This document shows positions 1 through 64,000 of a stretch of 64,000 bases of DNA, in pieces. A program made the translations under genes and the position numbers. This stretch comes from an uncultured Bacteroidia bacterium (GTDB lineage: Bacteria > Bacteroidota > Bacteroidia > Bacteroidales > CAJPTX01). The DNA is taken from positions 73,635 through 137,634 of the forward strand of contig CAUUMS010000004.1 of NCBI GenBank assembly GCA_963546395.1, in the 5' to 3' direction. Numbering within the stretch: the stretch's first letter is position 1; each line of letters opens with the position of its first letter. The notes below the pieces were generated by a model, which saw only the letters and a program-made list of their open reading frames with translations, had not been told where the DNA came from and made no database searches.

Positions 1-1037
1 CGTCCCCGCTTGCCCTTCAGGCTATCGCTGAGCGACTTGAGCGGCCGATTGCCATCGGTCTTGACTACGTTCGATCGCCGTGTATTATCAAACAGCGAGT
101 CGACGGCCTCCTGAAGCATGCGCTTCTCATTACGCAGGATGACCTCTGGGGCCTTGATCTCAAGGAGCTTCTTCAGACGATTATTGCGGATGATAACCCG
201 ACGGTACAGATCATTGAGATCCGACGTGGCAAAGCGTCCGCCATCGAGCGGCACCAGCGGACGCAGCTCGGGAGGAATAACCGGGATGATGCGCATGACC
301 ATCCACTCGGGCTTATTCTCACCCCGTGATTCACGGAAGGCCTCTACCACTTGCAGGCGCTTCAGCGCATCGTTCTTACGTTGTTGCGAACGCTCCGTCT
401 CGGCGGCATGACGCAGGTTGTAGCTCAGCTCATCGAGGTCGAGATTAGCCAGGAGCATCTCGATGGCCAGTGCTCCCATAGCAGCCACGAACTTCGATGG
501 ATCCTGATCGTCCAGCTGCTGATTGCCCTTCGGTAGCTGCCCCAGAACGTCGTAATACTCCTCCTCGGTCAGCAGCTCCAGATACTCCCGACCCGAGACC
601 CCCGGCTTTATCACCACGTACTTTTCATAGTAGATGATAGAGTCAAGCTTCTTGGTCGGCAGGCCTAGCAGGTGGCCAATCTTATTGGGTAGCGAGCGGA
701 AATACCATATGTGCGCCACTGGCACCACGAGCTCAATGTGCCCCGTACGCTCACGGCGAACCTTCTTCTCCGTCACCTCCACGTTACAGCGGTCGCAGAT
801 GATCCCCTTGTAGCGCAACCGCTTGTATTTACCGCAATGGCACTCGTAATCTTTGACTGGGCCAAATATATGCTCGCAAAAGAGCCCATCACGCTCGGGC
901 TTATAGGTGCGGTAGTTGATCGTCTCAGGCTTCAGCACCTCACCGTACGAGCGCTCGCGAATCTGCTTAGGCGAGGCCAGCCCAATGGTTATCCGTGTGA
1001 ACTGAGAACTGTCCCGCGTATCCTTGCGAAAACTCAT
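1..1037 (-). CDS. rpoC: DNA-directed RNA polymerase subunit beta' (N-terminal ~345 aa; gene runs off the left window edge)
   Basis: Absent from the ORF track because no stop lies in the window. Reverse-strand translation from the ATG at 1035-1037 reads [88 protein letters not shown]..., the conserved beta' N-terminus with its zinc-binding Cys cluster. It lies directly downstream of rpoB. Confidence 0.9.
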
Positions 1038-1089
1038 ATCCGATATCCTCCTTCTGTCCCCCTACTGGTTAACAATTCACAGCCTCACA

Positions 1090-4000
1090 CTAATCAAACC
1101 GAACGCTAAGCCCGAGGCCTCGCAATTCGTGCAAGAGGACATTGAGCGACTCAGGGAGTCCCGGCGTGGGCATAAGATCCCCCTTCACAATCGCCTCGTA
1201 CGTCTTCGAACGTCCTTCCACGTCATCGGACTTCACCGTCAGGATCTCCTGTAGGATATTGGCAGCCCCAAACGCTTCAAGGGCCCAGACTTCCATCTCC
1301 CCAAAACGCTGACCCCCGAACTGGGCCTTACCGCCGAGCGGCTGCTGCGTGATGAGCGAGTATGGGCCGATTGAACGGGCGTGCATCTTGTCATCAACCA
1401 TGTGCCCAAGCTTGAGCATGTAAATCACGCCCACCGTAGCCGGCTGGTCGAATCGCTCGCCCGTGCCACCGTCGCACAGGTGTATCTTGCCGAAACGTGG
1501 CAAGCCTGCCTTGTCGGTGTACTCAGTGATGTCATCCAGCGTAGCCCCATCGAAAATAGGTGTCGCAAACTTCACGCCCAACTTCTGGCCAGCCCACCCC
1601 AGGACGCTCTCATAGATCTGCCCCAAGTTCATACGCGAGGGAACCCCCAGCGGGTTAAGCACGATGTCAACTGGCGTACCATCGGGCAAGAATGGCATAT
1701 CCTCGTCTCGCACGATCTTCGCCACAATCCCCTTATTCCCGTGGCGCCCTGCCATCTTATCACCCACACGGATCTTACGCTTCTTCGCCACGTACACCTT
1801 GGCGAGCTGCAAGATGCCCGAGGGTAGCTCAGCCCCAATCGTTATGGCGAACAGATCACGCTGACGCTTCGCATCGAGCATCTTGTACTGGCGACTGTAG
1901 TTGTACACCAGTGTCGCAATCATCTCGCACTTCTCCTTGTCGGCAATCCAGCGATGAGGATTAATGTCAAGATAGTCCTTCACCCCCTGAAGGGTCTTGA
2001 GGGTTATCTTCTGCCCCTTGGGTATCTGGACAACGCCGTTGTAATCCTCCACGCCTTGCGACGTGCGACCACTCACGAGCTCGAGCAGCTTCTCAATCAG
2101 CTTTTCACGTAGGGCCGTCTTGCCGTGGTTGAAGTCCTCTTCCACCCGTGCACTCCGCAACTTGACATCACCACGTATACGGTGAGGATCCTTGGCAGCA
2201 CCGGAGAATAGCTTTTTATCAACCACCACCCCATACAGTGAGGGGGGTGCCTTCAGCGACGCATCCTTCACATCGCCCGCCTTGTCCCCGAAGATTGCTC
2301 GCAGTAGCTTCTCCTCGGGCGATGGATCCGACTCACCCTTCGGCGTGATCTTCCCGATCAGGATATCGCCCGGCACCACTTTGGCCCCCAGGCGAATCAT
2401 CCCGTTCTCGTCCAGATCCTTAGTAGCCTCTTCGCTCACATTGGGAATATCAGCCGTCAGCTCTTCCTGGCCACGCTTCGTATCACGCACCTCCAGGTAG
2501 TACTCGTCCACGTGCACCGACGTAAAGAAGTCCTCCCGCACGAGACGCTCGCTGATTACAATAGCATCCTCAAAGTTGTAGCCCTTCCAAGGCATGAAAG
2601 CAACCTTAAGGTTACGTCCTAGCGCCAGATCCCCCTTGTCGGTGGCATAACCATCCGACATCAGATCCCCCTTCTTCACACGTTGCCCCCTGCGCACCGT
2701 CGGGCGCAGGGTTAAGCTCGTGCTCTGGTTCGTCTTTAGGAACTTCGGCAGCTTGTACTCCTTCGTGTCAGGCTCAAAGCTGAGGAACGTCTCTTGCTCC
2801 GTGCGATCGTAACGAACAACGATGGAGTTGGCATCCACCGACACTACTTCCCCATCACCCTCGGCCACCACCTGCACGCGGCTATCACGCACCACCATAT
2901 CCTCTAGCCCCGTCCCCACAATGGGAGACTCCGGCGAGAGCAGCGGCACAGCCTGCCGCATCATGTTAGAGCCCATCAGAGCGCGGTTAGCATCGTCATT
3001 CTCCAGGAATGGGATGAGCGACGCTGCAATAGACGCAATCTGATTGGGTGCTACGTCCATCAGATTAACCTCGTCGGGCGAGGAGAGAGGGAAGTCCCCC
3101 TCATGGCGCGACTTCACCTTCGGATTCTGGAAGTGGTAATCATCCGTCAGCGGCGCATTAGCCTGGGCTATAATCTGATTCTCCTCCTCTTCCGCGGAGC
3201 AATACACCGTGCCCTCAGGGCTGAAATCAACCACCCCATCTTTCACCTTGCGGTAGGGGGTCTCGATGAAGCCCAGCTGATTGATGCGGGCGTACACGCA
3301 CAGGGACGAAATAAGACCGATATTCGGCCCTTCCGGCGTCTCAATCGGGCACAGGCGACCGTAGTGCGTGTAGTGCACGTCACGAACCTCAAAGCCCGCA
3401 CGCTCGCGCGACAGACCACCAGGCCCGAGGGCTGAGAGCCTACGCTTATGCGTCATCTCCGCCAGCGGGTTCGTCTGATCCATGAACTGCGACAGCTGGT
3501 TCGTCCCGAAGAACGAATTGATGACCGCAGAGAGCGTCTTAGGATTGATCAGATCCGTGGGCGAGAACACCTCATTGTCCCGCACATTCATCCGCTCCCG
3601 GATGGTGCGCGCCATGCGGAGCAGGCCCACGCTGAACTGGTTTGCCAGCTGCTCACCCACCGTGCGCACGCGACGATTGCTCAGGTGGTCGATATCATCC
3701 ACATCGGCCTTGGAATTCCGCAGTTCGATCAGATACTTGATGATCTGGATGATATCCTCGTTGGTAAGAACACGCACATCCTCCCCAATGGAGAGGTTCA
3801 GCTTGCGGTTGATCTTGAAACGCCCCACATGCCCCAGGTCGTAGCGCTTCTCCGAGAAGAACAGCTTATCGATCACGTCGCGCGCCGTGGCATCATCCGG
3901 TGGCTCAGCATTGCGGAGCAGGCGGTAGATATACGTCACCGCATCCTTCGAGCTCACCGTGAGGTCTTTAGCCAGCGTATCGTAGATAATCCGGTACTCA

Positions 4001-4905
4001 GCCGTCTCGCTATCCTTCTGGAGCACAATCCGCCGTATACCCGACTCGAGGATCGTGTTGATGCTCTCATCATCCAGCACCACCCCACGATCCAGCAGCG
4101 GCTCATAGCGCGGCGTGGTGACTACCTCACCCGTCTCCTCATCGACAAAGTCCTCCGTCCACGTCTTCGACAGCTTACCCGCCAAGATGCGGCCCCGGTA
4201 CTTCTCAATCGAGGAGGCATTCACTTCAACCTCTTCCGCGAGGTTGAAAATGTTAAGTATATCGTTGTCCGTGTCGTACCCGATAGCCCGCAGGAGGGTG
4301 GTAACCGGCAACTTTTTGCGCCTATCGATGTAGGCGTACATCACGTTGTTGATGTCCGTGGCGAACTCTATCCACGACCCGCGAAATGGGATAATGCGAG
4401 CCGAGTAGAGCTTCGAGCCATTGTTATGCGTGCTCTGCGCAAAGAACACCCCCGGGGAACGGTGCAGCTGCGATACTACAACACGCTCCGCCCCGTTGAT
4501 AACGAAGGTGCCCCTGGGTGTCATGTCGGGGATCGCGCCGAGGTACACATCCTGCACCTCCGTGTCGAAATCCTCGTGGTCGGCATCGTTGCACGAGAGG
4601 CGCAGCTTGGCCTTCAGGAGCACTGAATATGTCAGCCCCTGCTCAATGCACTCCTCGATGGTGTACCGGGAAGGATCAATGAAGTAGTCTAGGAACTCGA
4701 GCGTGAAATTGTTACGCGTGTCCGAAATGGGGAAATTCTCCTCGAAGACCCGGTAAAGCCCCTCCTGCTTACGCTCCTCAGGCGTTGTCCAGAGGCTGAA
4801 GAAAGAGCGGAAGCTCTTGACCTGGATCTCCAAAAAGTCGGGATACTCAAACTGCGACTTCGCGCGGGCGAAGGATATTCTACCTTTTTTTGTCACCTGA
4901 GACAT
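1090..4905 (-). CDS. rpoB: DNA-directed RNA polymerase subunit beta
   Basis: 1300-aa ORF with unmistakable RpoB sequence throughout (e.g. ...[39 protein letters not shown]..., ...NMGQIYE-like [14 protein letters not shown]...). Start moved to the internal ATG ([16 protein letters not shown]...), 29 codons into the ORF. Confidence 0.97.
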
Positions 4906-5028
4906 CGGCGTTATCGGTTGAAGAGGGATAAGAGATGCATGCGAACCACGAACCTCACATATACAGAAATTTGCCATCGGGGCACAACGCACCCCAACGG
5001 CTCATCCCCGGCGAAGCGGATCCCACAG

Positions 5029-5055
5029 CCCCCATCCGCGCAAGGCGAATGGGGG
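5029..5055 (-). promoter_or_regulatory. rplL-rpoB intergenic hairpin (attenuator-like)
   Basis: An 11-bp stem with one mismatch (cccccatccgc / gcgaatggggg) and a 5-nt loop, in the 178-nt gap between the rplL stop and the rpoB start. A partial terminator/attenuator at this junction is classical in bacteria. There is no clear U-tract. Confidence 0.35.
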
Positions 5056-5083
5056 CATCATGGAATCGTCGAAACACTCTAGC

Positions 5084-5458
5084 CTACTTAATCTCAACCT
5101 CAGCCCCAGCCTCTTCCAGCTGTGCCTTCAGCGACTCAGCCTCTTCCTTCGAGACACCCTCCTTCAACGGCTTCGGAGCAGCATCTACCAACTCCTTCGC
5201 TTCCTTCAGACCCATCCCGGCCAAATCCTTCACCAGCTTAACCACCTGCAACTTGGCACCGCCAGCAGCCTTCAGGATCACATCGAACGAGGTCTTCTCC
5301 TCGGCGGCAGCAGCGCCACCAGCGGCAGGAGCGGCCACTGCAACAGCTGCAGCCGCAGGCTCGATACCATATTCATCTTTCAGAATGGTGGCCAGTTCAT
5401 TTGCCTCCTTTACAGTCAAGTTCACCAGCTCTTCTGCAAGCTTCTTCAGATCTGCCAT
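5084..5458 (-). CDS. rplL: 50S ribosomal protein L7/L12
   Basis: 124 aa with an Ala-rich hinge ([21 protein letters not shown]) and C-terminal ...[10 protein letters not shown]...EAGAEVEIK. Canonical position. Confidence 0.96.
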
Positions 5459-5508
5459 CTCAGTTTCCCGTTAAAAATTCAAATCCAATGGTTATTGTTC
5501 GACCCCCT

Positions 5509-6033
5509 CTAGGCTCCTCTCTCACTCAGAGCCTTCACCAAACCAGATACAACGCTGCCACCCGACTGCACCGCAGACACCACCGTCTTAATCGGCGACT
5601 GCAGTAGCTGCATGATATCGGCCACAATCTCATCGCGGCTCTTGAGCTGCGCCAACGCATCGAGCGATCCCTCACCCAGGTAAACCGACTCCTCGGCGTA
5701 AGCCGCCTTCAGCACCGGCTTCTCATGGGTCTTGCGGAACTCCTTGATGATCTTCGCAGGCTCATTCGCCACATCCGTGAAGAACACCGCGCTCTCATTG
5801 CGCAGCAGCGGCTCAATCTCGCCCAGGCCGGCATGGCCTGCCTGCTCGAGCGCCTTGGCAAAGAGCGTGTTCTTAACCACCACCAGCTCCACCCCGCGCT
5901 CAAAGCACATCTTGCGGAGCTGGTGCGTATCACCCGCATTCAGCCCCCCGAGCTCCACCACGTAGAAGTGCGGATGGGCCGCCAGCCGAGCCATCAAACT
6001 CTCAACTACCTTCTGCTTCTCTTCTCTCGTCAT
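5509..6033 (-). CDS. rplJ: 50S ribosomal protein L10
   Basis: 174 aa, L10-like, between rplA and rplL. Confidence 0.93.
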   Translation of the reverse strand: MTREEKQKVVESLMARLAAHPHFYVVELGGLNAGDTHQLRKMCFERGVELVVVKNTLFAKALEQAGHAGLGEIEPLLRNESAVFFTDVANEPAKIIKEFRKTHEKPVLKAAYAEESVYLGEGSLDALAQLKSRDEIVADIMQLLQSPIKTVVSAVQSGGSVVSGLVKALSERGA

Positions 6034-6044
6034 GGCCCCCCACC

Positions 6045-6746
6045 TTAAGCATTAACATCGCGTACCGTCTGCAAATCGATGCAAACGCCCGGACTCATCG
6101 TACTCGACAGGAAGATGCTCCGCATGTACGTCCCCTTCAGCGACGAAGGCTTCAGGCGCACCACCGTCTGGATAAACTCGCGCGCATTCTCCACGAGCTG
6201 CTCCTCCGTGAAGGAGACACGCCCAATGGACACGTGCACAATCCCGAACTTATCCACGCGGAAATCGATCTTCCCCTGCTTCACCTCCGTGACCGCCTTC
6301 CCGATCTCAGCCGTTACCGTGCCGCTCTTGGGGTTGGGCATCAAGCCGCGCGGACCGAGGATACGACCGATCTGACCGATCTTCCCCATGATCTGCGGCA
6401 TCGTCACCACCACGTCGAAATCCGTCCAGCCGCCCTTGATCTTATCGATGTACTCGTCGAGGCCCACGAAATCGGCCCCCGCATCCTTCGCCTCCTGCTC
6501 CTTCTCCGGGGTGCAAAGCACGAGCACGCGCACCGTCTTCCCCGTCCCGTGGGGCAGCGTCACCACGCCGCGAACCATCTCGTTCGCCTTGCGCGGATCC
6601 ACACCCAGGCGTACGTCAATATCCACCGAGGCGTCAAACTTCGTGTAAGTAATCTGCTTCACCAGGCTTGCCGCCTCGCTGAGCGAGTAGCTCCGATTGG
6701 CATCCACCTGGGCCAGGGCCGCCTTACGCTTCTTAGAGATCTTCAT
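6045..6746 (-). CDS. rplA: 50S ribosomal protein L1
   Basis: 233 aa with L1 motifs (...[13 protein letters not shown]...[13 protein letters not shown]...). Confidence 0.95.
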
Positions 6747-6749
6747 GGC

Positions 6750-7202
6750 CTACTCTCCTTTCGCATTCTCGGGAAACGCCCCCTTCACCGTGATGCCCAT
6801 GCTACGCGCCGTGCCGGCCACCAGCCGCATGGCCGACTCGATGGTGAAGCAATTCAAATCGGGCATCTTCTCCTGGGCGATGGCCCGGATGTCCTCCCAC
6901 GTCAGGCTGCCGACCTTCCGCCGATTCGGCTCCGCGGAGCCCGACTTCAGCTTCAGCATCTCCTTCAGCTGCGCGGCAACCGGCGGAGTCTTAACGACGA
7001 ACTCGAACGACTTATCACCGTACACGGTGATGACAACCGGAAGGAGCTTACCCGCCTGCGCCTGAGTCCGAGCATTGAACTGCTTGCAGAACTCCATAAT
7101 GTTCACCCCCTTCGAGCCCAAAGCCGGCCCGACGGGAGGCGCAGGATTGGCCGCTCCCCCACGTATCTGGAGCTTAATAAAGCCCACTACCTCTTTTGCC
7201 AT
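6750..7202 (-). CDS. rplK: 50S ribosomal protein L11
   Basis: 150 aa; [44 protein letters not shown] is the canonical L11 N-terminus. Confidence 0.96.
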
Positions 7203-7225
7203 TTCATGTAGTTATTTTTACGACC

Positions 7226-7768
7226 CTACTCCTTCTCCACCTGCATGTAACTCAGCTCGAGTGGGGTTTTACGCTCGAAGATCTTCACCAGCACGGTTAG
7301 CTTACGCTTCTCCTCGTTGACCTCCGAGACTGTCCCAGCGAACGTGTTGAATGGGCCATCGATCACGCGAACCACATCGCCCACGCTGAACGGCACGGTC
7401 AGCACCTCCTCCTCCACGCTCTTTCCCAGCATGCGGTTAACCTCTGCCTCGCGCAGCTGCGCCGGATCGCCCTTGTGATCGGTCAGGAAGCCGAGCACAT
7501 CCGGGGCCTCCTTGAGCATGTACTCAACCTCAGCCACCAGAGATGCCTCAATCAGCACATACCCGGGTAGAAAAACTCGCTCCTTACTGACCTTCTTGCC
7601 GTTGCGTATCTGATAGACCCTCTCCGTGGGGACATGCACCGTGGGCAGAAACTCCTCCAAATGAAGCCGATTCGCCTCATTCTCCAGATACTGCCGAACA
7701 CGCCGCTCCCGACCGCCGATTACGCGCAGCACATACCACTGGAGTGGCAGCCTTGTTCCATCCGACAT
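7226..7768 (-). CDS. nusG: Transcription termination/antitermination factor NusG
   Basis: NGN domain (WYVLRV...GRE) and KOW domain (VGDVVRVIDGPF). The ORF-track start at 7774 is GTG; I prefer the ATG at 7768. Confidence 0.9.
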   Translation of the reverse strand: MSDGTRLPLQWYVLRVIGGRERRVRQYLENEANRLHLEEFLPTVHVPTERVYQIRNGKKVSKERVFLPGYVLIEASLVAEVEYMLKEAPDVLGFLTDHKGDPAQLREAEVNRMLGKSVEEEVLTVPFSVGDVVRVIDGPFNTFAGTVSEVNEEKRKLTVLVKIFERKTPLELSYMQVEKE

Positions 7769-7779
7769 TGCCACCTCCT

Positions 7780-7971
7780 TTAGTACAGCACGCGATAGAT
7801 CCAGTCCATCAAATGCTCGAACGACACATCCATGAGGAAGATGACTACCGCGATCAATAGGGAAGCTACCATGACTATTAATGCGCTAGACTGCAACTCC
7901 TTCCAGGTTGGCCAGGCCACCTTGTGGAGCATTTCATCATAGATATCACGCAGGTACCTCTTCAATCTCAT
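7780..7971 (-). CDS. secE: Preprotein translocase subunit SecE
   Basis: 63 aa from the internal ATG (MRLKRYLRDIYDEMLHKVAWPTWKELQSSALIVMVASLLIAVVIFLMD...) with a single TM. It lies between tRNA-Trp and nusG. The longer 104-aa ORF overlaps the tRNA and is rejected. Confidence 0.8.
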   Translation of the reverse strand: MRLKRYLRDIYDEMLHKVAWPTWKELQSSALIVMVASLLIAVVIFLMDVSFEHLMDWIYRVLY

Positions 7972-7984
7972 AGCTCGAAAAGCT

Positions 7985-8060
7985 TGGCACGGGAGGAGCG
8001 ACTCGAACGCCCGACACCTAGTTTTGGAGACTAGTGCTCTACCAACTGAGCTACACCCGT
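7985..8060 (-). tRNA. tRNA-Trp (anticodon CCA)
   Basis: Hand-folded cloverleaf: ...TAGCTCAGTTGGTAGAGC...CTAGT-CTCCAAA-ACTAG...GGGCGTTCGAGTCGCTC...GCCA. The 3' CCA is encoded. One mismatch in the acceptor stem. Confidence 0.88.
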
Positions 8061-8118
8061 CCGAAGGGCGATGCCCCGGCGGTGCCGCAAGCACCCACCG
8101 GGACAGTCCCCCACTACT

Positions 8119-9306
8119 TTACTGTAGGATTTCCACCACCTGGCCAGCACCTACCGTGCGACCGCCTTCGCGGATGGCGAAGCGGAGACCCGTGTTGATG
8201 GCCACCGGGTAGATGAGCTCTACCGAAATCGTCACGTTGTCACCCGGCATCACCATCTCGCGGCCTTCCGGCAGGGTGATCTCACCCGTCACGTCGAGCG
8301 TGCGGAGGTAGAACTGCGGACGGTACTTGTTGCGGAACGGCGTGTGACGACCGCCTTCCTCTTTCTTCAGCACGTACACCTCAGCCTTGAACTTGGTGTG
8401 AGGCGTGATGGTACCCGGCTTAGCCAACACCTGACCGCGCTTGATCTCATCCTTCTCAATACCGCGCAGCAGCAGCCCGACGTTGTCGCCAGCTTCCCCT
8501 TCGTCGAGGATCTTGCGGAACATCTCAACCCCGGTGCAGACCGTCTTCTTCTTCTCGGCGCCCAGACCCACGATCTCGAGCTCATCGCCCGTGTGGATAA
8601 CGCCCGTCTCAATCCTACCCGTCGCCACGGTACCACGACCCGTGATGGAGAACACGTCTTCCACCGGCATCAGGAACGGCTTTTCGTTCTCACGGGGAGG
8701 GATCGGGATGTACTCATCCACCGCATCCATCAGCTCCATCACCTTGTCAACCCACTGCGGTTCGCCGTTGAGGGCGCCGAGTGCCGAGCCGCGGATCACC
8801 GGGGTCTTATCGCCGTCGAACTTGTAGAAGTTCAGCAGGTCACGGATGTCCATCTCCACGAGATCGAGCATCTCGGGGTCGTCCACCTGGTCGCACTTGT
8901 TCATGAATACCACGATGCGGGGCACGTTCACCTGGCGGGCCAGCAGGATGTGCTCGCGCGTCTGGGGCATCGGGCCATCGGTAGCGGCCACCACGATGAT
9001 GGCACCGTCCATCTGCGCCGCCCCCGTAACCATGTTCTTTACATAGTCAGCGTGGCCAGGGCAGTCCACGTGCGCGTAGTGCCGAGCAGCAGTCTGGTAC
9101 TCTACGTGAGACGTGTTAATGGTGATCCCACGCTCCTTCTCCTCGGGCGCATTGTCAATCGAATCGAATGAACGAACCTCCGAGAGACCCTTGTCGGCCA
9201 ACACCTTGGTAATAGCCGCCGTAAGGGTCGTCTTCCCGTGATCCACGTGCCCAATCGTTCCGACGTTGACGTGGGGTTTTGACCTATCAAATTTCTCCTT
9301 TGCCAT
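8119..9306 (-). CDS. tuf: Elongation factor Tu
   Basis: 395 aa; [18 protein letters not shown] and NKCD GTPase motifs. Confidence 0.98.
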
Positions 9307-9364
9307 TGTTCGCTACCTTATTTACGATTATTCCGAAACCTCACCTCCCAGCACCTACTACACG

Positions 9365-9436
<72 letters not shown>

Positions 9437-9443
9437 ATGCGCG

Positions 9444-9516
9444 AGCGGGAGACGAGATTCGAACCCGCGACCCTCAGCTTGGAAGGCTGATGCTCTGCCA
9501 ACTGAGCTACTCCCGC
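9444..9516 (-). tRNA. tRNA-Gly (anticodon UCC)
   Basis: GCGGGAGTAGCTCAGTTGGCAGAGCATCAGCCTTCCAAGCTGA...GGTTCGAATC...CTCCCGCT. Confidence 0.9.
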
Positions 9517-9559
9517 GCAATCAACGGCACCAGCTGGTGCCCAAAACAAAACATTCGGG

Positions 9560-9642
9560 TGGGGAGAGCAGGATTCGAACCTACGAAGGCGTAAGCCAAC
9601 AGATTTACAGTCTGCCCCAGTTGACCGCTTTGGTATCTCCCC
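9560..9642 (-). tRNA. tRNA-Tyr (anticodon GUA, long variable arm)
   Basis: GGGGAGATACCAAAGCGGTCAACTGGGGCAGACTGTAAATCTGTTGGCTTACGCCTTCGTAGGTTCGAATCCTGCTCTCCCCA. Confidence 0.9.
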
Positions 9643-9682
9643 GTTTGTGCTATCGATAGCACCCTATCTCAAAGAACACCTG

Positions 9683-9756
9683 AGCCGATGGAGGGATTCG
9701 AACCCACGACCTGCTGATTACAAATCAGCTGCTCTAACCAGCTGAGCTACATCGGC
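9683..9756 (-). tRNA. tRNA-Thr (anticodon UGU)
   Basis: GCCGATGTAGCTCAGCTGGTTAGAGCAGCTGATTTGTAATCAGCAGGTCGTGGGTTCGAATCCCTCCATCGGCT. Confidence 0.9.
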
Positions 9757-9797
9757 GAGCCCATTGAGCCCCTCCAGGCTGCTCACGAATTGAGTGG

Positions 9798-9829
9798 CAA
9801 AGGTACAACTATTTTATGAACAAATCAAA
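9798..9829 (-). promoter_or_regulatory. Bacteroidota-type promoter (TTTG-N20-TACCTTTG) for the tRNA-tuf transcription unit
   Basis: On the minus strand the -7 box TACCTTTG is at 9805..9798 and the -33 TTTG at 9829..9826, with a 20-nt spacer. It lies 42 nt upstream of the tRNA-Thr(UGU) 5' end. It matches the published Bacteroides sigma-ABfr consensus TTTG/TAnnTTTG. Confidence 0.55.
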
Positions 9830-9877
9830 ACCTCTCCCCTCCAGCCCGTCATGATCGCGGGCATCACGCAGGTAAAA

Positions 9878-10171
9878 TCACCCCTGCGATTTCCCTTTGC
9901 GCTTCATCAGCTGGCGGCGCAACGCCTCTAGGGCATCGTCCACAGCCTCCTCGAAACTATCGGCCTGCTTCGAGGCGAAGAGCTCACCGCCGCGCAGTAA
10001 CAGCTTGATTTCGGCCACCTTGCGCTCCTCCTGCCCATTCTCTAGGCGCAGAAAAACCTCGGCCACCTCAATCTCGTCCTCAAAGCGGCGCAGCTTTTCC
10101 ACCTTCTGCTGCACAAACTCCATCAGCCTGGAGTGCGCGGTGAAACCTACCGACTGAATCTGTATTTTCAT
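9878..10171 (-). CDS. hpf: Ribosome hibernation/ribosome-associated inhibitor (HPF/RaiA family, short form)
   Basis: MKIQIQSVGFTAHSRLMEFVQQKVEKLRRFEDEI...EAVDDALEALRRQLMKRKGK is typical sigma54-modulation/S30EA family sequence. Start taken at the internal ATG; the ATG at 10180 is an alternative. The 135-aa ORF extension overlaps xerC. Confidence 0.8.
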   Translation of the reverse strand: MKIQIQSVGFTAHSRLMEFVQQKVEKLRRFEDEIEVAEVFLRLENGQEERKVAEIKLLLRGGELFASKQADSFEEAVDDALEALRRQLMKRKGKSQG

Positions 10172-10184
10172 TCCGTCCATAGTC

Positions 10185-11135
10185 CTACTCTTTGGCTTGA
10201 TTTTGCACTTCCATCCGCCGACTCCGGCCGTTGCCCTGCGCGTGGGGGTGGGCCTCGCGGTAGGCAGCCAGGAGCTGATCGACATCCACGTGGGTGTAGA
10301 TCTGGGTGGTCTGAAGGCTAGCGTGGCCCAGCAAGTCCTTAATGGTCACGATGTCGGCCCCACGACGCAACAGGTGGGTGGCAAAGGAGTGGCGAATCGT
10401 GTGCGGATTGTGATGCGTGGCCCTCGGGAGCCTCGACAGGTAGCTTCGCACCGTCGAATACACGAACGACCCGCTCACAGGCGCACCGTTATTATCCCGA
10501 AAAACATTCCCATCACCTCGCACGCCCAGCTCGCTCTCCAGCACCCTGCAGTAGCTCTCCAGCTCGCCCCTTAGTTCGTGTGTAACGGGCAGCAGCCGCT
10601 CCTTGTTACCCTTCCCCCGAACACGCACCATCATGGCCGGAAAGTCGAAATCGCTCCATCGCAAGCCCACCAGCTCCGCCCGGCGTAGCCCGAGCGTGTA
10701 GAGTGCTAGCAGCATGAGTCGATCCCGCTGCCCCTCTATCCCCGCGGGGTACTCCAGCTCATCGAGCAGGTGCGCCATATCCTCCTCCGGGATATAGCTG
10801 GGGAGCCGTCTTGCGGCCCGCTGGCGCGGCACCGTGGACACCGGGTTCGTGGCCCGCTCGCCCACCTGGCACAGGTAGCGGAAGTAGTAGCTAAGGCTCG
10901 AGAGGCGGCGATTCACCGATGCGGGCTCATGGCCAGCCTCCACCATGCTCATCACCCACCGGCGGACATCCCGATCGTCAGCCTGCCTGGATGCAACCCC
11001 CACGTCCTCGCCAGGGAACGCCTGATCGAGGAAACGCTGCACGTCGTTCACGTAGGCTTGCTGCGTGAGCGGCGAGTAACAGCGCTCGTACGTGAGGAAC
11101 TCGGCAAACTGCATCAGTAGATCGCCCGTGGGCAT
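10185..11135 (-). CDS. xerC: Tyrosine site-specific recombinase, XerC/XerD-like (housekeeping synteny partner of rpsU/hpf)
   Basis: N-terminal SAM-like core-binding domain (FAEFLTYERCYSPLTQQAYVNDVQRFL). Catalytic motifs RAELVGLRWSD, HTIRHSFATHLL and LGHASLQTTQIYTHV. The ORF-track start at 11153 is TTG; I prefer the ATG at 11135. Confidence 0.8.
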   Translation of the reverse strand: MPTGDLLMQFAEFLTYERCYSPLTQQAYVNDVQRFLDQAFPGEDVGVASRQADDRDVRRWVMSMVEAGHEPASVNRRLSSLSYYFRYLCQVGERATNPVSTVPRQRAARRLPSYIPEEDMAHLLDELEYPAGIEGQRDRLMLLALYTLGLRRAELVGLRWSDFDFPAMMVRVRGKGNKERLLPVTHELRGELESYCRVLESELGVRGDGNVFRDNNGAPVSGSFVYSTVRSYLSRLPRATHHNPHTIRHSFATHLLRRGADIVTIKDLLGHASLQTTQIYTHVDVDQLLAAYREAHPHAQGNGRSRRMEVQNQAKE

Positions 11136-11178
11136 ATATATCCTCCCTGTCAACCGGGGTCAGACGCCCCGGCAAAGA

Positions 11179-11370
11179 CTACTCTTCCTGCTCCTGGAGG
11201 TGCTGCACATAGCATGCGTGCAGGATCTCCTCGCGGCGGCGCACCGACGGCTTGATGAATGCCTGGCGGCGGCGGATCTCGCGCATCGTACCGGTGCGAT
11301 CGAATTTCCGCTTGAAACGCTTCAGCGCACGCTCTATGTTTTCGCCCTCTTTTACCGGTATAATTATCAT
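11179..11370 (-). CDS. rpsU: 30S ribosomal protein S21
   Basis: 63 aa from the internal ATG: MIIIPVKEGENIERALKRFKRKFDRTGTMREIRRRQAFIKPSVRRREE... Confidence 0.9.
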   Translation of the reverse strand: MIIIPVKEGENIERALKRFKRKFDRTGTMREIRRRQAFIKPSVRRREEILHACYVQHLQEQEE

Positions 11371-11406
11371 TGCTCTGCTATTAGTGTACGAACTGCATTT
11401 TCGCCG

Positions 11407-11438
11407 CGAAGTTAGCCACTGTGCACCGTATTTGCAAA
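11407..11438 (-). promoter_or_regulatory. Candidate rpsU promoter (TTTG-N20-TAACTTCG)
   Basis: On the minus strand the -33 TTTG is at 11438..11435, followed by a 20-nt spacer and a -7-like TAACTTCG at 11414..11407 (one mismatch to TAnnTTTG). It lies 36 nt upstream of the ATG. Confidence 0.35.
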
Positions 11439-11609
11439 TGCACGCACACCATCGAGCCACGCATTGTTTCCTGCGCATGATGACATCCGCCTCGATGCGG
11501 CACCGGGCATATTGCCCACCACAGCGATTTACCCCCGCGGGTGACCGGGCTCCGAAACTGGAGCGCGCTGCGCGGCCCCGCTATACCTAGGACAATGGGC
11601 AGCAACAAG

Positions 11610-11666
11610 GTATCAAGTCCGTATTTCACTGCCCAAATACGGACTTGATACGGCGATGGTACGACG
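11610..11666. repeat. Recurrent intergenic hairpin element, copy A
   Basis: Perfect 17-bp inverted repeat GTATCAAGTCCGTATTT / AAATACGGACTTGATAC with an 8-nt loop (cactgccc), followed by GGCGATGGTACGACG. Related copies are at 35688..35744 and 59361..59410. Confidence 0.65.
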
Positions 11667-11799
11667 TTATCACGGCATCTATGGTAGGAATGTGGGGCCT
11701 GCACAGGGTGCGGACTAGGCACAATTAACCCTGTTCCGCTACGACTCATCACCCAGCGGGGCGGCTGGATAGATCATCTCAACTAAGGTGTATAAACAA

Positions 11800-11833
11800 A
11801 GGCGGGGCGACCAGGATGCTGGTCGCCCCGCCT
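11800..11833 (-). terminator. Rho-independent terminator of the LRR-protein gene
   Basis: Perfect 15-bp GC-rich stem (aggcggggcgaccag/ctggtcgccccgcct) with a 4-nt loop. On the minus strand it is followed by TTTGTTTAT. It lies 25 nt downstream of the stop at 11858. Confidence 0.75.
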
Positions 11834-11857
11834 CTAATGTGCAGGATCCGGGATCCG

Positions 11858-14800
11858 CTAAAGCTTCACGATGCGCACCACGCGCACGCCTCCGTCATGC
11901 GCCGTGAGACGCAGCACGTAGAGACCCGCGGGGGAAGACTGCATCTGAATCTCAATGGTGCTCTGGGTGTTGGAGCCGCTCTGCAACACCTGGCCCGCCA
12001 GGTTGAGCACCGCGTAGCGCGCCACCTGCTCGGCTTCCAGCACACGCAGCACGTCAGCGCAGGGGTTCGGGCCCACGGTAACACCCGCCAGCAGCGAGCT
12101 TTCCACGTCAGTCTTAGACGGCGGGTTGGGCTGCGGCTTCGGCTCGGGCTTGGGTTGCGGCTGAGGCTCAGGCTTGGCCTGCTGCTTCATGGTGGCCGCA
12201 ATTTCCGCATCGGCAGCTGGCATCGCAAAGCTGACCTTGCAAATGCCATCCTTATCCGGAGTAACCTCAGCAGCCTTGCCTGCTAGGGTGATGGATGCCA
12301 CCGCATAGCCAGCGTTCGGCGTAACAGTTACGTACACCATCGTCCCCTCGGTAACCTTGGAGCCAGTGGCAATCTCCTTCGTACCCTCAGCATCGCTGCT
12401 CACCTTCAGCATACCATTCTCAGGCTGCGTGTAGGTGAGAGTGTACTCAGGCTTCTTCGGCATCTCCTTCATGGTGGCAGCGATCTCCGCATCGGCAGCC
12501 GGCATCGCAAAGCTAGCCTTGCAAATGCCGTCCTTATCCGGAGTAACCTCGGCGGCCTTACCCGCAAGGGTGATGGTGGCCACCTCGTAGCCAGCACTTG
12601 GAGCGACGGTTACGTACACCATCGTCTCCTCGGCTACCTTGCTGCCCGTGGCAACCTCTTGCAGCCCTTCGGCATCACGGCTCACCTTCAGCACCCCATT
12701 CTCAGGCTGCGCGTAAGTGAGCGTGTGCTCGGGCTTCTGCGACTTCGCCCTCAGCGTGGCAACGATTTCCGCATCGCCCGCCGGCATCGCAAAGCTAGCC
12801 CTGGCAATGCCCTCCTTATCCAAGGTGATCGCTATGGGCTTGCCAGCCACAGTCAGGGAGGCCACCTCGTAGCCGTCGCTCGGCGTCACGGCCACGTACA
12901 CCTTCGTCTCCTCGGCCACCTTAGAGCCAGTGGCGATCTCCTTGGTACCCTTGGCATCGCTGCTCACGAGCAGTGCCCCATTCGCAGGCTGCGCGTAGGT
13001 GAGGGTGTGCTCGGGCATCGGGGCCTTGGGCTCCATGGCCATCGGCATCGGCATGTCGGCATCCTTCACCTCAAACGTCCCGTTCATGTCCTTGCAGTGC
13101 TCCTCGGTGATCGTGTAGAGGTACTTGCCCGCCTCTAGAGGCAATGCAAATACACCGGAGCCATCCGTCACCCCCTCGCCCACTTTCTTCTTGGTGGCAT
13201 CATCAGCCATCACCGTCACCGCAGCACCCGGGAGCGGATTCCCATTCATGGTGACGTTGAACGTAACCATAAAGGTTCCCTCCTTCGGGAGGATCCAGCC
13301 ATACCAGAGGTTATCGCTCGTGTTCCCGTCTTCCGCCGCACGATAGGCGGCTACGGCCGCTTGCAGCGCAACACCCGTCAGCTTGTTGCCAGAGGCATCC
13401 AACAGCACAAGGGTGCGACTGCTGGGGCAATCCTTAAAGGCCCCCTCATCCACATCATCCGGCGGCAGGGCAGGAAGCTCCATGGTCTTCAGCGCGGTGC
13501 ACCCAGCAAATGCGTCCGCATCCACCGCCGTGAGCATGGGCACATGAATCGTCGTAAGAGCCGTGCAGCCCTTGAAGGCACTATTACCAATTTCGGTAAC
13601 CTTCGGCAGGCGCAGTGCCGCCAGCGAGGTAGCACCGGCAAAGGCCTTCTCTTCCACCTTGGAGGCAGCGGGAATCTCAACGGTGGCGAGGGCCTTGCAA
13701 CCCTCGAACATATTCTGGGCCACGCCTTGCAGGACGGGGAACTTCGCCTCGGTGAGGGCCGTGCACCCCTTGAAGGTCTCAACGCTCGAGATGGTCACCG
13801 CAGGGAATTCCACGGTGGTTAGGCTGGTGCAGCCATCGAATGTGCCTGCCCCTAGGCTCGTCACCTTAGGTAGGCCAAACTTAACGAGGCTAGAGCACCC
13901 CTTGAAGGTATAATCACCAGACGAGGTGATGTTAAGGAGATCCATCTCCTTGAGGGCCGTACACCCCTCGAAGGTGCTGCTGCCAATCTGCACCAGCTTG
14001 GGGGCAACGACCTCGAGCAGGTGCTTGCTCCCCGCGAAGGTGGCCTTACCCATCTGCGTAACGTCGGGCAGAGAGATCTTCTTCAGCGCCATAGATTGGG
14101 CAAAGGCTTTATCGGCTACTCGGGTAATTTGAGCGATGCTCGCCGTCTCTACCGCAGCCTCGGTGAAGTACTGATTGGGCGGATCCAAGGTGAGCGGCAT
14201 CTCCACAAGGTAAGAAACCGTAGTCCCGATGGAAAACTCCTTGAGATTGGAGAAATCCTGAGAACCATCTGTGTAGAGTGCCAGAGGAAGCGAAATCCAG
14301 TCCTTCTCATGGAAGGAGCCACCCACGATGGCAATGCTCTTTACTTCCTTCTCCTTGTCATCGCCAAAGCCGGCCGCCGCAAGCGCCTTGGTCAGAGTCT
14401 CGCCCTCACCTTCCTTGGCGCCATTGACCTTTACCTTGATGGTGCTAGCCGCAAAGACCGCATGGATGGTGATGTCCGCTTTGGGCATGCTGAACTCGTT
14501 GTTCATGATGACGTGCTTCTCCGTGGAGCCCTTCTCGGTGTAGTAGAGCTCCATGATCCCCTTCCCGTCATCGGGACGCACCACAACCTGGACAGCCTGC
14601 CCTTCGGCACCGTACTGGCCGGCGTGAACACTACCGCCAGAGATGGCGGCATCCACCGTAATAGTATGCACGTCGGCCTTGGGGAGTTTCCACCCGTACC
14701 ATAGCCCATCACCAATCATGCCGTCAGGAGCGTCGTCATAGGCCTTGACAGCTTTTTCACGCTCATTCCCCTTGAGGGGCATACCAGTCTCATCCACTGG

Positions 14801-16522
14801 TACAAGCAAACGCATAGAAGGGCACTCGTCGAAAGCACCGCTGAGCACCTTAGGAGGCACGCTGCCCAGCTGTAGGCTGAAGAGCATCTTGCACTTGGCG
14901 AATGCGCCCATGCCGATTTCGGTGGCGTGGGGAAGCGTAGCACTCAGCAGGTTTTCGCAATCGTCGAAGCACTTGTCTCCCACCCTCGTCACGAGTGGCA
15001 AGTTGACCTGCGACAGGGCCTTACACAGAGAGACGGCCTCAGCCCCGAGCTCGAGCGTGTGAGGGAGCTCAAGCTTTGTGAGGAAGCTGAGGGAACGGAG
15101 CCCGCTATGAGGCACAGTGCGAAGCTTAGCCAGGTAGGCTTCAGTGATGCGAGGGTGCAGCTTGGAGCCGGTGACATCCATGTGGAGCTCGTGGTTCACC
15201 ACCTCATCTTTCACCCTGAAGATGCGGAGCCCATTGTACCCGTTGTTGAAACCGCCAGCATAGTTCGGCACGTTCTCGCGAAACTCGTAGAACTTCACGT
15301 AATCATCAGCCAGGAAGGCACCCTCTAGCACTTCAACTGTATGCACGGTGGGGAGGCCATCCGCAATAAGTTTGTCCTTCAGGATCTTGCCGTGGATGCC
15401 GGCAAAATCCTCGCCTTCAACATCGATCGCCTTCGACTGGTGATCCTTGTCGAGGGTAAAGCGCATTTTCAGCTTGTTGGGGACAAACTTCACCTCAGCC
15501 GTCACATCGTGCGCTGGCATGCTGAAGCAGTATGACTTCTTATCGATCTGCACTACCACAGAGGGTTCACCCGTCTTGTAGGCCTTAATGGAATTGACAT
15601 CCACCATGAACTTATTCGCCGGCTGAATGTTGAGGCACACCTCCGTGTTTTGCGTCACCGAGCCCGTGGGAATCGCAGACACGTTACCCTTATCTTTCTC
15701 GGTGCCCAGAACCATTACCTGGTAGAACTCTTCGGCCTCGAGGGCAAAAGCGTACCACCTCTTGTCCGACGTATTGCCGTCATCAACGGCCAGGTAGGCT
15801 TTCTCGGCCTTCGCCTTAGCCTCCCCCTCAAGTGGCTTACCATCCGGAGTTACCAGCTCGAGCATGGCCTCAGGCGATACCTGCTCTTTCCAGAAGTTGG
15901 CATCAACAGCTGTCGGGGGTACAGCACCCAGCTTGAGCGTTTCCAGGCCAGAACACTTGGCAAAGGCCTGAGTGCCAATTTTGGCCATCTTGGGGAAGCA
16001 CATGGTTTTCAGGCCGGTAAAGCCATCCATGCTCGGGGAATTCCCCTGGCCAGCAAAAGCAAACTCAGCCATCTCGGTGGCATCCAGGAACGTAACCTCC
16101 TCGAGAGAGCCATTCCTAGGGAAGGGGTTGGCTGGCACTGTGACAACCTTGGCAATGAAAAGCCGCTTCAGGGTGGGGAACTTGAACGGGTAGCAGCCAT
16201 TGCTGATGCCTGGCATGGGGTCAACCTTGGCCAGGGTGGTAGCCAGCGTGAGATCGGTAAGAGCCGATAGGTTTTCACTGTTCTCACTCAGCCAATTCCA
16301 GTCATTCGTTGTGAAATCGCCGCCGTTGAGCTCCAATTTCACGATAGATCCGACTGCCACGTCCTTGAGGGCCTCCTGGAGCGAGGGCTTCGCCTCGAAC
16401 TTCACGGGGGCAGCCCCACCGGTGAGCGTGTAGCTCCCCGAGAGATTGGCAGCGCGCACCAGCGGCACTGCGGCGACTATAGCCAACAGTGCTACAACTA
16501 GCCGACTTATAATGTACCTCAT
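11858..16522 (-). CDS. Giant surface protein: signal peptide, three BspA-type leucine-rich-repeat super-modules, 3x94-aa Listeria/Bacteroides-type repeats, Pro-rich linker, T9SS C-terminal domain
   Basis: Start taken at the ATG at 16522 (MRYIISRLVVALLAIVAAVPLVRA); the track start at 16534 is TTG. LRR_5/BspA-like units include AFAGSKHLLEVVAPKLVQIGSSTFEGCTALKEMDL..TFKGCSSLVKFGLPKVTSLGAGTFDGCTSLTTVEFP... Each LRR block is capped by a conserved ...AY..A.DGNTSD..WYGW.LP motif, seen three times. C-terminal sequence ...GPNPCADVLRV...AGLYVLRLTAHDGGVRVVRIVKL. Confidence 0.85.
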   Translation of the reverse strand: MRYIISRLVVALLAIVAAVPLVRAANLSGSYTLTGGAAPVKFEAKPSLQEALKDVAVGSIVKLELNGGDFTTNDWNWLSENSENLSALTDLTLATTLAKVDPMPGISNGCYPFKFPTLKRLFIAKVVTVPANPFPRNGSLEEVTFLDATEMAEFAFAGQGNSPSMDGFTGLKTMCFPKMAKIGTQAFAKCSGLETLKLGAVPPTAVDANFWKEQVSPEAMLELVTPDGKPLEGEAKAKAEKAYLAVDDGNTSDKRWYAFALEAEEFYQVMVLGTEKDKGNVSAIPTGSVTQNTEVCLNIQPANKFMVDVNSIKAYKTGEPSVVVQIDKKSYCFSMPAHDVTAEVKFVPNKLKMRFTLDKDHQSKAIDVEGEDFAGIHGKILKDKLIADGLPTVHTVEVLEGAFLADDYVKFYEFRENVPNYAGGFNNGYNGLRIFRVKDEVVNHELHMDVTGSKLHPRITEAYLAKLRTVPHSGLRSLSFLTKLELPHTLELGAEAVSLCKALSQVNLPLVTRVGDKCFDDCENLLSATLPHATEIGMGAFAKCKMLFSLQLGSVPPKVLSGAFDECPSMRLLVPVDETGMPLKGNEREKAVKAYDDAPDGMIGDGLWYGWKLPKADVHTITVDAAISGGSVHAGQYGAEGQAVQVVVRPDDGKGIMELYYTEKGSTEKHVIMNNEFSMPKADITIHAVFAASTIKVKVNGAKEGEGETLTKALAAAGFGDDKEKEVKSIAIVGGSFHEKDWISLPLALYTDGSQDFSNLKEFSIGTTVSYLVEMPLTLDPPNQYFTEAAVETASIAQITRVADKAFAQSMALKKISLPDVTQMGKATFAGSKHLLEVVAPKLVQIGSSTFEGCTALKEMDLLNITSSGDYTFKGCSSLVKFGLPKVTSLGAGTFDGCTSLTTVEFPAVTISSVETFKGCTALTEAKFPVLQGVAQNMFEGCKALATVEIPAASKVEEKAFAGATSLAALRLPKVTEIGNSAFKGCTALTTIHVPMLTAVDADAFAGCTALKTMELPALPPDDVDEGAFKDCPSSRTLVLLDASGNKLTGVALQAAVAAYRAAEDGNTSDNLWYGWILPKEGTFMVTFNVTMNGNPLPGAAVTVMADDATKKKVGEGVTDGSGVFALPLEAGKYLYTITEEHCKDMNGTFEVKDADMPMPMAMEPKAPMPEHTLTYAQPANGALLVSSDAKGTKEIATGSKVAEETKVYVAVTPSDGYEVASLTVAGKPIAITLDKEGIARASFAMPAGDAEIVATLRAKSQKPEHTLTYAQPENGVLKVSRDAEGLQEVATGSKVAEETMVYVTVAPSAGYEVATITLAGKAAEVTPDKDGICKASFAMPAADAEIAATMKEMPKKPEYTLTYTQPENGMLKVSSDAEGTKEIATGSKVTEGTMVYVTVTPNAGYAVASITLAGKAAEVTPDKDGICKVSFAMPAADAEIAATMKQQAKPEPQPQPKPEPKPQPNPPSKTDVESSLLAGVTVGPNPCADVLRVLEAEQVARYAVLNLAGQVLQSGSNTQSTIEIQMQSSPAGLYVLRLTAHDGGVRVVRIVKL
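11861..12100 (-). other. T9SS type-A C-terminal sorting domain (CTD) of the LRR protein
   Basis: Last 80 aa: ...VTVGPNPCADVLRVLEAEQVARYAVLNLAGQVLQSGSNTQSTIEIQMQSSPAGLYVLRLTAHDGGVRVVRIVKL. The pattern matches Por_Secre_tail/TIGR04183 (NP..d.l.v; G.Y.l.l; terminal K-hydrophobic). It is preceded by the linker KPEPQPQPKPEPKPQPNPP (12101..12172). Confidence 0.8.
12173..13015 (-). repeat. Three in-frame tandem coding repeats of ~282 bp (94/94/93 aa)
   Basis: Units at 12734..13015, 12452..12733 and 12173..12451. Each begins PE(H/Y)TLTY(A/T)QP.NG.L.VS.DA.G..E.ATGSKV.E.T.VYV.V.P..GY.VA..T.AGK...T.DK.GI..ASFAMPA.DAEI.AT. The DNA units are clearly alignable by eye, and the second and third are the most similar. 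Confidence 0.85.
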
Positions 16523-16562
16523 ACGACTAACCAATTAAAAAGTGAATACGGGATTAAACAAA

Positions 16563-16593
16563 GATCCCCGAGGCAAGAGATGCCCCGGGGATC
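16563..16593 (-). terminator. Hairpin terminator between the subtilase gene and the LRR gene
   Basis: 12-bp stem with one mismatch (gatccccgaggc/gccccggggatc) and a 7-nt loop. On the minus strand it is followed by TTTGTTTAAT. It lies 7 nt downstream of the stop at 16600. Confidence 0.55.
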
Positions 16594-16599
16594 GAAAAC

Positions 16600-19500
16600 T
16601 TACAGCTTCACAAAGCGAACTACGCGCGACAGGCGGCCTCGTTCGATTCGGAGCAGGTAGACACCCGCAGGTAGGGAGCGGACATCCAGCTGGGCATTAC
16701 CCTCGGCGGTGAATCGGGAGTAAACCTGCCCAACAGTCGAAATGATAGCTACCCGATCCCCTAGCTCTAGACCGTCCACATAGAGGTGATCCGCAACCGG
16801 GTTTGGACGAACTGTCAGGCTGAGCTGCGACTCCACTTCAGTATTCGGATCGTTCGGCTTGGGCTCAGGAGCCGGCGGATTGGGATCCTTCACGAAGGTT
16901 GCCACGAGCGAGAGATTGGCTGGCAGAGTCAGTTGGGCCCTCCGCATCGGGGTAGGCACCTTCTCACCGGTATCCTCACGCACAAGCCCCTTGAAAGTGT
17001 ATCCCTCTTTGGCCACGAACTGCATGTCAACCACGTCGCCCACGTCGAAGTGAGACTGGGGTGTCACGGCGCGTCCTTGGCAGGTCACGTTCATAGTGCC
17101 GCCCTCCTCGGGCTCTACGCGCCAGGTGAGCTTAGCCGGCTGGAAGTCCACTATGCTACGTGAAACGATAACCGCAGTGTGCTTCACGTCAGAAGTGGCC
17201 TCCTCGGCAGGACGCATCAGATCGGTGCTCCCATCCGAGAGCCAGTAGAGGAACTTGTAGCCCTCCATAGGCTCAACGGTGACGGGCTCGGTCATCTTTC
17301 CACCCTCTATCCACTGCTCGGTCACGTAGTCATCACCCTTCCGGAAACGGGCAGCTCCCACAATGGTGGACTCGTAGGTCACGTGCATAGAGGCGCTGCT
17401 CATGAAATGGGCCACCAGGTCGGCGCTCTTCTGCACTGGCGTAGCGGGCCGACGGGGCGTTGTGGCACCATCGCTCCAACGGGCGAACTTGAAGCCCTCG
17501 TAGGGCACAGCATCCACGGGCTGCCCCGATGTGCCATAGGGCAACTCCTCGGTGGCTATGGGCGAGCCATTCTGCAAGACGCGGCCAGCTGTGGGCGGAT
17601 CCGCCTTGTAGGTCAGGGTCACCTTAGGCTCACCCGTCACGAAAATGCTCACATTGTCCACCAGGGCCCAGTAGCTCCACTTGCTGGCGTAGCGAATGCG
17701 GAACTGAACGTAAGGCTTGCCAACAAGCTCACTCTTATCGAGCAGTCGGTTGAGATTCCAACGGTAGGTCATCGAGGTGATTTTGCCACCGAGGACTTTC
17801 CAACCGTCGCCGCAGTCGTACTCCAGGAAGAGGTTTGCACGCTCTTCCGTGTGGTCGCGGAACACGAGGTCGAATGCCACCGTAAGGCCACGCTTGGCAG
17901 CCGCCTCAGGCACCGTGAAACGCGGGGTGTACAGCGTCGATTCAAAGTCGGCCTTCGTCTCCCTATCGGAGTCAACCACCATGAAGTAGCCATCGAGGTG
18001 ATCGCCGAGGGTACGTGGGCTCTTGGAGATAAGCCATGGCTGCGCATAGCGACCGTTCATAGCAGTGGCCCACTCCTCGGGGAGTTTCGCCCCCTCGAAG
18101 TCGCACACGTACGGTATGGTGAGCATGCGACGGAAGAGGGCTGTGACATCCTTCGATGCCGTCACCTTCGTTTCCGTACGCTCACGCTCAGTAATCCCAT
18201 CGCTCCAAGCCACGAAGTAGAAGCCATCGGCAGGCTTCGCCACAACCTTCGAGCCATCGCCCTCAAACGCTACCTCCTGCTGAGCCTCGCCCTCAATGGA
18301 GCCATTGGCCCCGGCACTGTAGCGCAACGTGTAGTGCTTGCGAGCAAATTTGGCCGTGAACGACTTGTCTGCCTTCTCGGCCACGTCAGAGCGAGGATTG
18401 TCGGTTTTGCCATCATCCCACCCCTGGAAATCGAAGCCTACCTTGGCCTGAGCGAAGACAGGGAGCCCCGTCTGGCCTTCAGCTAGCAGCTGAGACTGCT
18501 TCCCGAAAAGGGTACCGCCATCGCCGTCCACCTTATAGGTGAGCGTCACCGTGGTAGCCACGAGATCAATCTCTACGCGCTCGTCGGCCTGCTTAATGTC
18601 CACAGAGCCCTTCTGGGTGCTGTACCCGGCTTTTGAAGCGGCGTAAGAGGATGTGGCATTCTCCTTCACAGGCATTGTAACCATGCCATCAGCACCCGTC
18701 ATATAGGCCCGGCCATTTACCATCACCTCGGCATTCTCCAACGGACTCGCATTGGCACGCACCAGGATAGTGAGCTGGTACATGTCGCCCTGGGTAACGG
18801 TGAACTCACCACCCACAGGTGTTACGGTGTAGTTACCCACCTGGTACGGAGCATGCTTTGCTGCTATCGTGTACATCCCCTTTGCCAGCGGGCCACGAGC
18901 CGGATCGACAACCTGGCCGTTCTGCTTAATCTCAAAATCGCCATGGCGATACGGATGGGGCATAAGGGCACGGTGGTTGGGCTCTACGAGACCCTCATAC
19001 TCAAACGTCCAGGGGATATTGTGCCCATAGGGTACCTCCTTAACGGTGGGCTTCACCTTCACTGGCTTAGGCTTAACCTCAATGCTCTTGGTCAGCGTAG
19101 CAGACGCAGCATAGCCCTTTGCCGCAGGCTGCACGGCCGTGATGGTCGCAGTACCAACGCCACCGATGTAGAGACGCTCGGCATTCACAGAGACCACATT
19201 CGGTGCTGTGGAGCTGCTCACGACAGGATTCTTCGCCTTGGAGGCAGATACAAACTCCAGGGCTACAGACTCGGCACCGTACTCGTAGCTCGCCGCAGGT
19301 TCTGTCCAAGTGAGGGACTGCGACTGCTCTAGGCGCAACGTGTAGGTGTGCTTAGAACGCTTGTTAGCCGCCGTCACCACAAGCAGACGGATGTCCGAGA
19401 GGTCTATCTCGCTGTTATCCTCAATGGCCTTGGGCCCACCCTGCGAGAGCACCGCAAGGGTGGCACCCGCAGACCTGGTAAACGTTACCTTAGCCTTCGT

Positions 19501-22500
19501 CGCATCAGCCAACGTGCCATGCGTGGCGGCATTGAGCGAGAAGAGAACGCCATCCGTGGTAATTGTGGCTGCGACATCCGCCTTGAGACCTGGGTTATCA
19601 TCCTTCTTCAGGGTAGCCCCCGTGAGCTCGCAGGCAGCCGAAGCCTCATTCATCGCCGTGAACTTGACCTCCTGCTCGAGCTTGACACCAAAGATCTCGA
19701 GCTCGGCCTTAATCACCACCGTCTTGTTGGCACTGAAGTCAAATTCGGTATCCTTTGTGACCTCTTTCCCCTCATAGAACAACTTCGTATGGGGCCAAGT
19801 GGTGAAGAACTCCGCATCCTTTATCTTGGAGAGGTCAGTCCCCTCGGGGAATACCACCTTGATAGAGCCGTCAGCCTGCTTGGAGTCATGCACCTGCAAT
19901 TTGAACATGCTACCTACAAGGAGCGACTGCCGCGGATCACGCCATACGCACTTGTCAGAGGCCGGAATACGTTCGGGACGCGTGAGTAGAAGACCCAGGT
20001 GCTCCTGATTCTTGAACTTGTGCGGCTGCGCAGCGGCACTGCCAGGGCCGTCATTGAATGGGAATTCATCGATCAGCCCTTCGGGCGGATTATTTTTCCA
20101 ATCCTTCCGCACGTGCTTGAACATGTTGGCGGAGATTTCCTGCGGCTTCAGCGCACGAGACCACATACGGAACTCGTCAATCATGCCGTGGAAACGCGTC
20201 ATCAGGTGTATAGCACCCTTCAGGGAGGGGGCATCCCGCCCTTCAGAGGCCGTAGCAACCTTCTGACCATCCAGGTACATGGTGATCTCGCAGTTGCTTG
20301 TGCCCTGGAATTGCCCTACCTCGATCTTCTCTACCACGACGGCCAGATGGTGCCAACGCCCTGGCTTCACAAGGTCGGCACTAGGATTCTGGGTGTACAC
20401 TACCGCACCATTACCGATCAGGGCTATCAGGCCATTATCCTTAACCTGCTTGGCAGCCATATTATAGGTGGTGGCAATGCGGAGTCCCTGCATGGAGATG
20501 AGCTCACCGTACTGACGCACTGTGGGATTAAACCAGAGCTCCATGGTGAAGGCACCTTTACTACCCCTTGGGATACTCTTCCACAGCTCAAGTGCAGAGG
20601 CCTCAATCTCCACCGCATCGTAAAGCGTCTTCTTCCCATCGGGAGATGCCTCCGGGGTAGAGCTGAGCACCCACTCGCCAGCAGATGTCGGATTGTCAAG
20701 GATCTTGAAGAGCGTGGTCGCCATCTCATTGTTATCAGGCTTGCCCAGGCCATCGAGCTCCTTGATCACCACCTTGATGGTATGAGGCCCCAACTCAGAG
20801 AGATCGGCTTTGCCACCCGTCAACATGATGTTCTTGTAGCCACTCCAAGCATTCAGCTGGTCATTCACCGTTACGGTTTCAGTCCACTCGTTCTTACCAT
20901 CCACGGTGCATGTAGCCTGGAATTTACCCGACCACTTGATGTGTGAAACATTGGTCACCGTGATCCACACAGACTCTTTATCCGTGAACGACTTGCTAAC
21001 CTTCGAGCCACCCTTGGCAGGATCCGATACGCCCACGTAGGTCAGGGAGAGATCGCCTGCCAACGGATTCTTACCCGGCTTGATCACCAGGATGTAATCG
21101 CGCATGTAGGCATTCTCCGTAAGCTCCTTAGCGCACACCGTGGCTACATCAGCTGACCTCGTGCTATAGAGCGCACGCAGACGATAATTGCCCGGCTCGT
21201 GGCCCGTGGCATCCACCGTGAAGGGGAGCTTGCCGGGAGTCTTAGTGATGTCGACTCTCGCATCAAGTATCTGCTCGCTCTCCGCATCGAAGGTGCCGTC
21301 ATTATTCCAGTCGACCCAAATCTTCGTGTGGGCAAACTTCTCGTGCTCTACATCGCTGAGCTCCACAGAGGACACGCCATCGCCCTGGAAGATCTGGATG
21401 GGCTTGTCCATGAAGTTGATAGTACGATCGACACCCGCCTTCCACTGCGGGATGCAATAGCGGTCGTACACCATCCACGTGAAGAACTTGTTGTCGGCCA
21501 TTGTGCCATCCTGCGCAATAAGATCGATTCGCAGCTTCTTCGCCGTACGCATGGGGACTCCCTTAATCTTCTGCAGAATGGTGAACGTGTCTACCCCAAG
21601 CGGAATATTCTGGAGGATCTGCTGTGCCGGGAGGCGGAACCCATCAGCTACGCGAATCAGGGCCCTGGGCACCAACTTCTTGGTGTTATTGCGGATAGAG
21701 ACCTTCACGGGCACATCAGCCGTGGGGGTATCGCCCGTGTGCTGAATCGTTGCGCCGAGCAGAGACAGAGGATTGCTCGCGGGCACAAGATCCACCTCGG
21801 CCACCCAACCCTCAGCACCTTCCTCTCGGTCATCCGACTGGAAGAAGAAGCGCAGCGAGCCATCCTCCGAGCCCGACACGTACGTCTGCCCATCGATAGT
21901 AGCCGTCAAATCATCGTCCAGCTGGTCGACAGGCAGCTCATCATCCGTCTTCTCCCAGGCATTCAGGTTGGTGTACACGTCGAGAATCCCGAGCTCCTTC
22001 TTCGTGTTGAACTTACGGAACACCGCACGAACCTTCATGGACGGATCCTCGGGCTCAAAGGTGATAGTCGACTTTTGATCCTTGCCATAGTCGCCCAGCA
22101 ACCCGCTATTGTCAGTGAAGATCCGCTTACGCTTCCCAATCGTGTAGCGAAGGTTAGGATCCTGCGCATTCTGCCGAGGATCGAGCTCACGTGGCAGGTA
22201 GAAGGAGGTCGGCATGGGGATTACGTCGCCGTAATTTCGCACTGTAGCCTCAGCGTGATTATCCTGCGGGTAGACATCGCCAGGGCATACCACATCGAAA
22301 GCCACGTGGCGCACAGCCCCCTCGGGCTTGCTCACGCTAAGGTCGAGCGGGAACATCATGCTTATCTCATCGTAGGGCAGCAGCTTCTCAATACGCTTGC
22401 TAGCCTTCCAAGCCCCATCGACGTAAGCATTCACCTCCAGGTTCTTCTCCTCACGGATGCTACCATTCACGAAAGTCAGCTTGAAATCGCTCACCCCAAG

Positions 22501-29026: not shown

Positions 29027-30809
29027 AGGCCCCATCACCGCCTGCATTAACCCCACGCGTACTCCCCCTGAGGGCAGTGGCAGGGCAAGGGCTTTGCTCC
29101 CCCGTGGGGTATGGAGGCTCGGGGTAAATCCCATCCCCAGCAGGGGTTACCATCGTACGTGGTTGCACAGGAGTAAAAGTGCTATCGAGCAGGCTCCGGC
29201 TGCGATCCATACCCCCGTAGCGCACCCGCACCAAATCGAGCAGCGTGTGGAACGTGCACGTCGTCTGGATGGGCAATCCCTTGTGGCTAGCTAGTATGGA
29301 ATCCTGGCGGGGGAAGGCAGCCCGGTACTCAGGCGAGAGCCACACCAGGAAAGGCACGTGAGCCGTGTAATGGCTCGGCCTCGCATTGCAGTGCAAGATC
29401 TCCTGGTTGGCATCGTCGTACAGATTCTCCCCATGGTCGGCCACGTAGAGGAGAAATGCTGGCCGGTGCGTACGCTCCAGAATGCCGATGAGCGAATCGA
29501 GCATCATGTCCGTGTATGCGATGGTATTATCGAACGAATTCACAAACACCTCACGCCGAGACGGATCTGGCAGCTGATTGAACCCTTCTACGCTCCGCGA
29601 CAGCTCGGGCTTAAACTGGGCAAACGATTCGGGGTACCGCTCGGTATACTGAAAGTGTCCTCCATAGGGGTGGAGCACAAGGAATCCCGGGCCCTGCACC
29701 GTATCGACAAACTGCTTGGCGTGCGGCAATAGCACCCCGTCATAGGGTGTACGCTTGGGGAATCGAGCGTCGATTTGCAGCGTGCTCGTGCAGGCTCTCA
29801 TGGCGAGCGAGCTCCACAGCTCGTAGGTCTGCAACGTCACCCACTGTTGCACCAGCCCCGCACGGTTGAGCACCTCGGTGAGGAACGGCTCCTGCATCCA
29901 CCGCGCCTCATCGGCTGGCGTGCTCGTTGACACCAGCATCGGGGCCGCAACCACCGTGCAGTTCGACGGGCTATAGGCATCCGGGAAGAAATACACATCC
30001 CCCCGCTTCGATAGGCGTGGATTCGTGGGCCTCTCGTAGCCCGCTAGCTGCCAGTTGCACGCACGGGATGTCTCACCAATGACAAGCACCCCCAGCACCG
30101 GAACCGTATCAAGATGCTCCACACCCTCAATGGGCATACTTGCGCGCTGCGCTAGAATCTGCTGCGTGCTAGCCTGCTGCGACTGAAAGCGCATGGTATA
30201 CAGGGCAGTCTTCAGCGTGGGAACCCCGCCCACAACTATGCGCAGCACCTCCTTGTACTGACGAATACCGCCCTCCAGCTTCCCCTCACCAGGCGCAAAA
30301 CGGATGGCCACAAGGGGAGCGCACACGCCGCAAGCCCCGAGAATGAGGAGCCAGCGGATGCGCCGACGAAACAGGTAAAACCGAGCCGGAAAGCAACGGA
30401 ACGAGAGCACGAAATAGGCAACGAGGGCCAGCACGTAGAGCAGGGCTGGGAGCCAGTACACCTGAATCTGCCCTGCGGCAGCCCCCCACCCCGTGGTGCG
30501 CATAGAGCTGTACAACGTGTACGTAAGCGGCTCGCCGATGGAGAGCCAGCTCGCAAGCTCAAACAGGCACAGCAACCACGTGACCCCACCCAGCACCATC
30601 CACCAGCGCACGGGCAAAACGACGGCCGGCACCATCAGCAGCACAAGCCCCACCACGCACTGGGTGGCCACAATGCCCCACGGCACGGCCTGATGCGCCA
30701 TGGAATTAATCAGCAGGAACGTGGGGACGAGATTAATCGCAATCAGCACCACCAGGAGCAACCACTGCCCCCACGTGGCGTGCTGCTGCGCACTCCGATT
30801 TCTACTCAT
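29010..30809 (-). CDS. Phosphoethanolamine transferase, EptA/sulfatase family (paralogue 1)
   Basis: Polytopic N-terminal membrane region followed by an alkaline-phosphatase-fold domain. LVIGETSRACNW matches the GETxRA nucleophile-Thr motif of EptA/LptA/MCR. YVADHGENL is the metal-binding motif. The 3' end overlaps dtd convergently by 17 nt. Confidence 0.75.
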   Translation of the reverse strand: MSRNRSAQQHATWGQWLLLVVLIAINLVPTFLLINSMAHQAVPWGIVATQCVVGLVLLMVPAVVLPVRWWMVLGGVTWLLCLFELASWLSIGEPLTYTLYSSMRTTGWGAAAGQIQVYWLPALLYVLALVAYFVLSFRCFPARFYLFRRRIRWLLILGACGVCAPLVAIRFAPGEGKLEGGIRQYKEVLRIVVGGVPTLKTALYTMRFQSQQASTQQILAQRASMPIEGVEHLDTVPVLGVLVIGETSRACNWQLAGYERPTNPRLSKRGDVYFFPDAYSPSNCTVVAAPMLVSTSTPADEARWMQEPFLTEVLNRAGLVQQWVTLQTYELWSSLAMRACTSTLQIDARFPKRTPYDGVLLPHAKQFVDTVQGPGFLVLHPYGGHFQYTERYPESFAQFKPELSRSVEGFNQLPDPSRREVFVNSFDNTIAYTDMMLDSLIGILERTHRPAFLLYVADHGENLYDDANQEILHCNARPSHYTAHVPFLVWLSPEYRAAFPRQDSILASHKGLPIQTTCTFHTLLDLVRVRYGGMDRSRSLLDSTFTPVQPRTMVTPAGDGIYPEPPYPTGEQSPCPATALRGSTRGVNAGGDGASTDPR

Positions 30810-30841
30810 GTGTGCAACCTCAACGCTGTGTGGGTAAAACG

Positions 30842-32692
30842 CTAGGAACCCGAGCCCTCGTCATTGTCAATCTGGCAACCGTAATACCCGCTGACAACCA
30901 GGGACAAGCTGTCGCGCAGCCGCTGCTCATTCTTCGGGTACCCCGGCTCGGGATGAAGACTCCCATCGGGATTGAGCATCATGCGTGGACGCATGGGGGC
31001 AAACGTGCTGTCAATCAGGCTACGACCTGGATCCATGCCCCTGTATCGCACCCCGGCCAGGTCGAGCACCGTGTGGTAGGTGCACGTCGTCTGGATGGGC
31101 AAATACCGATGGCTATTCAAGATGGAATCCTGGCGAGGGAAAGCGGCTCGATACTCGGGCGAGAGCCACACCAGGTAAGGTACATGCGCCTCGTAGTGCG
31201 TGGGTTTCGCGCTGGCGTGCAACAGACCCACGTCGGACGCATCGAACAGATTCTCCCCGTGATCGGCCACGTAGAGCATGAAGGCCGGTCGCCCCAGACC
31301 CGCAAGATACGACACGATCGAGTCAAGCACCATATCGGTATAAACGATGGTGTTATCGAACGAATTGACCAGCAGATCACGGTGCTCCGGGTTGAGCTGC
31401 ATGTACTCAGAGGCCGAACGCCCCAGCTCGGGGGTAAAGGTGCTGTAGGACGGCGTGTAACGGTCGATATAGTTGAAATGCCCACCGTAGGTGTGCACCA
31501 CGAGCATCGTGTTCCCCTTCGATGATGTCAGGAAGTTGCGCACAAATGGCAACAACTTCTCATCCAGCGGCACGGGGTTCGGGAAGCTGTAGTCTAGCAC
31601 GTGCGTGTAGTCGCATGGTGCCATGGAGAGCACGGCCCATGGATTCTGCGTGCTCTGCAAGGTGATCCACCCCGTGCGGAAACCTGCCTGGCTGAAGACC
31701 TCCGTCAAGAAGGGTTGCCGCATCCACGCATCCTTATCCTGCGGCGTGGCCGGTGACACCAGCATCGGGGCCGACAGTATGGTGTAATTGGCACCGCTGT
31801 AGGCATCGGAGAAAAAGTAGAGCCCCTCGCGCTGAGACAGGCGTGGATTCGTGGCACGCTCGTAGCCCGCCAGCTGCCAGTTGCACGCGCGGGACGTCTC
31901 GCCAATCACCAGTACCCCCACCACTGGGACAGTGTCACTGGTGCGAATCAGCCCTTCCACCTGGGGCATCCCCCGCTGCGCCAGCACCCGCTTTGTGCTA
32001 GCCTGCGCCTTCTGGTAGGCCACGGTGTGCCGCAGCACATCGAATGGGTAGGTTCCGTTAATGAGCCCCTTGAGGGCGGAATGGTACTGGCGTTCGATGA
32101 AGAACTTCCAATCGCACTTCTCCTCCGAACCACGGGCAATGAGCAGCGGCAGGCAAGCCATCACCACGAGCAGCACGGGCAATGCGGCTACACGGAATCG
32201 CACCGACAAGCGCACCCCCCGGGGGGCAAAGCGGAACAGGAGCACGAAGTAGAGCAGCAGGGCCACCACATAGCCCACGGTGGGCACTAGGTAGGCCCTG
32301 AGCTGTCCCAGCGACTCCCCTAGCGTGGTGGCACGGATAGAGCTGTAGATGGCGTAGTTCAGCGGCTCGCCGATAGAGAACCAGCTCGTGAGCTCGATGG
32401 GCAAAAGCAGCAGCAGCAACCCCTCAAGGAAGAGCCAGCCCCGCAACGGGAGCACCAGCAACGGCACCAACAGGAGCACGAGCACCATGCCCAGCTGCGC
32501 CACCGCGTAGCCCAACCCCAGCGCTGCCAGATGCCGCACTAGAAGCATGTTGGGCAACAGGACGAACAGCAACATCAGGCACGTCACCACAAGGCCGACA
32601 GGCGACATCCCCCGCCGATGGTGTCTTCGCCTCACCCGTTTGGCCGATGCGTTCCGGCACTGATTACGATTTCCCAGGCCTGTGCACCCCAT
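30842..32692 (-). CDS. Phosphoethanolamine transferase, EptA/sulfatase family (paralogue 2, tandem duplicate)
   Basis: Same architecture and motifs as paralogue 1 (LVIGETSRACNWQLAGYERATNPRL, YVADHGENLFD, VWLSPEYRAAFPRQDSIL identical to paralogue 1). An alternative start is the ATG at 32608 (MSPVGLVV...). Confidence 0.75.
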   Translation of the reverse strand: MGCTGLGNRNQCRNASAKRVRRRHHRRGMSPVGLVVTCLMLLFVLLPNMLLVRHLAALGLGYAVAQLGMVLVLLLVPLLVLPLRGWLFLEGLLLLLLPIELTSWFSIGEPLNYAIYSSIRATTLGESLGQLRAYLVPTVGYVVALLLYFVLLFRFAPRGVRLSVRFRVAALPVLLVVMACLPLLIARGSEEKCDWKFFIERQYHSALKGLINGTYPFDVLRHTVAYQKAQASTKRVLAQRGMPQVEGLIRTSDTVPVVGVLVIGETSRACNWQLAGYERATNPRLSQREGLYFFSDAYSGANYTILSAPMLVSPATPQDKDAWMRQPFLTEVFSQAGFRTGWITLQSTQNPWAVLSMAPCDYTHVLDYSFPNPVPLDEKLLPFVRNFLTSSKGNTMLVVHTYGGHFNYIDRYTPSYSTFTPELGRSASEYMQLNPEHRDLLVNSFDNTIVYTDMVLDSIVSYLAGLGRPAFMLYVADHGENLFDASDVGLLHASAKPTHYEAHVPYLVWLSPEYRAAFPRQDSILNSHRYLPIQTTCTYHTVLDLAGVRYRGMDPGRSLIDSTFAPMRPRMMLNPDGSLHPEPGYPKNEQRLRDSLSLVVSGYYGCQIDNDEGSGS

Positions 32693-32877
32693 GCTCTACC
32701 AATTTGCTAGCTAATAGAATTCAAATACCCCGAGCAGCCCAGCTCTCATGCACGTTTCGCCCATAGGGACGCACATCACGCCGCAGGCATGCGGACGCTC
32801 TGAAGGCTGGCTCCCGGCACTATACAAACAATAAGTCTCGGCAAATATTATAGTTCTCAGCATTTACCTCGCAAGCC

Positions 32878-35502
32878 CTATAGCCCGAGCTGATTGCGCA
32901 GAGCGGCAATCTTTGCCTCTGCATCTGATAATTTTTTACGCTCAGACTCTATTACGGTTTCGGGCGCGCTGGCCAAAAAACGCTCATTCTGCAATTTCTT
33001 GAGCACAATAGCCTTGAAGCCCTCCATGTACTCCAAGTCCTTCTGAATGCGTCGCCGCTCCTCATCCGCATCCACCATGCCGGTAAGAGGCACGAAATAC
33101 TCACAGTTGCCCACAAGGAATGTGGTAGCATCAGCCCCTGGCGCATCGCACAGCTCCACCGCATCAATGTGTGCCAGATGGCACACGAGCTCAGTGCCCT
33201 CGGGTGACAGCTGCATCTTACCACGATAGAGCAAGCGCAGCGGCTCGCGCATACCGATACCCTTCGACTGCCTGATGGCCCGCACATTGGACACCACAGA
33301 CTTCAGCTCCTCATACTCTGCCAAGAGCTCGGCAGACGGCTCGCCCCCTTTGGGCCAAGCCTCAACCATCAGGCTCTTACCCGCGCGCTCATCCCCACCC
33401 AAGTGGTGCCACAGCTCCTCGGTGATGAACGGCATGAATGGGTGCAAGGTCGCCAGCAAGGCCTCAAACAGCGTCTGCACCCTGCTGTAGATCTGGCCCG
33501 ACATCGCCTCGCCGCGGGCAGGCTTCACCATCTCCAGGGCCCAGGCCGAGAAGTCGTCCCAGAACAGCCGGTAAAGCTCCATCAGGGCCTCCGAAATCCG
33601 GTACTGCTCAAACATGCGATCCACCTCGGCCAGCACCTTCATCATGCGAGCCTCGAAGAGATCCAATGCCCTCACGTGTCGTGCCTCGGGCTTGCGCTGC
33701 TCGTCCACCGTCCACCCCTTCACCAGGCGGAGAGCATTCCAGATCTTGTTGCAGAAATTGCGCCCCTGCTCCAGGAGCGTCTCATCAAACAGCAAATCGT
33801 TCCCCGCGCTGGAGCACAGCAACATGCCCATGCGCACCCCGTCGGCCCCGTACTTCTCCATCAGGGAGATAGGATCAGGGCTATTGCCGAGCGACTTGCT
33901 CATCTTCCTACGCTGCTGATCGCGCACGATGCCCGTGAGGTAGACATGGCGGAATGGCGGCGTGTGGCGATACTCGCAACCGGCCATCACCATGCGTGCC
34001 ACCCAGAAGAAGATGATCTCCGGTGCCGTGACGAGTGCGCTGGTAGGATAGTAGTAGTTGATCTCGGGGTTATCCGGATGGCGGATGCCGTCGAAGACCG
34101 AGATGGGCCAGAGCCACGAGCTAAACCACGTGTCGAGAACGTCCTCATCCTGGCGCAATGCGCTGAGGGGCAATGCATCGTCCCCCATCAGCTTACGGGC
34201 CTGGGCGAGTGCCTCGTCTTCCGTCTCAGCCACCACCACCCGCCCGTCGGGCAGATACCAGGCGGGGATGCGATGCCCCCACCAGAGCTGACGCGAGATA
34301 CACCAGTCGTGCACCCCCTCCATCCAGTGGCGATAGGTGCCCACGAAGCGTTGGGGGATCAGCTCCACCTGCCCCTGCAACACCGCATCGAGAGCCGGCT
34401 TTGCCATCTCATCCATCTTGAGGAACCACTGCGTGGAGAGCTTGGGCTCTATCACGGCATCGGTGCGCTCGCTGTGGCCAATGCTGTGGGTGTACTCCTC
34501 TACGTGGTCGAGCAAACCGGCCTGCTCGAGATCGGCCACAATGCGCCGTCGCACCTCGAAACGATCGAGCCCTACGTACATCCCAGCCGCCTCGGAGAGC
34601 GTGCCGTCATCATTGAAGACATCTATCGTAGGCAGGCTGAACCGCTCGCCTATCTTGAAGTCATTGATATCGTGGGCTGGCGTAATCTTGAGGGCACCCG
34701 TGCCGAACTCGAGATCTACGTAGTCGTCCTGAATGATCGGCACCTCACGTCCCACCAGGGGCACCACCACCCGCTGCCCCTTGAGGTGCGCGTAGCGCAT
34801 GTCGTTCGGATTGACGCAGACGGCCGTGTCGCCCATGATGGTCTCAGGGCGCGTGGTGGCCACCAGCAGGTACTCGGAGCTCCCCACCAGCTTATAGCGC
34901 AGGTAGTAGAGATGGCCCTGCTCCTCGCGGTAGATCACCTCCTCATCGCTGAGGGCCGTCTGGGCCTGGGGGTCCCAGTTCACCATGCGCACCCCCTTGT
35001 AGATGAGTCCCTTGCGGTAGAGATCCACAAACACCTTGATGACGCTCTCGGAGCGAGCCTCATCCATGGTGAACGCCGTGCGGGCCCAGTCGCATGAAGC
35101 CCCGAGACGCTTGAGCTGCTCGAGGATAATGCCGCCGTGCTTCTCCTTCCACTCCCACGCATGGGCCAAGAATTCGTCCCGTGTGAGCGTTGACTTGTCG
35201 ATGCCCCGCTTGCGCAGCATCTCCACCACCTTCGCCTCGGTGGCAATGGACGCGTGGTCGGTGCCCGGCACCCAGCAAGCGTTGCGACCCATCATGCGTG
35301 CCCTCCGCACCAGCACGTCCTGCAACGTGTTGTTGAGCATGTGGCCCATGTGGAGCACCCCCGTGACGTTGGGGGGCGGGATCACCACGGTGAATGGCTC
35401 CCGATCATCGGGCTCGGAGTGGAACAAGCCCTGCTCCTGCCAGAATGCGTACCAACGGGATTCGAATGACGACGGGTCGTACTTAGTAGAAAGCTCTTGC
35501 AT
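32878..35502 (-). CDS. valS: Valine--tRNA ligase
   Basis: HIGH region [18 protein letters not shown] region [13 protein letters not shown]-terminal coiled coil. I prefer the ATG at 35502 ([10 protein letters not shown]...); the track start at 35511 is TTG. Confidence 0.97.
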
Positions 35503-35556
35503 ACGGGACAAAATGAACTTTTACGCTGAGGTGAAGCACCCCTCCGGGCCAATGCA

Positions 35557-35564
35557 CAAAGATA
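35557..35564 (-). promoter_or_regulatory. Candidate -7 box (TATCTTTG) for valS
   Basis: TAnnTTTG match in the correct orientation, 55 nt upstream of the valS ATG. Confidence 0.4.
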
Positions 35565-35687
35565 TGCAAAAGTGCACTTTCGCCCGTGGCGCAAGCCCTC
35601 GACATGGTGCCCTCCGCCCCCATTCCCCCGGCGATTGCCACGCGCATGCGCAGCGTAGCTCAACCATGGCAACAAGGGTGCAACGAG

Positions 35688-35744
35688 GTACCAAACCCAT
35701 ATTTTGCCGCTCAAATACGGTTTTGGTACGTCGTTGGTACGATG
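35688..35744. repeat. Recurrent intergenic hairpin element, copy B (diverged)
   Basis: GTACCAAACCCATATTT-tgccgctc-AAATACGGTTTTGGTAC followed by GTCGTTGGTACGATG. It has the same layout as copy A. Two stem positions are changed on both arms (compensatory) and two positions are mismatched. Confidence 0.55.
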
Positions 35745-35944
35745 AGGAGGGGTTGCACGTGCCCCATCGCATGCCCAGAGATTGCCCAGCGAGACGAGGC
35801 CCCTGAGCGCATGGCAGAGCCGCATGCCCAAGAATCTATCATGAGCCCACCATGCGCACGGATGCAGGAGGTCAGTAAAGCCCTCAAGGGGAGGCTACAA
35901 GCCATCTGCACGCACGAGGAGGGGCGGCGGGAAGAGGCGCAGCG

Positions 35945-35976
35945 TTTGCCCATTTACAAAAGGATTAATACCTTTG
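35945..35976 (+). promoter_or_regulatory. Full-consensus Bacteroidota promoter (TTTG-N20-TACCTTTG) for tRNA-Cys
   Basis: -33 TTTG at 35945..35948, 20-nt spacer, -7 TACCTTTG at 35969..35976. It lies 18 nt upstream of the mature tRNA 5' end. Confidence 0.6.
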
Positions 35977-35994
35977 TCGTCGTATACGACCTTG

Positions 35995-36065
35995 GGTATC
36001 GTGGCCGAGTGGTTAGGCAGAGGTCTGCAAAACCTCGTACAGCGGTTCGATTCCGCTCGATACCT
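35995..36065 (+). tRNA. tRNA-Cys (anticodon GCA)
   Basis: GGTATCGTGGCCGAGTGGTTAGGCAGAGGTCTGCAAAACCTCGTACAGCGGTTCGATTCCGCTCGATACCT. The acceptor GGTATCG/CGATACC is perfect. Coordinates were cross-checked against the frame of the overlapping ORF-track entry. Confidence 0.9.
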
Positions 36066-36440
36066 CAACCCGAGCAGCGCAAGTTCTGCACCAGCGAGAG
36101 CAGCTGGGCTCCACCACAGGGCAACAGGGCGCATGAGGGATGTGATTGATGCCTTGGCCCTGCGCATTCAGCCAGGTGCAAATTGAGCTCCACGGATGCT
36201 ACGCCGCTCAGCAGTGGCGACCTCATTGGCTGTAGAGGCCCATCGCCATCGTTGCGCATCAGCCCCTAGCCTTTCAGGCCCGCCAGAGAATGACGGGATG
36301 TGTTTTGCGGGTGGAGGATCGTAGAATTCACCCCCATAGGTCGATAAGAGCCCGTCGGGCAACCGCCAGATCGAGGTGATTTGGTCACGAGGGATGCCCC
36401 GCAGGCGCAAAGCCCCATCCAATTCTACAACGCTGTGAAC

Positions 36441-37316
36441 ATGGCAGGAATCCGACCCATTTTCGCCCTTCTAGCACTGGCGGCCATCCACGCCGCGCTC
36501 ACGTCTTCGCTGCATGCGCAGTCACGGCCCGGACGGGTCATCTACACGCCCGACAAATCGCCAGTACCCTACGCCGCCATTGTGGTCGGGAAGAGTGCCC
36601 CGCTGTACACTGACGACCGGGGGCTGTTTGAGCTGGATGAGAGCACGATGCGTCTGGACAGCATCACCGTGCTAGCCATGGGGTGCCATCCGTTCCGCAT
36701 CTCCATGGCGCAGTGGATGAAGGGGGATGGAACGATCAGCATTCCGAATGAGTTTGCCCCACAGTCCCAGAGCATTAGCGGTGGCGGAGTGGGCAGGAGC
36801 TGGATTGGGAACCTCAAGGAGTACACCCCATGGGAGAATCCCAAGTATGCCGCTCACCTGGGACAGGTGCTAGTGACCCGTATACAGGCCCCCAACGGGC
36901 GCGGCGGAACGCTTCAGCAGCTCGCATTTCGCTTTGTGAGTGGGGGAAAATCGTCATACCCCCTGGTGCAGGTGCGCGTGCGCCTGTTCCGCTACGATGA
37001 AAGCCACAATAGGCCTGGGGCCGAGGTCAACATTGGCAGCATCTTCATTCCCGATGCTAGCGGGAAGTGCCAGGTGGATCTGCGACATCTCAACGTGCCC
37101 TTCCCCGCGGAGGGGCTATGCGCAGGCATAGAGTGGGTGGGTGATCGCACCGAGGTGGGCAATGCAACCCACGTGGAGCCCGTGATTCATATCACGGCAA
37201 AGGCCCACCCGTACACGTGGGAGCTCGATGCTCGGCAGGGGTGGAAGCGCGCAGAGCTAAGTCCGACGGGTGATGCGGCCCGCGGGCTGATAGTGGGAGC
37301 AGAGGTGAACCAGTAA
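36441..37316 (+). CDS. Hypothetical secreted protein (signal peptide; N-terminal CarboxypepD_reg-like beta-sandwich)
   Basis: Start taken at the internal ATG: MAGIRPIFALLALAAIHAALTSSLHAQS. ...GRVIYTPDKSPVPYAAIVVGKSAPLYTDDRGLFELDE resembles carboxypeptidase-regulatory-like domains. I do not recognise the rest. Confidence 0.55.
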   Translation: MAGIRPIFALLALAAIHAALTSSLHAQSRPGRVIYTPDKSPVPYAAIVVGKSAPLYTDDRGLFELDESTMRLDSITVLAMGCHPFRISMAQWMKGDGTISIPNEFAPQSQSISGGGVGRSWIGNLKEYTPWENPKYAAHLGQVLVTRIQAPNGRGGTLQQLAFRFVSGGKSSYPLVQVRVRLFRYDESHNRPGAEVNIGSIFIPDASGKCQVDLRHLNVPFPAEGLCAGIEWVGDRTEVGNATHVEPVIHITAKAHPYTWELDARQGWKRAELSPTGDAARGLIVGAEVNQ

Positions 37317-37537
37317 CGACTCTCCGGCTGAAGATTGGCCCCCGTAGGAGGACGGCCATCGGATAGCATACGGGTCGGATAACTCGGCCGCCCGCATAGG
37401 CACAACAGGAGGGATTACGGGTTACGGATTCGCTTAGGCATGGCCAGCCCTTGAGCCTAAACTGACCCTTTGCGCCAAATGGGCCACCCCGTCCAGATGC
37501 CCCACGTACTGCAATGGGGCGCAACGCAGGCGCGCAG

Positions 37538-38905
37538 CTAGAGCGTTTCCCGGGCCGCTAGATCCCCTATGCTCTCCCCGGAGTCGGCACGCGTAGCGAT
37601 GTACTCGTCGTACAGCTCCTCAATGTGGGAGAGGAGGCTCCCCTTCGCGGCGATGGTTGAGCCAAAGCTGTCGTACTTCTCCAGCACGTAGCCCAGCGTG
37701 AGATGCTCGATGGAGAGTCCCGGTTGGTACGCCTCATCCTGCTCGCTTCCCGAGGCCACGAGGGTTAGCAGATTCATCTCCACCATCCACTGCAACAGAC
37801 GGCGCGTGAGTCGCAGCGGCAACCCATGGCGCACTGCCAGCTCCTCCGATGTGGGGGCTGCGGCTCCTGCCCTGAATCGCCCGACGACGGTGGTCAGCAG
37901 CAATAGGGACAGCTCCTTGGTGCGCTTGCTGCTCAGGTTCAGCGTCTCGTGCTCGTACTCGTACAGATGCACATTCTGCATGGCGTAGCTCAGCTCTGCG
38001 CCCAGCAGGACGATCAGCCAGCTAATCTGCATCCACACCAGGAATAGCGGCACGGCGGCGAAGCTCCCGTAGATGGCGTTGTACTTCGACATGCCAATCT
38101 GGAAGTAGAGGTATCCCCACTGCGTGAGGACGAATCCGGCCCCTGCCACGAGGCCCGCAATGAGGGCTGAGCGAGGACGCACCCGCGTGTTGGGCATGAT
38201 CATGTACAGAATGCCCAGGACGAGCGAGACCAGTATGTAGGGGGCAACGCGCAGCGAGATGAGCACGTAGGGCTTCACTAGGCCCACAAGTTCCACATTG
38301 GCCGCAGCCTTGCGCAGGGTGCTCTGCACGTAGACGTTGGCACTGCTCGCAGCGATGATGAGGAGCGGGGCGATGATCATCATCGAGAGGTAATCGCTGA
38401 ACTTGCGGAACCAGCGTCGCTGCTTGTTGATCTGCCAGATGGCATTGAACGAGAGCTCAATGTGATGCAGCAGTTTCACAGCGGCCCAGAACAGCATGGC
38501 CACACCGATTCCTGCGATGAGGCCGCCCCCGGTGCGATCGAGAAGGGCATTGGAGAACTCCACCAGCTTTGCCGCCAGCTCGGGGTATTCGGCCAGCTTT
38601 TCACGGATCACCGTGTCGAGGCGGTTGTCTAGCCCAAATCCTTTCGCGATGCCGAAGCCGAGGGCCAGCACCGGCACCATGGACATCAGGGCGTAGAATG
38701 TGAGCGCCGAGGCCCGGAGCTGCAAGTTGTTCTCCGTGAAACCGCGGAAGACGAGCAGGACGATACGCAGGAAGCGCACTGCGCCCCGCCGGCGAGAGGG
38801 GAGGGCCACGATGGCCTCACTCCAAATGCCGGTTCGCAGGTAGTGCAGCAGCTCCATGTAGGCCCGCCAGGGGCGCTTCAAGCTCTCCTTAATGCGCTGG
38901 GGCAT
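37538..38905 (-). CDS. YihY/BrkB-family inner-membrane protein with C-terminal cytoplasmic extension
   Basis: LRASALTFYALMSMVPVLALGFGIAKGFG and six predicted TMs are typical of YihY (formerly called 'ribonuclease BN'-like). A ~130-aa C-terminal soluble extension is present. Confidence 0.8.
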   Translation of the reverse strand: MPQRIKESLKRPWRAYMELLHYLRTGIWSEAIVALPSRRRGAVRFLRIVLLVFRGFTENNLQLRASALTFYALMSMVPVLALGFGIAKGFGLDNRLDTVIREKLAEYPELAAKLVEFSNALLDRTGGGLIAGIGVAMLFWAAVKLLHHIELSFNAIWQINKQRRWFRKFSDYLSMMIIAPLLIIAASSANVYVQSTLRKAAANVELVGLVKPYVLISLRVAPYILVSLVLGILYMIMPNTRVRPRSALIAGLVAGAGFVLTQWGYLYFQIGMSKYNAIYGSFAAVPLFLVWMQISWLIVLLGAELSYAMQNVHLYEYEHETLNLSSKRTKELSLLLLTTVVGRFRAGAAAPTSEELAVRHGLPLRLTRRLLQWMVEMNLLTLVASGSEQDEAYQPGLSIEHLTLGYVLEKYDSFGSTIAAKGSLLSHIEELYDEYIATRADSGESIGDLAARETL

Positions 38906-39061
38906 CCTTACCGCTGTGTGCTATGAGATGGCATCCTAAGATGATGCACCCGAGGGGGCATCAATCCGCTGACTTTTCGGGGTAAAGGTACGGGATTTTA
39001 GGCACCTACGCCGATGCGAGGATAACGGGCACTACCCCCAGCGGGTCGATGGGCGGAACAT

Positions 39062-40921
39062 TTAGGGCTCACGCCAGTCGCCATTCTCCTTGATGAGCGC
39101 AACCAGCTCATCGATGGCCTGCGACGAGGGGACATTGCGTTTTATCATCTGCTGCCCCTTGTAAAGCGTGATGCGACCAGGGCCCGCCCCAACGTAGCCG
39201 TAGTCGGCATCTGCCATCTCTCCCGGGCCATTGACAATGCACCCCATCACCCCAATGCGCAAGTGGCGTAGGTGCGCCGTCGCGCTACGTACCCTGGCGA
39301 GGGTATCCTGCAAGTCGAAGAGCGTGCGACCGCACCCTGGGCAGGCGATGAAATCAGCCCTCACCCTACGCAGCCTCGCCGCCTGCAAGACAGAGAAGCC
39401 CAGGCTACACAGGGCCCCTGATGGGACTCGCGAGCTCTGTAGCACGAGTCCCTCAGCCAGATTATCGAGGAGGGCAATGCCGCACTCCATCGAGAGGGCC
39501 ACTGGCAACTCCTCCTGGGTCGACTCCACAAGGCAGGTCTTATGGAGCAGGATAGGCAGCTCAACGCCCCACTCTACTAGACGGCTCACGGCCGCCCTGA
39601 TGCGCCCGAGGCCCATTCCAGCATCGGAGAGGATGAGCAGATTGACCGCAGCATCACGTAGGAGAGCGGGGGGCGTATTCGCATCGAGCAGGGCCTGGAC
39701 ATCTTGCCAGAGCAGGGTGGTGGATTCGTCCAGCGTCCTCCACAATGGCCCCCCAGCCCCGCAGGGCATGGCCACCCGGCCACGTAAGGTTCCGGGAAGC
39801 CGCTCGGGGTTACCCTCTGCGCAAAGGATAAGGTCAACAGCCGTATCACTCGCAACTAAGCCCTCATCACCCTTTGCAAACCCTAGGCCCTGGAGCTCTT
39901 GTGCATCCGTGAGCTCCTCGACGCTAGGCAAAAGGCAGGCCAACAGGCCCCCGCACTCCATCAGCGGGGAGGTGCCCCTATTCAGTCGGCGGCGCACGGG
40001 GGAGAGAGGGTCATACCCCAACGGAGGCTGATGATGCAGCTGGGGCTGCGCGTACCACGCCTGGGCTCGAGCTACAATCTGCCGGCAGACGGGCAGCTCG
40101 CACTCCGGCGCTTCGGTGAGCGAGACGCGGATCGTGTCCCCGATCCCATCAGCCAGCAGGGCCCCAATTCCCATGGCCGACTTTACGCGGCCGTCCTCGC
40201 CATCGCCAGCCTCGGTGACCCCGAGATGAATGGGATAGTCCCACCCCAGCTCATCCAGACGGGTCGCCAACAAGCGATTCGCAATGACCATGACCCTCGG
40301 GTCGCTCGCCTTCAGGGAGATGACTACATCATGAAAGTCATGTTCTCGAGCCAGTGTCAGCACCTCGAGCGCAGCCTGCACCATGCCCTCGGGGCCAGCC
40401 CCCCAGCGCGCCACAACGCGTGGAGCCAGGGAGCCATGGTTCACACCAATACGCACGGCCACACGTCTCTCGCCACAACGGGCGAAGAGCTTTGCGAGAC
40501 GTTGCCCCATGCTGTCGAGGGCGGCTTGATACTGCTCGTCGGTGGGTGCCTCGTGGGTGTCGGAGTAATTGCCCGGGTTGATCCGAATCTTGTCGGCTAC
40601 CCGCGCAGCCTCCAGGGCGACCTCTGAGCTGAAATGCACGTCGGCCACAATGGGGACATCGCAGCCCACCGCCCGCAGCCGGGACACCAGCTCCTGAAGA
40701 GCCCGAGCATCGGCCAACTGGGGCACGGTGACACGCACCAGCTGCGAGCCGACCTCCGCGAGGCTCAGAGCCTGCTGCACCGACTCCTCGACATCGGCAG
40801 CACGGGTGGTGGTCATGCTCTGCACGCAGATCGGGTGATCACCCCCGATGGGTACCGGCCCCACCCACACGGGGCGGGTGGGGCGACGGACTGGGTTGTA
40901 CGGATCTGTGAGAAATGACAT
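39062..40921 (-). CDS. ispG: 4-hydroxy-3-methylbut-2-en-1-yl diphosphate synthase (long, insert-containing form)
   Basis: RRPTRPVWVGPVPIGGDHPICVQSMTTT, ...RINPGN..., and C-terminal CPGCGRT / GCIVNGPGE 4Fe-4S motifs. At 619 aa it has the central insert seen in Bacteroidota/Chlamydia/plant-type IspG. Confidence 0.95.
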   Translation of the reverse strand: MSFLTDPYNPVRRPTRPVWVGPVPIGGDHPICVQSMTTTRAADVEESVQQALSLAEVGSQLVRVTVPQLADARALQELVSRLRAVGCDVPIVADVHFSSEVALEAARVADKIRINPGNYSDTHEAPTDEQYQAALDSMGQRLAKLFARCGERRVAVRIGVNHGSLAPRVVARWGAGPEGMVQAALEVLTLAREHDFHDVVISLKASDPRVMVIANRLLATRLDELGWDYPIHLGVTEAGDGEDGRVKSAMGIGALLADGIGDTIRVSLTEAPECELPVCRQIVARAQAWYAQPQLHHQPPLGYDPLSPVRRRLNRGTSPLMECGGLLACLLPSVEELTDAQELQGLGFAKGDEGLVASDTAVDLILCAEGNPERLPGTLRGRVAMPCGAGGPLWRTLDESTTLLWQDVQALLDANTPPALLRDAAVNLLILSDAGMGLGRIRAAVSRLVEWGVELPILLHKTCLVESTQEELPVALSMECGIALLDNLAEGLVLQSSRVPSGALCSLGFSVLQAARLRRVRADFIACPGCGRTLFDLQDTLARVRSATAHLRHLRIGVMGCIVNGPGEMADADYGYVGAGPGRITLYKGQQMIKRNVPSSQAIDELVALIKENGDWREP

Positions 40922-40958
40922 GGGCGTGGACTATACAAATGGTGCTCCCACGCGGGGG

Positions 40959-43115
40959 CTACTTCACCAGCGTCATCTCCTTTATCAGGTAGTCGGCCTG
41001 GGCATACTTGTCGATCATGAAGAGCACGTAGCGTATGTCGACGATGATGTTACGGCAACGCTGCGGATCGAACATCAGGTCGCTCATGGTGCCCTCCCAA
41101 ACCCTATCGAAGTTGAGGCCAATGAGCTCTCCTTTGGCATTGAGCGCAGGGCTACCCGAATTGCCCCCAGTGGTGTGGACGCTAGCCAGCAGGCAGGTGG
41201 GCACACTCCCGTTCACACCCCAACGACCATAATCCTTGGTTTCGTAGAGCTGCCGTAGGCGCTCGGGTACCACGTAATCGTGCGCTCCCGCGGCCACCTT
41301 CTCCATCACGCCATCGAGGGTGGTGAACGGCGTGTACTTCACGGCCTCACGGGCCTCGTAGCCCTGGACTGCCCCATAGGCCACACGGAGCGTAAAGTTC
41401 GCATCAGGATAGTACGTGGAGTCGGGGTTCATCTCCATGAGACCACGCACATAGTGCCGGTAGTGAGGCTCTAGGGCCCGCTGCAATTTGAGGTAGGGCT
41501 CACGCTGCAACTGGCGATACTCATCGGCCAAATGCGATACAGCCTGGTAGAGCTCATCGTCATCGATGGCGGTCGCCGTGCCGCTTTCCACTCCCGCACA
41601 GAATGCATCGAAGCGGGACTGTGATGTGAAGATGGACTGGGCCATCACCCGATCGACGAAGGCATCGATCGCTTGCGCATTGGGGAACAGGCGTGCCACG
41701 GTGGGCAACTGCTGCGCCTCGGGTACACGGGCGATATACGCACGGAGCATGCCCCGCATGAGATCCCTATCAACCCTCGGGGCATAGTCCTTGAAGAAGG
41801 CCTGTCCCGACTCTTTGAATTTGGCCACGTTATCCTTCGAGAGGCTCTTCTGCTCCTGGCTCTGGATGAAGGCCTTCTGACGAGTGGCAAAATTGAATGC
41901 TTCGATGCCCATGAGACCATTAGTGTAATAATCGATGGCCAGGGTCAACGGGGCCGTGCGCTTATACAGGCTCGCCATGCTGTCGAGCAGGGTGCCATAG
42001 AGAGCTTTGCGGGCTTTTGGGCCCTTCGCGACCCAGGCCCGGAATGCGTCCTCCTGCTGACGCTTACGCTCTACCGCATTCAGCCGCCGCAAACCAGATG
42101 CCTCGCCCTGCCACTTCTTCCACGCATTGGCAACTGAGGCGTGCTTGCTGGCGTACTGGATCCGGATCGTATCATTGGTCTCCATGTATCGCCCCATGGT
42201 GGCAAGACGCTCGCTGCGCAAGGCTACCTTACGGGGGTTCGAATGCGCCATGACCTCCTCCACGGCCTGCGATACGACGTAACGCTGCGTTGAGCCAGGA
42301 TAGCCAAAGACCATGACAAAGTCGTCCTCGGCGAGGCCGGCTGTGGAGATGCGGAAATAATTCTTCGCCCGCAATGGGACGTTACGCGGGGAGTACTGGG
42401 CTGGCTGGTTGGCTGAGTCGGCATAGACACGCAGCAGGGTGAAATCGCCCGTGTGGCGAGGCCACATCCAGTTGTCGGTGTCGCCGCCAAACTTCCCGAC
42501 CGCCGAGGGGGGTGCCACCACTAGTCGCACATCGCGATAGGTCTTGTAGGCGAAGAGGAAATACTGATTCCCGTAGAACAGGGGCTCGACTTCGTAGTTG
42601 AGGCTGCTATCCTTGGCCTTGAGATCGGCTATCAGCTTCTCGGTGTTGAGCTTCACATTTTTCGCCCGCACGGAATCAGCCACCTTGGTCGAAATGTCCT
42701 TGAGGACGGCCTTAGTGACATCTTCCATGTACTCGAGGAAGCTCACGGACAGACCCTTGCAGGGGAGCTCCTCGTCACGATTGGAGGCGCTATAGCCATG
42801 CGTCAGGTAATCGTGCGAGACGGAGGAGAGCGATTGGATGTTTGAATAGGCACAGTGGTGATTGGTCAAGAGCAGGCCCTCGGGGGAGACGATACCCCCG
42901 GTGCATCCCCCGCCAAAGATCACCACCGCATCTTTCAGGCAGGCCCGGTTGACACTATAGATATCCTCGGCAGACAGCTTGAAGCCCTTCTGCTGCATTG
43001 CCTTTATGTTGAGCTGCTTAACTAGCAACGGCAGCCACATTCCCTCATCGGCTCGCGCACCTGGCAGGAAAAACAGGGTAACCAGTGCAAGCACTATCAA
43101 AGACCTCGCCTTCAT
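40959..43115 (-). CDS. Dipeptidyl-peptidase, S46 family (DPP7/DPP11-like)
   Basis: Signal peptide followed by ADEGMWLP. Catalytic motifs TNHHCA (His) and TTGGNSGSPALNAKGELIGLNFD (Ser). 718 aa, typical S46 size. Confidence 0.9.
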   Translation of the reverse strand: MKARSLIVLALVTLFFLPGARADEGMWLPLLVKQLNIKAMQQKGFKLSAEDIYSVNRACLKDAVVIFGGGCTGGIVSPEGLLLTNHHCAYSNIQSLSSVSHDYLTHGYSASNRDEELPCKGLSVSFLEYMEDVTKAVLKDISTKVADSVRAKNVKLNTEKLIADLKAKDSSLNYEVEPLFYGNQYFLFAYKTYRDVRLVVAPPSAVGKFGGDTDNWMWPRHTGDFTLLRVYADSANQPAQYSPRNVPLRAKNYFRISTAGLAEDDFVMVFGYPGSTQRYVVSQAVEEVMAHSNPRKVALRSERLATMGRYMETNDTIRIQYASKHASVANAWKKWQGEASGLRRLNAVERKRQQEDAFRAWVAKGPKARKALYGTLLDSMASLYKRTAPLTLAIDYYTNGLMGIEAFNFATRQKAFIQSQEQKSLSKDNVAKFKESGQAFFKDYAPRVDRDLMRGMLRAYIARVPEAQQLPTVARLFPNAQAIDAFVDRVMAQSIFTSQSRFDAFCAGVESGTATAIDDDELYQAVSHLADEYRQLQREPYLKLQRALEPHYRHYVRGLMEMNPDSTYYPDANFTLRVAYGAVQGYEAREAVKYTPFTTLDGVMEKVAAGAHDYVVPERLRQLYETKDYGRWGVNGSVPTCLLASVHTTGGNSGSPALNAKGELIGLNFDRVWEGTMSDLMFDPQRCRNIIVDIRYVLFMIDKYAQADYLIKEMTLVK

Positions 43116-43210
43116 CGTCCTGTAACATTGATTAGAAACGAATAGAACCCCGCCCGGACACCATGGTGGGTACCCTTTGGCGAGGTTCTATACTCACTCG
43201 TGGGGAGCTA

Positions 43211-44419
43211 CTACTTCAGCCCCATCTTCTTAGCTATCGCAGCCGGGATACCATTCTTGTTCACCATGATATCCATCGTCTTGTAGCGGACGAACGATTC
43301 GGAGGCGTAGAAATAGCCGCCATACACGCCGTCTGCCGTCCAGCTATTCTTGACCTTGTAGTATTTGGTGCCGTTCTGATCCTTGGCAATACCCATGATG
43401 ACCATGCCGTGGTCATCGGTGGTCTCCCAATTGTCGAAGGCCTTTTGGCGCATCTCCTGGGTGATCTGCTGCTCGGGCACAGGGCTCTTGATGTCGCGCA
43501 CCATCTTCTGACGCTCTTCCTTCGTCATCGTGCTCCATTTCAATTTCTCGGAGTCGGCCAGCTCAGCCGTAGGCTTAACGGGGATCACTGCCACCCCATT
43601 GTTGTACTTGAAGCCCTGCTCGCTCACATCGCTCCCCCAGCCCACGGGGTAACCGTGCTCTAGCGAGTAGTCGATAATGGCCATCATCTCATCGAGCGGT
43701 ACATTCATGTCTTCACCGCGAGCCCAGTTGTCGGGGATCTCGATGATGAATGGCTTATAGAATGGGTGGTGCGTGAAGGAGGTGATGAAGGCGTAATCGT
43801 CCAGGTTGAGCCCCAGGCTCTCCATATAGCTCTTGGGAGTGTACTCCTTGCCACCCTCCTTAAACTTGGTGGGCAGCGGGCCGAGGTAGGCATCGAGTAT
43901 GCCATCGAAGCCCTTTAGCCACGCCGTAGATAGCCGGCGGTTCTTATTCTTGATCACTGCATCCACATAGGCTCTCGTTAGCGCATCGAGCTCACCATGC
44001 ACGTGGTTCTCTTCCCCGTACTGCAAACCCGTGTACACGGACTCAGGCACAATGCCATCGCGCTTGAGGACATTGATCACGTCCTTGAACGAGCCGCCAC
44101 CGGCGAATTCTACCGTGCCATGGTAGCGCACATAGCTCACGGCCTTGTCATGGTAGGCATTGCGGACGATGAACTGTTCCGACAAATCAACCTCTCCCTT
44201 TCCCATGCGCAGCAGCTCGGACTCGAAGAAGCCGAGCCCGGAATAGCTCCAGCATGTCCCCGCCCGGTTCTGATCCTTCACCGGCGTACAGGGGAGCGAT
44301 ATGACATCAGTAAACTTAAATCCTTCCTCTTTAGGCTCCTCTTTCTCCTGCGCTAACAGCGTAAGGGGCAACGCCAGCAGCATGGTTAAGAATAGTCGTC
44401 CAGCGAATCGTATACCCAT
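43211..44419 (-). CDS. pepC: Aminopeptidase C / bleomycin-hydrolase-like cysteine peptidase (C1B) with signal peptide
   Basis: Active-site Cys motif DQNRAGTCWSYSGLGFFESE. C-terminal ...DHGMVIMGIAKDQNGTKYYKVKNSWT (His/Asn region). Confidence 0.85.
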   Translation of the reverse strand: MGIRFAGRLFLTMLLALPLTLLAQEKEEPKEEGFKFTDVISLPCTPVKDQNRAGTCWSYSGLGFFESELLRMGKGEVDLSEQFIVRNAYHDKAVSYVRYHGTVEFAGGGSFKDVINVLKRDGIVPESVYTGLQYGEENHVHGELDALTRAYVDAVIKNKNRRLSTAWLKGFDGILDAYLGPLPTKFKEGGKEYTPKSYMESLGLNLDDYAFITSFTHHPFYKPFIIEIPDNWARGEDMNVPLDEMMAIIDYSLEHGYPVGWGSDVSEQGFKYNNGVAVIPVKPTAELADSEKLKWSTMTKEERQKMVRDIKSPVPEQQITQEMRQKAFDNWETTDDHGMVIMGIAKDQNGTKYYKVKNSWTADGVYGGYFYASESFVRYKTMDIMVNKNGIPAAIAKKMGLK

Positions 44420-44467
44420 TGCGTGATTCCGTTATTCGGTGAAATAAAAAGTTCAACACCCTGTCCG

Positions 44468-44475
44468 CAAAGGTA
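44468..44475 (-). promoter_or_regulatory. Candidate -7 box (TACCTTTG) for pepC
   Basis: TAnnTTTG match in the correct orientation, 49 nt upstream of the ATG at 44419. Confidence 0.4.
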
Positions 44476-44585
44476 GCACAAATCTTCACCACGTAGCCAC
44501 ACCACTGGCCACAGATGCCGCAGCATCCGTCCGGTAAGGGAGCCGTAAAGGCGTAAGGATTGGCCTCGCTAGGCGCTGATGGGAT

Positions 44586-45728
44586 CTAGGATAGGGGGTG
44601 GTAGAGAGAGTCTCGCTCTACGGGTATGAAGCCCGCATCCCGCACTATTTGCTCGAGCTCCTCCACGGTGGCTGAGGGCTTTTGCTCCTCGGCACCAGCC
44701 ATGCTGTAGATCTTGGTGCTATTGCCGATGGTACCATCCAGATCATCGGCACCAAAGGCCAGGGCCAACGGGATATGCGCCTTGCCAAGCATGGGCCAAT
44801 AGGCCTTGAGATGCTGAATATTATCGAGCAAAATGCGGCTCACGGCGAACGTGCGTAGCACCTCGGCCATTGTCACCTCACCACGTAGGCCGAGCGCATT
44901 CCCAGCAGCCCTAAACTTCAACGGGATAAAGCAATTGAAACCACCGGTCTCGTCCTGTAGGGCACGCAGTCGCAGCAGATGGTCGACCCGATCGGCCAGG
45001 GACTCCACGTGACCGAAGAGCATGGTGGCATTCGAGCATAGCCCCAGCTTATGCGCAGCACGATGGACGGATAGCCAGTCGTCTGCCGAGCCCTTTTCGG
45101 GGCATATCCGTTGCCGCACATCCTCGGCAAAGATCTCGGCCCCACCGCCAGGTAGGGAGCCCAAGCCAGCCTGTTGCAATCGGCCCAAGCCTGCGAATAT
45201 CGAAACCCCAGCCTGCGTAAAGAATGGGAGTAATTCAATAGCAGAAAAGGCCTTGACATGCAAGCGAGGCGCTACCTCACGCACGCTCTTCACCACATGC
45301 TCAAGGTCGGACAGAGTCCAGTCGGGGTGCACACCGCCCGTGATATGAATCTCTGTGCAGCCTTCGTCTTGGAGTGCCTTCGCCCGCTGCAAGATTTCAT
45401 CTAGCGTGAGAGTCCACACCCCATCCTGCCCATGCTCCTTACGGAAGGAGCAGAAAGCACAGCGGAATATGCAACGATTCGTGGGCTCTACGTGCCCATT
45501 CCGATTGTAGTAGGCCTGCAATCCATTCTTACGGATGCGAACCCAGCTGGCCATAGTGGCGAGGAGTGCCAGATTGGGCTCAGCAAATAGGGCCCTACCA
45601 TCGTCCTCATTCAGTCGCTCCCCCGCTAGCAAGTGCTCTGCAGCTTGCACAGTCTGACTCCCGCAGTGCGAGAGTGCGTTGCGCACCAGCTGGGCCTTAC
45701 GCTCTAGGAGCTCGCCAATGTTGCCCAC
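44586..45728 (-). CDS. Radical-SAM enzyme of the CofH/MqnC/MqnE family (futalosine-route menaquinone biosynthesis candidate)
   Basis: EPTNRCIFRCAFCSF (CxxxCxxC), ...GCTEIHITGGVHPDW..., ...GLGSLPGGGAEIF..., ~380 aa. I cannot tell MqnC from MqnE by eye. The start codon is GTG, the only start available. Confidence 0.7.
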   Translation of the reverse strand: MGNIGELLERKAQLVRNALSHCGSQTVQAAEHLLAGERLNEDDGRALFAEPNLALLATMASWVRIRKNGLQAYYNRNGHVEPTNRCIFRCAFCSFRKEHGQDGVWTLTLDEILQRAKALQDEGCTEIHITGGVHPDWTLSDLEHVVKSVREVAPRLHVKAFSAIELLPFFTQAGVSIFAGLGRLQQAGLGSLPGGGAEIFAEDVRQRICPEKGSADDWLSVHRAAHKLGLCSNATMLFGHVESLADRVDHLLRLRALQDETGGFNCFIPLKFRAAGNALGLRGEVTMAEVLRTFAVSRILLDNIQHLKAYWPMLGKAHIPLALAFGADDLDGTIGNSTKIYSMAGAEEQKPSATVEELEQIVRDAGFIPVERDSLYHPLS

Positions 45729-45781
45729 GGAGATTCAGCGCATCTTAATTCGGCAGGAGCACAAAGGGCTAGCAATCCCTT

Positions 45782-47917
45782 TTAGAAGCTTTCGTAATCC
45801 GCATCGCTATCCGTGCCCGTAGACATATCCAGCTGTACACCGCCGCTCTTCGTGGGCCGTGCCACAGGCTCTGGCTCCACTACTGGGGATGGGACGACTG
45901 GCTGCGCAGCAGGTGCCTCCACCCTCGGAGGTGCTACCGTTGACACAGGAGCCTCGGGCTCCCTCCGAGTCACATGGGTCTGTGCAGTGGCTACTCCAGG
46001 CCGGGGCCCTGACTTCTCAGCGGGGATAGGTGCTACCCTCTCAGTGCTATGGATTGGCCGACTGGGGGCTGACACCATAGGCAAACCACTAGGTGCACTC
46101 GGCTTCACCGGCGTGATAGGACGTACATTCGTAGTAGGCCTTGAGACATGCAATGAGGATGCACCCTGGAGGACGGGAGCCTCTGTCTGATCAATCTTAA
46201 ACAGATTGGCCAGCTTGCCAATCTCTGCTGCCAGAATATCGAGCTGATTGGCACTGTCTGCCAGCGTGGCACTCGAGGCTGCATTGGCCTGCGACACGCT
46301 GCTAAGCTGCTGCACGGCCCTATTGACCTGCTCTGCGCCATTACGCTGCTCGAGGCTAGCCACGGCGACCTCACGCGAGAGGCTGGCACTATTGCGCACA
46401 TTCGGGGCAATCTCGTCGAGGGCTGCATTCACGCTATCCGCAGTGCGCACCGCAGACCCTACTAGCGATATGACCTCATCGGCTGCACCGCCACTTCGCT
46501 CGGCCAGCTTACGTACCTCAGAGGCAACCACAGCAAATCCACGTCCGTGCTCTCCAGCCCGGGCGGCCTCCACTGCCGCATTGAGGGCCAGAATATTAGT
46601 CTGATTAGCAATGTCGCTTACCACGCCTATCTTAGATGCGATCTCCTGCACGGCCTCCCGATTCTGGCGCACATGCTCTAGCAAGCCCTCAAGGATATTC
46701 GACACGCTCTGCGACATCTTCTCCGACTGCTGCGCATTGTCCGCATTCTGATCGATGTTGGCGGCCATTTGCTCCATGGCACTCGACACCTGCTCTGTTG
46801 ACGAGGCCTGCGATGAGGCTCCCTCGGCGATCTGGCGACTCGCCTCGCCCATCTTCTTGCTCACAGACTGAAGCTCGCCTGAAGTCTTATGCAGGGCCGT
46901 TACAAGCTCCACCATCTTACCCCGCAATGCCTCGGAGGCCCGTACTATCTTACCCGCCTCATCCGCACGCTCCTTGTCTACCTGTATCAGGTGATTTGTC
47001 TCTCGCAAATTACCGTCGCGCATTGCAGCCATTGAGGCCTCAGTACGGCTAAATACCCCAACCAGAGCACCCGACGCACGGTAGGTGAGCACTCCAAGGA
47101 AGAGGAATACCAGTATTGCGCTCACGAGTAGAGCTCGACTACGTGACTTGCCATACGCCGTCATCTCCTTCTCTATCACCTTGTAATAGCTCCGCAGGGA
47201 TGCACAGAAAGCCGCTGAGGACTCATCGTACGTCTGCTGTAAGCCCTCCTGCACACGCTCCTTTGACACCAAGTCTTCCATCCGGCCCAGCACGTCACGC
47301 AACGCACCGCCCTCCTCTACCAGCTCACCAGCAGCCTTTGCCAGCATATCCTTAGAAGCCTCGAGCCTCGGCACCTCATCCGACTCGACGTGCTTGGCAA
47401 AAGCCAGTGCAGACTCCAGCAACAGGCGCATAAGATCGCGGGATATCCCCTCCGAGACAGAGGCCTTCGAGGCCAAAGCTTGCAGATCGTTACGCACGCT
47501 CGTCTGCACCGCATAAAGCTCCTTCTCGCTCTCAAGCAGGGAGTGGGCCGCCTGCCGTAATTCAGCCCTCAGGTTCGCCACCCGTTGCGCAGCCTCGAAG
47601 ATGGAGCGTTCGGCATGTTGCACCGGTGCAAGCATATCCTGCTCTCGGCCGCTCTCGTCCACATTGCCGATGCGGCTATCCACCCTGGCAATGAGCGATT
47701 CGTCATGCGTGCGGAAGAAGCTCTCTACGTCGGCGTAGGCGTGATGCACCATATCGCTGGATTGGCTCACCTCCGAGTATATGGGGAGGAAGGTGGCCAC
47801 CTGTAGATGGCTGTACACGCCCACCGACATTATAACCAGAAATGCCACAAAGGCCAGTACATTGAGCAGCAGCAGCTTCACCCGAATGCTCGTCGTTGCC
47901 ATGCGATGCAAATCCAT
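45782..47917 (-). CDS. Methyl-accepting chemotaxis protein with long Pro-rich C-terminal tether ending DYESF
   Basis: TM - ~250-aa helical sensor - TM - HAMP-like - signalling domain with tip [41 protein letters not shown], followed by a 136-aa low-complexity tail. Confidence 0.88.
45785..46192 (-). other. Low-complexity Pro/Ser/Val-rich tether plus C-terminal pentapeptide DYESF (codons 45785..45799)
   Basis: [46 protein letters not shown]...[46 protein letters not shown]. The codons were verified base by base against the sequence. Confidence 0.8.
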
Positions 47918-48049
47918 TGAGTCTCCTCCTCTTTTGGTAGCGTGCGATGCGCACCTAGAAATTATCCCCTACATCCGAATCCAGAATACAATACGTTGTG
48001 GCCAATATGATTGTTCTCCTAATTCTTTGGTTGTCAATTTCAGTAGTGC

Positions 48050-49075
48050 CTACGTGCTTTTTTCAGTGGTCAAAAAGGTTTTACGCCCAAGTACAAAGTA
48101 GTCCCACACGAGCAATCGATGCCCAAGCGGTGCGCTGAACGAAGTACTAGAATGCCACTCCCGCAGGGTACGCCAGAATTCCACGTGAGCCCGTAACACG
48201 GCCCGCGCAGCATCGGTACGTCCCTGGAGCAGGTACATCATGGCTGACAGGCCGTCGAGGCATAGGCGCAACGGCAGCAATAGGATTCCTCGCCCTCGAC
48301 TCCAATTGCGACGTAGCATCCAGAGGCTGTTACGATAATTCAGATACAGCTTGCGGGGGCTATCGTTGGGCAAGGCCCCACCCCCGACGTGGTACACGGA
48401 GGCCGATGGCTCCACCCAGACCTGCCCTCCCAGGCTACGCATACGCCAGCAGAGGTCTATCTCCTCCATGTGAGCAAAGAAGCGTCCCTCCAGTCCTCCC
48501 GCTTGCCAATATGCCTCAGCCCTCACCGCCAGGCAAGCACCGCTAGCCCAGTGCACCTGGCGCGCATCATCATACTGCCCGCAATCCTGCTCCACGGTGG
48601 CAAGCATACGCCCCCGGCAGTACGGATACCCCAGCATGTCGAGATACCCTCCGCAAGCCCCAGCATACTCAAAGAAGTCACGGCGATGCCACGACCGGAT
48701 CTTGGGCATCACAGCCCACACCTGCTCCGAGCTACGTAACCTGGCAACGAGTGGTGCCAGCCAGCCCTCGGTTACCTCAACGTCGCTGTTGAGCAGAATG
48801 TAAATGTCACTGGATAAGGTCTCACGCACCCACTTCAGGGCCCGATTATACCCCTCGGCAAAGCCCCAATTCTGCGTAAAAGCTACCGTCTTCACTCCTG
48901 GGCACTCTGCATGGATGTAGTCCAGCGAGCCGTCTTCCGAGCCATTGTCAGCCACCACCACCTCAGCCAATCCGGCCGTGCAACGGCATACCCCAGGTAA
49001 AAACTGGCGGAGGAACTTCAGCCCATTCCAGTTGAGTATCACGACGGCCACGCCGCCCTCCTTAGCCCTGTCCAT
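48050..49075 (-). CDS. Glycosyltransferase family 2
   Basis: Start taken at the internal ATG (MDRAKEGGVAVVILNWNGLKFLRQFL...VVVADNGSEDGS...LLNSDVEV). The 45-codon 5' extension in the track overlaps the upstream gene. The start overlaps the upstream stop by 14 nt. Confidence 0.78.
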   Translation of the reverse strand: MDRAKEGGVAVVILNWNGLKFLRQFLPGVCRCTAGLAEVVVADNGSEDGSLDYIHAECPGVKTVAFTQNWGFAEGYNRALKWVRETLSSDIYILLNSDVEVTEGWLAPLVARLRSSEQVWAVMPKIRSWHRRDFFEYAGACGGYLDMLGYPYCRGRMLATVEQDCGQYDDARQVHWASGACLAVRAEAYWQAGGLEGRFFAHMEEIDLCWRMRSLGGQVWVEPSASVYHVGGGALPNDSPRKLYLNYRNSLWMLRRNWSRGRGILLLPLRLCLDGLSAMMYLLQGRTDAARAVLRAHVEFWRTLREWHSSTSFSAPLGHRLLVWDYFVLGRKTFLTTEKST

Positions 49076-49964
49076 CCGGCATCGTGGGCTTACTGTACTT
49101 CCATCGCCGGTGCGACCAGAGCCATGGGGCTGGGTTCGCCTGTATGCAACGCTCAAGCGTCGCCAAGTGCTGCGCCGTAATCCAATCGTCGGGCGTGTGG
49201 CACGGGTCATCCGTAATCAGCTCCAGCGTAATCTGATAGTGTCCCCTGCGCACCCGCTGCATATTGCAGAAAAAGACCGGCAGATTAAACCGCTTGGCGA
49301 TGTGCTCTATACCACGAAAGACGAGCGTATCCTGATTCAGGAATCGCCCCCAGTAATGGTTGCCCTTCCAGGGGGTCTGATCCGTAATCAGGCCGATTAG
49401 CGTCGGCACATGCTGTTGCTCGTAGCGAAGCACCGTGCGGAAGGTATCCTTCATCAGCACCGTCTCACTCCCGAGACGCTCACGCGAGCCCGTGAGGAGT
49501 CGCTCCAGCCGCTTATTATTCACCGGTTTATAGATACTGAGCATCTTATGCCGAATCTGCGGGGCGGCCGTCGTCAGAAACTCCCAGTTAGCGTAATGGG
49601 CTGCCGCGATCACCACGCTACGCCCAGCCTCGTAGTAGGGTGTCAGCAGCTCCACGTTGGTATAGCTGCATCGTGCCATCATACGTTTAGCCGAGGCGTG
49701 CAGCAGGAAGGCCTCCTCAAGAATCAAATCGCTCAGGTGGCGGTAGAAACCCCACGCAATGCGTCGCACCTCAGCCTCACTCTTCTCTGGAAACGAGCGG
49801 CGCAGATTGCCAAGCACCGTACCTCGCCGATAGCGCACCACATAGCACAACAGGAATGCGCTCACATCCGACAGGGCGTAGAACAGCCTCTGTGGCAGCA
49901 CCGACAGGATCCACGTGAAGACGTAGACCAGCACATAGACCACCCATCCGAGAACCTTACCCAT
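49062..49964 (-). CDS. LpxL/HtrB-family (lysophospholipid/lipid A secondary) acyltransferase
   Basis: 300 aa with an N-terminal TM. The AAHYANWEF acyltransferase HX4(D/E)-type motif and overall layout match lauroyl/myristoyl acyltransferases. Confidence 0.7.
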   Translation of the reverse strand: MGKVLGWVVYVLVYVFTWILSVLPQRLFYALSDVSAFLLCYVVRYRRGTVLGNLRRSFPEKSEAEVRRIAWGFYRHLSDLILEEAFLLHASAKRMMARCSYTNVELLTPYYEAGRSVVIAAAHYANWEFLTTAAPQIRHKMLSIYKPVNNKRLERLLTGSRERLGSETVLMKDTFRTVLRYEQQHVPTLIGLITDQTPWKGNHYWGRFLNQDTLVFRGIEHIAKRFNLPVFFCNMQRVRRGHYQITLELITDDPCHTPDDWITAQHLATLERCIQANPAPWLWSHRRWKYSKPTMPDGQG

Positions 49965-50787
49965 CCTGCCGACCCATCATGCGTATAATCTCCCGGCTAA
50001 ACTCCCCAAAGAGCCCCGGTGCTGCGCACAGCATCTCACCTCCGTGCAGCATGCCACCCTTGCCTGCGAAGTCTGCGCACAGCGCACCCGCCTCTGTGGC
50101 TATCACAATGCCTGCGGCCACGTCCCACGCATGCAAGCCATACTCGTAAAAGGCATCCACCCTGCCGCAAGCCACATACACGAGATCCGTGGCTGCCGAC
50201 CCAAGACGGCGCAAGCCATGCGAGTGGCGCATGAAGTACTCCATCGTGCTAAAGAATGGGCCGATATGCTTGTAGTTGCTGTATGGGAACCCCGTGGCCA
50301 CGAGTGCATCATCTATCCGTGCGCAACGGGACGCCCGTATGGGAGCCCCATTCATGGTGGCACCGCCTCCACGCACTGCGCTGAAGAGCTCATCGGCCGT
50401 CACCTCGTACACCACTCCTAGCACCACATCGTCCCCATGGCTCAGACCGATGCTCACTGCATACGGCGGCATCCCATGGATAAAATTCGTCGTGCCATCC
50501 AGCGGATCCACCACCCAGTTGTACCCCGTGGATTTGCTCTCACCGCCCCCCTCCTCCGAGAGGATACCAGCCTCGGAGAGTAGCTCTCGGAGTGCAGGGA
50601 GTATCATGCCCTCAGCCGTCTTATCGACGTACGACACGAAGTCATGCTCACCCTTCACCTCCACCCTATCCAGGCTAAACTGTGCCCGCTCTTTGGCGAT
50701 GAACTGGCCTGCCAGCTTTGCTACCCGCTCAACCTGCGGGAGCAATATGCTCAGCCCGCCCTCCTTCTCGATATCAGCAATCAGCAT
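49957..50787 (-). CDS. suhB: Inositol monophosphatase family protein (SuhB-like)
   Basis: ...SEEGGG..., WVVDPLDGTTNF, ...WDVAAG... IMPase motifs. Confidence 0.85.
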   Translation of the reverse strand: MLIADIEKEGGLSILLPQVERVAKLAGQFIAKERAQFSLDRVEVKGEHDFVSYVDKTAEGMILPALRELLSEAGILSEEGGGESKSTGYNWVVDPLDGTTNFIHGMPPYAVSIGLSHGDDVVLGVVYEVTADELFSAVRGGGATMNGAPIRASRCARIDDALVATGFPYSNYKHIGPFFSTMEYFMRHSHGLRRLGSAATDLVYVACGRVDAFYEYGLHAWDVAAGIVIATEAGALCADFAGKGGMLHGGEMLCAAPGLFGEFSREIIRMMGRQDG

Positions 50788-52091
50788 GGGTCTACCACCT
50801 CTCCTTTCATGATACCATTCCTCAGATGCCCCCCCAGTCTCACCTGGGCGATGCGTCCGCGATTACCATCCGCAATGGGGAACTCCGCCCGGATGTAATT
50901 GTCTGTCAGCCCTTGCCCTATCCCATTTCGCCCTACATGCTCTACGAGCACTGGGCGCACAGCCCCAGCAAACCGCTCGCAGTAAGCCGTGTGCAGCTCC
51001 TCCGACAGAGCCGCCAGCCGACGGGCATACACCCGTTTCAGCTCAGAGGGCACTTTACCAGGCATGCGTGCCGCCAACGTCCCAGGGCGGGATGAATACG
51101 GGAACACGTGCAGGTACGAGGGCTTCAGCTCGAGCAAAAAGTCGTAGGTCTTCTCAAACTCCATCTCCGTCTCGCCCGGGAATCCCACGATCACGTCCAC
51201 GCCCAGGAATAGATCGGGCATACGACGGCGGGCCTCCACCACGCGCTGCCAGTACACCTCTGTGGTGTAGCGTCGCTTCATGGCGCGCAGAATGTTATCG
51301 CTCCCCGACTGCAACGGCACATGCAGATGCGGCAGGAACTTACCCGAGCTCGCCACAAAGTCGAGTATCGCATCTGTGAGCAGATTGGGCTCAATGGACG
51401 AAATCCTGTAGCGCAAGATGCCCTCCACCCCCTGTAGGGCCATCAGCAAATCCAGAAAAGACTCGCTGGTACCCCGACCAAAATCACCCGTGTTGATACC
51501 CGAGATCACGATCTCACGAGTGCCCATCTTGGCAATGACCCCCGCCTGCTGCACAGCCTCAGCAATCCGCACGCTCTGTCCGCGCCCCCGGGCTAGCGGT
51601 ATGGTGCAATAGCTGCAACCGTAGCTACAGCCATCCTGCACCTTCAGGAAGGCCCTCGTCCGATCGCCCAGTGAGTATGCCGGGAAAAAGTCGCTCTCAG
51701 CCTCTCCCCCGCAGGGGATCTCATCCCCATAGCCCATGGCCCAAAGCACCGCCTCGGCGAGCCGATGTTTGTCATGGCGCATCACCACGAAATCGGCCCC
51801 ATGGCTGTATAGCTCCCCCGGCGAAAGCTCGGCGTAGCATCCCACCAGCACCAGGAAGGCCCCTGCATGCTCGCGGCGAACACGGTGCAGCAGCTGTCGG
51901 CACTTATGCTGGGCCTGCTCCGTGACAGCGCAGCTATTCAGCACCACGATGTCTGCACCCTCTCCCAGCCTCACAACCCGCACCCCGCGCGAGGTAAACT
52001 GGCGTGCGTAGGTTGACTCTTCCGAGTAGTTGAGCTTACACCCGAACGTGTAAAAGCTCACGCTAAGCCCTGTTGCCGCCCTGCCAGTCAT
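50781..52091 (-). CDS. mtaB: MiaB-like radical-SAM methylthiotransferase, MtaB type (tRNA ms2t6A)
   Basis: N-terminal MTTase domain FYTFGCKLNYSE, radical-SAM motif GCSYGCSYCTIP, C-terminal TRAM-like region. 436 aa. Confidence 0.82.
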   Translation of the reverse strand: MTGRAATGLSVSFYTFGCKLNYSEESTYARQFTSRGVRVVRLGEGADIVVLNSCAVTEQAQHKCRQLLHRVRREHAGAFLVLVGCYAELSPGELYSHGADFVVMRHDKHRLAEAVLWAMGYGDEIPCGGEAESDFFPAYSLGDRTRAFLKVQDGCSYGCSYCTIPLARGRGQSVRIAEAVQQAGVIAKMGTREIVISGINTGDFGRGTSESFLDLLMALQGVEGILRYRISSIEPNLLTDAILDFVASSGKFLPHLHVPLQSGSDNILRAMKRRYTTEVYWQRVVEARRRMPDLFLGVDVIVGFPGETEMEFEKTYDFLLELKPSYLHVFPYSSRPGTLAARMPGKVPSELKRVYARRLAALSEELHTAYCERFAGAVRPVLVEHVGRNGIGQGLTDNYIRAEFPIADGNRGRIAQVRLGGHLRNGIMKGEVVDPC

Positions 52092-52095
52092 GCCG

Positions 52096-52103
52096 CAAAG
52101 GTA
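52096..52103 (-). promoter_or_regulatory. Candidate -7 box (TACCTTTG) only 4 nt upstream of the mtaB ATG (leaderless transcript?)
   Basis: ccgCAAAGGTAgcg on the plus strand gives TACCTTTG on the minus strand at 52103..52096. The ATG is at 52091..52089. Confidence 0.4.
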
Positions 52104-52209
52104 GCGAATGCCACCCGAATACCCCTCCCGAAATGCTGTGCACCGAGCCCCCTCTCCCCCGTGCGAATCCCCTTACTACGTGCGGCCGCAGTCCAATACG
52201 TTTCCCGCG

Positions 52210-53331
52210 CTAACGCTTCGCAGGAGCACTCCCGAGCACCTGGAGCGAATTCTTCATGAAAGCGAACTTCTCATCAAACCGATCCTCTTTATCCTGCATC
52301 ATAACCGTCATGGAATAATCACCAGCCAAGAAGGTGTAGATGCGCCCGTAGAGCATGAACTCCTCGGTCTCGAGCGTGAAAGTGCAGTAATGCGCTGAGT
52401 ATCCGCGGTAATTTGTCGTCCCAGTCTCCCGCACCTCGAGCGCCTCGTGCGAGGGCTGCTCTCTAAGCTTGCTGAGATTCCGCTGGAGAAGCTCAGCCGG
52501 AGCATCCCCATGTGACACCGCTGTCACAACGACTAGGGCTGTAGCATCATCTCCCTCCTGCTCGCACGCCACGTAGTAGGCTCCATCCCCCAGATCTTCC
52601 ACCTCCACAAGCCAATCGATCGGATAATTGAAGCCAATGCAGTAGAACCGGCACTTCCGCCACACCGCAACGCCCCGATCGTCCGTTGGCTCCACCTCAA
52701 TGCGCACCGCCCCCTCCTCAATGCACGTACGCCTGGACATGAGTTGCTTCAACAGCCCCCACTCGTTCTCATCAATCCGTGCGATGTTGCGCTTAATGGT
52801 GGCCTCACTCCCCGTTGCCCATGCGAGCGGCCTCGGTAGGAAATCCGCAAATACCCCATCCTCCCTGCGCTGAAAGGATGTGACACACGGCACGAGCTCC
52901 CCCACCCGTAGCTGATGCCGCGGGAGCTTCTTCACCCGAAACCGCTTGTATGCCCAGTGGGCATCATGCGCCCGGGACGAACCTCCGGGAATGGTCATAT
53001 CGGCCAGAGCCAGTAGCTCGATGGGGTGCAGTTGCACAACGACGGCTGGCACCAACTGCCCCTCCTTGTATATGCGCCCCGACATGCCCTTAGCGAGCAG
53101 AAAAAAGAGCAACATCGCAAGCATGGCGACGACCATATGCGCAGCTCCAATCCGCCAGTTCCACATGTCGCCTAGCAGTCCACCCACGAGGATCAGGAGA
53201 ACGGCGATGAGCAGCAGCCCTATCCTCAGCTTCAGGAGCTGGATGCACACCTCGTCAAACTTCCGCATCTGGCGAGCATCGACGTCGATATCGCTCACCC
53301 GAGTAGCCTGCAATTCGTCCACAGGGTTCAT
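52210..53331 (-). CDS. Hypothetical membrane protein (2 TM near N-terminus, ~280-aa soluble C-terminal region)
   Basis: Start taken at the ATG at 53331 (MNPVDELQATRV...); the track start at 53406 is TTG. TMs: IGLLLIAVLLILVGGLLG and AHMVVAMLAMLLFFLLA. No motif I recognise. Confidence 0.55.
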   Translation of the reverse strand: MNPVDELQATRVSDIDVDARQMRKFDEVCIQLLKLRIGLLLIAVLLILVGGLLGDMWNWRIGAAHMVVAMLAMLLFFLLAKGMSGRIYKEGQLVPAVVVQLHPIELLALADMTIPGGSSRAHDAHWAYKRFRVKKLPRHQLRVGELVPCVTSFQRREDGVFADFLPRPLAWATGSEATIKRNIARIDENEWGLLKQLMSRRTCIEEGAVRIEVEPTDDRGVAVWRKCRFYCIGFNYPIDWLVEVEDLGDGAYYVACEQEGDDATALVVVTAVSHGDAPAELLQRNLSKLREQPSHEALEVRETGTTNYRGYSAHYCTFTLETEEFMLYGRIYTFLAGDYSMTVMMQDKEDRFDEKFAFMKNSLQVLGSAPAKR

Positions 53332-53457
53332 GGTGCCCTCCCAGCTTAAAGCGATTTTAATGAATGCGAGACAACAGTGCGCCCGACTGATCTCACCTAG
53401 CCACAAAAGGCCTGCAAAAAAATAGGGCGACGCAGACTCTGCCGCATCGCCCTGCTG

Positions 53458-53531
53458 TGACCCCGGAGGGATTCAAACCCCCGACTTTCAGAACCGGAAT
53501 CTGACGTTCTATTCAGCTGAACTACGGGGCC
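53458..53531 (-). tRNA. tRNA-Arg (anticodon CCG)
   Basis: GGCCCCGTAGTTCAGCTGAATAGAACGTCAGATTCCGGTTCTGAAAGTCGGGGGTTTGAATCCCTCCGGGGTCA. Confidence 0.9.
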
Positions 53532-53541
53532 AACTCGGGCT

Positions 53542-53549
53542 CAAAGGTA
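53542..53549 (-). promoter_or_regulatory. Candidate -7 box (TACCTTTG) for tRNA-Arg
   Basis: 11 nt upstream of the mature tRNA 5' end, in the correct orientation. Confidence 0.45.
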
Positions 53550-53582
53550 AACATTTTTGGGCAACTCGCAGAAGTAGCCCTC

Positions 53583-54908
53583 TTACGCCTCCAACTCCTC
53601 GCCATGCGATTCATCGGGAGCAATGCCCACTCCGGTCCCCTGTTGCATCACCTCAGCCACAGGCTTCCGCGTTCGCCTGCGTCGACTGCGAAGGATGAGC
53701 CCATAGAAGGCCGAGATGCTTGGTACCCGGACGAGCATCGGCACAAGCACGCTCGTGAGCACGATGCTCGTGAGGATGACCGGATAGACGAGATCGCGAA
53801 TGAAGTCGCCGCCCGGGATCCCCTCCTGCAAGGGTAGGTTGGCGAGCACTGCGGCCGCCAGCCCCTTAGGCACCATGGTAGCCATCAGCGTGAGATCCAT
53901 CGTAGGTAGCCGCTCACGCACCGAGAACTTCACCACAGGAATCCGGATGACGTAGATGGTGAGCGTGATGAACACCCCCAGCAGCAGAGCCCACAGGTTG
54001 GTGAACTGGATGGAGAGCCCGATGAAGACGAAAAAGAAGGTCTTGAGCAGGAAGACGATCTCAGAGAAGAACTGCTTCTCACTCTCATTGAACGTCAGCA
54101 GCCCCTGGCTGTGGAAGGCCCTGATGAACTTGAACTGAAACTTATCGATATTGGCCAGGGCCACCCCGAATGCGAGAGCCGCAATGGCCCCGCTAAACCC
54201 GAGCTGCTCTGCCAGCCCGTAGATGACAAACACGAAGGCCGGCGTGGTGAACATGGAGTTCTGTATGGTACGCACACGCCCGAGCAGCATCGACCAGAAT
54301 ATGGCACTAGCCACCCCGATGATGGAGGCCAGGATGAACGAGCTCAAGATGCTACCCGCAATGGTACCCACCTGAATACCATCCGACTTGTACGCCTGTA
54401 TGAGTGCCAGCACGAACACGATGCAGAGCACGTCGGAGAGAGCCGACTCGAGCACCAGTATCGTCTTCCCATCCTCACGCATGGAGAGCTGCTTCACGAG
54501 GGGGATCACCACCGCCGAGGAGGTGCCGCCAAGAATGGAGCCCAGGATGAATGAGGGTATCGGCTCCAGCCCCATGAGTAGCCAGCCGATGCAGCCCACC
54601 ACCAGCGTAGTCACCACGAAGTTCGCCACCGTCAGTGCCATCGTGCCCCGTATGGCCTGATGCATGGTCTCCACACGCAGATCGAGCCCACCCTGAAAAA
54701 GGATAAACACCAGCGTTACCGTGGTGAACACATTCGTCACAATCCCGAACGCCTCCGGGGTGAGCAACCCGAGAACGGGGCCTATGATGACCCCGATGAT
54801 CATGAGTAGCAACACGTCGGGCAGGCCCTTCCGCTCGAAGATCCCTGCGAATAGGTGCGAGATGAAAACCAGCAGCCCGATGAAGATGACAACCGATGCA
54901 GCGCTCAT
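53583..54908 (-). CDS. Cation:proton antiporter (Na+/H+ exchanger, CPA1/NhaP-like)
   Basis: 441 aa, ~12 TM. Typical Na_H_Exchanger sequence (...GLLVFISHLFAGIFERKGLPDVLLLMIIGVIIGP..., ...ESALSDVLCIV...). Confidence 0.85.
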   Translation of the reverse strand: MSAASVVIFIGLLVFISHLFAGIFERKGLPDVLLLMIIGVIIGPVLGLLTPEAFGIVTNVFTTVTLVFILFQGGLDLRVETMHQAIRGTMALTVANFVVTTLVVGCIGWLLMGLEPIPSFILGSILGGTSSAVVIPLVKQLSMREDGKTILVLESALSDVLCIVFVLALIQAYKSDGIQVGTIAGSILSSFILASIIGVASAIFWSMLLGRVRTIQNSMFTTPAFVFVIYGLAEQLGFSGAIAALAFGVALANIDKFQFKFIRAFHSQGLLTFNESEKQFFSEIVFLLKTFFFVFIGLSIQFTNLWALLLGVFITLTIYVIRIPVVKFSVRERLPTMDLTLMATMVPKGLAAAVLANLPLQEGIPGGDFIRDLVYPVILTSIVLTSVLVPMLVRVPSISAFYGLILRSRRRRTRKPVAEVMQQGTGVGIAPDESHGEELEA

Positions 54909-54929
54909 GGCAAAAACATATTGCTACCG

Positions 54930-54937
54930 CAAAGTTA
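54930..54937 (-). promoter_or_regulatory. Candidate -7 box (TAACTTTG) for the antiporter gene
   Basis: 22 nt upstream of the ATG at 54908, in the correct orientation. Confidence 0.45.
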
Positions 54938-55003
54938 CAAAACCCCGTGTGGGTAGCACACGCCCCAACTCCGCTATGCGGTCTTCCATCGGCGAAGGGT
55001 TAC

Positions 55004-57271
55004 TCAGGGCTCCCGACGGGGGCTTGTGGAGGGTGTACGCTCTGGCCCATCATCCCGCAGCGACGGTAGCCGTACAGCCCCAATGCGCAGGCTATTGAGC
55101 ACCACCGACACTGAGCTCATAGCCATAGCCAGTGCGGCAAACATGGGGTCGAACTGAAGGCCCACCAGCGGGTACAACGCCCCAGCGGCAATGGGGAGCA
55201 TGCACAGGTTGTAGATAAAGGCCCAGAACAGATTCTCTCGCACAATGCGCATCGTGGCCCTACTCAGGGCTAACATCCACGGCAGGGCCCTCAGATCCGA
55301 GGTCGCCAACGTCAGCGTGGCAATATTCATGGCCACGTCAGATCCCTTCCCCATGGCGATACTCACGTCGGCCTGCGCCAATGCCTGGGCATCATTCACC
55401 CCATCACCCACCATGGCCACCGCCCCAAATTGCGCCTGCGCCTCACGCACCACACGCTCCTTATCGCCCGGCAGCATGGCCCCGTGCATGACATCCACGC
55501 CCACGGCTCGCCCCACTCGGTGCACATTGGGCCACCGGTCGCCCGACACGAGGACGGTGTGCACCCCCAATCGCCTCAGCTCCGCGATGGCCTGCTCTGC
55601 CCCTTCCTTTAGCGGGTCTTGCAGGGCGAGAGCAAGCAATAGTTGCCCCTCCCTCTGCACCATCACCACGGTGTGCCCCTCCCGATCCCACTCCGTCATA
55701 AGCCCCTCAGCCGAGCACCGCGCCAGCTCCTCCGCAGGCACAACATCCACGCTACCCACAAACCAGGATTGCCCTTCCACCATGGCGCGAATCCCCCGGC
55801 CGGGGATCTCCTCGTAGTCCTCCACCGATAGCGTTGCGGATGCATTGCACCATTGCACAATAGGTTTAGCCAGTGGGTGGGCCGAATGCAACTCCAGGGC
55901 AGCAAGGGCAGCCCGAACAGCCGTCTGATCGACCGCCGCATCGAACCAGTGTGCGGCCACCACGCTAGGACATCCCGCCGTGAGCGTACCCGTCTTATCG
56001 AGAAGAATGGCACGAATTCGGCCCGCCAGCTGCAAGCCCTCGGCATTGCGCACCAGAATATGCGCCCTGGCAGCTCGCCCAATGCCCATCATCATAGCTG
56101 TGGGTGTAGCCAACCCCAAGGCGCAAGGGCACGCCACCGCTAGCACCGTCACGGCGGCCAGTAATCCTCTGGCCCAACCATCCGAGGCCGGCGACAGGCC
56201 CCACGCTACCAGCGTGACAAGGGCAATGCCCATCACCACCGGCACAAAGATGCCCGCCACCCGATCGGCCAACCCCTGTATGGGGGCCTTGCTAGCCTGC
56301 GCCAGCTCCACCTGCTGGACAATCTGCCCCAGCACCGACTCCAGACCCACCCGTTGAGCCCGCACGTAGAGGGTGCCCTGCTGATTGATGGTACCCGCAT
56401 ACACCCCCATGCCCTGCGTCTTGCTCACGGGGAGGGGTTCCCCTGTGATAGAGCTCTCGTCCACCCACGACTGCCCCTCCTGCACATCGCCATCCACCGC
56501 AATACGCTCGCCCGGACGCACTAGCACCACATCGCCCGGCACGATGGACTCAATCGGTCGCTCCACAGGCTGCCCATCCTGCATCAGCACCGCAGTAGTG
56601 GGCTGCAACCCCATGAGCTGCTCGATGGCCACCGACGTGCGGAATTTCGCCTGTCCCTCTAGCCACTTACCGAGCAGGATGAAAGCCACAATCATCGCCG
56701 CGGAATCGAAGTACAACGGCTGCTCCACCCATGCCTGCCCATGAAAGTAGGCCCCAGCGAGCCCAACCACGCTGTACAAGAAAGAGATGGTGGTGCTCAG
56801 CGAGATGAGCGTATCCATCCCTAGACGCGCATGGCGAATTTGCGCCAGGGCTCTCGCATGAAATCCGGCCCCCACCCCATACACCACAATCAGTGCCAGG
56901 ATGGCTGAGATGCTGAGGTACGCCACCGTGTGCGCTAGCCAATGGTCGAGCAGCATGATTGCCCCAGCCCCAATGGCCGCCATCAGGGTGCGAACCAGCT
57001 GCCCACGCAGCGCACCGCATGCTGGGGAGGCACCGTAAGCAGAGCCAGCTGTCCCATCTATCACCAGCGTGAAACCCAACGCCGCCACCCGATCGCGCAG
57101 CTGCACGGGCGACACGCGCTGCGCATCGAAACGGATCCACACCGTGTTGCCCGCCACATTAACCCCCACATCCTCAACCCCCTCGGTGTGACGAAGCAGC
57201 GACTCAATGCTCATGGCGCATGCGGCGCACGACATCCCCCGCACGGGGTAAATATGCCTCACTGTAGCCAT
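55004..57271 (-). CDS. copA: Copper-translocating P1B-type ATPase
   Basis: HMA domain [25 protein letters not shown] (CPC), DKTGTLT, GDGVNDA. I prefer the start [15 protein letters not shown]; the ATG at 57298 is an alternative. Confidence 0.92.
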
Positions 57272-57402
57272 AGTGCTCCCCCCATCGGGTAAACCCATCC
57301 CGAGCCCAAAGGTTGACCCTCAAGGCGACTCACACGCGCTACCCACATGAGAAATCCGCAGGTAGATGACACCATATAAGCCTCGTAAAGCTGCCATTTC
57401 CC

Positions 57403-57410
57403 TAACTTTG
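57403..57410 (+). promoter_or_regulatory. Candidate -7 box (TAACTTTG) for typA
   Basis: 21 nt upstream of the ATG at 57432. Its position argues against the longer ORF-track start at 57366. Confidence 0.45.
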
Positions 57411-57431
57411 CCGCTCAATTCGCATCAAAAA

Positions 57432-59234
57432 ATGACTCAAGTACGGAACATCGCCATCATTGCCCACGTGGATCACGGGAAGACAACCCTCGTAGACCGC
57501 ATGATCACGCAAACCCACGTGAAAGATGCCGAAAAGAGCGCGGCGGGCGGCCTAATACTCGATAATAACGACCTAGAGCGCGAGCGGGGTATCACCATCC
57601 TGAGCAAGAATGTGGCCGTCCAGTACAAGGGGGTCAAAATCAATATCATCGACACCCCGGGCCACGCCGACTTTGGAGGCGAGGTGGAGCGCGTGCTCAA
57701 CATGGCCGACGGGGTGCTCCTGCTCGTGGATGCCCTAGAGGGCACCATGCCCCAAACGCGCTTTGTGCTCGAGAAGGCCCTGGCCCTCGGGCTCAAGCCC
57801 ATCGTGGTGGTGAACAAGGTGGACAAGCCCAACTGCCGGCCCGACATCGTGCAGGAGGAGGTGTTCGAGCTCATGTGCTCGCTCGATGCCGACGAGGAGC
57901 AACTCGACTTCCCCACCGTCTACGGGAGTGCCAAGCAGGGGTGGATGTCGCTCGATCCGAAGGAGCGCACCGACAGCGTGGAGCCTCTCCTCGATGCCAT
58001 CGTACGCCACGTGCCCGCGCCTAAAGTGACCGAGGGCAACACGCAGCTCCTCATCACCTCCATCGACTACTCGCCCTACGTGGGCCGTATCGCCATCGGC
58101 AAGCTGCACCGGGGACAGCTGCGGGCCAACGACACCATTGTACTCGCCCAGCGGGATGGCTCCCTGAAACGCTCGCAGATCAAAGACCTACTCGTCTTCG
58201 AGGGTCTGGGCAAACGCTCCGTGCCCGAGGTGGAAGCCGGCGACCTGTGCGCCATTGTGGGACTGGAATCCTTTGAGATTGGCGACACGGTGTGCGACCC
58301 GGAGAACCCGGAACCGCTGCCCACCATTGCCGTGGATGAGCCCACGATGAGCATGCTCTTCACCATCAACAACTCGCCCTTCTTCGGCCGCGACGGGAAG
58401 TTTGTGACCTCACGCCACCTGAAAGATCGCCTCGATCGGGAGCTGGAGAAGAACCTCGCCCTGCGGGTGCAGCCTGGGGAGAGTGCCGACTCGTTCCTGG
58501 TGTTCGGCCGCGGGATCCTACACCTCTCCATTCTCATCGAAACGATGCGCCGCGAGGGATACGAACTCCAGGTGGGCCAGCCGCGCGTGGTGCTCAAGGA
58601 GATTGACGGGAAACTTTGTGAGCCTATCGAATACCTCACCATCGATCTCCCCGAGGAGATGTCGGGCAAAGCCATCGAGCTAGCCTCGCGGCGCGAGGCT
58701 GTGATGCTAGAGATGGATCGCCGGGACGACAGGATGCACCTGGAATTTGAGATCCCCTCCCGCGGGCTCATCGGGCTACGCAACCAGCTGCTGACGGCCA
58801 CCACGGGGGAGGCCATCGTCTCGCACCGGCTGAAAGGCTTCGAGCCGCACCGGGGGCCCATCGAATCGCGGCAGAACGGCTCGCTCGTCGCCCTGGAGGG
58901 AGGCACAGCCTACGCCTACGCGCTCAACAAGCTACAGGATCGGGGCGTATTCTTCATCGATCCCCCCGAGGAGGTATACGCAGGGCAGATCGTGGGCGAA
59001 TGCACGCGCGACATCGACATCACGGTCAACGTGTGCAAATCGAAGAAGCTCACCAACATGCGCGCCTCGGGCAGCGACGAGAAGGTGACACTGCCCCCGC
59101 CCATACGATTCTCGCTTGAGGAAGCGCTAGAGTACATCCAGGATGACGAGTACGTGGAGATCACGCCCAACGCCATGCGTCTCCGCAAGATAGAGCTCGA
59201 CGAGAATCAGCGTAAGCGCATGCAGCGGAAATAG
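57432..59234 (+). CDS. typA: Translational GTPase TypA/BipA
   Basis: [24 protein letters not shown]..., DTPGHADFGGEVER, NKVDK. 600 aa. Confidence 0.95.
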   Translation: MTQVRNIAIIAHVDHGKTTLVDRMITQTHVKDAEKSAAGGLILDNNDLERERGITILSKNVAVQYKGVKINIIDTPGHADFGGEVERVLNMADGVLLLVDALEGTMPQTRFVLEKALALGLKPIVVVNKVDKPNCRPDIVQEEVFELMCSLDADEEQLDFPTVYGSAKQGWMSLDPKERTDSVEPLLDAIVRHVPAPKVTEGNTQLLITSIDYSPYVGRIAIGKLHRGQLRANDTIVLAQRDGSLKRSQIKDLLVFEGLGKRSVPEVEAGDLCAIVGLESFEIGDTVCDPENPEPLPTIAVDEPTMSMLFTINNSPFFGRDGKFVTSRHLKDRLDRELEKNLALRVQPGESADSFLVFGRGILHLSILIETMRREGYELQVGQPRVVLKEIDGKLCEPIEYLTIDLPEEMSGKAIELASRREAVMLEMDRRDDRMHLEFEIPSRGLIGLRNQLLTATTGEAIVSHRLKGFEPHRGPIESRQNGSLVALEGGTAYAYALNKLQDRGVFFIDPPEEVYAGQIVGECTRDIDITVNVCKSKKLTNMRASGSDEKVTLPPPIRFSLEEALEYIQDDEYVEITPNAMRLRKIELDENQRKRMQRK

Positions 59235-59360
59235 CCGCCGCACCCCGCTCCGTCCGTCCACACAAGGGCTATAGCCCCGCATCACCGCGCAACGAGGTAG
59301 AGTCTCCGTCCCTCGCTGCGCGGCAACATGCGCTGGCCTTCTCCGTTCCAACGATACACT

Positions 59361-59410
59361 AAGTCCGTATTTGGCATGGCAAATACGGACTTGATACGGT
59401 GTTGGTGGGT
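59361..59410. repeat. Recurrent intergenic hairpin element, copy C
   Basis: AAGTCCGTATTT-ggcatggc-AAATACGGACTT (12-bp perfect stem, 8-nt loop) followed by GATACGGTGTTGGTGGGT. Coordinates were cross-checked against an overlapping ORF-track frame. Confidence 0.65.
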
Positions 59411-59578
59411 TAGATCCTCCGTGCTACTAGCCACGCCTCGCCATCGAACTTGCAGGCCCGTGGCTTGTTTAACGATAAGTGCGTATATCTTCACGCTAGT
59501 ATACACTATCCTCAGGTGGCACCCATCCATCACCCTCGTAGACAGGGGTCACGGGAGCCACGAGCCGTAGAAACACTT

Positions 59579-59586
59579 TACATTTG
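59579..59586 (+). promoter_or_regulatory. Candidate -7 box (TACATTTG) for the C25 peptidase gene
   Basis: 21 nt upstream of the ATG at 59608. It overlaps the TTG used as the start by the ORF track, which supports the ATG at 59608. Confidence 0.45.
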
Positions 59587-59607
59587 TACTATTCAAGTCA
59601 TGATACG

Positions 59608-62600
59608 ATGCGGAGATTCTGCTCAAGGAATCTGGGGACACTAGGGACGCTTCTGCTCCTACTGCTGTGGCACGCTGCCTCCGCGCAAAAACCATTGCCA
59701 CGCATTCTCCACGATGGGGGCGACTCGCTCGTGCTAGAGCTGGAGTTCCCCCGACCCCACTTCGAGCCGCTCGACGATCCTGAGCGCTGGGTGCTGCCCA
59801 CCCTTCCGGGGGCTGTGAGCCGCAACGAGGAGGGGAGCCCGCAGCTGCCTATGCTAGCTCTTCCCTACGCCGTGCGGCGTGCCTCGGGCCTTCGCGTGTA
59901 CACCCTCGACAGTCAGGACACACTTTACACCGACATCCGCATCGCCCCATCGCGAGGGCGCATCACCCGGGATGAGGATCCGAGCCTTCGCCCGCGCCGT
60001 GAGGGGCCCATCTATCAGCAGGATGCCTACTACCCGCGTGAAATCGTGCAGGTGGGCAGCGTGTATCAGCTGCACGAGCAGCTGGGGCAAAGCCTGGTGC
60101 TCAACCCCTTGCAGTATAACCCGCAAAGGCGCACGCTACGTGCCGTGCGCAGGATGCGCATTGCGCTCACCGGCCTGAAGAGCGATCGCGCCATAGAGGC
60201 CGTCATCAACTCCTCATCCCACAGCAACGCCATAGAAGAGCAGTTCTCCCCCCGCAGCGTGCGTCGCACCCGGGGTGACAAGCGAGAGGGACTGCTCATT
60301 GTCTCCCCACCCCGCTACAAGGAGGCCCTAAGCCCCCTCATCAAGTGGAAACGTCTCAGCGGCTTACGGGTGGAGTGGCAGCCGTTTGGCGACCCGAATG
60401 ATCCCCGGAGCATCAATGACACCGCCGAGCTGAAGGCCCTCATTCGGGATCGATACACCTCGCCCGAGGGGCTGCACTACGTGCTTCTGGTGGGTTCGCG
60501 CGCAGAAGTACCCCCTCTCCGCCGCATGGGTGCTAGGCGTACGTCGGACAGCGACCAGGCCTACGGGCAAATACAGGGCAACGACAGCTACAACGAGGTG
60601 TATGTGGGTCGATTTTCGGCCCGCACCGTGGAGCACGTACAGCTACAGGTGAGCAAGACAATTCGCTACGAGCGCAATCTGAACCGCGCCGACCGCTGGC
60701 TGGGGAGCGCGCTAGGCATCGCCTCAAACTCCACATTCAAGGGAGATCGGGGAGAGACCGATCGCGAGCACATGCGCCTCATCGCAAAGATGTTGGGGAA
60801 AGAGGCCTACATCAACTCCGACTCGCTCTTCGAGGGCCAAAAGGGGGCCACCTCGCTGAACCTGGCGCAGAAGCTGAATGCGGGAATAGGGTACATCAAC
60901 TACGTGGGGCACGGCTTCGCCAGACGCTGGGCCACCACTGGGTTTTCAGTGGATGACATCGGCATCTTGACGCACCTTCGGGCCACGCCCTTCATCGTGG
61001 ATGTGGCCTGCTCCAACGGCGATATGCAAGAGGCCGATCCCTGCTTCGCCGAGGCCTGGCTGTGGGCTAAGCAGGGTAAGACCCCCACGGGGGCCGTAGC
61101 TATCTGTGCCGCCAGCGATCTACAGGCGTGGGATCAGCCCATGCGGGCCCAGGACGCATTCGTCGAGTATGTGGCAGGCCAGCACGGCAGCAAAGTCATC
61201 CGCTACGGGGCCGTAATGGCTCGCGCTGTGGCCGAGATGCTCAACGCCTACCCCACTGGCACAGAAGCCCGTGAGACGGCCAACACATGGAACATCTTCG
61301 GCGATCCGTCGGTGATGCTGCGCACGCACATTCCTAGTCCGCTAACCGTGACGTACGATGCCCTACTACATGATGGCCAGCAGGATTACGCGCTATCGGT
61401 GGACGTTGCAGGAGCCCTAGCTGTGGCCTGCATCACGTCAGCAGAAGGGAAGGAACGATTCCATTACACCACAGCCTCAGGGGGGAAGGCCGTCTTCAAC
61501 AACTTAGCCCTTCGGAAAGGCGAGCGAGTGGAGTTCGCCGTCACAGCCTTCAATCACGAGAGTTTTCTGTCCCCCGTCATCACAGTGGGCAAGGGCACGG
61601 AGGCCCGGGCGGAGCTGATGGATGCCCAGCTGCATCACGATGGCGGAGAGCCCGCGGTGAGCGTGAGCCCTGGTGAGACGATCAAGCTGCGCGCGGCTGT
61701 GTGCTACAAGGCGGGGCCCCTGCCCGCTAGCAATGTGCGCATACGTTACACCGTAGAGCCGGAACAAGCTGCTAAAATCTTGACCGATCAGGAGGAGATA
61801 CTCCCCGAGTTCACCGAGCATGGGTGCACGGGGCTCGCCACGCGCTGCAAGCTTCAGCTGGGAGGCGATCTGAACAACGGCGACCAGGTGAGCCTGCATG
61901 CTGAGATTCTCGTGAATGGGGACGTAAGCTCAAAGCTCACGCTGTCGACCATCGTGGGTGCCCCTGCCATCCGCATAGACAGCGCACGGATCGTGTCTGA
62001 TGCTGACAAGGATCATCGCATCGCCGCGGGAGAGGCTTTCACCCTGGGCGTATGGGTGAGCAACGTCGGATCCGCATCGGTGAAAGACGCACGCCTCGTT
62101 GCGCATTTCGCCGCCGGGGGGCAATCCTCAGACAAGCAGACCCCCATTGGCACGCTAGCCCCTAACGCGCAGACGATGGCCTCTATAGAGCTCGTCATGC
62201 CCGCTTCGGGGGTGGATAGCACCTCTATTTGCCAGGTGAGGGTGACCCCGCATTGGAGGAATTCAGAGGGGCCCACCACACGCAGCATCGTACCCATGGG
62301 GCGGAACTACCTTAAGCATCCCCCCGAGGAGGTAGGCTACCCCTTCGCGCAGGCCGGTCTACAGCAAATCACTCGCATCCTGCTACCCAATGAGCTGCTG
62401 GGCAGCAACAACCGACGCGTCAAGGGTGTGGAGATCCCCGTGCGGTTCGAGGGCGGCAACGAGGGGCAAATGCTACGTGCACGTGCCTTTCTACAAACGG
62501 CAGAGGACACCTCGTGGAAGGAGGTTGGCGATTTCGACGCCCTATTCCGCCAGTCGCCCAACATTGAGCTCCCCGTGAAAAGGGGGCTGGTGACTATCCC

Positions 62601-63528
62601 GTTTGACTTTTTCGACATCGCAGACCTACAACCCGTTTGCCTCACCATCGTCGCAGAAGGTGACGCGGCGATGCGTCCGTACGCCGTGGAGGCTTTGCGC
62701 GCAAATGCGCCCCGCACGGTGAGCTACACCAAGCAGGCCGACGGGACGGTGGCGATGGCCTACCACATGCACACGCCACGCATGCGACTGATCGATGCGG
62801 GCCTATGCCGCTACCACTTCCACGTGCTGGCGCCAAATGGTAAACCCACGCGTAACTTCAGGCTCCAGATCGGCGAATGGATATGGAATGGCTCAGGGGG
62901 GCGAAGGATGGAGGTGTTCGTGGGTGAGGGGCACCATGAGCTCAAATTCACCTCGAGCATGTACCGTGATGTCACCGTTAAGCGCACCCTTGTGGGAGGT
63001 TCCGTATACGATACCATACAGCTACAGGCAGCCGATACGGTGCGGCTAATGCTACTCGTGCAAGATCAGGATGGCCGCCCCATTGAGCAAGCTATCGTAC
63101 GCATTGGGAACCAGGAGCGACGCACGAACTCCATAGGCAAACTGATACTCGCCATTGTGCCGGGCTCCTACACACTGACGGCCTCGGCCCCAGGATTCGA
63201 GGTGCTCACTAGTCCCTTCGCGGTGAACAAGACCAATGCGCCGGCCGTGATAACCCTTCGGGACGAGTCCTCAACGGCTGTCGAGGAGCGGAGTACGCTG
63301 GCCGTGTGGCCCAATCCGAGCCGGGAACGTATCACAGTGAAGAGTCCGTTCCACACGGGGCACCTCACGATTTACAGCACCACGGGGCAAGTTGTCAAAC
63401 GGCAGTCGGTGGATGGACTAGAGACGGGGGTCGACGTGTCGGTGCTGGGAGACGGGATCTACCTCGTGGAGGTAACAGGCCCTGAGGGTAACACGCTACG
63501 GAGCCACTTCGTGAAAAGCACCCGTTAA
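59608..63528 (+). CDS. Gingipain-family (C25) cysteine peptidase with long C-terminal extension and T9SS CTD
   Basis: Signal peptide MRRFCSRNLGTLGTLLLLLLWHAASAQ, then an N-terminal propeptide-like region. C25 core ~60283..61325 (LLIVSPPRY..., YVLLVGSRAEVPP, DQAYG). Catalytic His in INYVGHGF (codon 60910..60912) and Cys in VDVACSNGD (codon 61009..61011). CARDB-like modules and a CarboxypepD_reg-like module (VRLMLLVQDQDGRPIEQAIVRIGNQ...) follow, then the CTD. Confidence 0.85.
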   Translation: MRRFCSRNLGTLGTLLLLLLWHAASAQKPLPRILHDGGDSLVLELEFPRPHFEPLDDPERWVLPTLPGAVSRNEEGSPQLPMLALPYAVRRASGLRVYTLDSQDTLYTDIRIAPSRGRITRDEDPSLRPRREGPIYQQDAYYPREIVQVGSVYQLHEQLGQSLVLNPLQYNPQRRTLRAVRRMRIALTGLKSDRAIEAVINSSSHSNAIEEQFSPRSVRRTRGDKREGLLIVSPPRYKEALSPLIKWKRLSGLRVEWQPFGDPNDPRSINDTAELKALIRDRYTSPEGLHYVLLVGSRAEVPPLRRMGARRTSDSDQAYGQIQGNDSYNEVYVGRFSARTVEHVQLQVSKTIRYERNLNRADRWLGSALGIASNSTFKGDRGETDREHMRLIAKMLGKEAYINSDSLFEGQKGATSLNLAQKLNAGIGYINYVGHGFARRWATTGFSVDDIGILTHLRATPFIVDVACSNGDMQEADPCFAEAWLWAKQGKTPTGAVAICAASDLQAWDQPMRAQDAFVEYVAGQHGSKVIRYGAVMARAVAEMLNAYPTGTEARETANTWNIFGDPSVMLRTHIPSPLTVTYDALLHDGQQDYALSVDVAGALAVACITSAEGKERFHYTTASGGKAVFNNLALRKGERVEFAVTAFNHESFLSPVITVGKGTEARAELMDAQLHHDGGEPAVSVSPGETIKLRAAVCYKAGPLPASNVRIRYTVEPEQAAKILTDQEEILPEFTEHGCTGLATRCKLQLGGDLNNGDQVSLHAEILVNGDVSSKLTLSTIVGAPAIRIDSARIVSDADKDHRIAAGEAFTLGVWVSNVGSASVKDARLVAHFAAGGQSSDKQTPIGTLAPNAQTMASIELVMPASGVDSTSICQVRVTPHWRNSEGPTTRSIVPMGRNYLKHPPEEVGYPFAQAGLQQITRILLPNELLGSNNRRVKGVEIPVRFEGGNEGQMLRARAFLQTAEDTSWKEVGDFDALFRQSPNIELPVKRGLVTIPFDFFDIADLQPVCLTIVAEGDAAMRPYAVEALRANAPRTVSYTKQADGTVAMAYHMHTPRMRLIDAGLCRYHFHVLAPNGKPTRNFRLQIGEWIWNGSGGRRMEVFVGEGHHELKFTSSMYRDVTVKRTLVGGSVYDTIQLQAADTVRLMLLVQDQDGRPIEQAIVRIGNQERRTNSIGKLILAIVPGSYTLTASAPGFEVLTSPFAVNKTNAPAVITLRDESSTAVEERSTLAVWPNPSRERITVKSPFHTGHLTIYSTTGQVVKRQSVDGLETGVDVSVLGDGIYLVEVTGPEGNTLRSHFVKSTR
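63292..63525 (+). other. T9SS type-A CTD of the C25 peptidase
   Basis: STLAVWPNPSRERITVKSPFHTGHLTIYSTTGQVVKRQSVDGLETGVDVSVLGDGIYLVEVTGPEGNTLRSHFVKSTR. Confidence 0.78.
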
Positions 63529-63594
63529 GCTAGGAGCGGCCCTTCTGCACGGCCTCAATGGGCTAAGGGTAGGATATAGGCTCTCTGGGAGGTA

Positions 63595-64000
63595 CTACAC
63601 TGCGTGCGTGGCGTAGTGGGCCGCTATGCGCACGATGACCTCACTGGCCTTGGCAAGGCTCCGCACGGGCAAATACTCGTAGGGGCCATGGAAGTTGTGC
63701 CCACCTGCAAAGAGATTGGGACAGGGAAGGCCTCTCCAGCTCAGGTTTGCCCCATCGGTGCCGCCGCGTATAGGTAGCTCCACAGGCTTTAGACCCGCTG
63801 CCTCCATGGCCGTGCGGGCCGTCTCCACCACATGCATGTGGGGCTGAATGCACTCGAGCATGTTACGGTACTGATCCTCCAGCACCACTGACACGCAGGG
63901 ACTCTGGTAGAGGCGATTGAGATGCTCCGCCACGGCCATAAGCTTCTGCTTGCGCTGCTGAAACCGCTCGGCATCATGATCGCGGATGATGTAGTGGAGC
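63595..64000 (-). CDS. pepT: Peptidase T (tripeptide aminopeptidase, M20B), C-terminal part; gene continues past the right edge
   Basis: ...IIRDHDAERFQQRKQKLMAVAEHL...LEDQYRNM...PIRGGTDGANLSWRGLPCPNLFAGGHNFHGPYEYLPVRSLAKASEVIVRIA... aligns by eye with the E. coli PepT C-terminus. The reading frame is open to position 64000. Confidence 0.9.
   Translation of the reverse strand, partial: LHYIIRDHDAERFQQRKQKLMAVAEHLNRLYQSPCVSVVLEDQYRNMLECIQPHMHVVETARTAMEAAGLKPVELPIRGGTDGANLSWRGLPCPNLFAGGHNFHGPYEYLPVRSLAKASEVIVRIAAHYATHAV

Follow-up and report, generated by a model that had tools for sequence, protein, structure and literature searches.

The 64-kb stretch of DNA analysed here (the window) carries on its minus strand, at positions 16600..25683, one uninterrupted ORF of 3027 aa, which begins with an ATG at 25683 (protein MQSMRR...) and has a predicted precursor mass of approximately 334 kDa. 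The longest ORF found mechanically, also on the minus strand, occupies positions 16600..25821, with a TTG start and 3073 aa. A pattern search revealed a candidate Bacteroidetes-type -7 box, TATGTTTG (25819..25826, minus strand), which starts 143 nt upstream of the ATG; the consensus of this promoter element is TAnnTTTG. A sigma-70 promoter scan gave fewer sites than chance, and the sigma-70 model is not applicable to Bacteroidota. Seven nucleotides past the stop codon there is a terminator-like hairpin (16563..16593, minus strand) with a 13-bp stem containing nine G-C pairs, followed by TTTGTTT. Hairpin terminators flank the gene on both sides and the gene is therefore read as its own transcription unit. 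A phase-variation switch was also considered and was dropped, since there were no convincing inverted repeats around the promoter region.

The great length of the ORF, the metagenome-type source sequence and the recurrence of module types raise the question of whether the gene is an assembly artefact, such as a chimera produced by collapsing repeats, or is decaying into a pseudogene. However, the same 3027-aa product (99% identity) is found in at least eight independent assemblies from four sources (ENA, NCBI, JGI and Logan). No DNA repeat longer than 33 nt was found inside the ORF, which excludes a collapsed-repeat chimera, a case that the sequence-only reading, which described one uninterrupted 9.1-kb ORF, had named as one that would refute it. 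In addition, the frame is open throughout, the catalytic residues are invariant and the protein is colinear with the homologue clusters described below. An artefact or a pseudogene is thus already effectively refuted, and the ORF stands as it was first described.

The protein starts with a Sec signal peptide (aa 1-26, 25606..25683, minus strand, as are all module coordinates given below), which was judged by eye: a basic n-region with R5, R6 and R10 is followed by a hydrophobic core and an A-x-A-like region, and cleavage is predicted at A26|Q27. All 39 aligned homologues have Q27 at position +1, in keeping with the Bacteroidetes "Q-rule". The following N-terminal pro-region (aa 27-235, 24979..25605) is conserved in the family and has no Pfam match, nor did the Pfam scan detect similarity to known propeptides. 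By analogy with KP-43-subfamily T9SS peptidases (PMC11982257), we infer that it may serve as a folding or inhibitory propeptide.

The S8 subtilase catalytic domain (aa 236-525, 24109..24978) matches PF00082 (Peptidase_S8) with 95 bits against a cutoff of 21.8 over aa 274-518, and in the homologues the match covers profile positions 1-288. The catalytic motifs follow the order Asp-His-Ser, with D250 in IWDGN, H278 in HGTHVAG and S464 in GTSMACP. All three residues are conserved throughout the 95/95 aligned proteins, which comprise the query and 94 full-length homologues of 26-47% identity; the oxyanion N383 shows no variation across an alignment of 39 sequences. H278, N383 and S464 align with the active-site motifs of KP-43 (1wmd). 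Behind the catalytic domain lies a KP-43-type C-terminal beta-barrel or PPC-like domain (aa 530-652, 23728..24096), and Pfam PPC matches in the homologues map onto aa 546-640 of the query. The best PDB matches, 1wmd and 5fax, span both the catalytic domain and the barrel (aa 277-650; chain residues 67-428 of 434), at an E value of 1e-17 when the single sequence is searched, or 6.5e-42 when the family profile is used. When the full-length family profile was compared with the PDB, the output was dominated by subtilisin matches. Judged by these alignments, the protease head is of the KP-43 type, in which the catalytic domain is directly joined to a homologous C-terminal beta-barrel. In the family alignment the head is the best-conserved part of the whole protein.

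At its other end the protein carries a T9SS type A C-terminal sorting domain (CTD; aa 2951-3027, 16603..16833), which matches TIGR04183 with 32.6 bits against a cutoff of 23, while the match to Pfam PF18962 (26.5 against 27) falls 0.5 bit short. Near-invariant positions (at least 90%) are PNP 2960-2962, G3007 and K3026, and Y3009 is invariant. The signal peptide, the complete S8 triad with its oxyanion Asn and the canonical CTD had all been claimed by the sequence-only reading, and each is borne out by the evidence above. No genes for the T9SS machinery were found within the 64-kb window. The machinery is assumed to be encoded in the genome because the window contains two other CTD proteins, a BspA-type LRR protein and a C25 gingipain-like protein, and because the Ca. 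B. periocalifornicus genome paper mentions T9SS-targeted gingipain (C25) domains.

Between the head and the CTD lies a tail of approximately 2400 residues. The sequence-only reading found no familiar motif at aa 710-1300; this stretch resolves into five ordinary beta-sandwich modules by AlphaFold2 (AF2), Foldseek and hhalign. The first is an Ig-like beta sandwich (aa 662-756, 23416..23700) seen in the AF2 model, and the second an Fn3-like domain (aa 759-856, 23116..23409), which is modelled by AF2 and has a weak profile match to titin Fn3. The third is a jelly roll of the CBM4/CBM22/MAM/ephrin-receptor type (aa 866-1041, 22561..23088; AF2 and Foldseek), followed by CARDB-like domain 1 (aa 1047-1156, 22216..22545) and a CUB-like domain (aa 1174-1304, 21772..22164). 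The AF2 model of aa 645-1310 is nearly all beta-strand with a mean pLDDT of 86.8, and so is the single-domain model of the jelly roll (pLDDT 95.7). A Foldseek search with the five-domain model returned generic multi-domain beta-sandwich arrays only (complement C5, alpha-2-macroglobulin and Fn3 strings) at a TM score of approximately 0.13, and no kinship with alpha-2-macroglobulins is read from them.

The CUB-like domain, a beta sandwich in the AF2 model, is recognised through above-cutoff Pfam CUB matches in two homologues (P0070 and P0071), which map to query positions 1212-1295 in two alignments. CARDB-like domain 1, also seen in the AF2 model, has weak PDB profile matches to chains 2l0d, 2kl6 and 3idu, which we take to be CARDB-type domains. 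Two further copies, CARDB-like domain 2 (aa 1306-1412, 21448..21768) and CARDB-like domain 3 (aa 1536-1672, 20668..21078), enclose a GEVED domain (aa 1413-1535, 21079..21447), which matches PF20009 at aa 1453-1531 with 35.4 bits against a cutoff of 24.4. The three CARDB-like regions (aa 1045-1158, 1306-1412 and 1536-1672) are homologous to one another with an hhalign probability of 98%, and a Pfam CARDB match in a third homologue (P0043) maps to query positions 1323-1386.

The second half of the tail opens with a LamG or concanavalin-A-like lectin domain (aa 1680-1855, 20119..20646; Laminin_G_3, PF13385, 54.7 bits against a cutoff of 27.6). It is followed by three to four small Ig-like modules of the DUF6242/cadherin-like and Big_2-like kinds (aa 1856-2205, 19069..20118), which were called by counting Pfam matches over 13 homologue segments (DUF6242 in 8/13, Big_2 in 2/13 and Cadherin-like in 2/13); on the query itself all matches are under the curated cutoffs, and profile matches point to the first approximately 100 residues of the glycoside-hydrolase chains 4het and 4jrl. 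An MBG_2-like module (aa 2206-2298) and a CarboxypepD_reg-like module (aa 2299-2378), together at 18550..19068, are supported by above-cutoff matches in homologues, and both are weak on the query itself (E values of 0.09 and 0.017, respectively). Next come two InlB B-repeats, also known as Listeria/Bacteroides repeats (aa 2379-2520, 18124..18549; PF18998), which match each other with an hhalign probability of 99.9%; in the Pfam scan of the protein, Flg_new_2 gives 71.9 bits against a cutoff of 23.6. Three to four more InlB B-repeat modules and a Pro-rich linker (aa 2688-2950, 16834..17622; PF18998, PF09479 and hhalign) precede the CTD. Between the two sets of repeats lies a choice-of-anchor-J or MAM-like jelly roll (aa 2521-2687, 17623..18123), which gave no match on the query sequence alone. 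Among 23 homologue segments seven match NCBIfam NF038128 (choice-of-anchor J; best E 6.8e-10), and weak MAM, Reelin-B, CBM32 and F5/8C-type matches are also seen in the segments. Profile comparison with the PDB gave reelin (E 0.004), gingipain Kgp 3m1h (E 0.1) and neuropilin-2 7t4s (E 0.12). The Reelin_subrepeat-B matches of the homologues could not be mapped to the query through either alignment, and the MAM-like call was therefore based on the census of homologue segments.

Taken as a series, the modules follow the order proposed in the sequence-only reading (S8, CUB, CARDB, GEVED, LamG, MAM-like, Listeria/Bacteroides repeats and CTD), and this order proved correct. The individual calls differ in how they are supported. 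S8, GEVED, LamG and the Listeria/Bacteroides repeats are found directly by Pfam, whereas the CUB-, CARDB- and MAM-like modules emerge only via homologues, profiles or structure; none of these three was detected on the query alone in Pfam searches of ten unannotated segments at E values up to 5.

One alternative reading is a protease directed by glycans. In this view four kinds of module (CBM4/MAM-like, LamG, CUB and choice-of-anchor-J) would bind carbohydrates, be it mucin, other glycoproteins or the polysaccharides of bacteria, so that the enzyme is brought to its glycoprotein substrates; paralogues would differ in glycan specificity. Indeed, the top Foldseek matches of the aa 866-1041 jelly roll in the PDB are the carbohydrate-binding modules CBM4 and CBM22, LamG has a concanavalin-A-like lectin fold, and the weak CBM32 and F5/8C-type matches at aa 2521-2687 point the same way. 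However, MAM, ephrin-receptor ligand-binding and CUB folds bind proteins equally often, and the MAM domains of neuropilin and meprin and the Eph ligand-binding domains are also among the matches of aa 866-1041. With E values of 3e-5 to 1e-3, these matches reach TM scores of only 0.45-0.56 at identities of 5-14%. Binding-type folds as such give nothing definite about ligands, and we consider a specifically glycan-directed role rather improbable.

The architecture recurs in homologues of 2.8-3.9 kaa that form more than 90 clusters; they are colinear with the protein over its full length at 26-47% identity and keep the triad in all cases. In the databases the homologues are named "S8 family serine peptidase" or "InlB B-repeat-containing protein". 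A profile of the stalk, searched against 1.84 billion representatives, was placed at the same position in about 78 of the best 150 representatives; only colinear matches were counted, by hand, because the totals are inflated by unrelated giant Ig/CUB-array proteins with 20-50 matching stretches each. A "mosaic" of unusual order and size, as the sequence-only reading had it, is thus not what is found: the architecture is fixed. That reading had also named, as something that would refute it, abundant homologues of the same architecture that were already characterised; they proved to be abundant but not characterised. On sequence grounds, the protein is a real, secreted-type serine protease with approximately 20 binding-type modules, not a one-off, and belongs to a conserved, uncharacterised family of uncultured mouth-associated Bacteroidia. 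Balneicella is also among the organisms with a homologue.

Family members occur in many copies per genome. Candidatus Bacteroides periocalifornicus, which is associated with periodontitis and is the one described member of this uncultured lineage, has at least 14 family copies in its 2.53-Mb genome, and related metagenome-assembled genomes have 6-10. In the source species two further copies lie just beyond the end of the window. The copies were counted by tblastn of the protease head, with the matches converted to contig coordinates. A count of paralogues by regular expressions for the catalytic motifs was dropped, as it undercounts, and a scan of the contigs gave matches with the family alignment and none with the single protein.

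Directly downstream of the protease gene lies the gene of the BspA-type LRR T9SS protein, which is also downstream in 5/5 orthologue loci of approximately 46% identity. This arrangement bears on a second alternative, in which the protein would be mainly a structural surface fibril, an adhesin or a coat component, and the head would do no more than mature the protein itself or process its partners on the surface, for example the adjoining LRR protein. Adhesin-type modules make up approximately 80% of the protein, and many divergent paralogues per genome would suit surface variation. However, a strong terminator separates the protease and LRR genes, and the paralogues outside the orthologue group have no LRR neighbour. 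The head is the best-conserved part and its triad never decays in the 94 homologues, which would not be expected if a single cleavage event were enough. Furthermore, proteolytic activity is established for two KP-43-type T9SS cargo proteins of Bergeyella cardium, SpBcA and SpBcB, the former of which cuts several host proteins (PMC11982257). A mainly structural role is consequently judged unlikely. Genes for an S46 dipeptidyl peptidase, a C1-like peptidase and a C25 protein are also found within the window, and they are taken to support a proteolytic lifestyle.

The closest counterparts are the Bergeyella proteins, of which SpBcA and SpBcB have a T9SS CTD and activate themselves by propeptide cleavage; SpBcA breaks down fibrinogen, gelatin and LL-37 (PMC11982257). 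Compared by description, they share with the present protein the Sec signal, a pro-region, a KP-43-type S8 domain with a beta-sandwich, adhesin-type modules (choice-of-anchor J in SpBcB and SpBcC, cleaved-adhesin in SpBcA; PMC11982257), the T9SS CTD and the presence of paralogues inside one genome. They differ in having a PKD domain and one adhesin-type module only, in contrast to approximately 20 modules here, and three paralogues as opposed to 6-14 or more; also, the SpBcA propeptide extends to approximately residue 103, while approximately 210 residues precede the catalytic domain here. KP-43 itself, the oxidatively stable alkaline protease of Bacillus sp. KSM-KP43 (1wmd), and SubHal (5fax) align with aa 277-650 and have the motifs HGTHVAG, GNE and GTSMA as well as LVNDLDL / RNN.E.V of the barrel in common with the query. 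Their solved chains are, however, 433-434 residues long, come from Gram-positive Bacillus and have neither a T9SS CTD nor the long tail.

Similarly to this protein, the gingipains RgpA and Kgp of Porphyromonas gingivalis are T9SS cargo with a type A CTD and tandem adhesin jelly rolls (cleaved-adhesin/K-domain), and their source organism is oral and peptide-fermenting. They are C25 cysteine proteases instead of S8 proteases, with another module set and size; the Pfam scan gave no match to the C25 domain PF01364 in this protein, and the C25 homologue is encoded by a separate ORF at 59584..63528. Lactococcal PrtP and the streptococcal C5a peptidase ScpA, which function in protein foraging or immune evasion, are also large S8 proteins with an N-terminal protease, Fn3-like spacers and a C-terminal surface anchor, and weak PDB matches around the Ser motif (chains 3eif, 1xf1 and 31mr) are found. 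Their surface anchor is of the LPXTG sortase type and their catalytic domain has a PA-domain insertion, whereas the anchor here would be a T9SS CTD with lipopolysaccharide attachment. The NCBIfam models of LPXTG-anchored serine peptidases score 33.8 against a cutoff of 1400, the C-terminus being a T9SS CTD, and the Pfam scan of the whole protein gave no PA domain. The resemblance to Gram-positive cell-envelope proteinases is an analogy, not membership.

The best reading, to which we give a probability of roughly 0.6, is that of a T9SS cargo protease, surface-held or released, which is auto-activating and serves in foraging for protein. Its export route, surface attachment, auto-activation and substrates are what we infer from the features above. 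The precursor would consist of the pro-region of approximately 210 residues, the KP-43-type subtilase head with its catalytic domain and beta-barrel, and behind it a fixed series of approximately 20 beta-sandwich modules, including five or six InlB B-repeats. It would be exported by Sec and cut by signal peptidase I before Q27; the type A CTD would then direct the crossing of the outer membrane and be removed, after which the mature protein would either stay on the cell surface, linked through its new C-terminus, or be set free. A C-terminal attachment of this kind would place the protease distally, with the whole tail between it and the cell; self-activation, by a cut that removes the pro-region, is probable. 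This geometry of a protease held at a distance is uncertain, since the pTM of 0.68 for the AF2 model of the five-domain segment is a hint of a partly compact tail in place of an extended stalk. The likely job would be the extracellular breakdown of food and host proteins by a peptide-fermenting oral Bacteroidia bacterium, to which the tail would contribute reach and binding, and the many divergent paralogues a range of binding or substrate specificities. The secreted or surface protease with lectin- or adhesin-like modules that was proposed from the sequence is consistent with the invariant catalytic site, the KP-43-type head, the type A CTD and the all-beta tail. The targeting to specific substrates or host surfaces that was proposed along with it would be a possible role of these modules.

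As regards the single gene, the outcome is mostly careful annotation of an already known kind of protein. At the level of the family, the layout of 3000 residues has stayed fixed while the sequences diverged to approximately 30% identity, which argues for a molecular machine of defined build and not for a loosely strung set of adhesive domains. In oral Bacteroidota, proteases secreted by the T9SS, the gingipains among them, have a central part in virulence and feeding. In this lineage a single family of giant subtilases occupies roughly 5% of a 2.5-Mb genome, an unusual share. A tentative and somewhat doubtful extension is that the 14 or more divergent subtilases of approximately 300 kDa would form the principal surface layer, a brush of protease-tipped fibrils of fixed architecture in which each paralogue has its own binding specificity, and that this would be the main feeding and host-damaging apparatus, a counterpart of the gingipains built on a different protease. 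If expressed on the surface, these proteins would be candidates for the main antigens and the main degradative enzymes of the lineage, candidate markers for its detection, and a test case for how the T9SS handles cargo above 300 kDa.

The giant subtilase (aa numbers refer to it) belongs to a conserved family that is annotated in the databases and uncharacterised. A search for relatives among 5.8 billion proteins returned 340, and more than 90 cluster representatives of 2.7–3.9 kaa cover at least 90% of the query at 26–47% identity and share its Pfam set. The sequence-only reading had called the protein a mosaic whose module order and size it did not recognise as described; with the same architecture in over 90 homologue clusters, it is not a unique mosaic. 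[quoted passage not shown] When a profile of the stalk segment alone was run against 1.84 billion representatives and colinear matches were counted by hand, about 78 of the 150 top-ranking proteins had the stalk at the same position (about aa 620–1300), the remaining top matches being unrelated giant Ig/CUB-array proteins. The names given to relatives do not go beyond "S8 family serine peptidase", "InlB B-repeat-containing protein" and "hypothetical"; among the source organisms are Balneicella halophila, Ancylomarina, Bacteroidales and Rikenellaceae MAGs and Candidatus [Bacteroides] periocalifornicus. In Chitinophagaceae proteins the similarity is limited to aa ~65–850. A distant member from B. 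halophila (P0015, 4479 aa) has a CHU_C (type B) T9SS CTD and not a type A one, so the family is not bound to a single CTD type.

On the minus strand, the longest open reading frame at the site covers 16600..25821. Translation from its first ATG (25683) yields a protein of 3027 aa with the N-terminus MQSMRRVVSRLLLLVVLASAWLGLQA|QEQ, in agreement with the coordinates and length first proposed. The 90%-identity cluster of the query has 13 members (ENA, NCBI, JGI and Logan), of which eight have a length of exactly 3027 aa, and the product has been assembled independently many times at 99% identity. As the open reading frame also contains no direct DNA repeats longer than 33 nt, an assembly artefact or collapsed-repeat chimera is excluded and the gene is real. 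A hairpin resembling a terminator, its stem 13 bp long (16593-16563, minus strand), lies 3' of the stop codon. A perfect 17-nt hairpin (26259-26297), the presumed terminator of the upstream chemoreceptor gene, lies just past the stop of that gene, and the start of a TAnnTTTG box is found 143 nt before the subtilase ATG. With these signals the gene looks like a transcription unit of its own. A XerC/D-like tyrosine recombinase (10185..11153) ends a conserved housekeeping block (1090..11153: rpoB, L10, L1, nusG, tRNA-Trp, tuf and tRNAs Thr, Gly, Tyr and Thr), and no sign of its action on the subtilase promoter was seen.

Peptidase_S8 was matched at aa 274–518 (Pfam, 95 bits). The catalytic triad, located in the motifs named by the sequence-only reading, consists of D250, H278 and S464, conserved in the query and in each of the 94 full-length homologues aligned with it (95 of 95 proteins), and the oxyanion Asn it had also claimed is N383, invariant among 39 aligned sequences. 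Among solved structures, KP-43 (1wmd) and SubHal (5fax) come nearest, with a match that spans the catalytic domain and the next beta-barrel (aa 277–650; E = 1e-17 with the single sequence and 6.5e-42 with the family profile); the barrel region of homologues also matches Pfam PPC. The family also conserves the 210 residues that separate the signal peptide from the catalytic domain, for which no match was found. The nearest characterised proteins are SpBcA and SpBcB of Bergeyella cardium, like the query T9SS peptidases of the KP-43 subfamily, which self-cleave a propeptide that threads the active site; SpBcA breaks down fibrinogen, gelatin and LL-37 (PMC11982257). By analogy with characterised systems, the subtilase would most likely be exported by Sec, fold in the periplasm while its pro-region keeps the active site blocked, pass the T9SS in a CTD-dependent manner, lose the CTD, become attached to the surface or released, and activate itself. 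Since the anchor is at the C-terminus, the protease would form the distal end of the molecule, a layout analogous to that of Gram-positive cell-envelope proteinases. Alternatively, the role of the subtilase may be mainly structural or adhesive, with the protease serving maturation.

The module order of the sequence-only reading proved correct, the support being direct for some modules and indirect for others. GEVED (aa 1453–1531), Laminin_G_3 (aa 1709–1851) and InlB B-repeats (Flg_new_2; the earlier Listeria/Bacteroides repeats) were matched on the query itself, as was the type A T9SS CTD (TIGR04183, 32.6 bits against a cutoff of 23; Pfam PF18962, 26.5 against 27, just below its cutoff). The B-repeats number five or six. 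For CUB, CARDB and MAM, domain scans gave no match on the query sequence alone, and these calls stand through homologues: CUB is above the Pfam cutoff in two of them (P0070 and P0071) at the position of query aa 1212–1295, and CARDB is matched in another (P0043) at aa 1323–1386. The family sub-profiles 1045–1158, 1306–1412 and 1536–1672 are mutually homologous (hhalign probability 98%), which gives three CARDB-like domains. The domain at aa 2521–2687 matches NCBIfam choice-of-anchor J in 7 of 23 homologue segments (best E 6.8e-10); its matches to MAM, Reelin-B and F5/8C are all weak, as are those of its profile in the PDB to reelin and to one chain each of gingipain Kgp (3m1h) and neuropilin-2. 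Small Ig-like modules (DUF6242/cadherin-like, Big_2-like; all weak matches) occupy aa 1856–2205, followed by MBG_2-like and then CarboxypepD_reg-like modules.

The stretch aa 710–1300, earlier said to contain no known motif, turns out to be ordinary: a structure model built from a 22-sequence alignment (mean pLDDT 86.8) predicts five beta-sandwich domains, namely Ig-like (aa 662–756), Fn3-like (aa 759–856), jelly-roll (aa 866–1041), CARDB-like (aa 1047–1156) and CUB-like (aa 1174–1304). Modelled on its own (pLDDT 95.7), the jelly roll resembles CBM4/CBM22, MAM and ephrin-receptor ligand-binding domains (Foldseek E 3e-5 to 1e-3, TM scores 0.45–0.56). In a second alternative to the main reading, targeting of the subtilase may be glycan-directed.

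The next gene downstream (11858..16534, minus strand) encodes a 1558-aa BspA-type leucine-rich-repeat (LRR) protein that also carries InlB B-repeats, a CarboxypepD_reg-like domain and, at its end, a T9SS CTD. The pairing is found in all five loci of ~46%-identity orthologues (L001, L004, L005, L006 and L011), some with two such LRR genes; the LRR gene is absent beside other subtilase paralogues. Elsewhere in the window are two methyl-accepting chemotaxis proteins (26317..28119 and 45782..47917, both minus), one with a HAMP domain, and tandem ~600-aa proteins (29010..30809 and 30842..32692, both minus) with a sulfatase-family domain from about residue 240–260 and no Pfam match in the N-terminal part. 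An S46 dipeptidyl peptidase (40959..43115, minus) adjoins a C1-like (aminopeptidase C type) cysteine peptidase (43211..44419, minus), a pair consistent with a peptide-fermenting lifestyle. A 311-aa open reading frame (36381..37316, plus) has no Pfam match, and 59584..63528 (plus) encodes a C25 (gingipain-family) cysteine protease with a propeptide, a CarboxypepD_reg domain and a T9SS CTD. The last 4.9 kb of the window (59090..64000) is 97.3% identical to metagenome contig k119_10241 (ENA ERZ27279287, locus L002; 403,871 bp), in which M20, L19 and glutamate dehydrogenase genes follow the C25 gene; beyond them, a few kb past the shared stretch, are two more giant S8 family members (3557 and 3219 aa) in divergent orientation.

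Family copies are frequently adjacent to each other. A scan of GTDB species genomes with the family alignment yielded 204 relatives. Distinct protease heads were counted by contig position, giving minimum copy numbers: at least 14 in the 2.53-Mb draft of Ca. B. periocalifornicus, at least 10 each in CAJPTC01 and CAUTNK01, which belong with the next four to a set of related oral-type Bacteroidia MAGs, at least 8 in CAJPTS01, at least 7 each in CAUVMY01 and JABCOB02 (tagged ORAL), at least 6 in CBDEMG01, and at least 1–2 in other Bacteroidales MAGs. Fourteen genes of about 9.5 kb would make up approximately 5% of a 2.53-Mb genome. The uncultured oral bacterium Ca. B. periocalifornicus is associated with periodontitis and has a 2.53-Mb genome of 59.4% G+C with Che genes, CheA/B/R/W/Y being reported (PMC6275135); the window has about 58% G+C. 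Protein KQM08664.1 of Ca. B. periocalifornicus falls in a cluster of homologues represented by a protein with 33% identity to the query, and no mention of subtilases or of the family expansion was found in the literature searched on this organism. Two findings go beyond the first reading: the architecture is fixed over 3 kaa, and paralogues have expanded greatly in an oral lineage that is uncultured and associated with disease.

What the first reader, a model, noticed from the sequence alone, without database searches (positions are those of the whole stretch)
45785..46192. Chemoreceptor with a 136-aa proline-rich tether ending in an NWETF-like pentapeptide (DYESF)
Seen in sequence: the 711-aa MCP (45782..47917, minus strand) has a normal TM-sensor-TM-HAMP-signalling core. 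After the last signalling helix (...LANLFKI) it continues for 136 residues of low-complexity Pro/Ser/Val/Ala-rich sequence and terminates ...[12 protein letters not shown].

Established knowledge: the high-abundance receptors Tar and Tsr of E. coli/Salmonella end in NWETF/NWESF. This aromatic-x-x-aromatic pentapeptide sits on a flexible linker of roughly 30 residues and docks CheR and CheB.

DYESF has the same (N/D)-aromatic-E-(S/T)-F pattern at the extreme C-terminus, but the tether here is several-fold longer.

Inference: this receptor looks built for adaptation-enzyme tethering, which implies a functional Che-type pathway. The rest of the window (T9SS cargo, TAnnTTTG promoters, Bacteroidales-type ribosomal synteny) points to a lineage usually regarded as non-flagellated and poor in chemotaxis genes. 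What output such a pathway would control (gliding/T9SS, pili, gene expression) is open.
Basis: partly seen in the sequence, partly recalled or inferred. Interest (0 to 1): 0.72.

Follow-up and report, generated by a model that had tools for sequence, protein, structure and literature searches.

The report
Chemoreceptor with extra-long enzyme-docking tail
This is a real chemoreceptor from an uncultured Bacteroidales bacterium whose long floppy tail ends in a conserved docking motif of an already-described kind, so it is an ordinary receptor type with an unusually long tether and not a new system.

Summary
ORF 45782..47917 (-) encodes a 711-aa MCP, and its last 136 residues (45785..46192) are a Pro/Ser/Ala/Val-rich tail that AlphaFold2 predicts to be disordered and that ends in DYESF.

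The ending is not fortuitous. All 39 family sequences (the window's MCP and 38 full-length homologues, 29-40% identical) end in DYE(S/N)F.

The receptor is 34H-class, and the literature already states that 34H receptors carry x[F/Y]xx[F/Y] tethers. Pentapeptide MCPs are reported as highly abundant in Bacteroidetes, and 67 of 82 other Bacteroidales-type MCPs retrieved here have one. By RpoB the nearest named relatives are Tenuifilaceae (about 75% identity), whose genomes carry complete che operons.

Three things stand out:
- The family's tether is 136-259 aa, against a median of 59 aa in other Bacteroidales MCPs and 38 aa in E. coli Tar.
- The conserved unit is a roughly 19-residue bipartite module (G-Φ-x-Φ-x-M/L, eight residues, D-x-D/E-F/Y-E-x-F), not a bare pentapeptide.
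- This module type co-occurs with a distinct CheR β-subdomain signature in 13 of 13 fetched operons.

CheR, CheB, CheA and CheW could not be located for this lineage with the available tools. The tethering function is therefore a strong inference and is not shown. Verdict: a new member of a known kind, of modest interest.

The parts
45782..47917 (-). Complete 711-aa methyl-accepting chemotaxis protein gene (34H class), including the stop codon at 45782-45784
   Evidence: ORF and translation. Pfam MCPsignal E 4.5e-32. Foldseek top hits are E. coli Tsr/Tar signalling structures.
45785..45799 (-). C-terminal pentapeptide DYESF (residues 707-711), the putative CheR/CheB docking site
   Evidence: D707, Y708, E709 and F711 are invariant in the 23-sequence alignment. 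All 39 family sequences end in DYE(S/N)F. It matches the 34H-class rule x[F/Y]xx[F/Y] (PMC2577667).
45821..45844 (-). Upstream half of the conserved tail module, GGVQLDMS (residues 692-699)
   Evidence: G693, D697 and M698 are invariant and V694 nearly so. The motif G-Φ-x-Φ-x-(M/L) lies 18-20 residues from the C-terminus in 39/39 family sequences. It is present in 51/66 other Bacteroidales-type tails, at 19 residues in 33 of them. It also occurs in 34H MCPs of other phyla.
45845..46192 (-). Hypervariable Pro/Ser/Ala/Val-rich disordered linker (residues 576-691)
   Evidence: pLDDT 29-44 with no secondary structure in this stretch. No column conservation across the family. Family tail lengths are 136-259 aa with median 158. 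No tandem repeats in the DNA.
46193..46930 (-). Cytoplasmic signalling hairpin (residues 330-575), 34H class, with a near-invariant CheA/CheW-binding tip (about residues 436-475)
   Evidence: One 7-residue gap per arm relative to E. coli Tar, which is 36H. The 36H receptors in fetched loci are 14 residues longer than the family HMM. The invariant block I436-S475 is listed.
46769..46795 (-). Two candidate methylation/deamidation sites, E375-Q376 and E382-Q383 ([11 protein letters not shown])
   Evidence: They align with Tar sites E302 and Q309. The family columns are EE in 34/39 sequences and EQ or QE in the rest.
46931..47062 (-). HAMP-like linker (residues 286-329), below the Pfam threshold
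   Evidence: Aligns with the Tar HAMP region. G302, D319 and E320 are invariant. There is no Pfam HAMP hit.
47138..47812 (-). All-helical periplasmic sensor (about residues 36-260) flanked by TM1 (20-36) and TM2 (262-279)
   Evidence: Hydrophobic runs. Helical model with pLDDT mostly above 80 in this region. Weak Foldseek similarity to the helical-bimodular McpS ligand-binding domain, 2YFA/2YFB.
44586..45728 (-). Radical-SAM CofH_C/MqnC-like gene immediately downstream on the same strand; it accompanies the MCP in every context examined
   Evidence: Pfam. The same adjacency is seen in L001, L002, L093, L094 and L095. No terminator-like site lies between the two genes.
26317..28119 (-). Second MCP of the same organism (600 aa, HAMP plus MCPsignal, 34H), ending at the hairpin (...AIAVFKM) with no tail; a candidate receptor that relies on a tether-bearing neighbour
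   Evidence: Pfam, translation, alignment with Tar.

Best explanation
The gene encodes a transmembrane 34H-class chemoreceptor. Its C-terminal 136 residues form a flexible tether, and the conserved final module of about 19 residues (GGVQLDMS, eight residues, then D-x-DYESF) probably recruits the adaptation enzymes: CheR methyltransferase and possibly CheB methylesterase. Holding these enzymes near the receptor's Glu/Gln methylation sites would let them also act on neighbouring tail-less receptors in the same array, such as the second MCP in the window.

The mechanism would match the NWETF tether of E. coli Tar/Tsr, in the variant typical of 34H (F8-type) receptors, but with a linker about four times longer. 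The longer linker should enlarge the neighbourhood one tethered enzyme can service.

Shown: gene structure, receptor class, disorder of the tail, conservation of the module and of the candidate methylation sites, and co-occurrence of this module type with cheR/cheB in related and unrelated operons.

Inferred: actual binding to CheR/CheB, existence of those enzymes in this genome, the functional meaning of the extra length, and the pathway output.
For: 1. The MCP signalling domain is present and is 34H-class by alignment with Tar and by HMM length.
2. Published rule: pentapeptide MCPs are either 36H with xWxxF or 34H with x[F/Y]xx[F/Y] (PMC2577667). 34H receptors are assigned to F8 systems (PMC7184735, PMC11253619). 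My own sample reproduces the rule: among the 36H MCPs all but one aromatic ending have W at position -4, whereas none of 66 Bacteroidales-type 34H tails has W there.
3. The terminal module is invariant across 39 family sequences whose linkers are unalignable and 136-259 aa long.
4. The tail is predicted to be disordered.
5. Glx pairs at the positions of Tar sites 2 and 3 are conserved, with occasional Gln. That pattern is typical of CheR/CheB substrates.
6. The same module terminates MCPs encoded directly beside cheR and cheB in Bacteroidota operons L006, L022, L026 and L029.
7. CheR β-subdomain residues co-vary with tail type. Thirteen of 13 operons with bipartite-tail 34H MCPs have R/K187-S188-D/E190 with R/K at 197. 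Simple-tail 34H operons and 36H operons have Gly-rich loops instead.
8. The receptor tip that binds CheA/CheW is invariant, and the lineage keeps several MCPs: 2 in this window and at least 4 in a relative.
9. The nearest named family has a complete che operon.
Against: No CheR, CheB, CheA, CheW or CheY gene was found in the 64-kb window or within 10 kb of the homologous MCPs in five other contigs.

Four further searches failed to recover a CheR from this lineage: a CheR profile search, an exhaustive representative search with follow-up of candidates, and a lineage-specific DNA-pattern scan of metagenomes.

In L001, the GAF/PAS-polIII-DUF8439 block that follows cheB in Tenuifilaceae is present, but no che operon lies upstream of it. 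The che operon is therefore at least relocated in that relative and could be lost.

The Bacteroidota CheRs lack the three glycines (G188, G190, G194) that contact NWETF in Salmonella CheR. Any binding must therefore differ in detail, and no structure of this CheR subtype with a peptide exists. No binding experiment is available.
Confidence: 0.7

Rival explanations
1. The lineage has lost its Che core, or at least CheR/CheB. The receptor then signals through another route or is a relic, and the conserved C-terminal module binds some other partner, for example a localisation, scaffolding or partner-switching protein.
For: No che gene was found in any of the six family loci. In L001 the block that normally follows cheB is present without a che operon upstream. 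Accessory proteins of Bacteroidales che operons also end in acidic residues plus Phe, so such termini may dock to something other than CheR.
Against: The CheA/CheW-binding tip and the Glx methylation pairs are as conserved as in working receptors. The lineage maintains several MCPs with different sensors. The tail module is the same one found next to cheR/cheB in many phyla, and it co-varies with the CheR pocket.
Confidence: 0.12
2. The module docks only CheB (or CheD) and not CheR. Alternatively the two halves dock different enzymes: the upstream G-Φ-x-Φ-x-M for one and DYESF for the other.
For: In E. coli the pentapeptide binds both CheR and phosphorylated CheB (PMC8609364, abstract listed). 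P. aeruginosa has pentapeptide-dependent and pentapeptide-independent CheBs (PMC7698151). The module is bipartite with fixed spacing. The Bacteroidales operons also encode CheD.
Against: The co-variation observed here is with the CheR β-subdomain. CheB co-variation was not examined.
Confidence: 0.13
3. The C-terminus is a proteolytic degradation or turnover signal, and the long Pro-rich region is merely a spacer with no role in adaptation.
For: Conserved extreme C-termini can serve as protease tags; this rests on general knowledge and was not tested here. The last 20 residues carry a net charge of -5.
Against: The motif obeys the receptor-class rule for CheR tethers and tracks CheR pocket type across phyla. 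A degron would not be expected to do either.
Confidence: 0.05

Closest known systems
34H-class (F8-type) chemoreceptors with x[F/Y]xx[F/Y] tethers, e.g. the Geobacter EFEKF receptors with 'group B' CheR (PMC2577667) and P. syringae PSPTO_0912 (PMC11253619)
   Same: The same heptad class and the same class-specific aromatic pattern at the extreme C-terminus after an unstructured linker. The same bipartite module appears in Desulfobulbaceae, Desulfuromonadaceae, Nitrospirota, Magnetococcus and Acidobacteriaceae 34H MCPs that sit beside cheR/cheB.
   Different: The linker is 136-259 aa, against about 50-85 aa in those receptors. The gene is not in a che operon but is paired with an mqnC-like gene. 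The cognate CheR is unidentified.
E. coli/Salmonella Tar and Tsr NWETF tether (36H, F7 system; CheR complex in PDB 1BC5)
   Same: A flexible C-terminal linker ending in an acidic aromatic-x-x-aromatic pentapeptide. It coexists with tail-less receptors (Tap and Trg in E. coli; the 600-aa MCP here).
   Different: Tyr replaces Trp at position 2. The receptor is one heptad per arm shorter. The linker is about 4 times longer: 136 aa here against 38 aa measured the same way for Tar, or about 35 aa in the literature (PMC7390727). There is an extra conserved motif 19 residues from the end. CheRs that accompany this tail type lack the Salmonella glycines G188, G190 and G194.
Other Bacteroidales/Bacteroidota MCPs with C-terminal pentapeptides (Ortega and Krell 2020, PMC7390727), including those in the che operons of Alkalitalea saponilacus (L022) and other Bacteroidota (L006, L026, L029)
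   Same: The same terminal module (KG-Φ-x-L-x-M/L ... D-x-D/E-F/Y-E-x-F) and the same 34H signalling domain, 40-50% identical.
   Different: Their tails have a median of 59 aa. This family forms a separate clade with a distinct helical sensor, found mostly in Logan and ENA assemblies; samples identified as human or dolphin oral were recognised from my own knowledge of the record names and were not verified.
P. aeruginosa McpB/Aer2 GWEEF tether, specific for CheR2
   Same: A pentapeptide confers specificity for one CheR paralogue through β-subdomain differences (as cited in PMC7184735 and PMC11253619).
   Different: That is a different receptor class and motif (xWxxF). It is a soluble PAS receptor with a short linker.

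Membership tests
Methyl-accepting chemotaxis protein (Pfam PF00015) | MCP signalling domain with the conserved hairpin tip | tested here: met
   PF00015 E 4.5e-32, above the gathering score. The tip I436-S475 is invariant in the family. Foldseek matches Tsr/Tar structures.
34H heptad class of MCPs | Symmetric loss of one heptad in each arm relative to 36H receptors | tested here: met
   One 7-residue gap in each arm against E. coli Tar. The 36H MCPs in fetched loci are +14 residues relative to the family HMM.
Pentapeptide-tether chemoreceptors (Perez and Stock / Ortega and Krell definition) | x[FWY]xx[FWY] at the extreme C-terminus, after a linker that follows the signalling domain | tested here: met
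   DYESF is followed directly by the stop codon. A 131-residue linker precedes it.
Pentapeptide-tether chemoreceptors | Class-specific motif: 34H receptors carry x[F/Y]xx[F/Y], not xWxxF (PMC2577667) | tested here: met
   Y at position 2 and F at position 5. None of 66 related 34H tails has W at position -4, whereas all but one of the 36H aromatic endings have W there.
Pentapeptide-tether chemoreceptors | Linker is unstructured | tested here: met
   AlphaFold2 pLDDT below 50 for residues 579-711, with DSSP marking only a 4-residue helix at 705-708. The linker sequence is hypervariable among homologues. This is a prediction only.
Pentapeptide-tether chemoreceptors | Receptor carries CheR/CheB substrate sites (Glx-Glx pairs in the methylation helices) | tested here: met
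   E375-Q376 and E382-Q383 align with Tar E302 and Q309. The family columns are EE, EQ or QE in 39/39 sequences.
Pentapeptide-tether chemoreceptors | A cognate CheR with a pentapeptide-binding β-subdomain is encoded in the same genome | not testable with these tools
   Only 64 kb of the genome is available, and it holds no che genes. Searches for the lineage's CheR failed. In related Bacteroidota operons CheR has a full-length β-subdomain with R/K187 and R/K197 but S188 and D190 instead of Gly.
Pentapeptide-tether chemoreceptors | Physical binding of CheR and/or CheB to the terminal peptide | not testable with these tools
   This needs ITC or pull-down experiments, or at least a multimer structure prediction. 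Only single-chain prediction of window or database proteins was possible.
F8-type chemosensory system | CheA and CheW (typically with STAS and CheY upstream) encoded with 34H receptors | not testable with these tools
   Such operons were found in Tenuifilaceae (L091/L092) and in L006, L022, L086 and L090. None was found in any contig of the window's own clade.

The most novel reading that the evidence does not exclude
In this clade of uncultured, apparently non-flagellated Bacteroidales, one receptor per genome has evolved a 136-259-residue tether. That would make it a dedicated adaptation hub, holding CheR/CheB for an array of otherwise tail-less receptors. It would dock through a 19-residue bipartite module, not a pentapeptide, bound by a distinct S188/D190-type CheR pocket. 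The pathway's output would be something other than a flagellar motor, such as gliding/T9SS or STAS-based partner switching. The extended bipartite docking module of 34H receptors would itself be an undescribed general feature of F8-type systems.
Probability: 0.25. Interest if true: 0.6.

Novelty: new member of a known kind. Interest (0 to 1): 0.3.

Why it matters
If the inference holds, this receptor family is a natural experiment on tether length in chemoreceptor arrays. The linker is about four times the length of the E. coli one and its great length is maintained across a whole clade, which should change how many neighbouring receptors one docked enzyme can reach.

It also points to a concrete, testable refinement of the 'pentapeptide' concept for 34H/F8 receptors: a 19-residue, two-part docking module paired with a distinct CheR pocket.

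Finally, it flags an uncultured Bacteroidales clade that keeps a multi-receptor chemosensory system whose output is unknown.

None of this overturns current understanding. The receptor type, its motif rule and its abundance in Bacteroidetes are already published.

Tried and rejected
It was swamped by generic MCPs and returned no members of this family. It was still useful as a source of about 80 che/MCP loci.
2. Context look-ups of short host-associated MCP hits, P0049 and P0040, showed no che operon.
3. A CheR profile search of the 5.8-billion-protein set listed only low-GC environmental Bacteroidales among its top 120.
4. An exhaustive representative search with a CheR profile gave candidates that I chose by GC-like amino-acid composition and source. 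P0398/L086 and P0311/L090 are real 34H che operons from other organisms: a lipid-A acyltransferase is only 24% identical to the window's, and the tetranucleotide correlation is 0.59-0.73 against 0.98 for the same species.
5. A lineage-specific 107-nt IUPAC pattern of the hairpin tip was specific on 86 loci. In metagenome contigs it found only already-known copies.
6. I tested whether some family members keep the order che operon, GAF/PAS, polIII, DUF8439, MCP. This was not seen in P0020, P0010 or P0042.
7. Look-ups of the exact window protein and of P0134 were not on record.
8. Literature searches for chemotaxis in this clade or in Tenuifilaceae returned nothing specific.
9. I considered the tail being a repeat expansion or a frame artefact and rejected both. 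There are no tandem repeats, and the terminal module is conserved in frame in all homologues.
Full report
**Observation.** The minus-strand ORF 45782..47917 encodes a 711-aa protein ending ...[12 protein letters not shown]. Pfam detects the MCP signalling domain at residues 393-560 with E 4.5e-32, and NCBIfam models for Tar, Tsr and Aer2-type transducers align to residues ~225-585. The finding's interval 45785..46192 is exactly residues 576-711, the 136 residues after ...LANLFKI. This tail is 18% Pro, and 79% of it is P/S/T/A/V/E/K/Q/G. Its DNA has no tandem repeats. AlphaFold2, run with a 23-sequence family alignment, gives pLDDT 29-44 for residues 579-711, with DSSP marking only a 4-residue helix at 705-708; the sensor and signalling hairpin are mostly confident. 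One detail of the description needs softening: Pfam finds no HAMP or named sensor domain. The TM2-proximal segment nevertheless aligns with the Tar HAMP region and keeps G302/D303 and D319/E320.

**Is the ending fortuitous?** It is not. A search of 5.8 billion proteins found a 99%-identical copy (P0001) and 38 full-length homologues of 591-832 aa that are 29-40% identical to the window's protein. All 39 sequences (window plus 38) end in DYESF (30) or DYENF (9). The linker between the hairpin and this ending cannot be aligned across the family and is 136-259 aa long, with a median of 158; the window's copy is the shortest. The last ~20 residues, by contrast, are conserved: G693, D697, M698, D705, D707, Y708, E709 and F711 are invariant. 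By composition, the chance of an x[FWY]xx[FWY] terminus is about 0.6%, and only this protein among 31 window proteins has one.

**What kind of receptor is it?** Aligned with E. coli Tar (fetched), both MCPs in the window lack exactly seven residues in each arm of the hairpin. They are therefore 34H-class, whereas Tar is 36H. In about 80 MCP-containing loci fetched from species-representative genomes, the 36H receptors are 14 residues longer than the family HMM and all but one of their aromatic endings have W at position -4 (xWxxF). The 34H receptors end in x[F/Y]xx[F/Y]. This reproduces a published rule: pentapeptide receptors are restricted to 36H (xWxxF) and 34H (x[F/Y]xx[F/Y], with Geobacter consensus EFEKF) (PMC2577667). 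34H receptors are assigned to F8-type chemosensory systems (PMC7184735; PMC11253619). DYESF on a 34H receptor is exactly what that rule predicts.

**Methylation sites.** The window sequence [11 protein letters not shown] places E375-Q376 and E382-Q383 opposite Tar sites E302 and Q309. Across the family these two columns are EE in 34 of 39 sequences and EQ or QE in the remainder. That is the pattern expected for CheR/CheB substrate sites, where Gln needs deamidation. The CheA/CheW-binding tip (I436-S475) is invariant.

**The conserved unit is larger than a pentapeptide.** In all 39 family sequences a motif G-Φ-x-Φ-x-(M/L) (GGVQLDMS in the window, 45821..45844) lies 18-20 residues from the C-terminus. 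Of 66 other Bacteroidales-type MCP tails, 51 have it, 33 of them at exactly 19 residues. The same two-part tail occurs on 34H receptors of Desulfobulbaceae, Desulfuromonadaceae, Nitrospirota, Magnetococcus and Acidobacteriaceae, and in modified form in Alphaproteobacteria. It is therefore a trait of one 34H subtype and not of this lineage. I found no description of the upstream element in the searchable literature, but that library is incomplete.

**Link to CheR/CheB.** Using E. coli Che proteins as queries, I found complete che operons in four Bacteroidota loci: L006, L022 (Alkalitalea saponilacus), L026 and L029. In each, an MCP encoded beside cheR and cheB ends in the same module, for example GIDLKM...DDEYENF and GVDLKMS...DDDFQRF. 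The residues of Salmonella CheR that contact NWETF are Q182, R187, G188, G190, G194 and R197 (PMC2577667). Bacteroidota CheRs have a β-subdomain of the same length and keep R/K187 and R197, but carry S188, D190 and K/N194. Across all fetched operons the pocket co-varies with tail type:
- 13 of 13 operons with bipartite-tail 34H receptors have (R/K)-S-(K/R)-(D/E)...R/K.
- 34H receptors with simple ExEFxRF tails pair with K-G-x-G...G...L.
- Among the 36H operons, L049 and L052 pair with the E. coli-type R/K-G-x-G...G...R/K loop, while L048 (xWxxF) and L059 depart from it.

The sample is small and not phylogenetically independent, but it is what a docking interaction predicts. The closest solved structure to this CheR subtype is Salmonella CheR (1AF7, and 1BC5 with NWETF); no complex with a 34H-type peptide exists.

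Of 82 other MCP hits retrieved with this protein (the named ones are Bacteroidales, such as Williamwhitmania, Salinivirgaceae and Perlabentimonas), 67 have an aromatic pentapeptide terminus, with a median tail of 59 aa. [quoted passage not shown]

By RpoB, the organism (58.8% GC) belongs to an unnamed clade with relatives at 78-84% identity. A Tenuifilaceae MAG carries the operon RR, 603-aa protein, STAS, cheY, cheA, cheW, 422-aa protein, cheR, HATPase_c, cheD, cheB. All 120 listed best CheR hits are CheR_N+CheR proteins, and the named ones are Bacteroidales, Bacteroidota, Tenuifilaceae or Natronoflexus. Synteny ties the clades together: the GAF/PAS-polIII-DUF8439 block that follows cheB in Tenuifilaceae sits directly upstream of the family MCP in L001, with 50% and 64% identity for the first two proteins.

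**What is distinctive.** The tether is about 2.5 times longer than in other Bacteroidales receptors and about 4 times longer than in Tar (136 aa against 38 aa measured the same way), and the whole family keeps a tail of at least 136 aa. Within the lineage the tail-bearing receptor coexists with tail-less 34H receptors:
- the 600-aa MCP at 26317..28119 ends ...AIAVFKM;
- in a relative, two contigs from one sample that probably belong to one genome (tetranucleotide r = 0.87) carry four MCPs, of which only the family member has the tail.

This mirrors the E. coli arrangement, where tethered enzymes also serve tail-less receptors. My inference, which is untested, is that the longer linker enlarges the neighbourhood one docked enzyme can reach.

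**What could not be shown.** No CheA, CheW, CheR, CheB or CheY gene lies in the window or within 10 kb of the family MCP in five further contigs. In each of those the only constant neighbour is a downstream mqnC-like radical-SAM gene. Attempts to recover the lineage's CheR failed for technical reasons: listing caps, clustering of representatives and 10-kb flanks. This is not evidence of absence. In L001 the che operon is not in its Tenuifilaceae position, so relocation or loss cannot be excluded.

**Pathway output.** This is unknown. The related Bacteroidales operons contain STAS and an RsbW-like HATPase_c protein plus CheD. No flagellar gene appears among the called genes within 10 kb of cheR in L091/L092; the other operon loci were screened only for Che proteins. 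In P. syringae the F8 system modulates motility, biofilm and virulence rather than being the main chemotaxis pathway (PMC11253619).

**Verdict.** This is a genuine receptor with conserved features, and it fits an already-described kind: a 34H receptor with an x[F/Y]xx[F/Y] adaptation-enzyme tether, common in Bacteroidetes. Its exceptionally long tether, and the bipartite nature of the docking module, are modest points that can be tested.

Noticed in passing
window 44586..45728 (-); also L001 12289-13416, L002 12190-13332, L093 12245-13411, L094 12191-13351, L095 12606-13829: The long-tail MCP gene is always followed on the same strand, 15-113 bp downstream, by a radical-SAM CofH_C/MqnC-like gene. 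No terminator-like site lies between them in the window. They are probably co-transcribed; any link to menaquinone or redox sensing is speculation.
   Followed up: partly
window 26317..28119 (-) and 16600..25821 (-); L085 403-4271 and 8302-12148: A second, tail-less 34H MCP lies next to a 3073-aa S8-peptidase T9SS cargo protein. A relative has two tandem tail-less MCPs about 4 kb from a 3088-aa S8/T9SS protein.
   Followed up: partly
L091 3208-5019 and 10892-11791; L006 4074-5897 and 11990-12919; L026 6997-7851: Bacteroidales che operons encode STAS, an RsbW-like HATPase_c protein and CheD. Several accessory proteins there end in acidic residues plus Phe (...DDDDNLELF, ...DSEEETF, ...EDGNIEFF, ...GDNEETF, ...NEEGEVF). 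This hints that C-terminal Phe docking may extend beyond receptors.
   Followed up: no
L001 5845-9875 versus L091/L092 14937-19115: The GAF/PAS (about 760 aa), DNA pol III subunit and DUF8439 block directly follows cheB in Tenuifilaceae and in L006. In the 64%-GC relative it lies directly upstream of the family MCP, with cytochrome c biogenesis genes where the che operon would be.
   Followed up: partly
L010, L021, L039, L046 (Devosia, Methylobacterium, Bradyrhizobium): Alphaproteobacterial 34H MCPs have the bipartite tail, but with 1-5 extra residues after the motif (...GGFDLDL...DGDFTRRSAA), so the motif is not at the extreme C-terminus. Their CheR pockets also differ.
   Followed up: no
L012, L013, L023, L030, L034, L083: A second 34H subtype has simple ExEFxRF-like tails with no upstream motif. 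It pairs with CheRs that have a Gly-rich loop but Leu (Met in L023) at Salmonella position 197.
   Followed up: partly
window about 10185..11810: By coordinate mapping, the 403-kb same-species contig (ERZ27279287 k119_10241) begins at about window position 11810. That is just past a tyrosine integrase (10185..11153) and next to a BspA-like LRR T9SS protein (11858..16534). It may be a strain-variable or mobile junction.
   Followed up: no
window 47138..47812 (-), residues about 36-260: The periplasmic sensor is an all-helical domain of about 220 aa with no Pfam match. It shows weak Foldseek similarity to the helical-bimodular ligand-binding domain of McpS (2YFA/2YFB) and to the TorS sensor. It is poorly conserved across the family.
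   Followed up: partly
window 59584..63528 (+), 40959..43115 (-), 11858..16534 (-): The window encodes a gingipain-like C25 peptidase with a T9SS sorting domain, an S46 dipeptidyl peptidase and a BspA-type LRR T9SS protein. This points to a proteolytic lifestyle, although the nearest named relatives are the environmental Tenuifilaceae.
   Followed up: no
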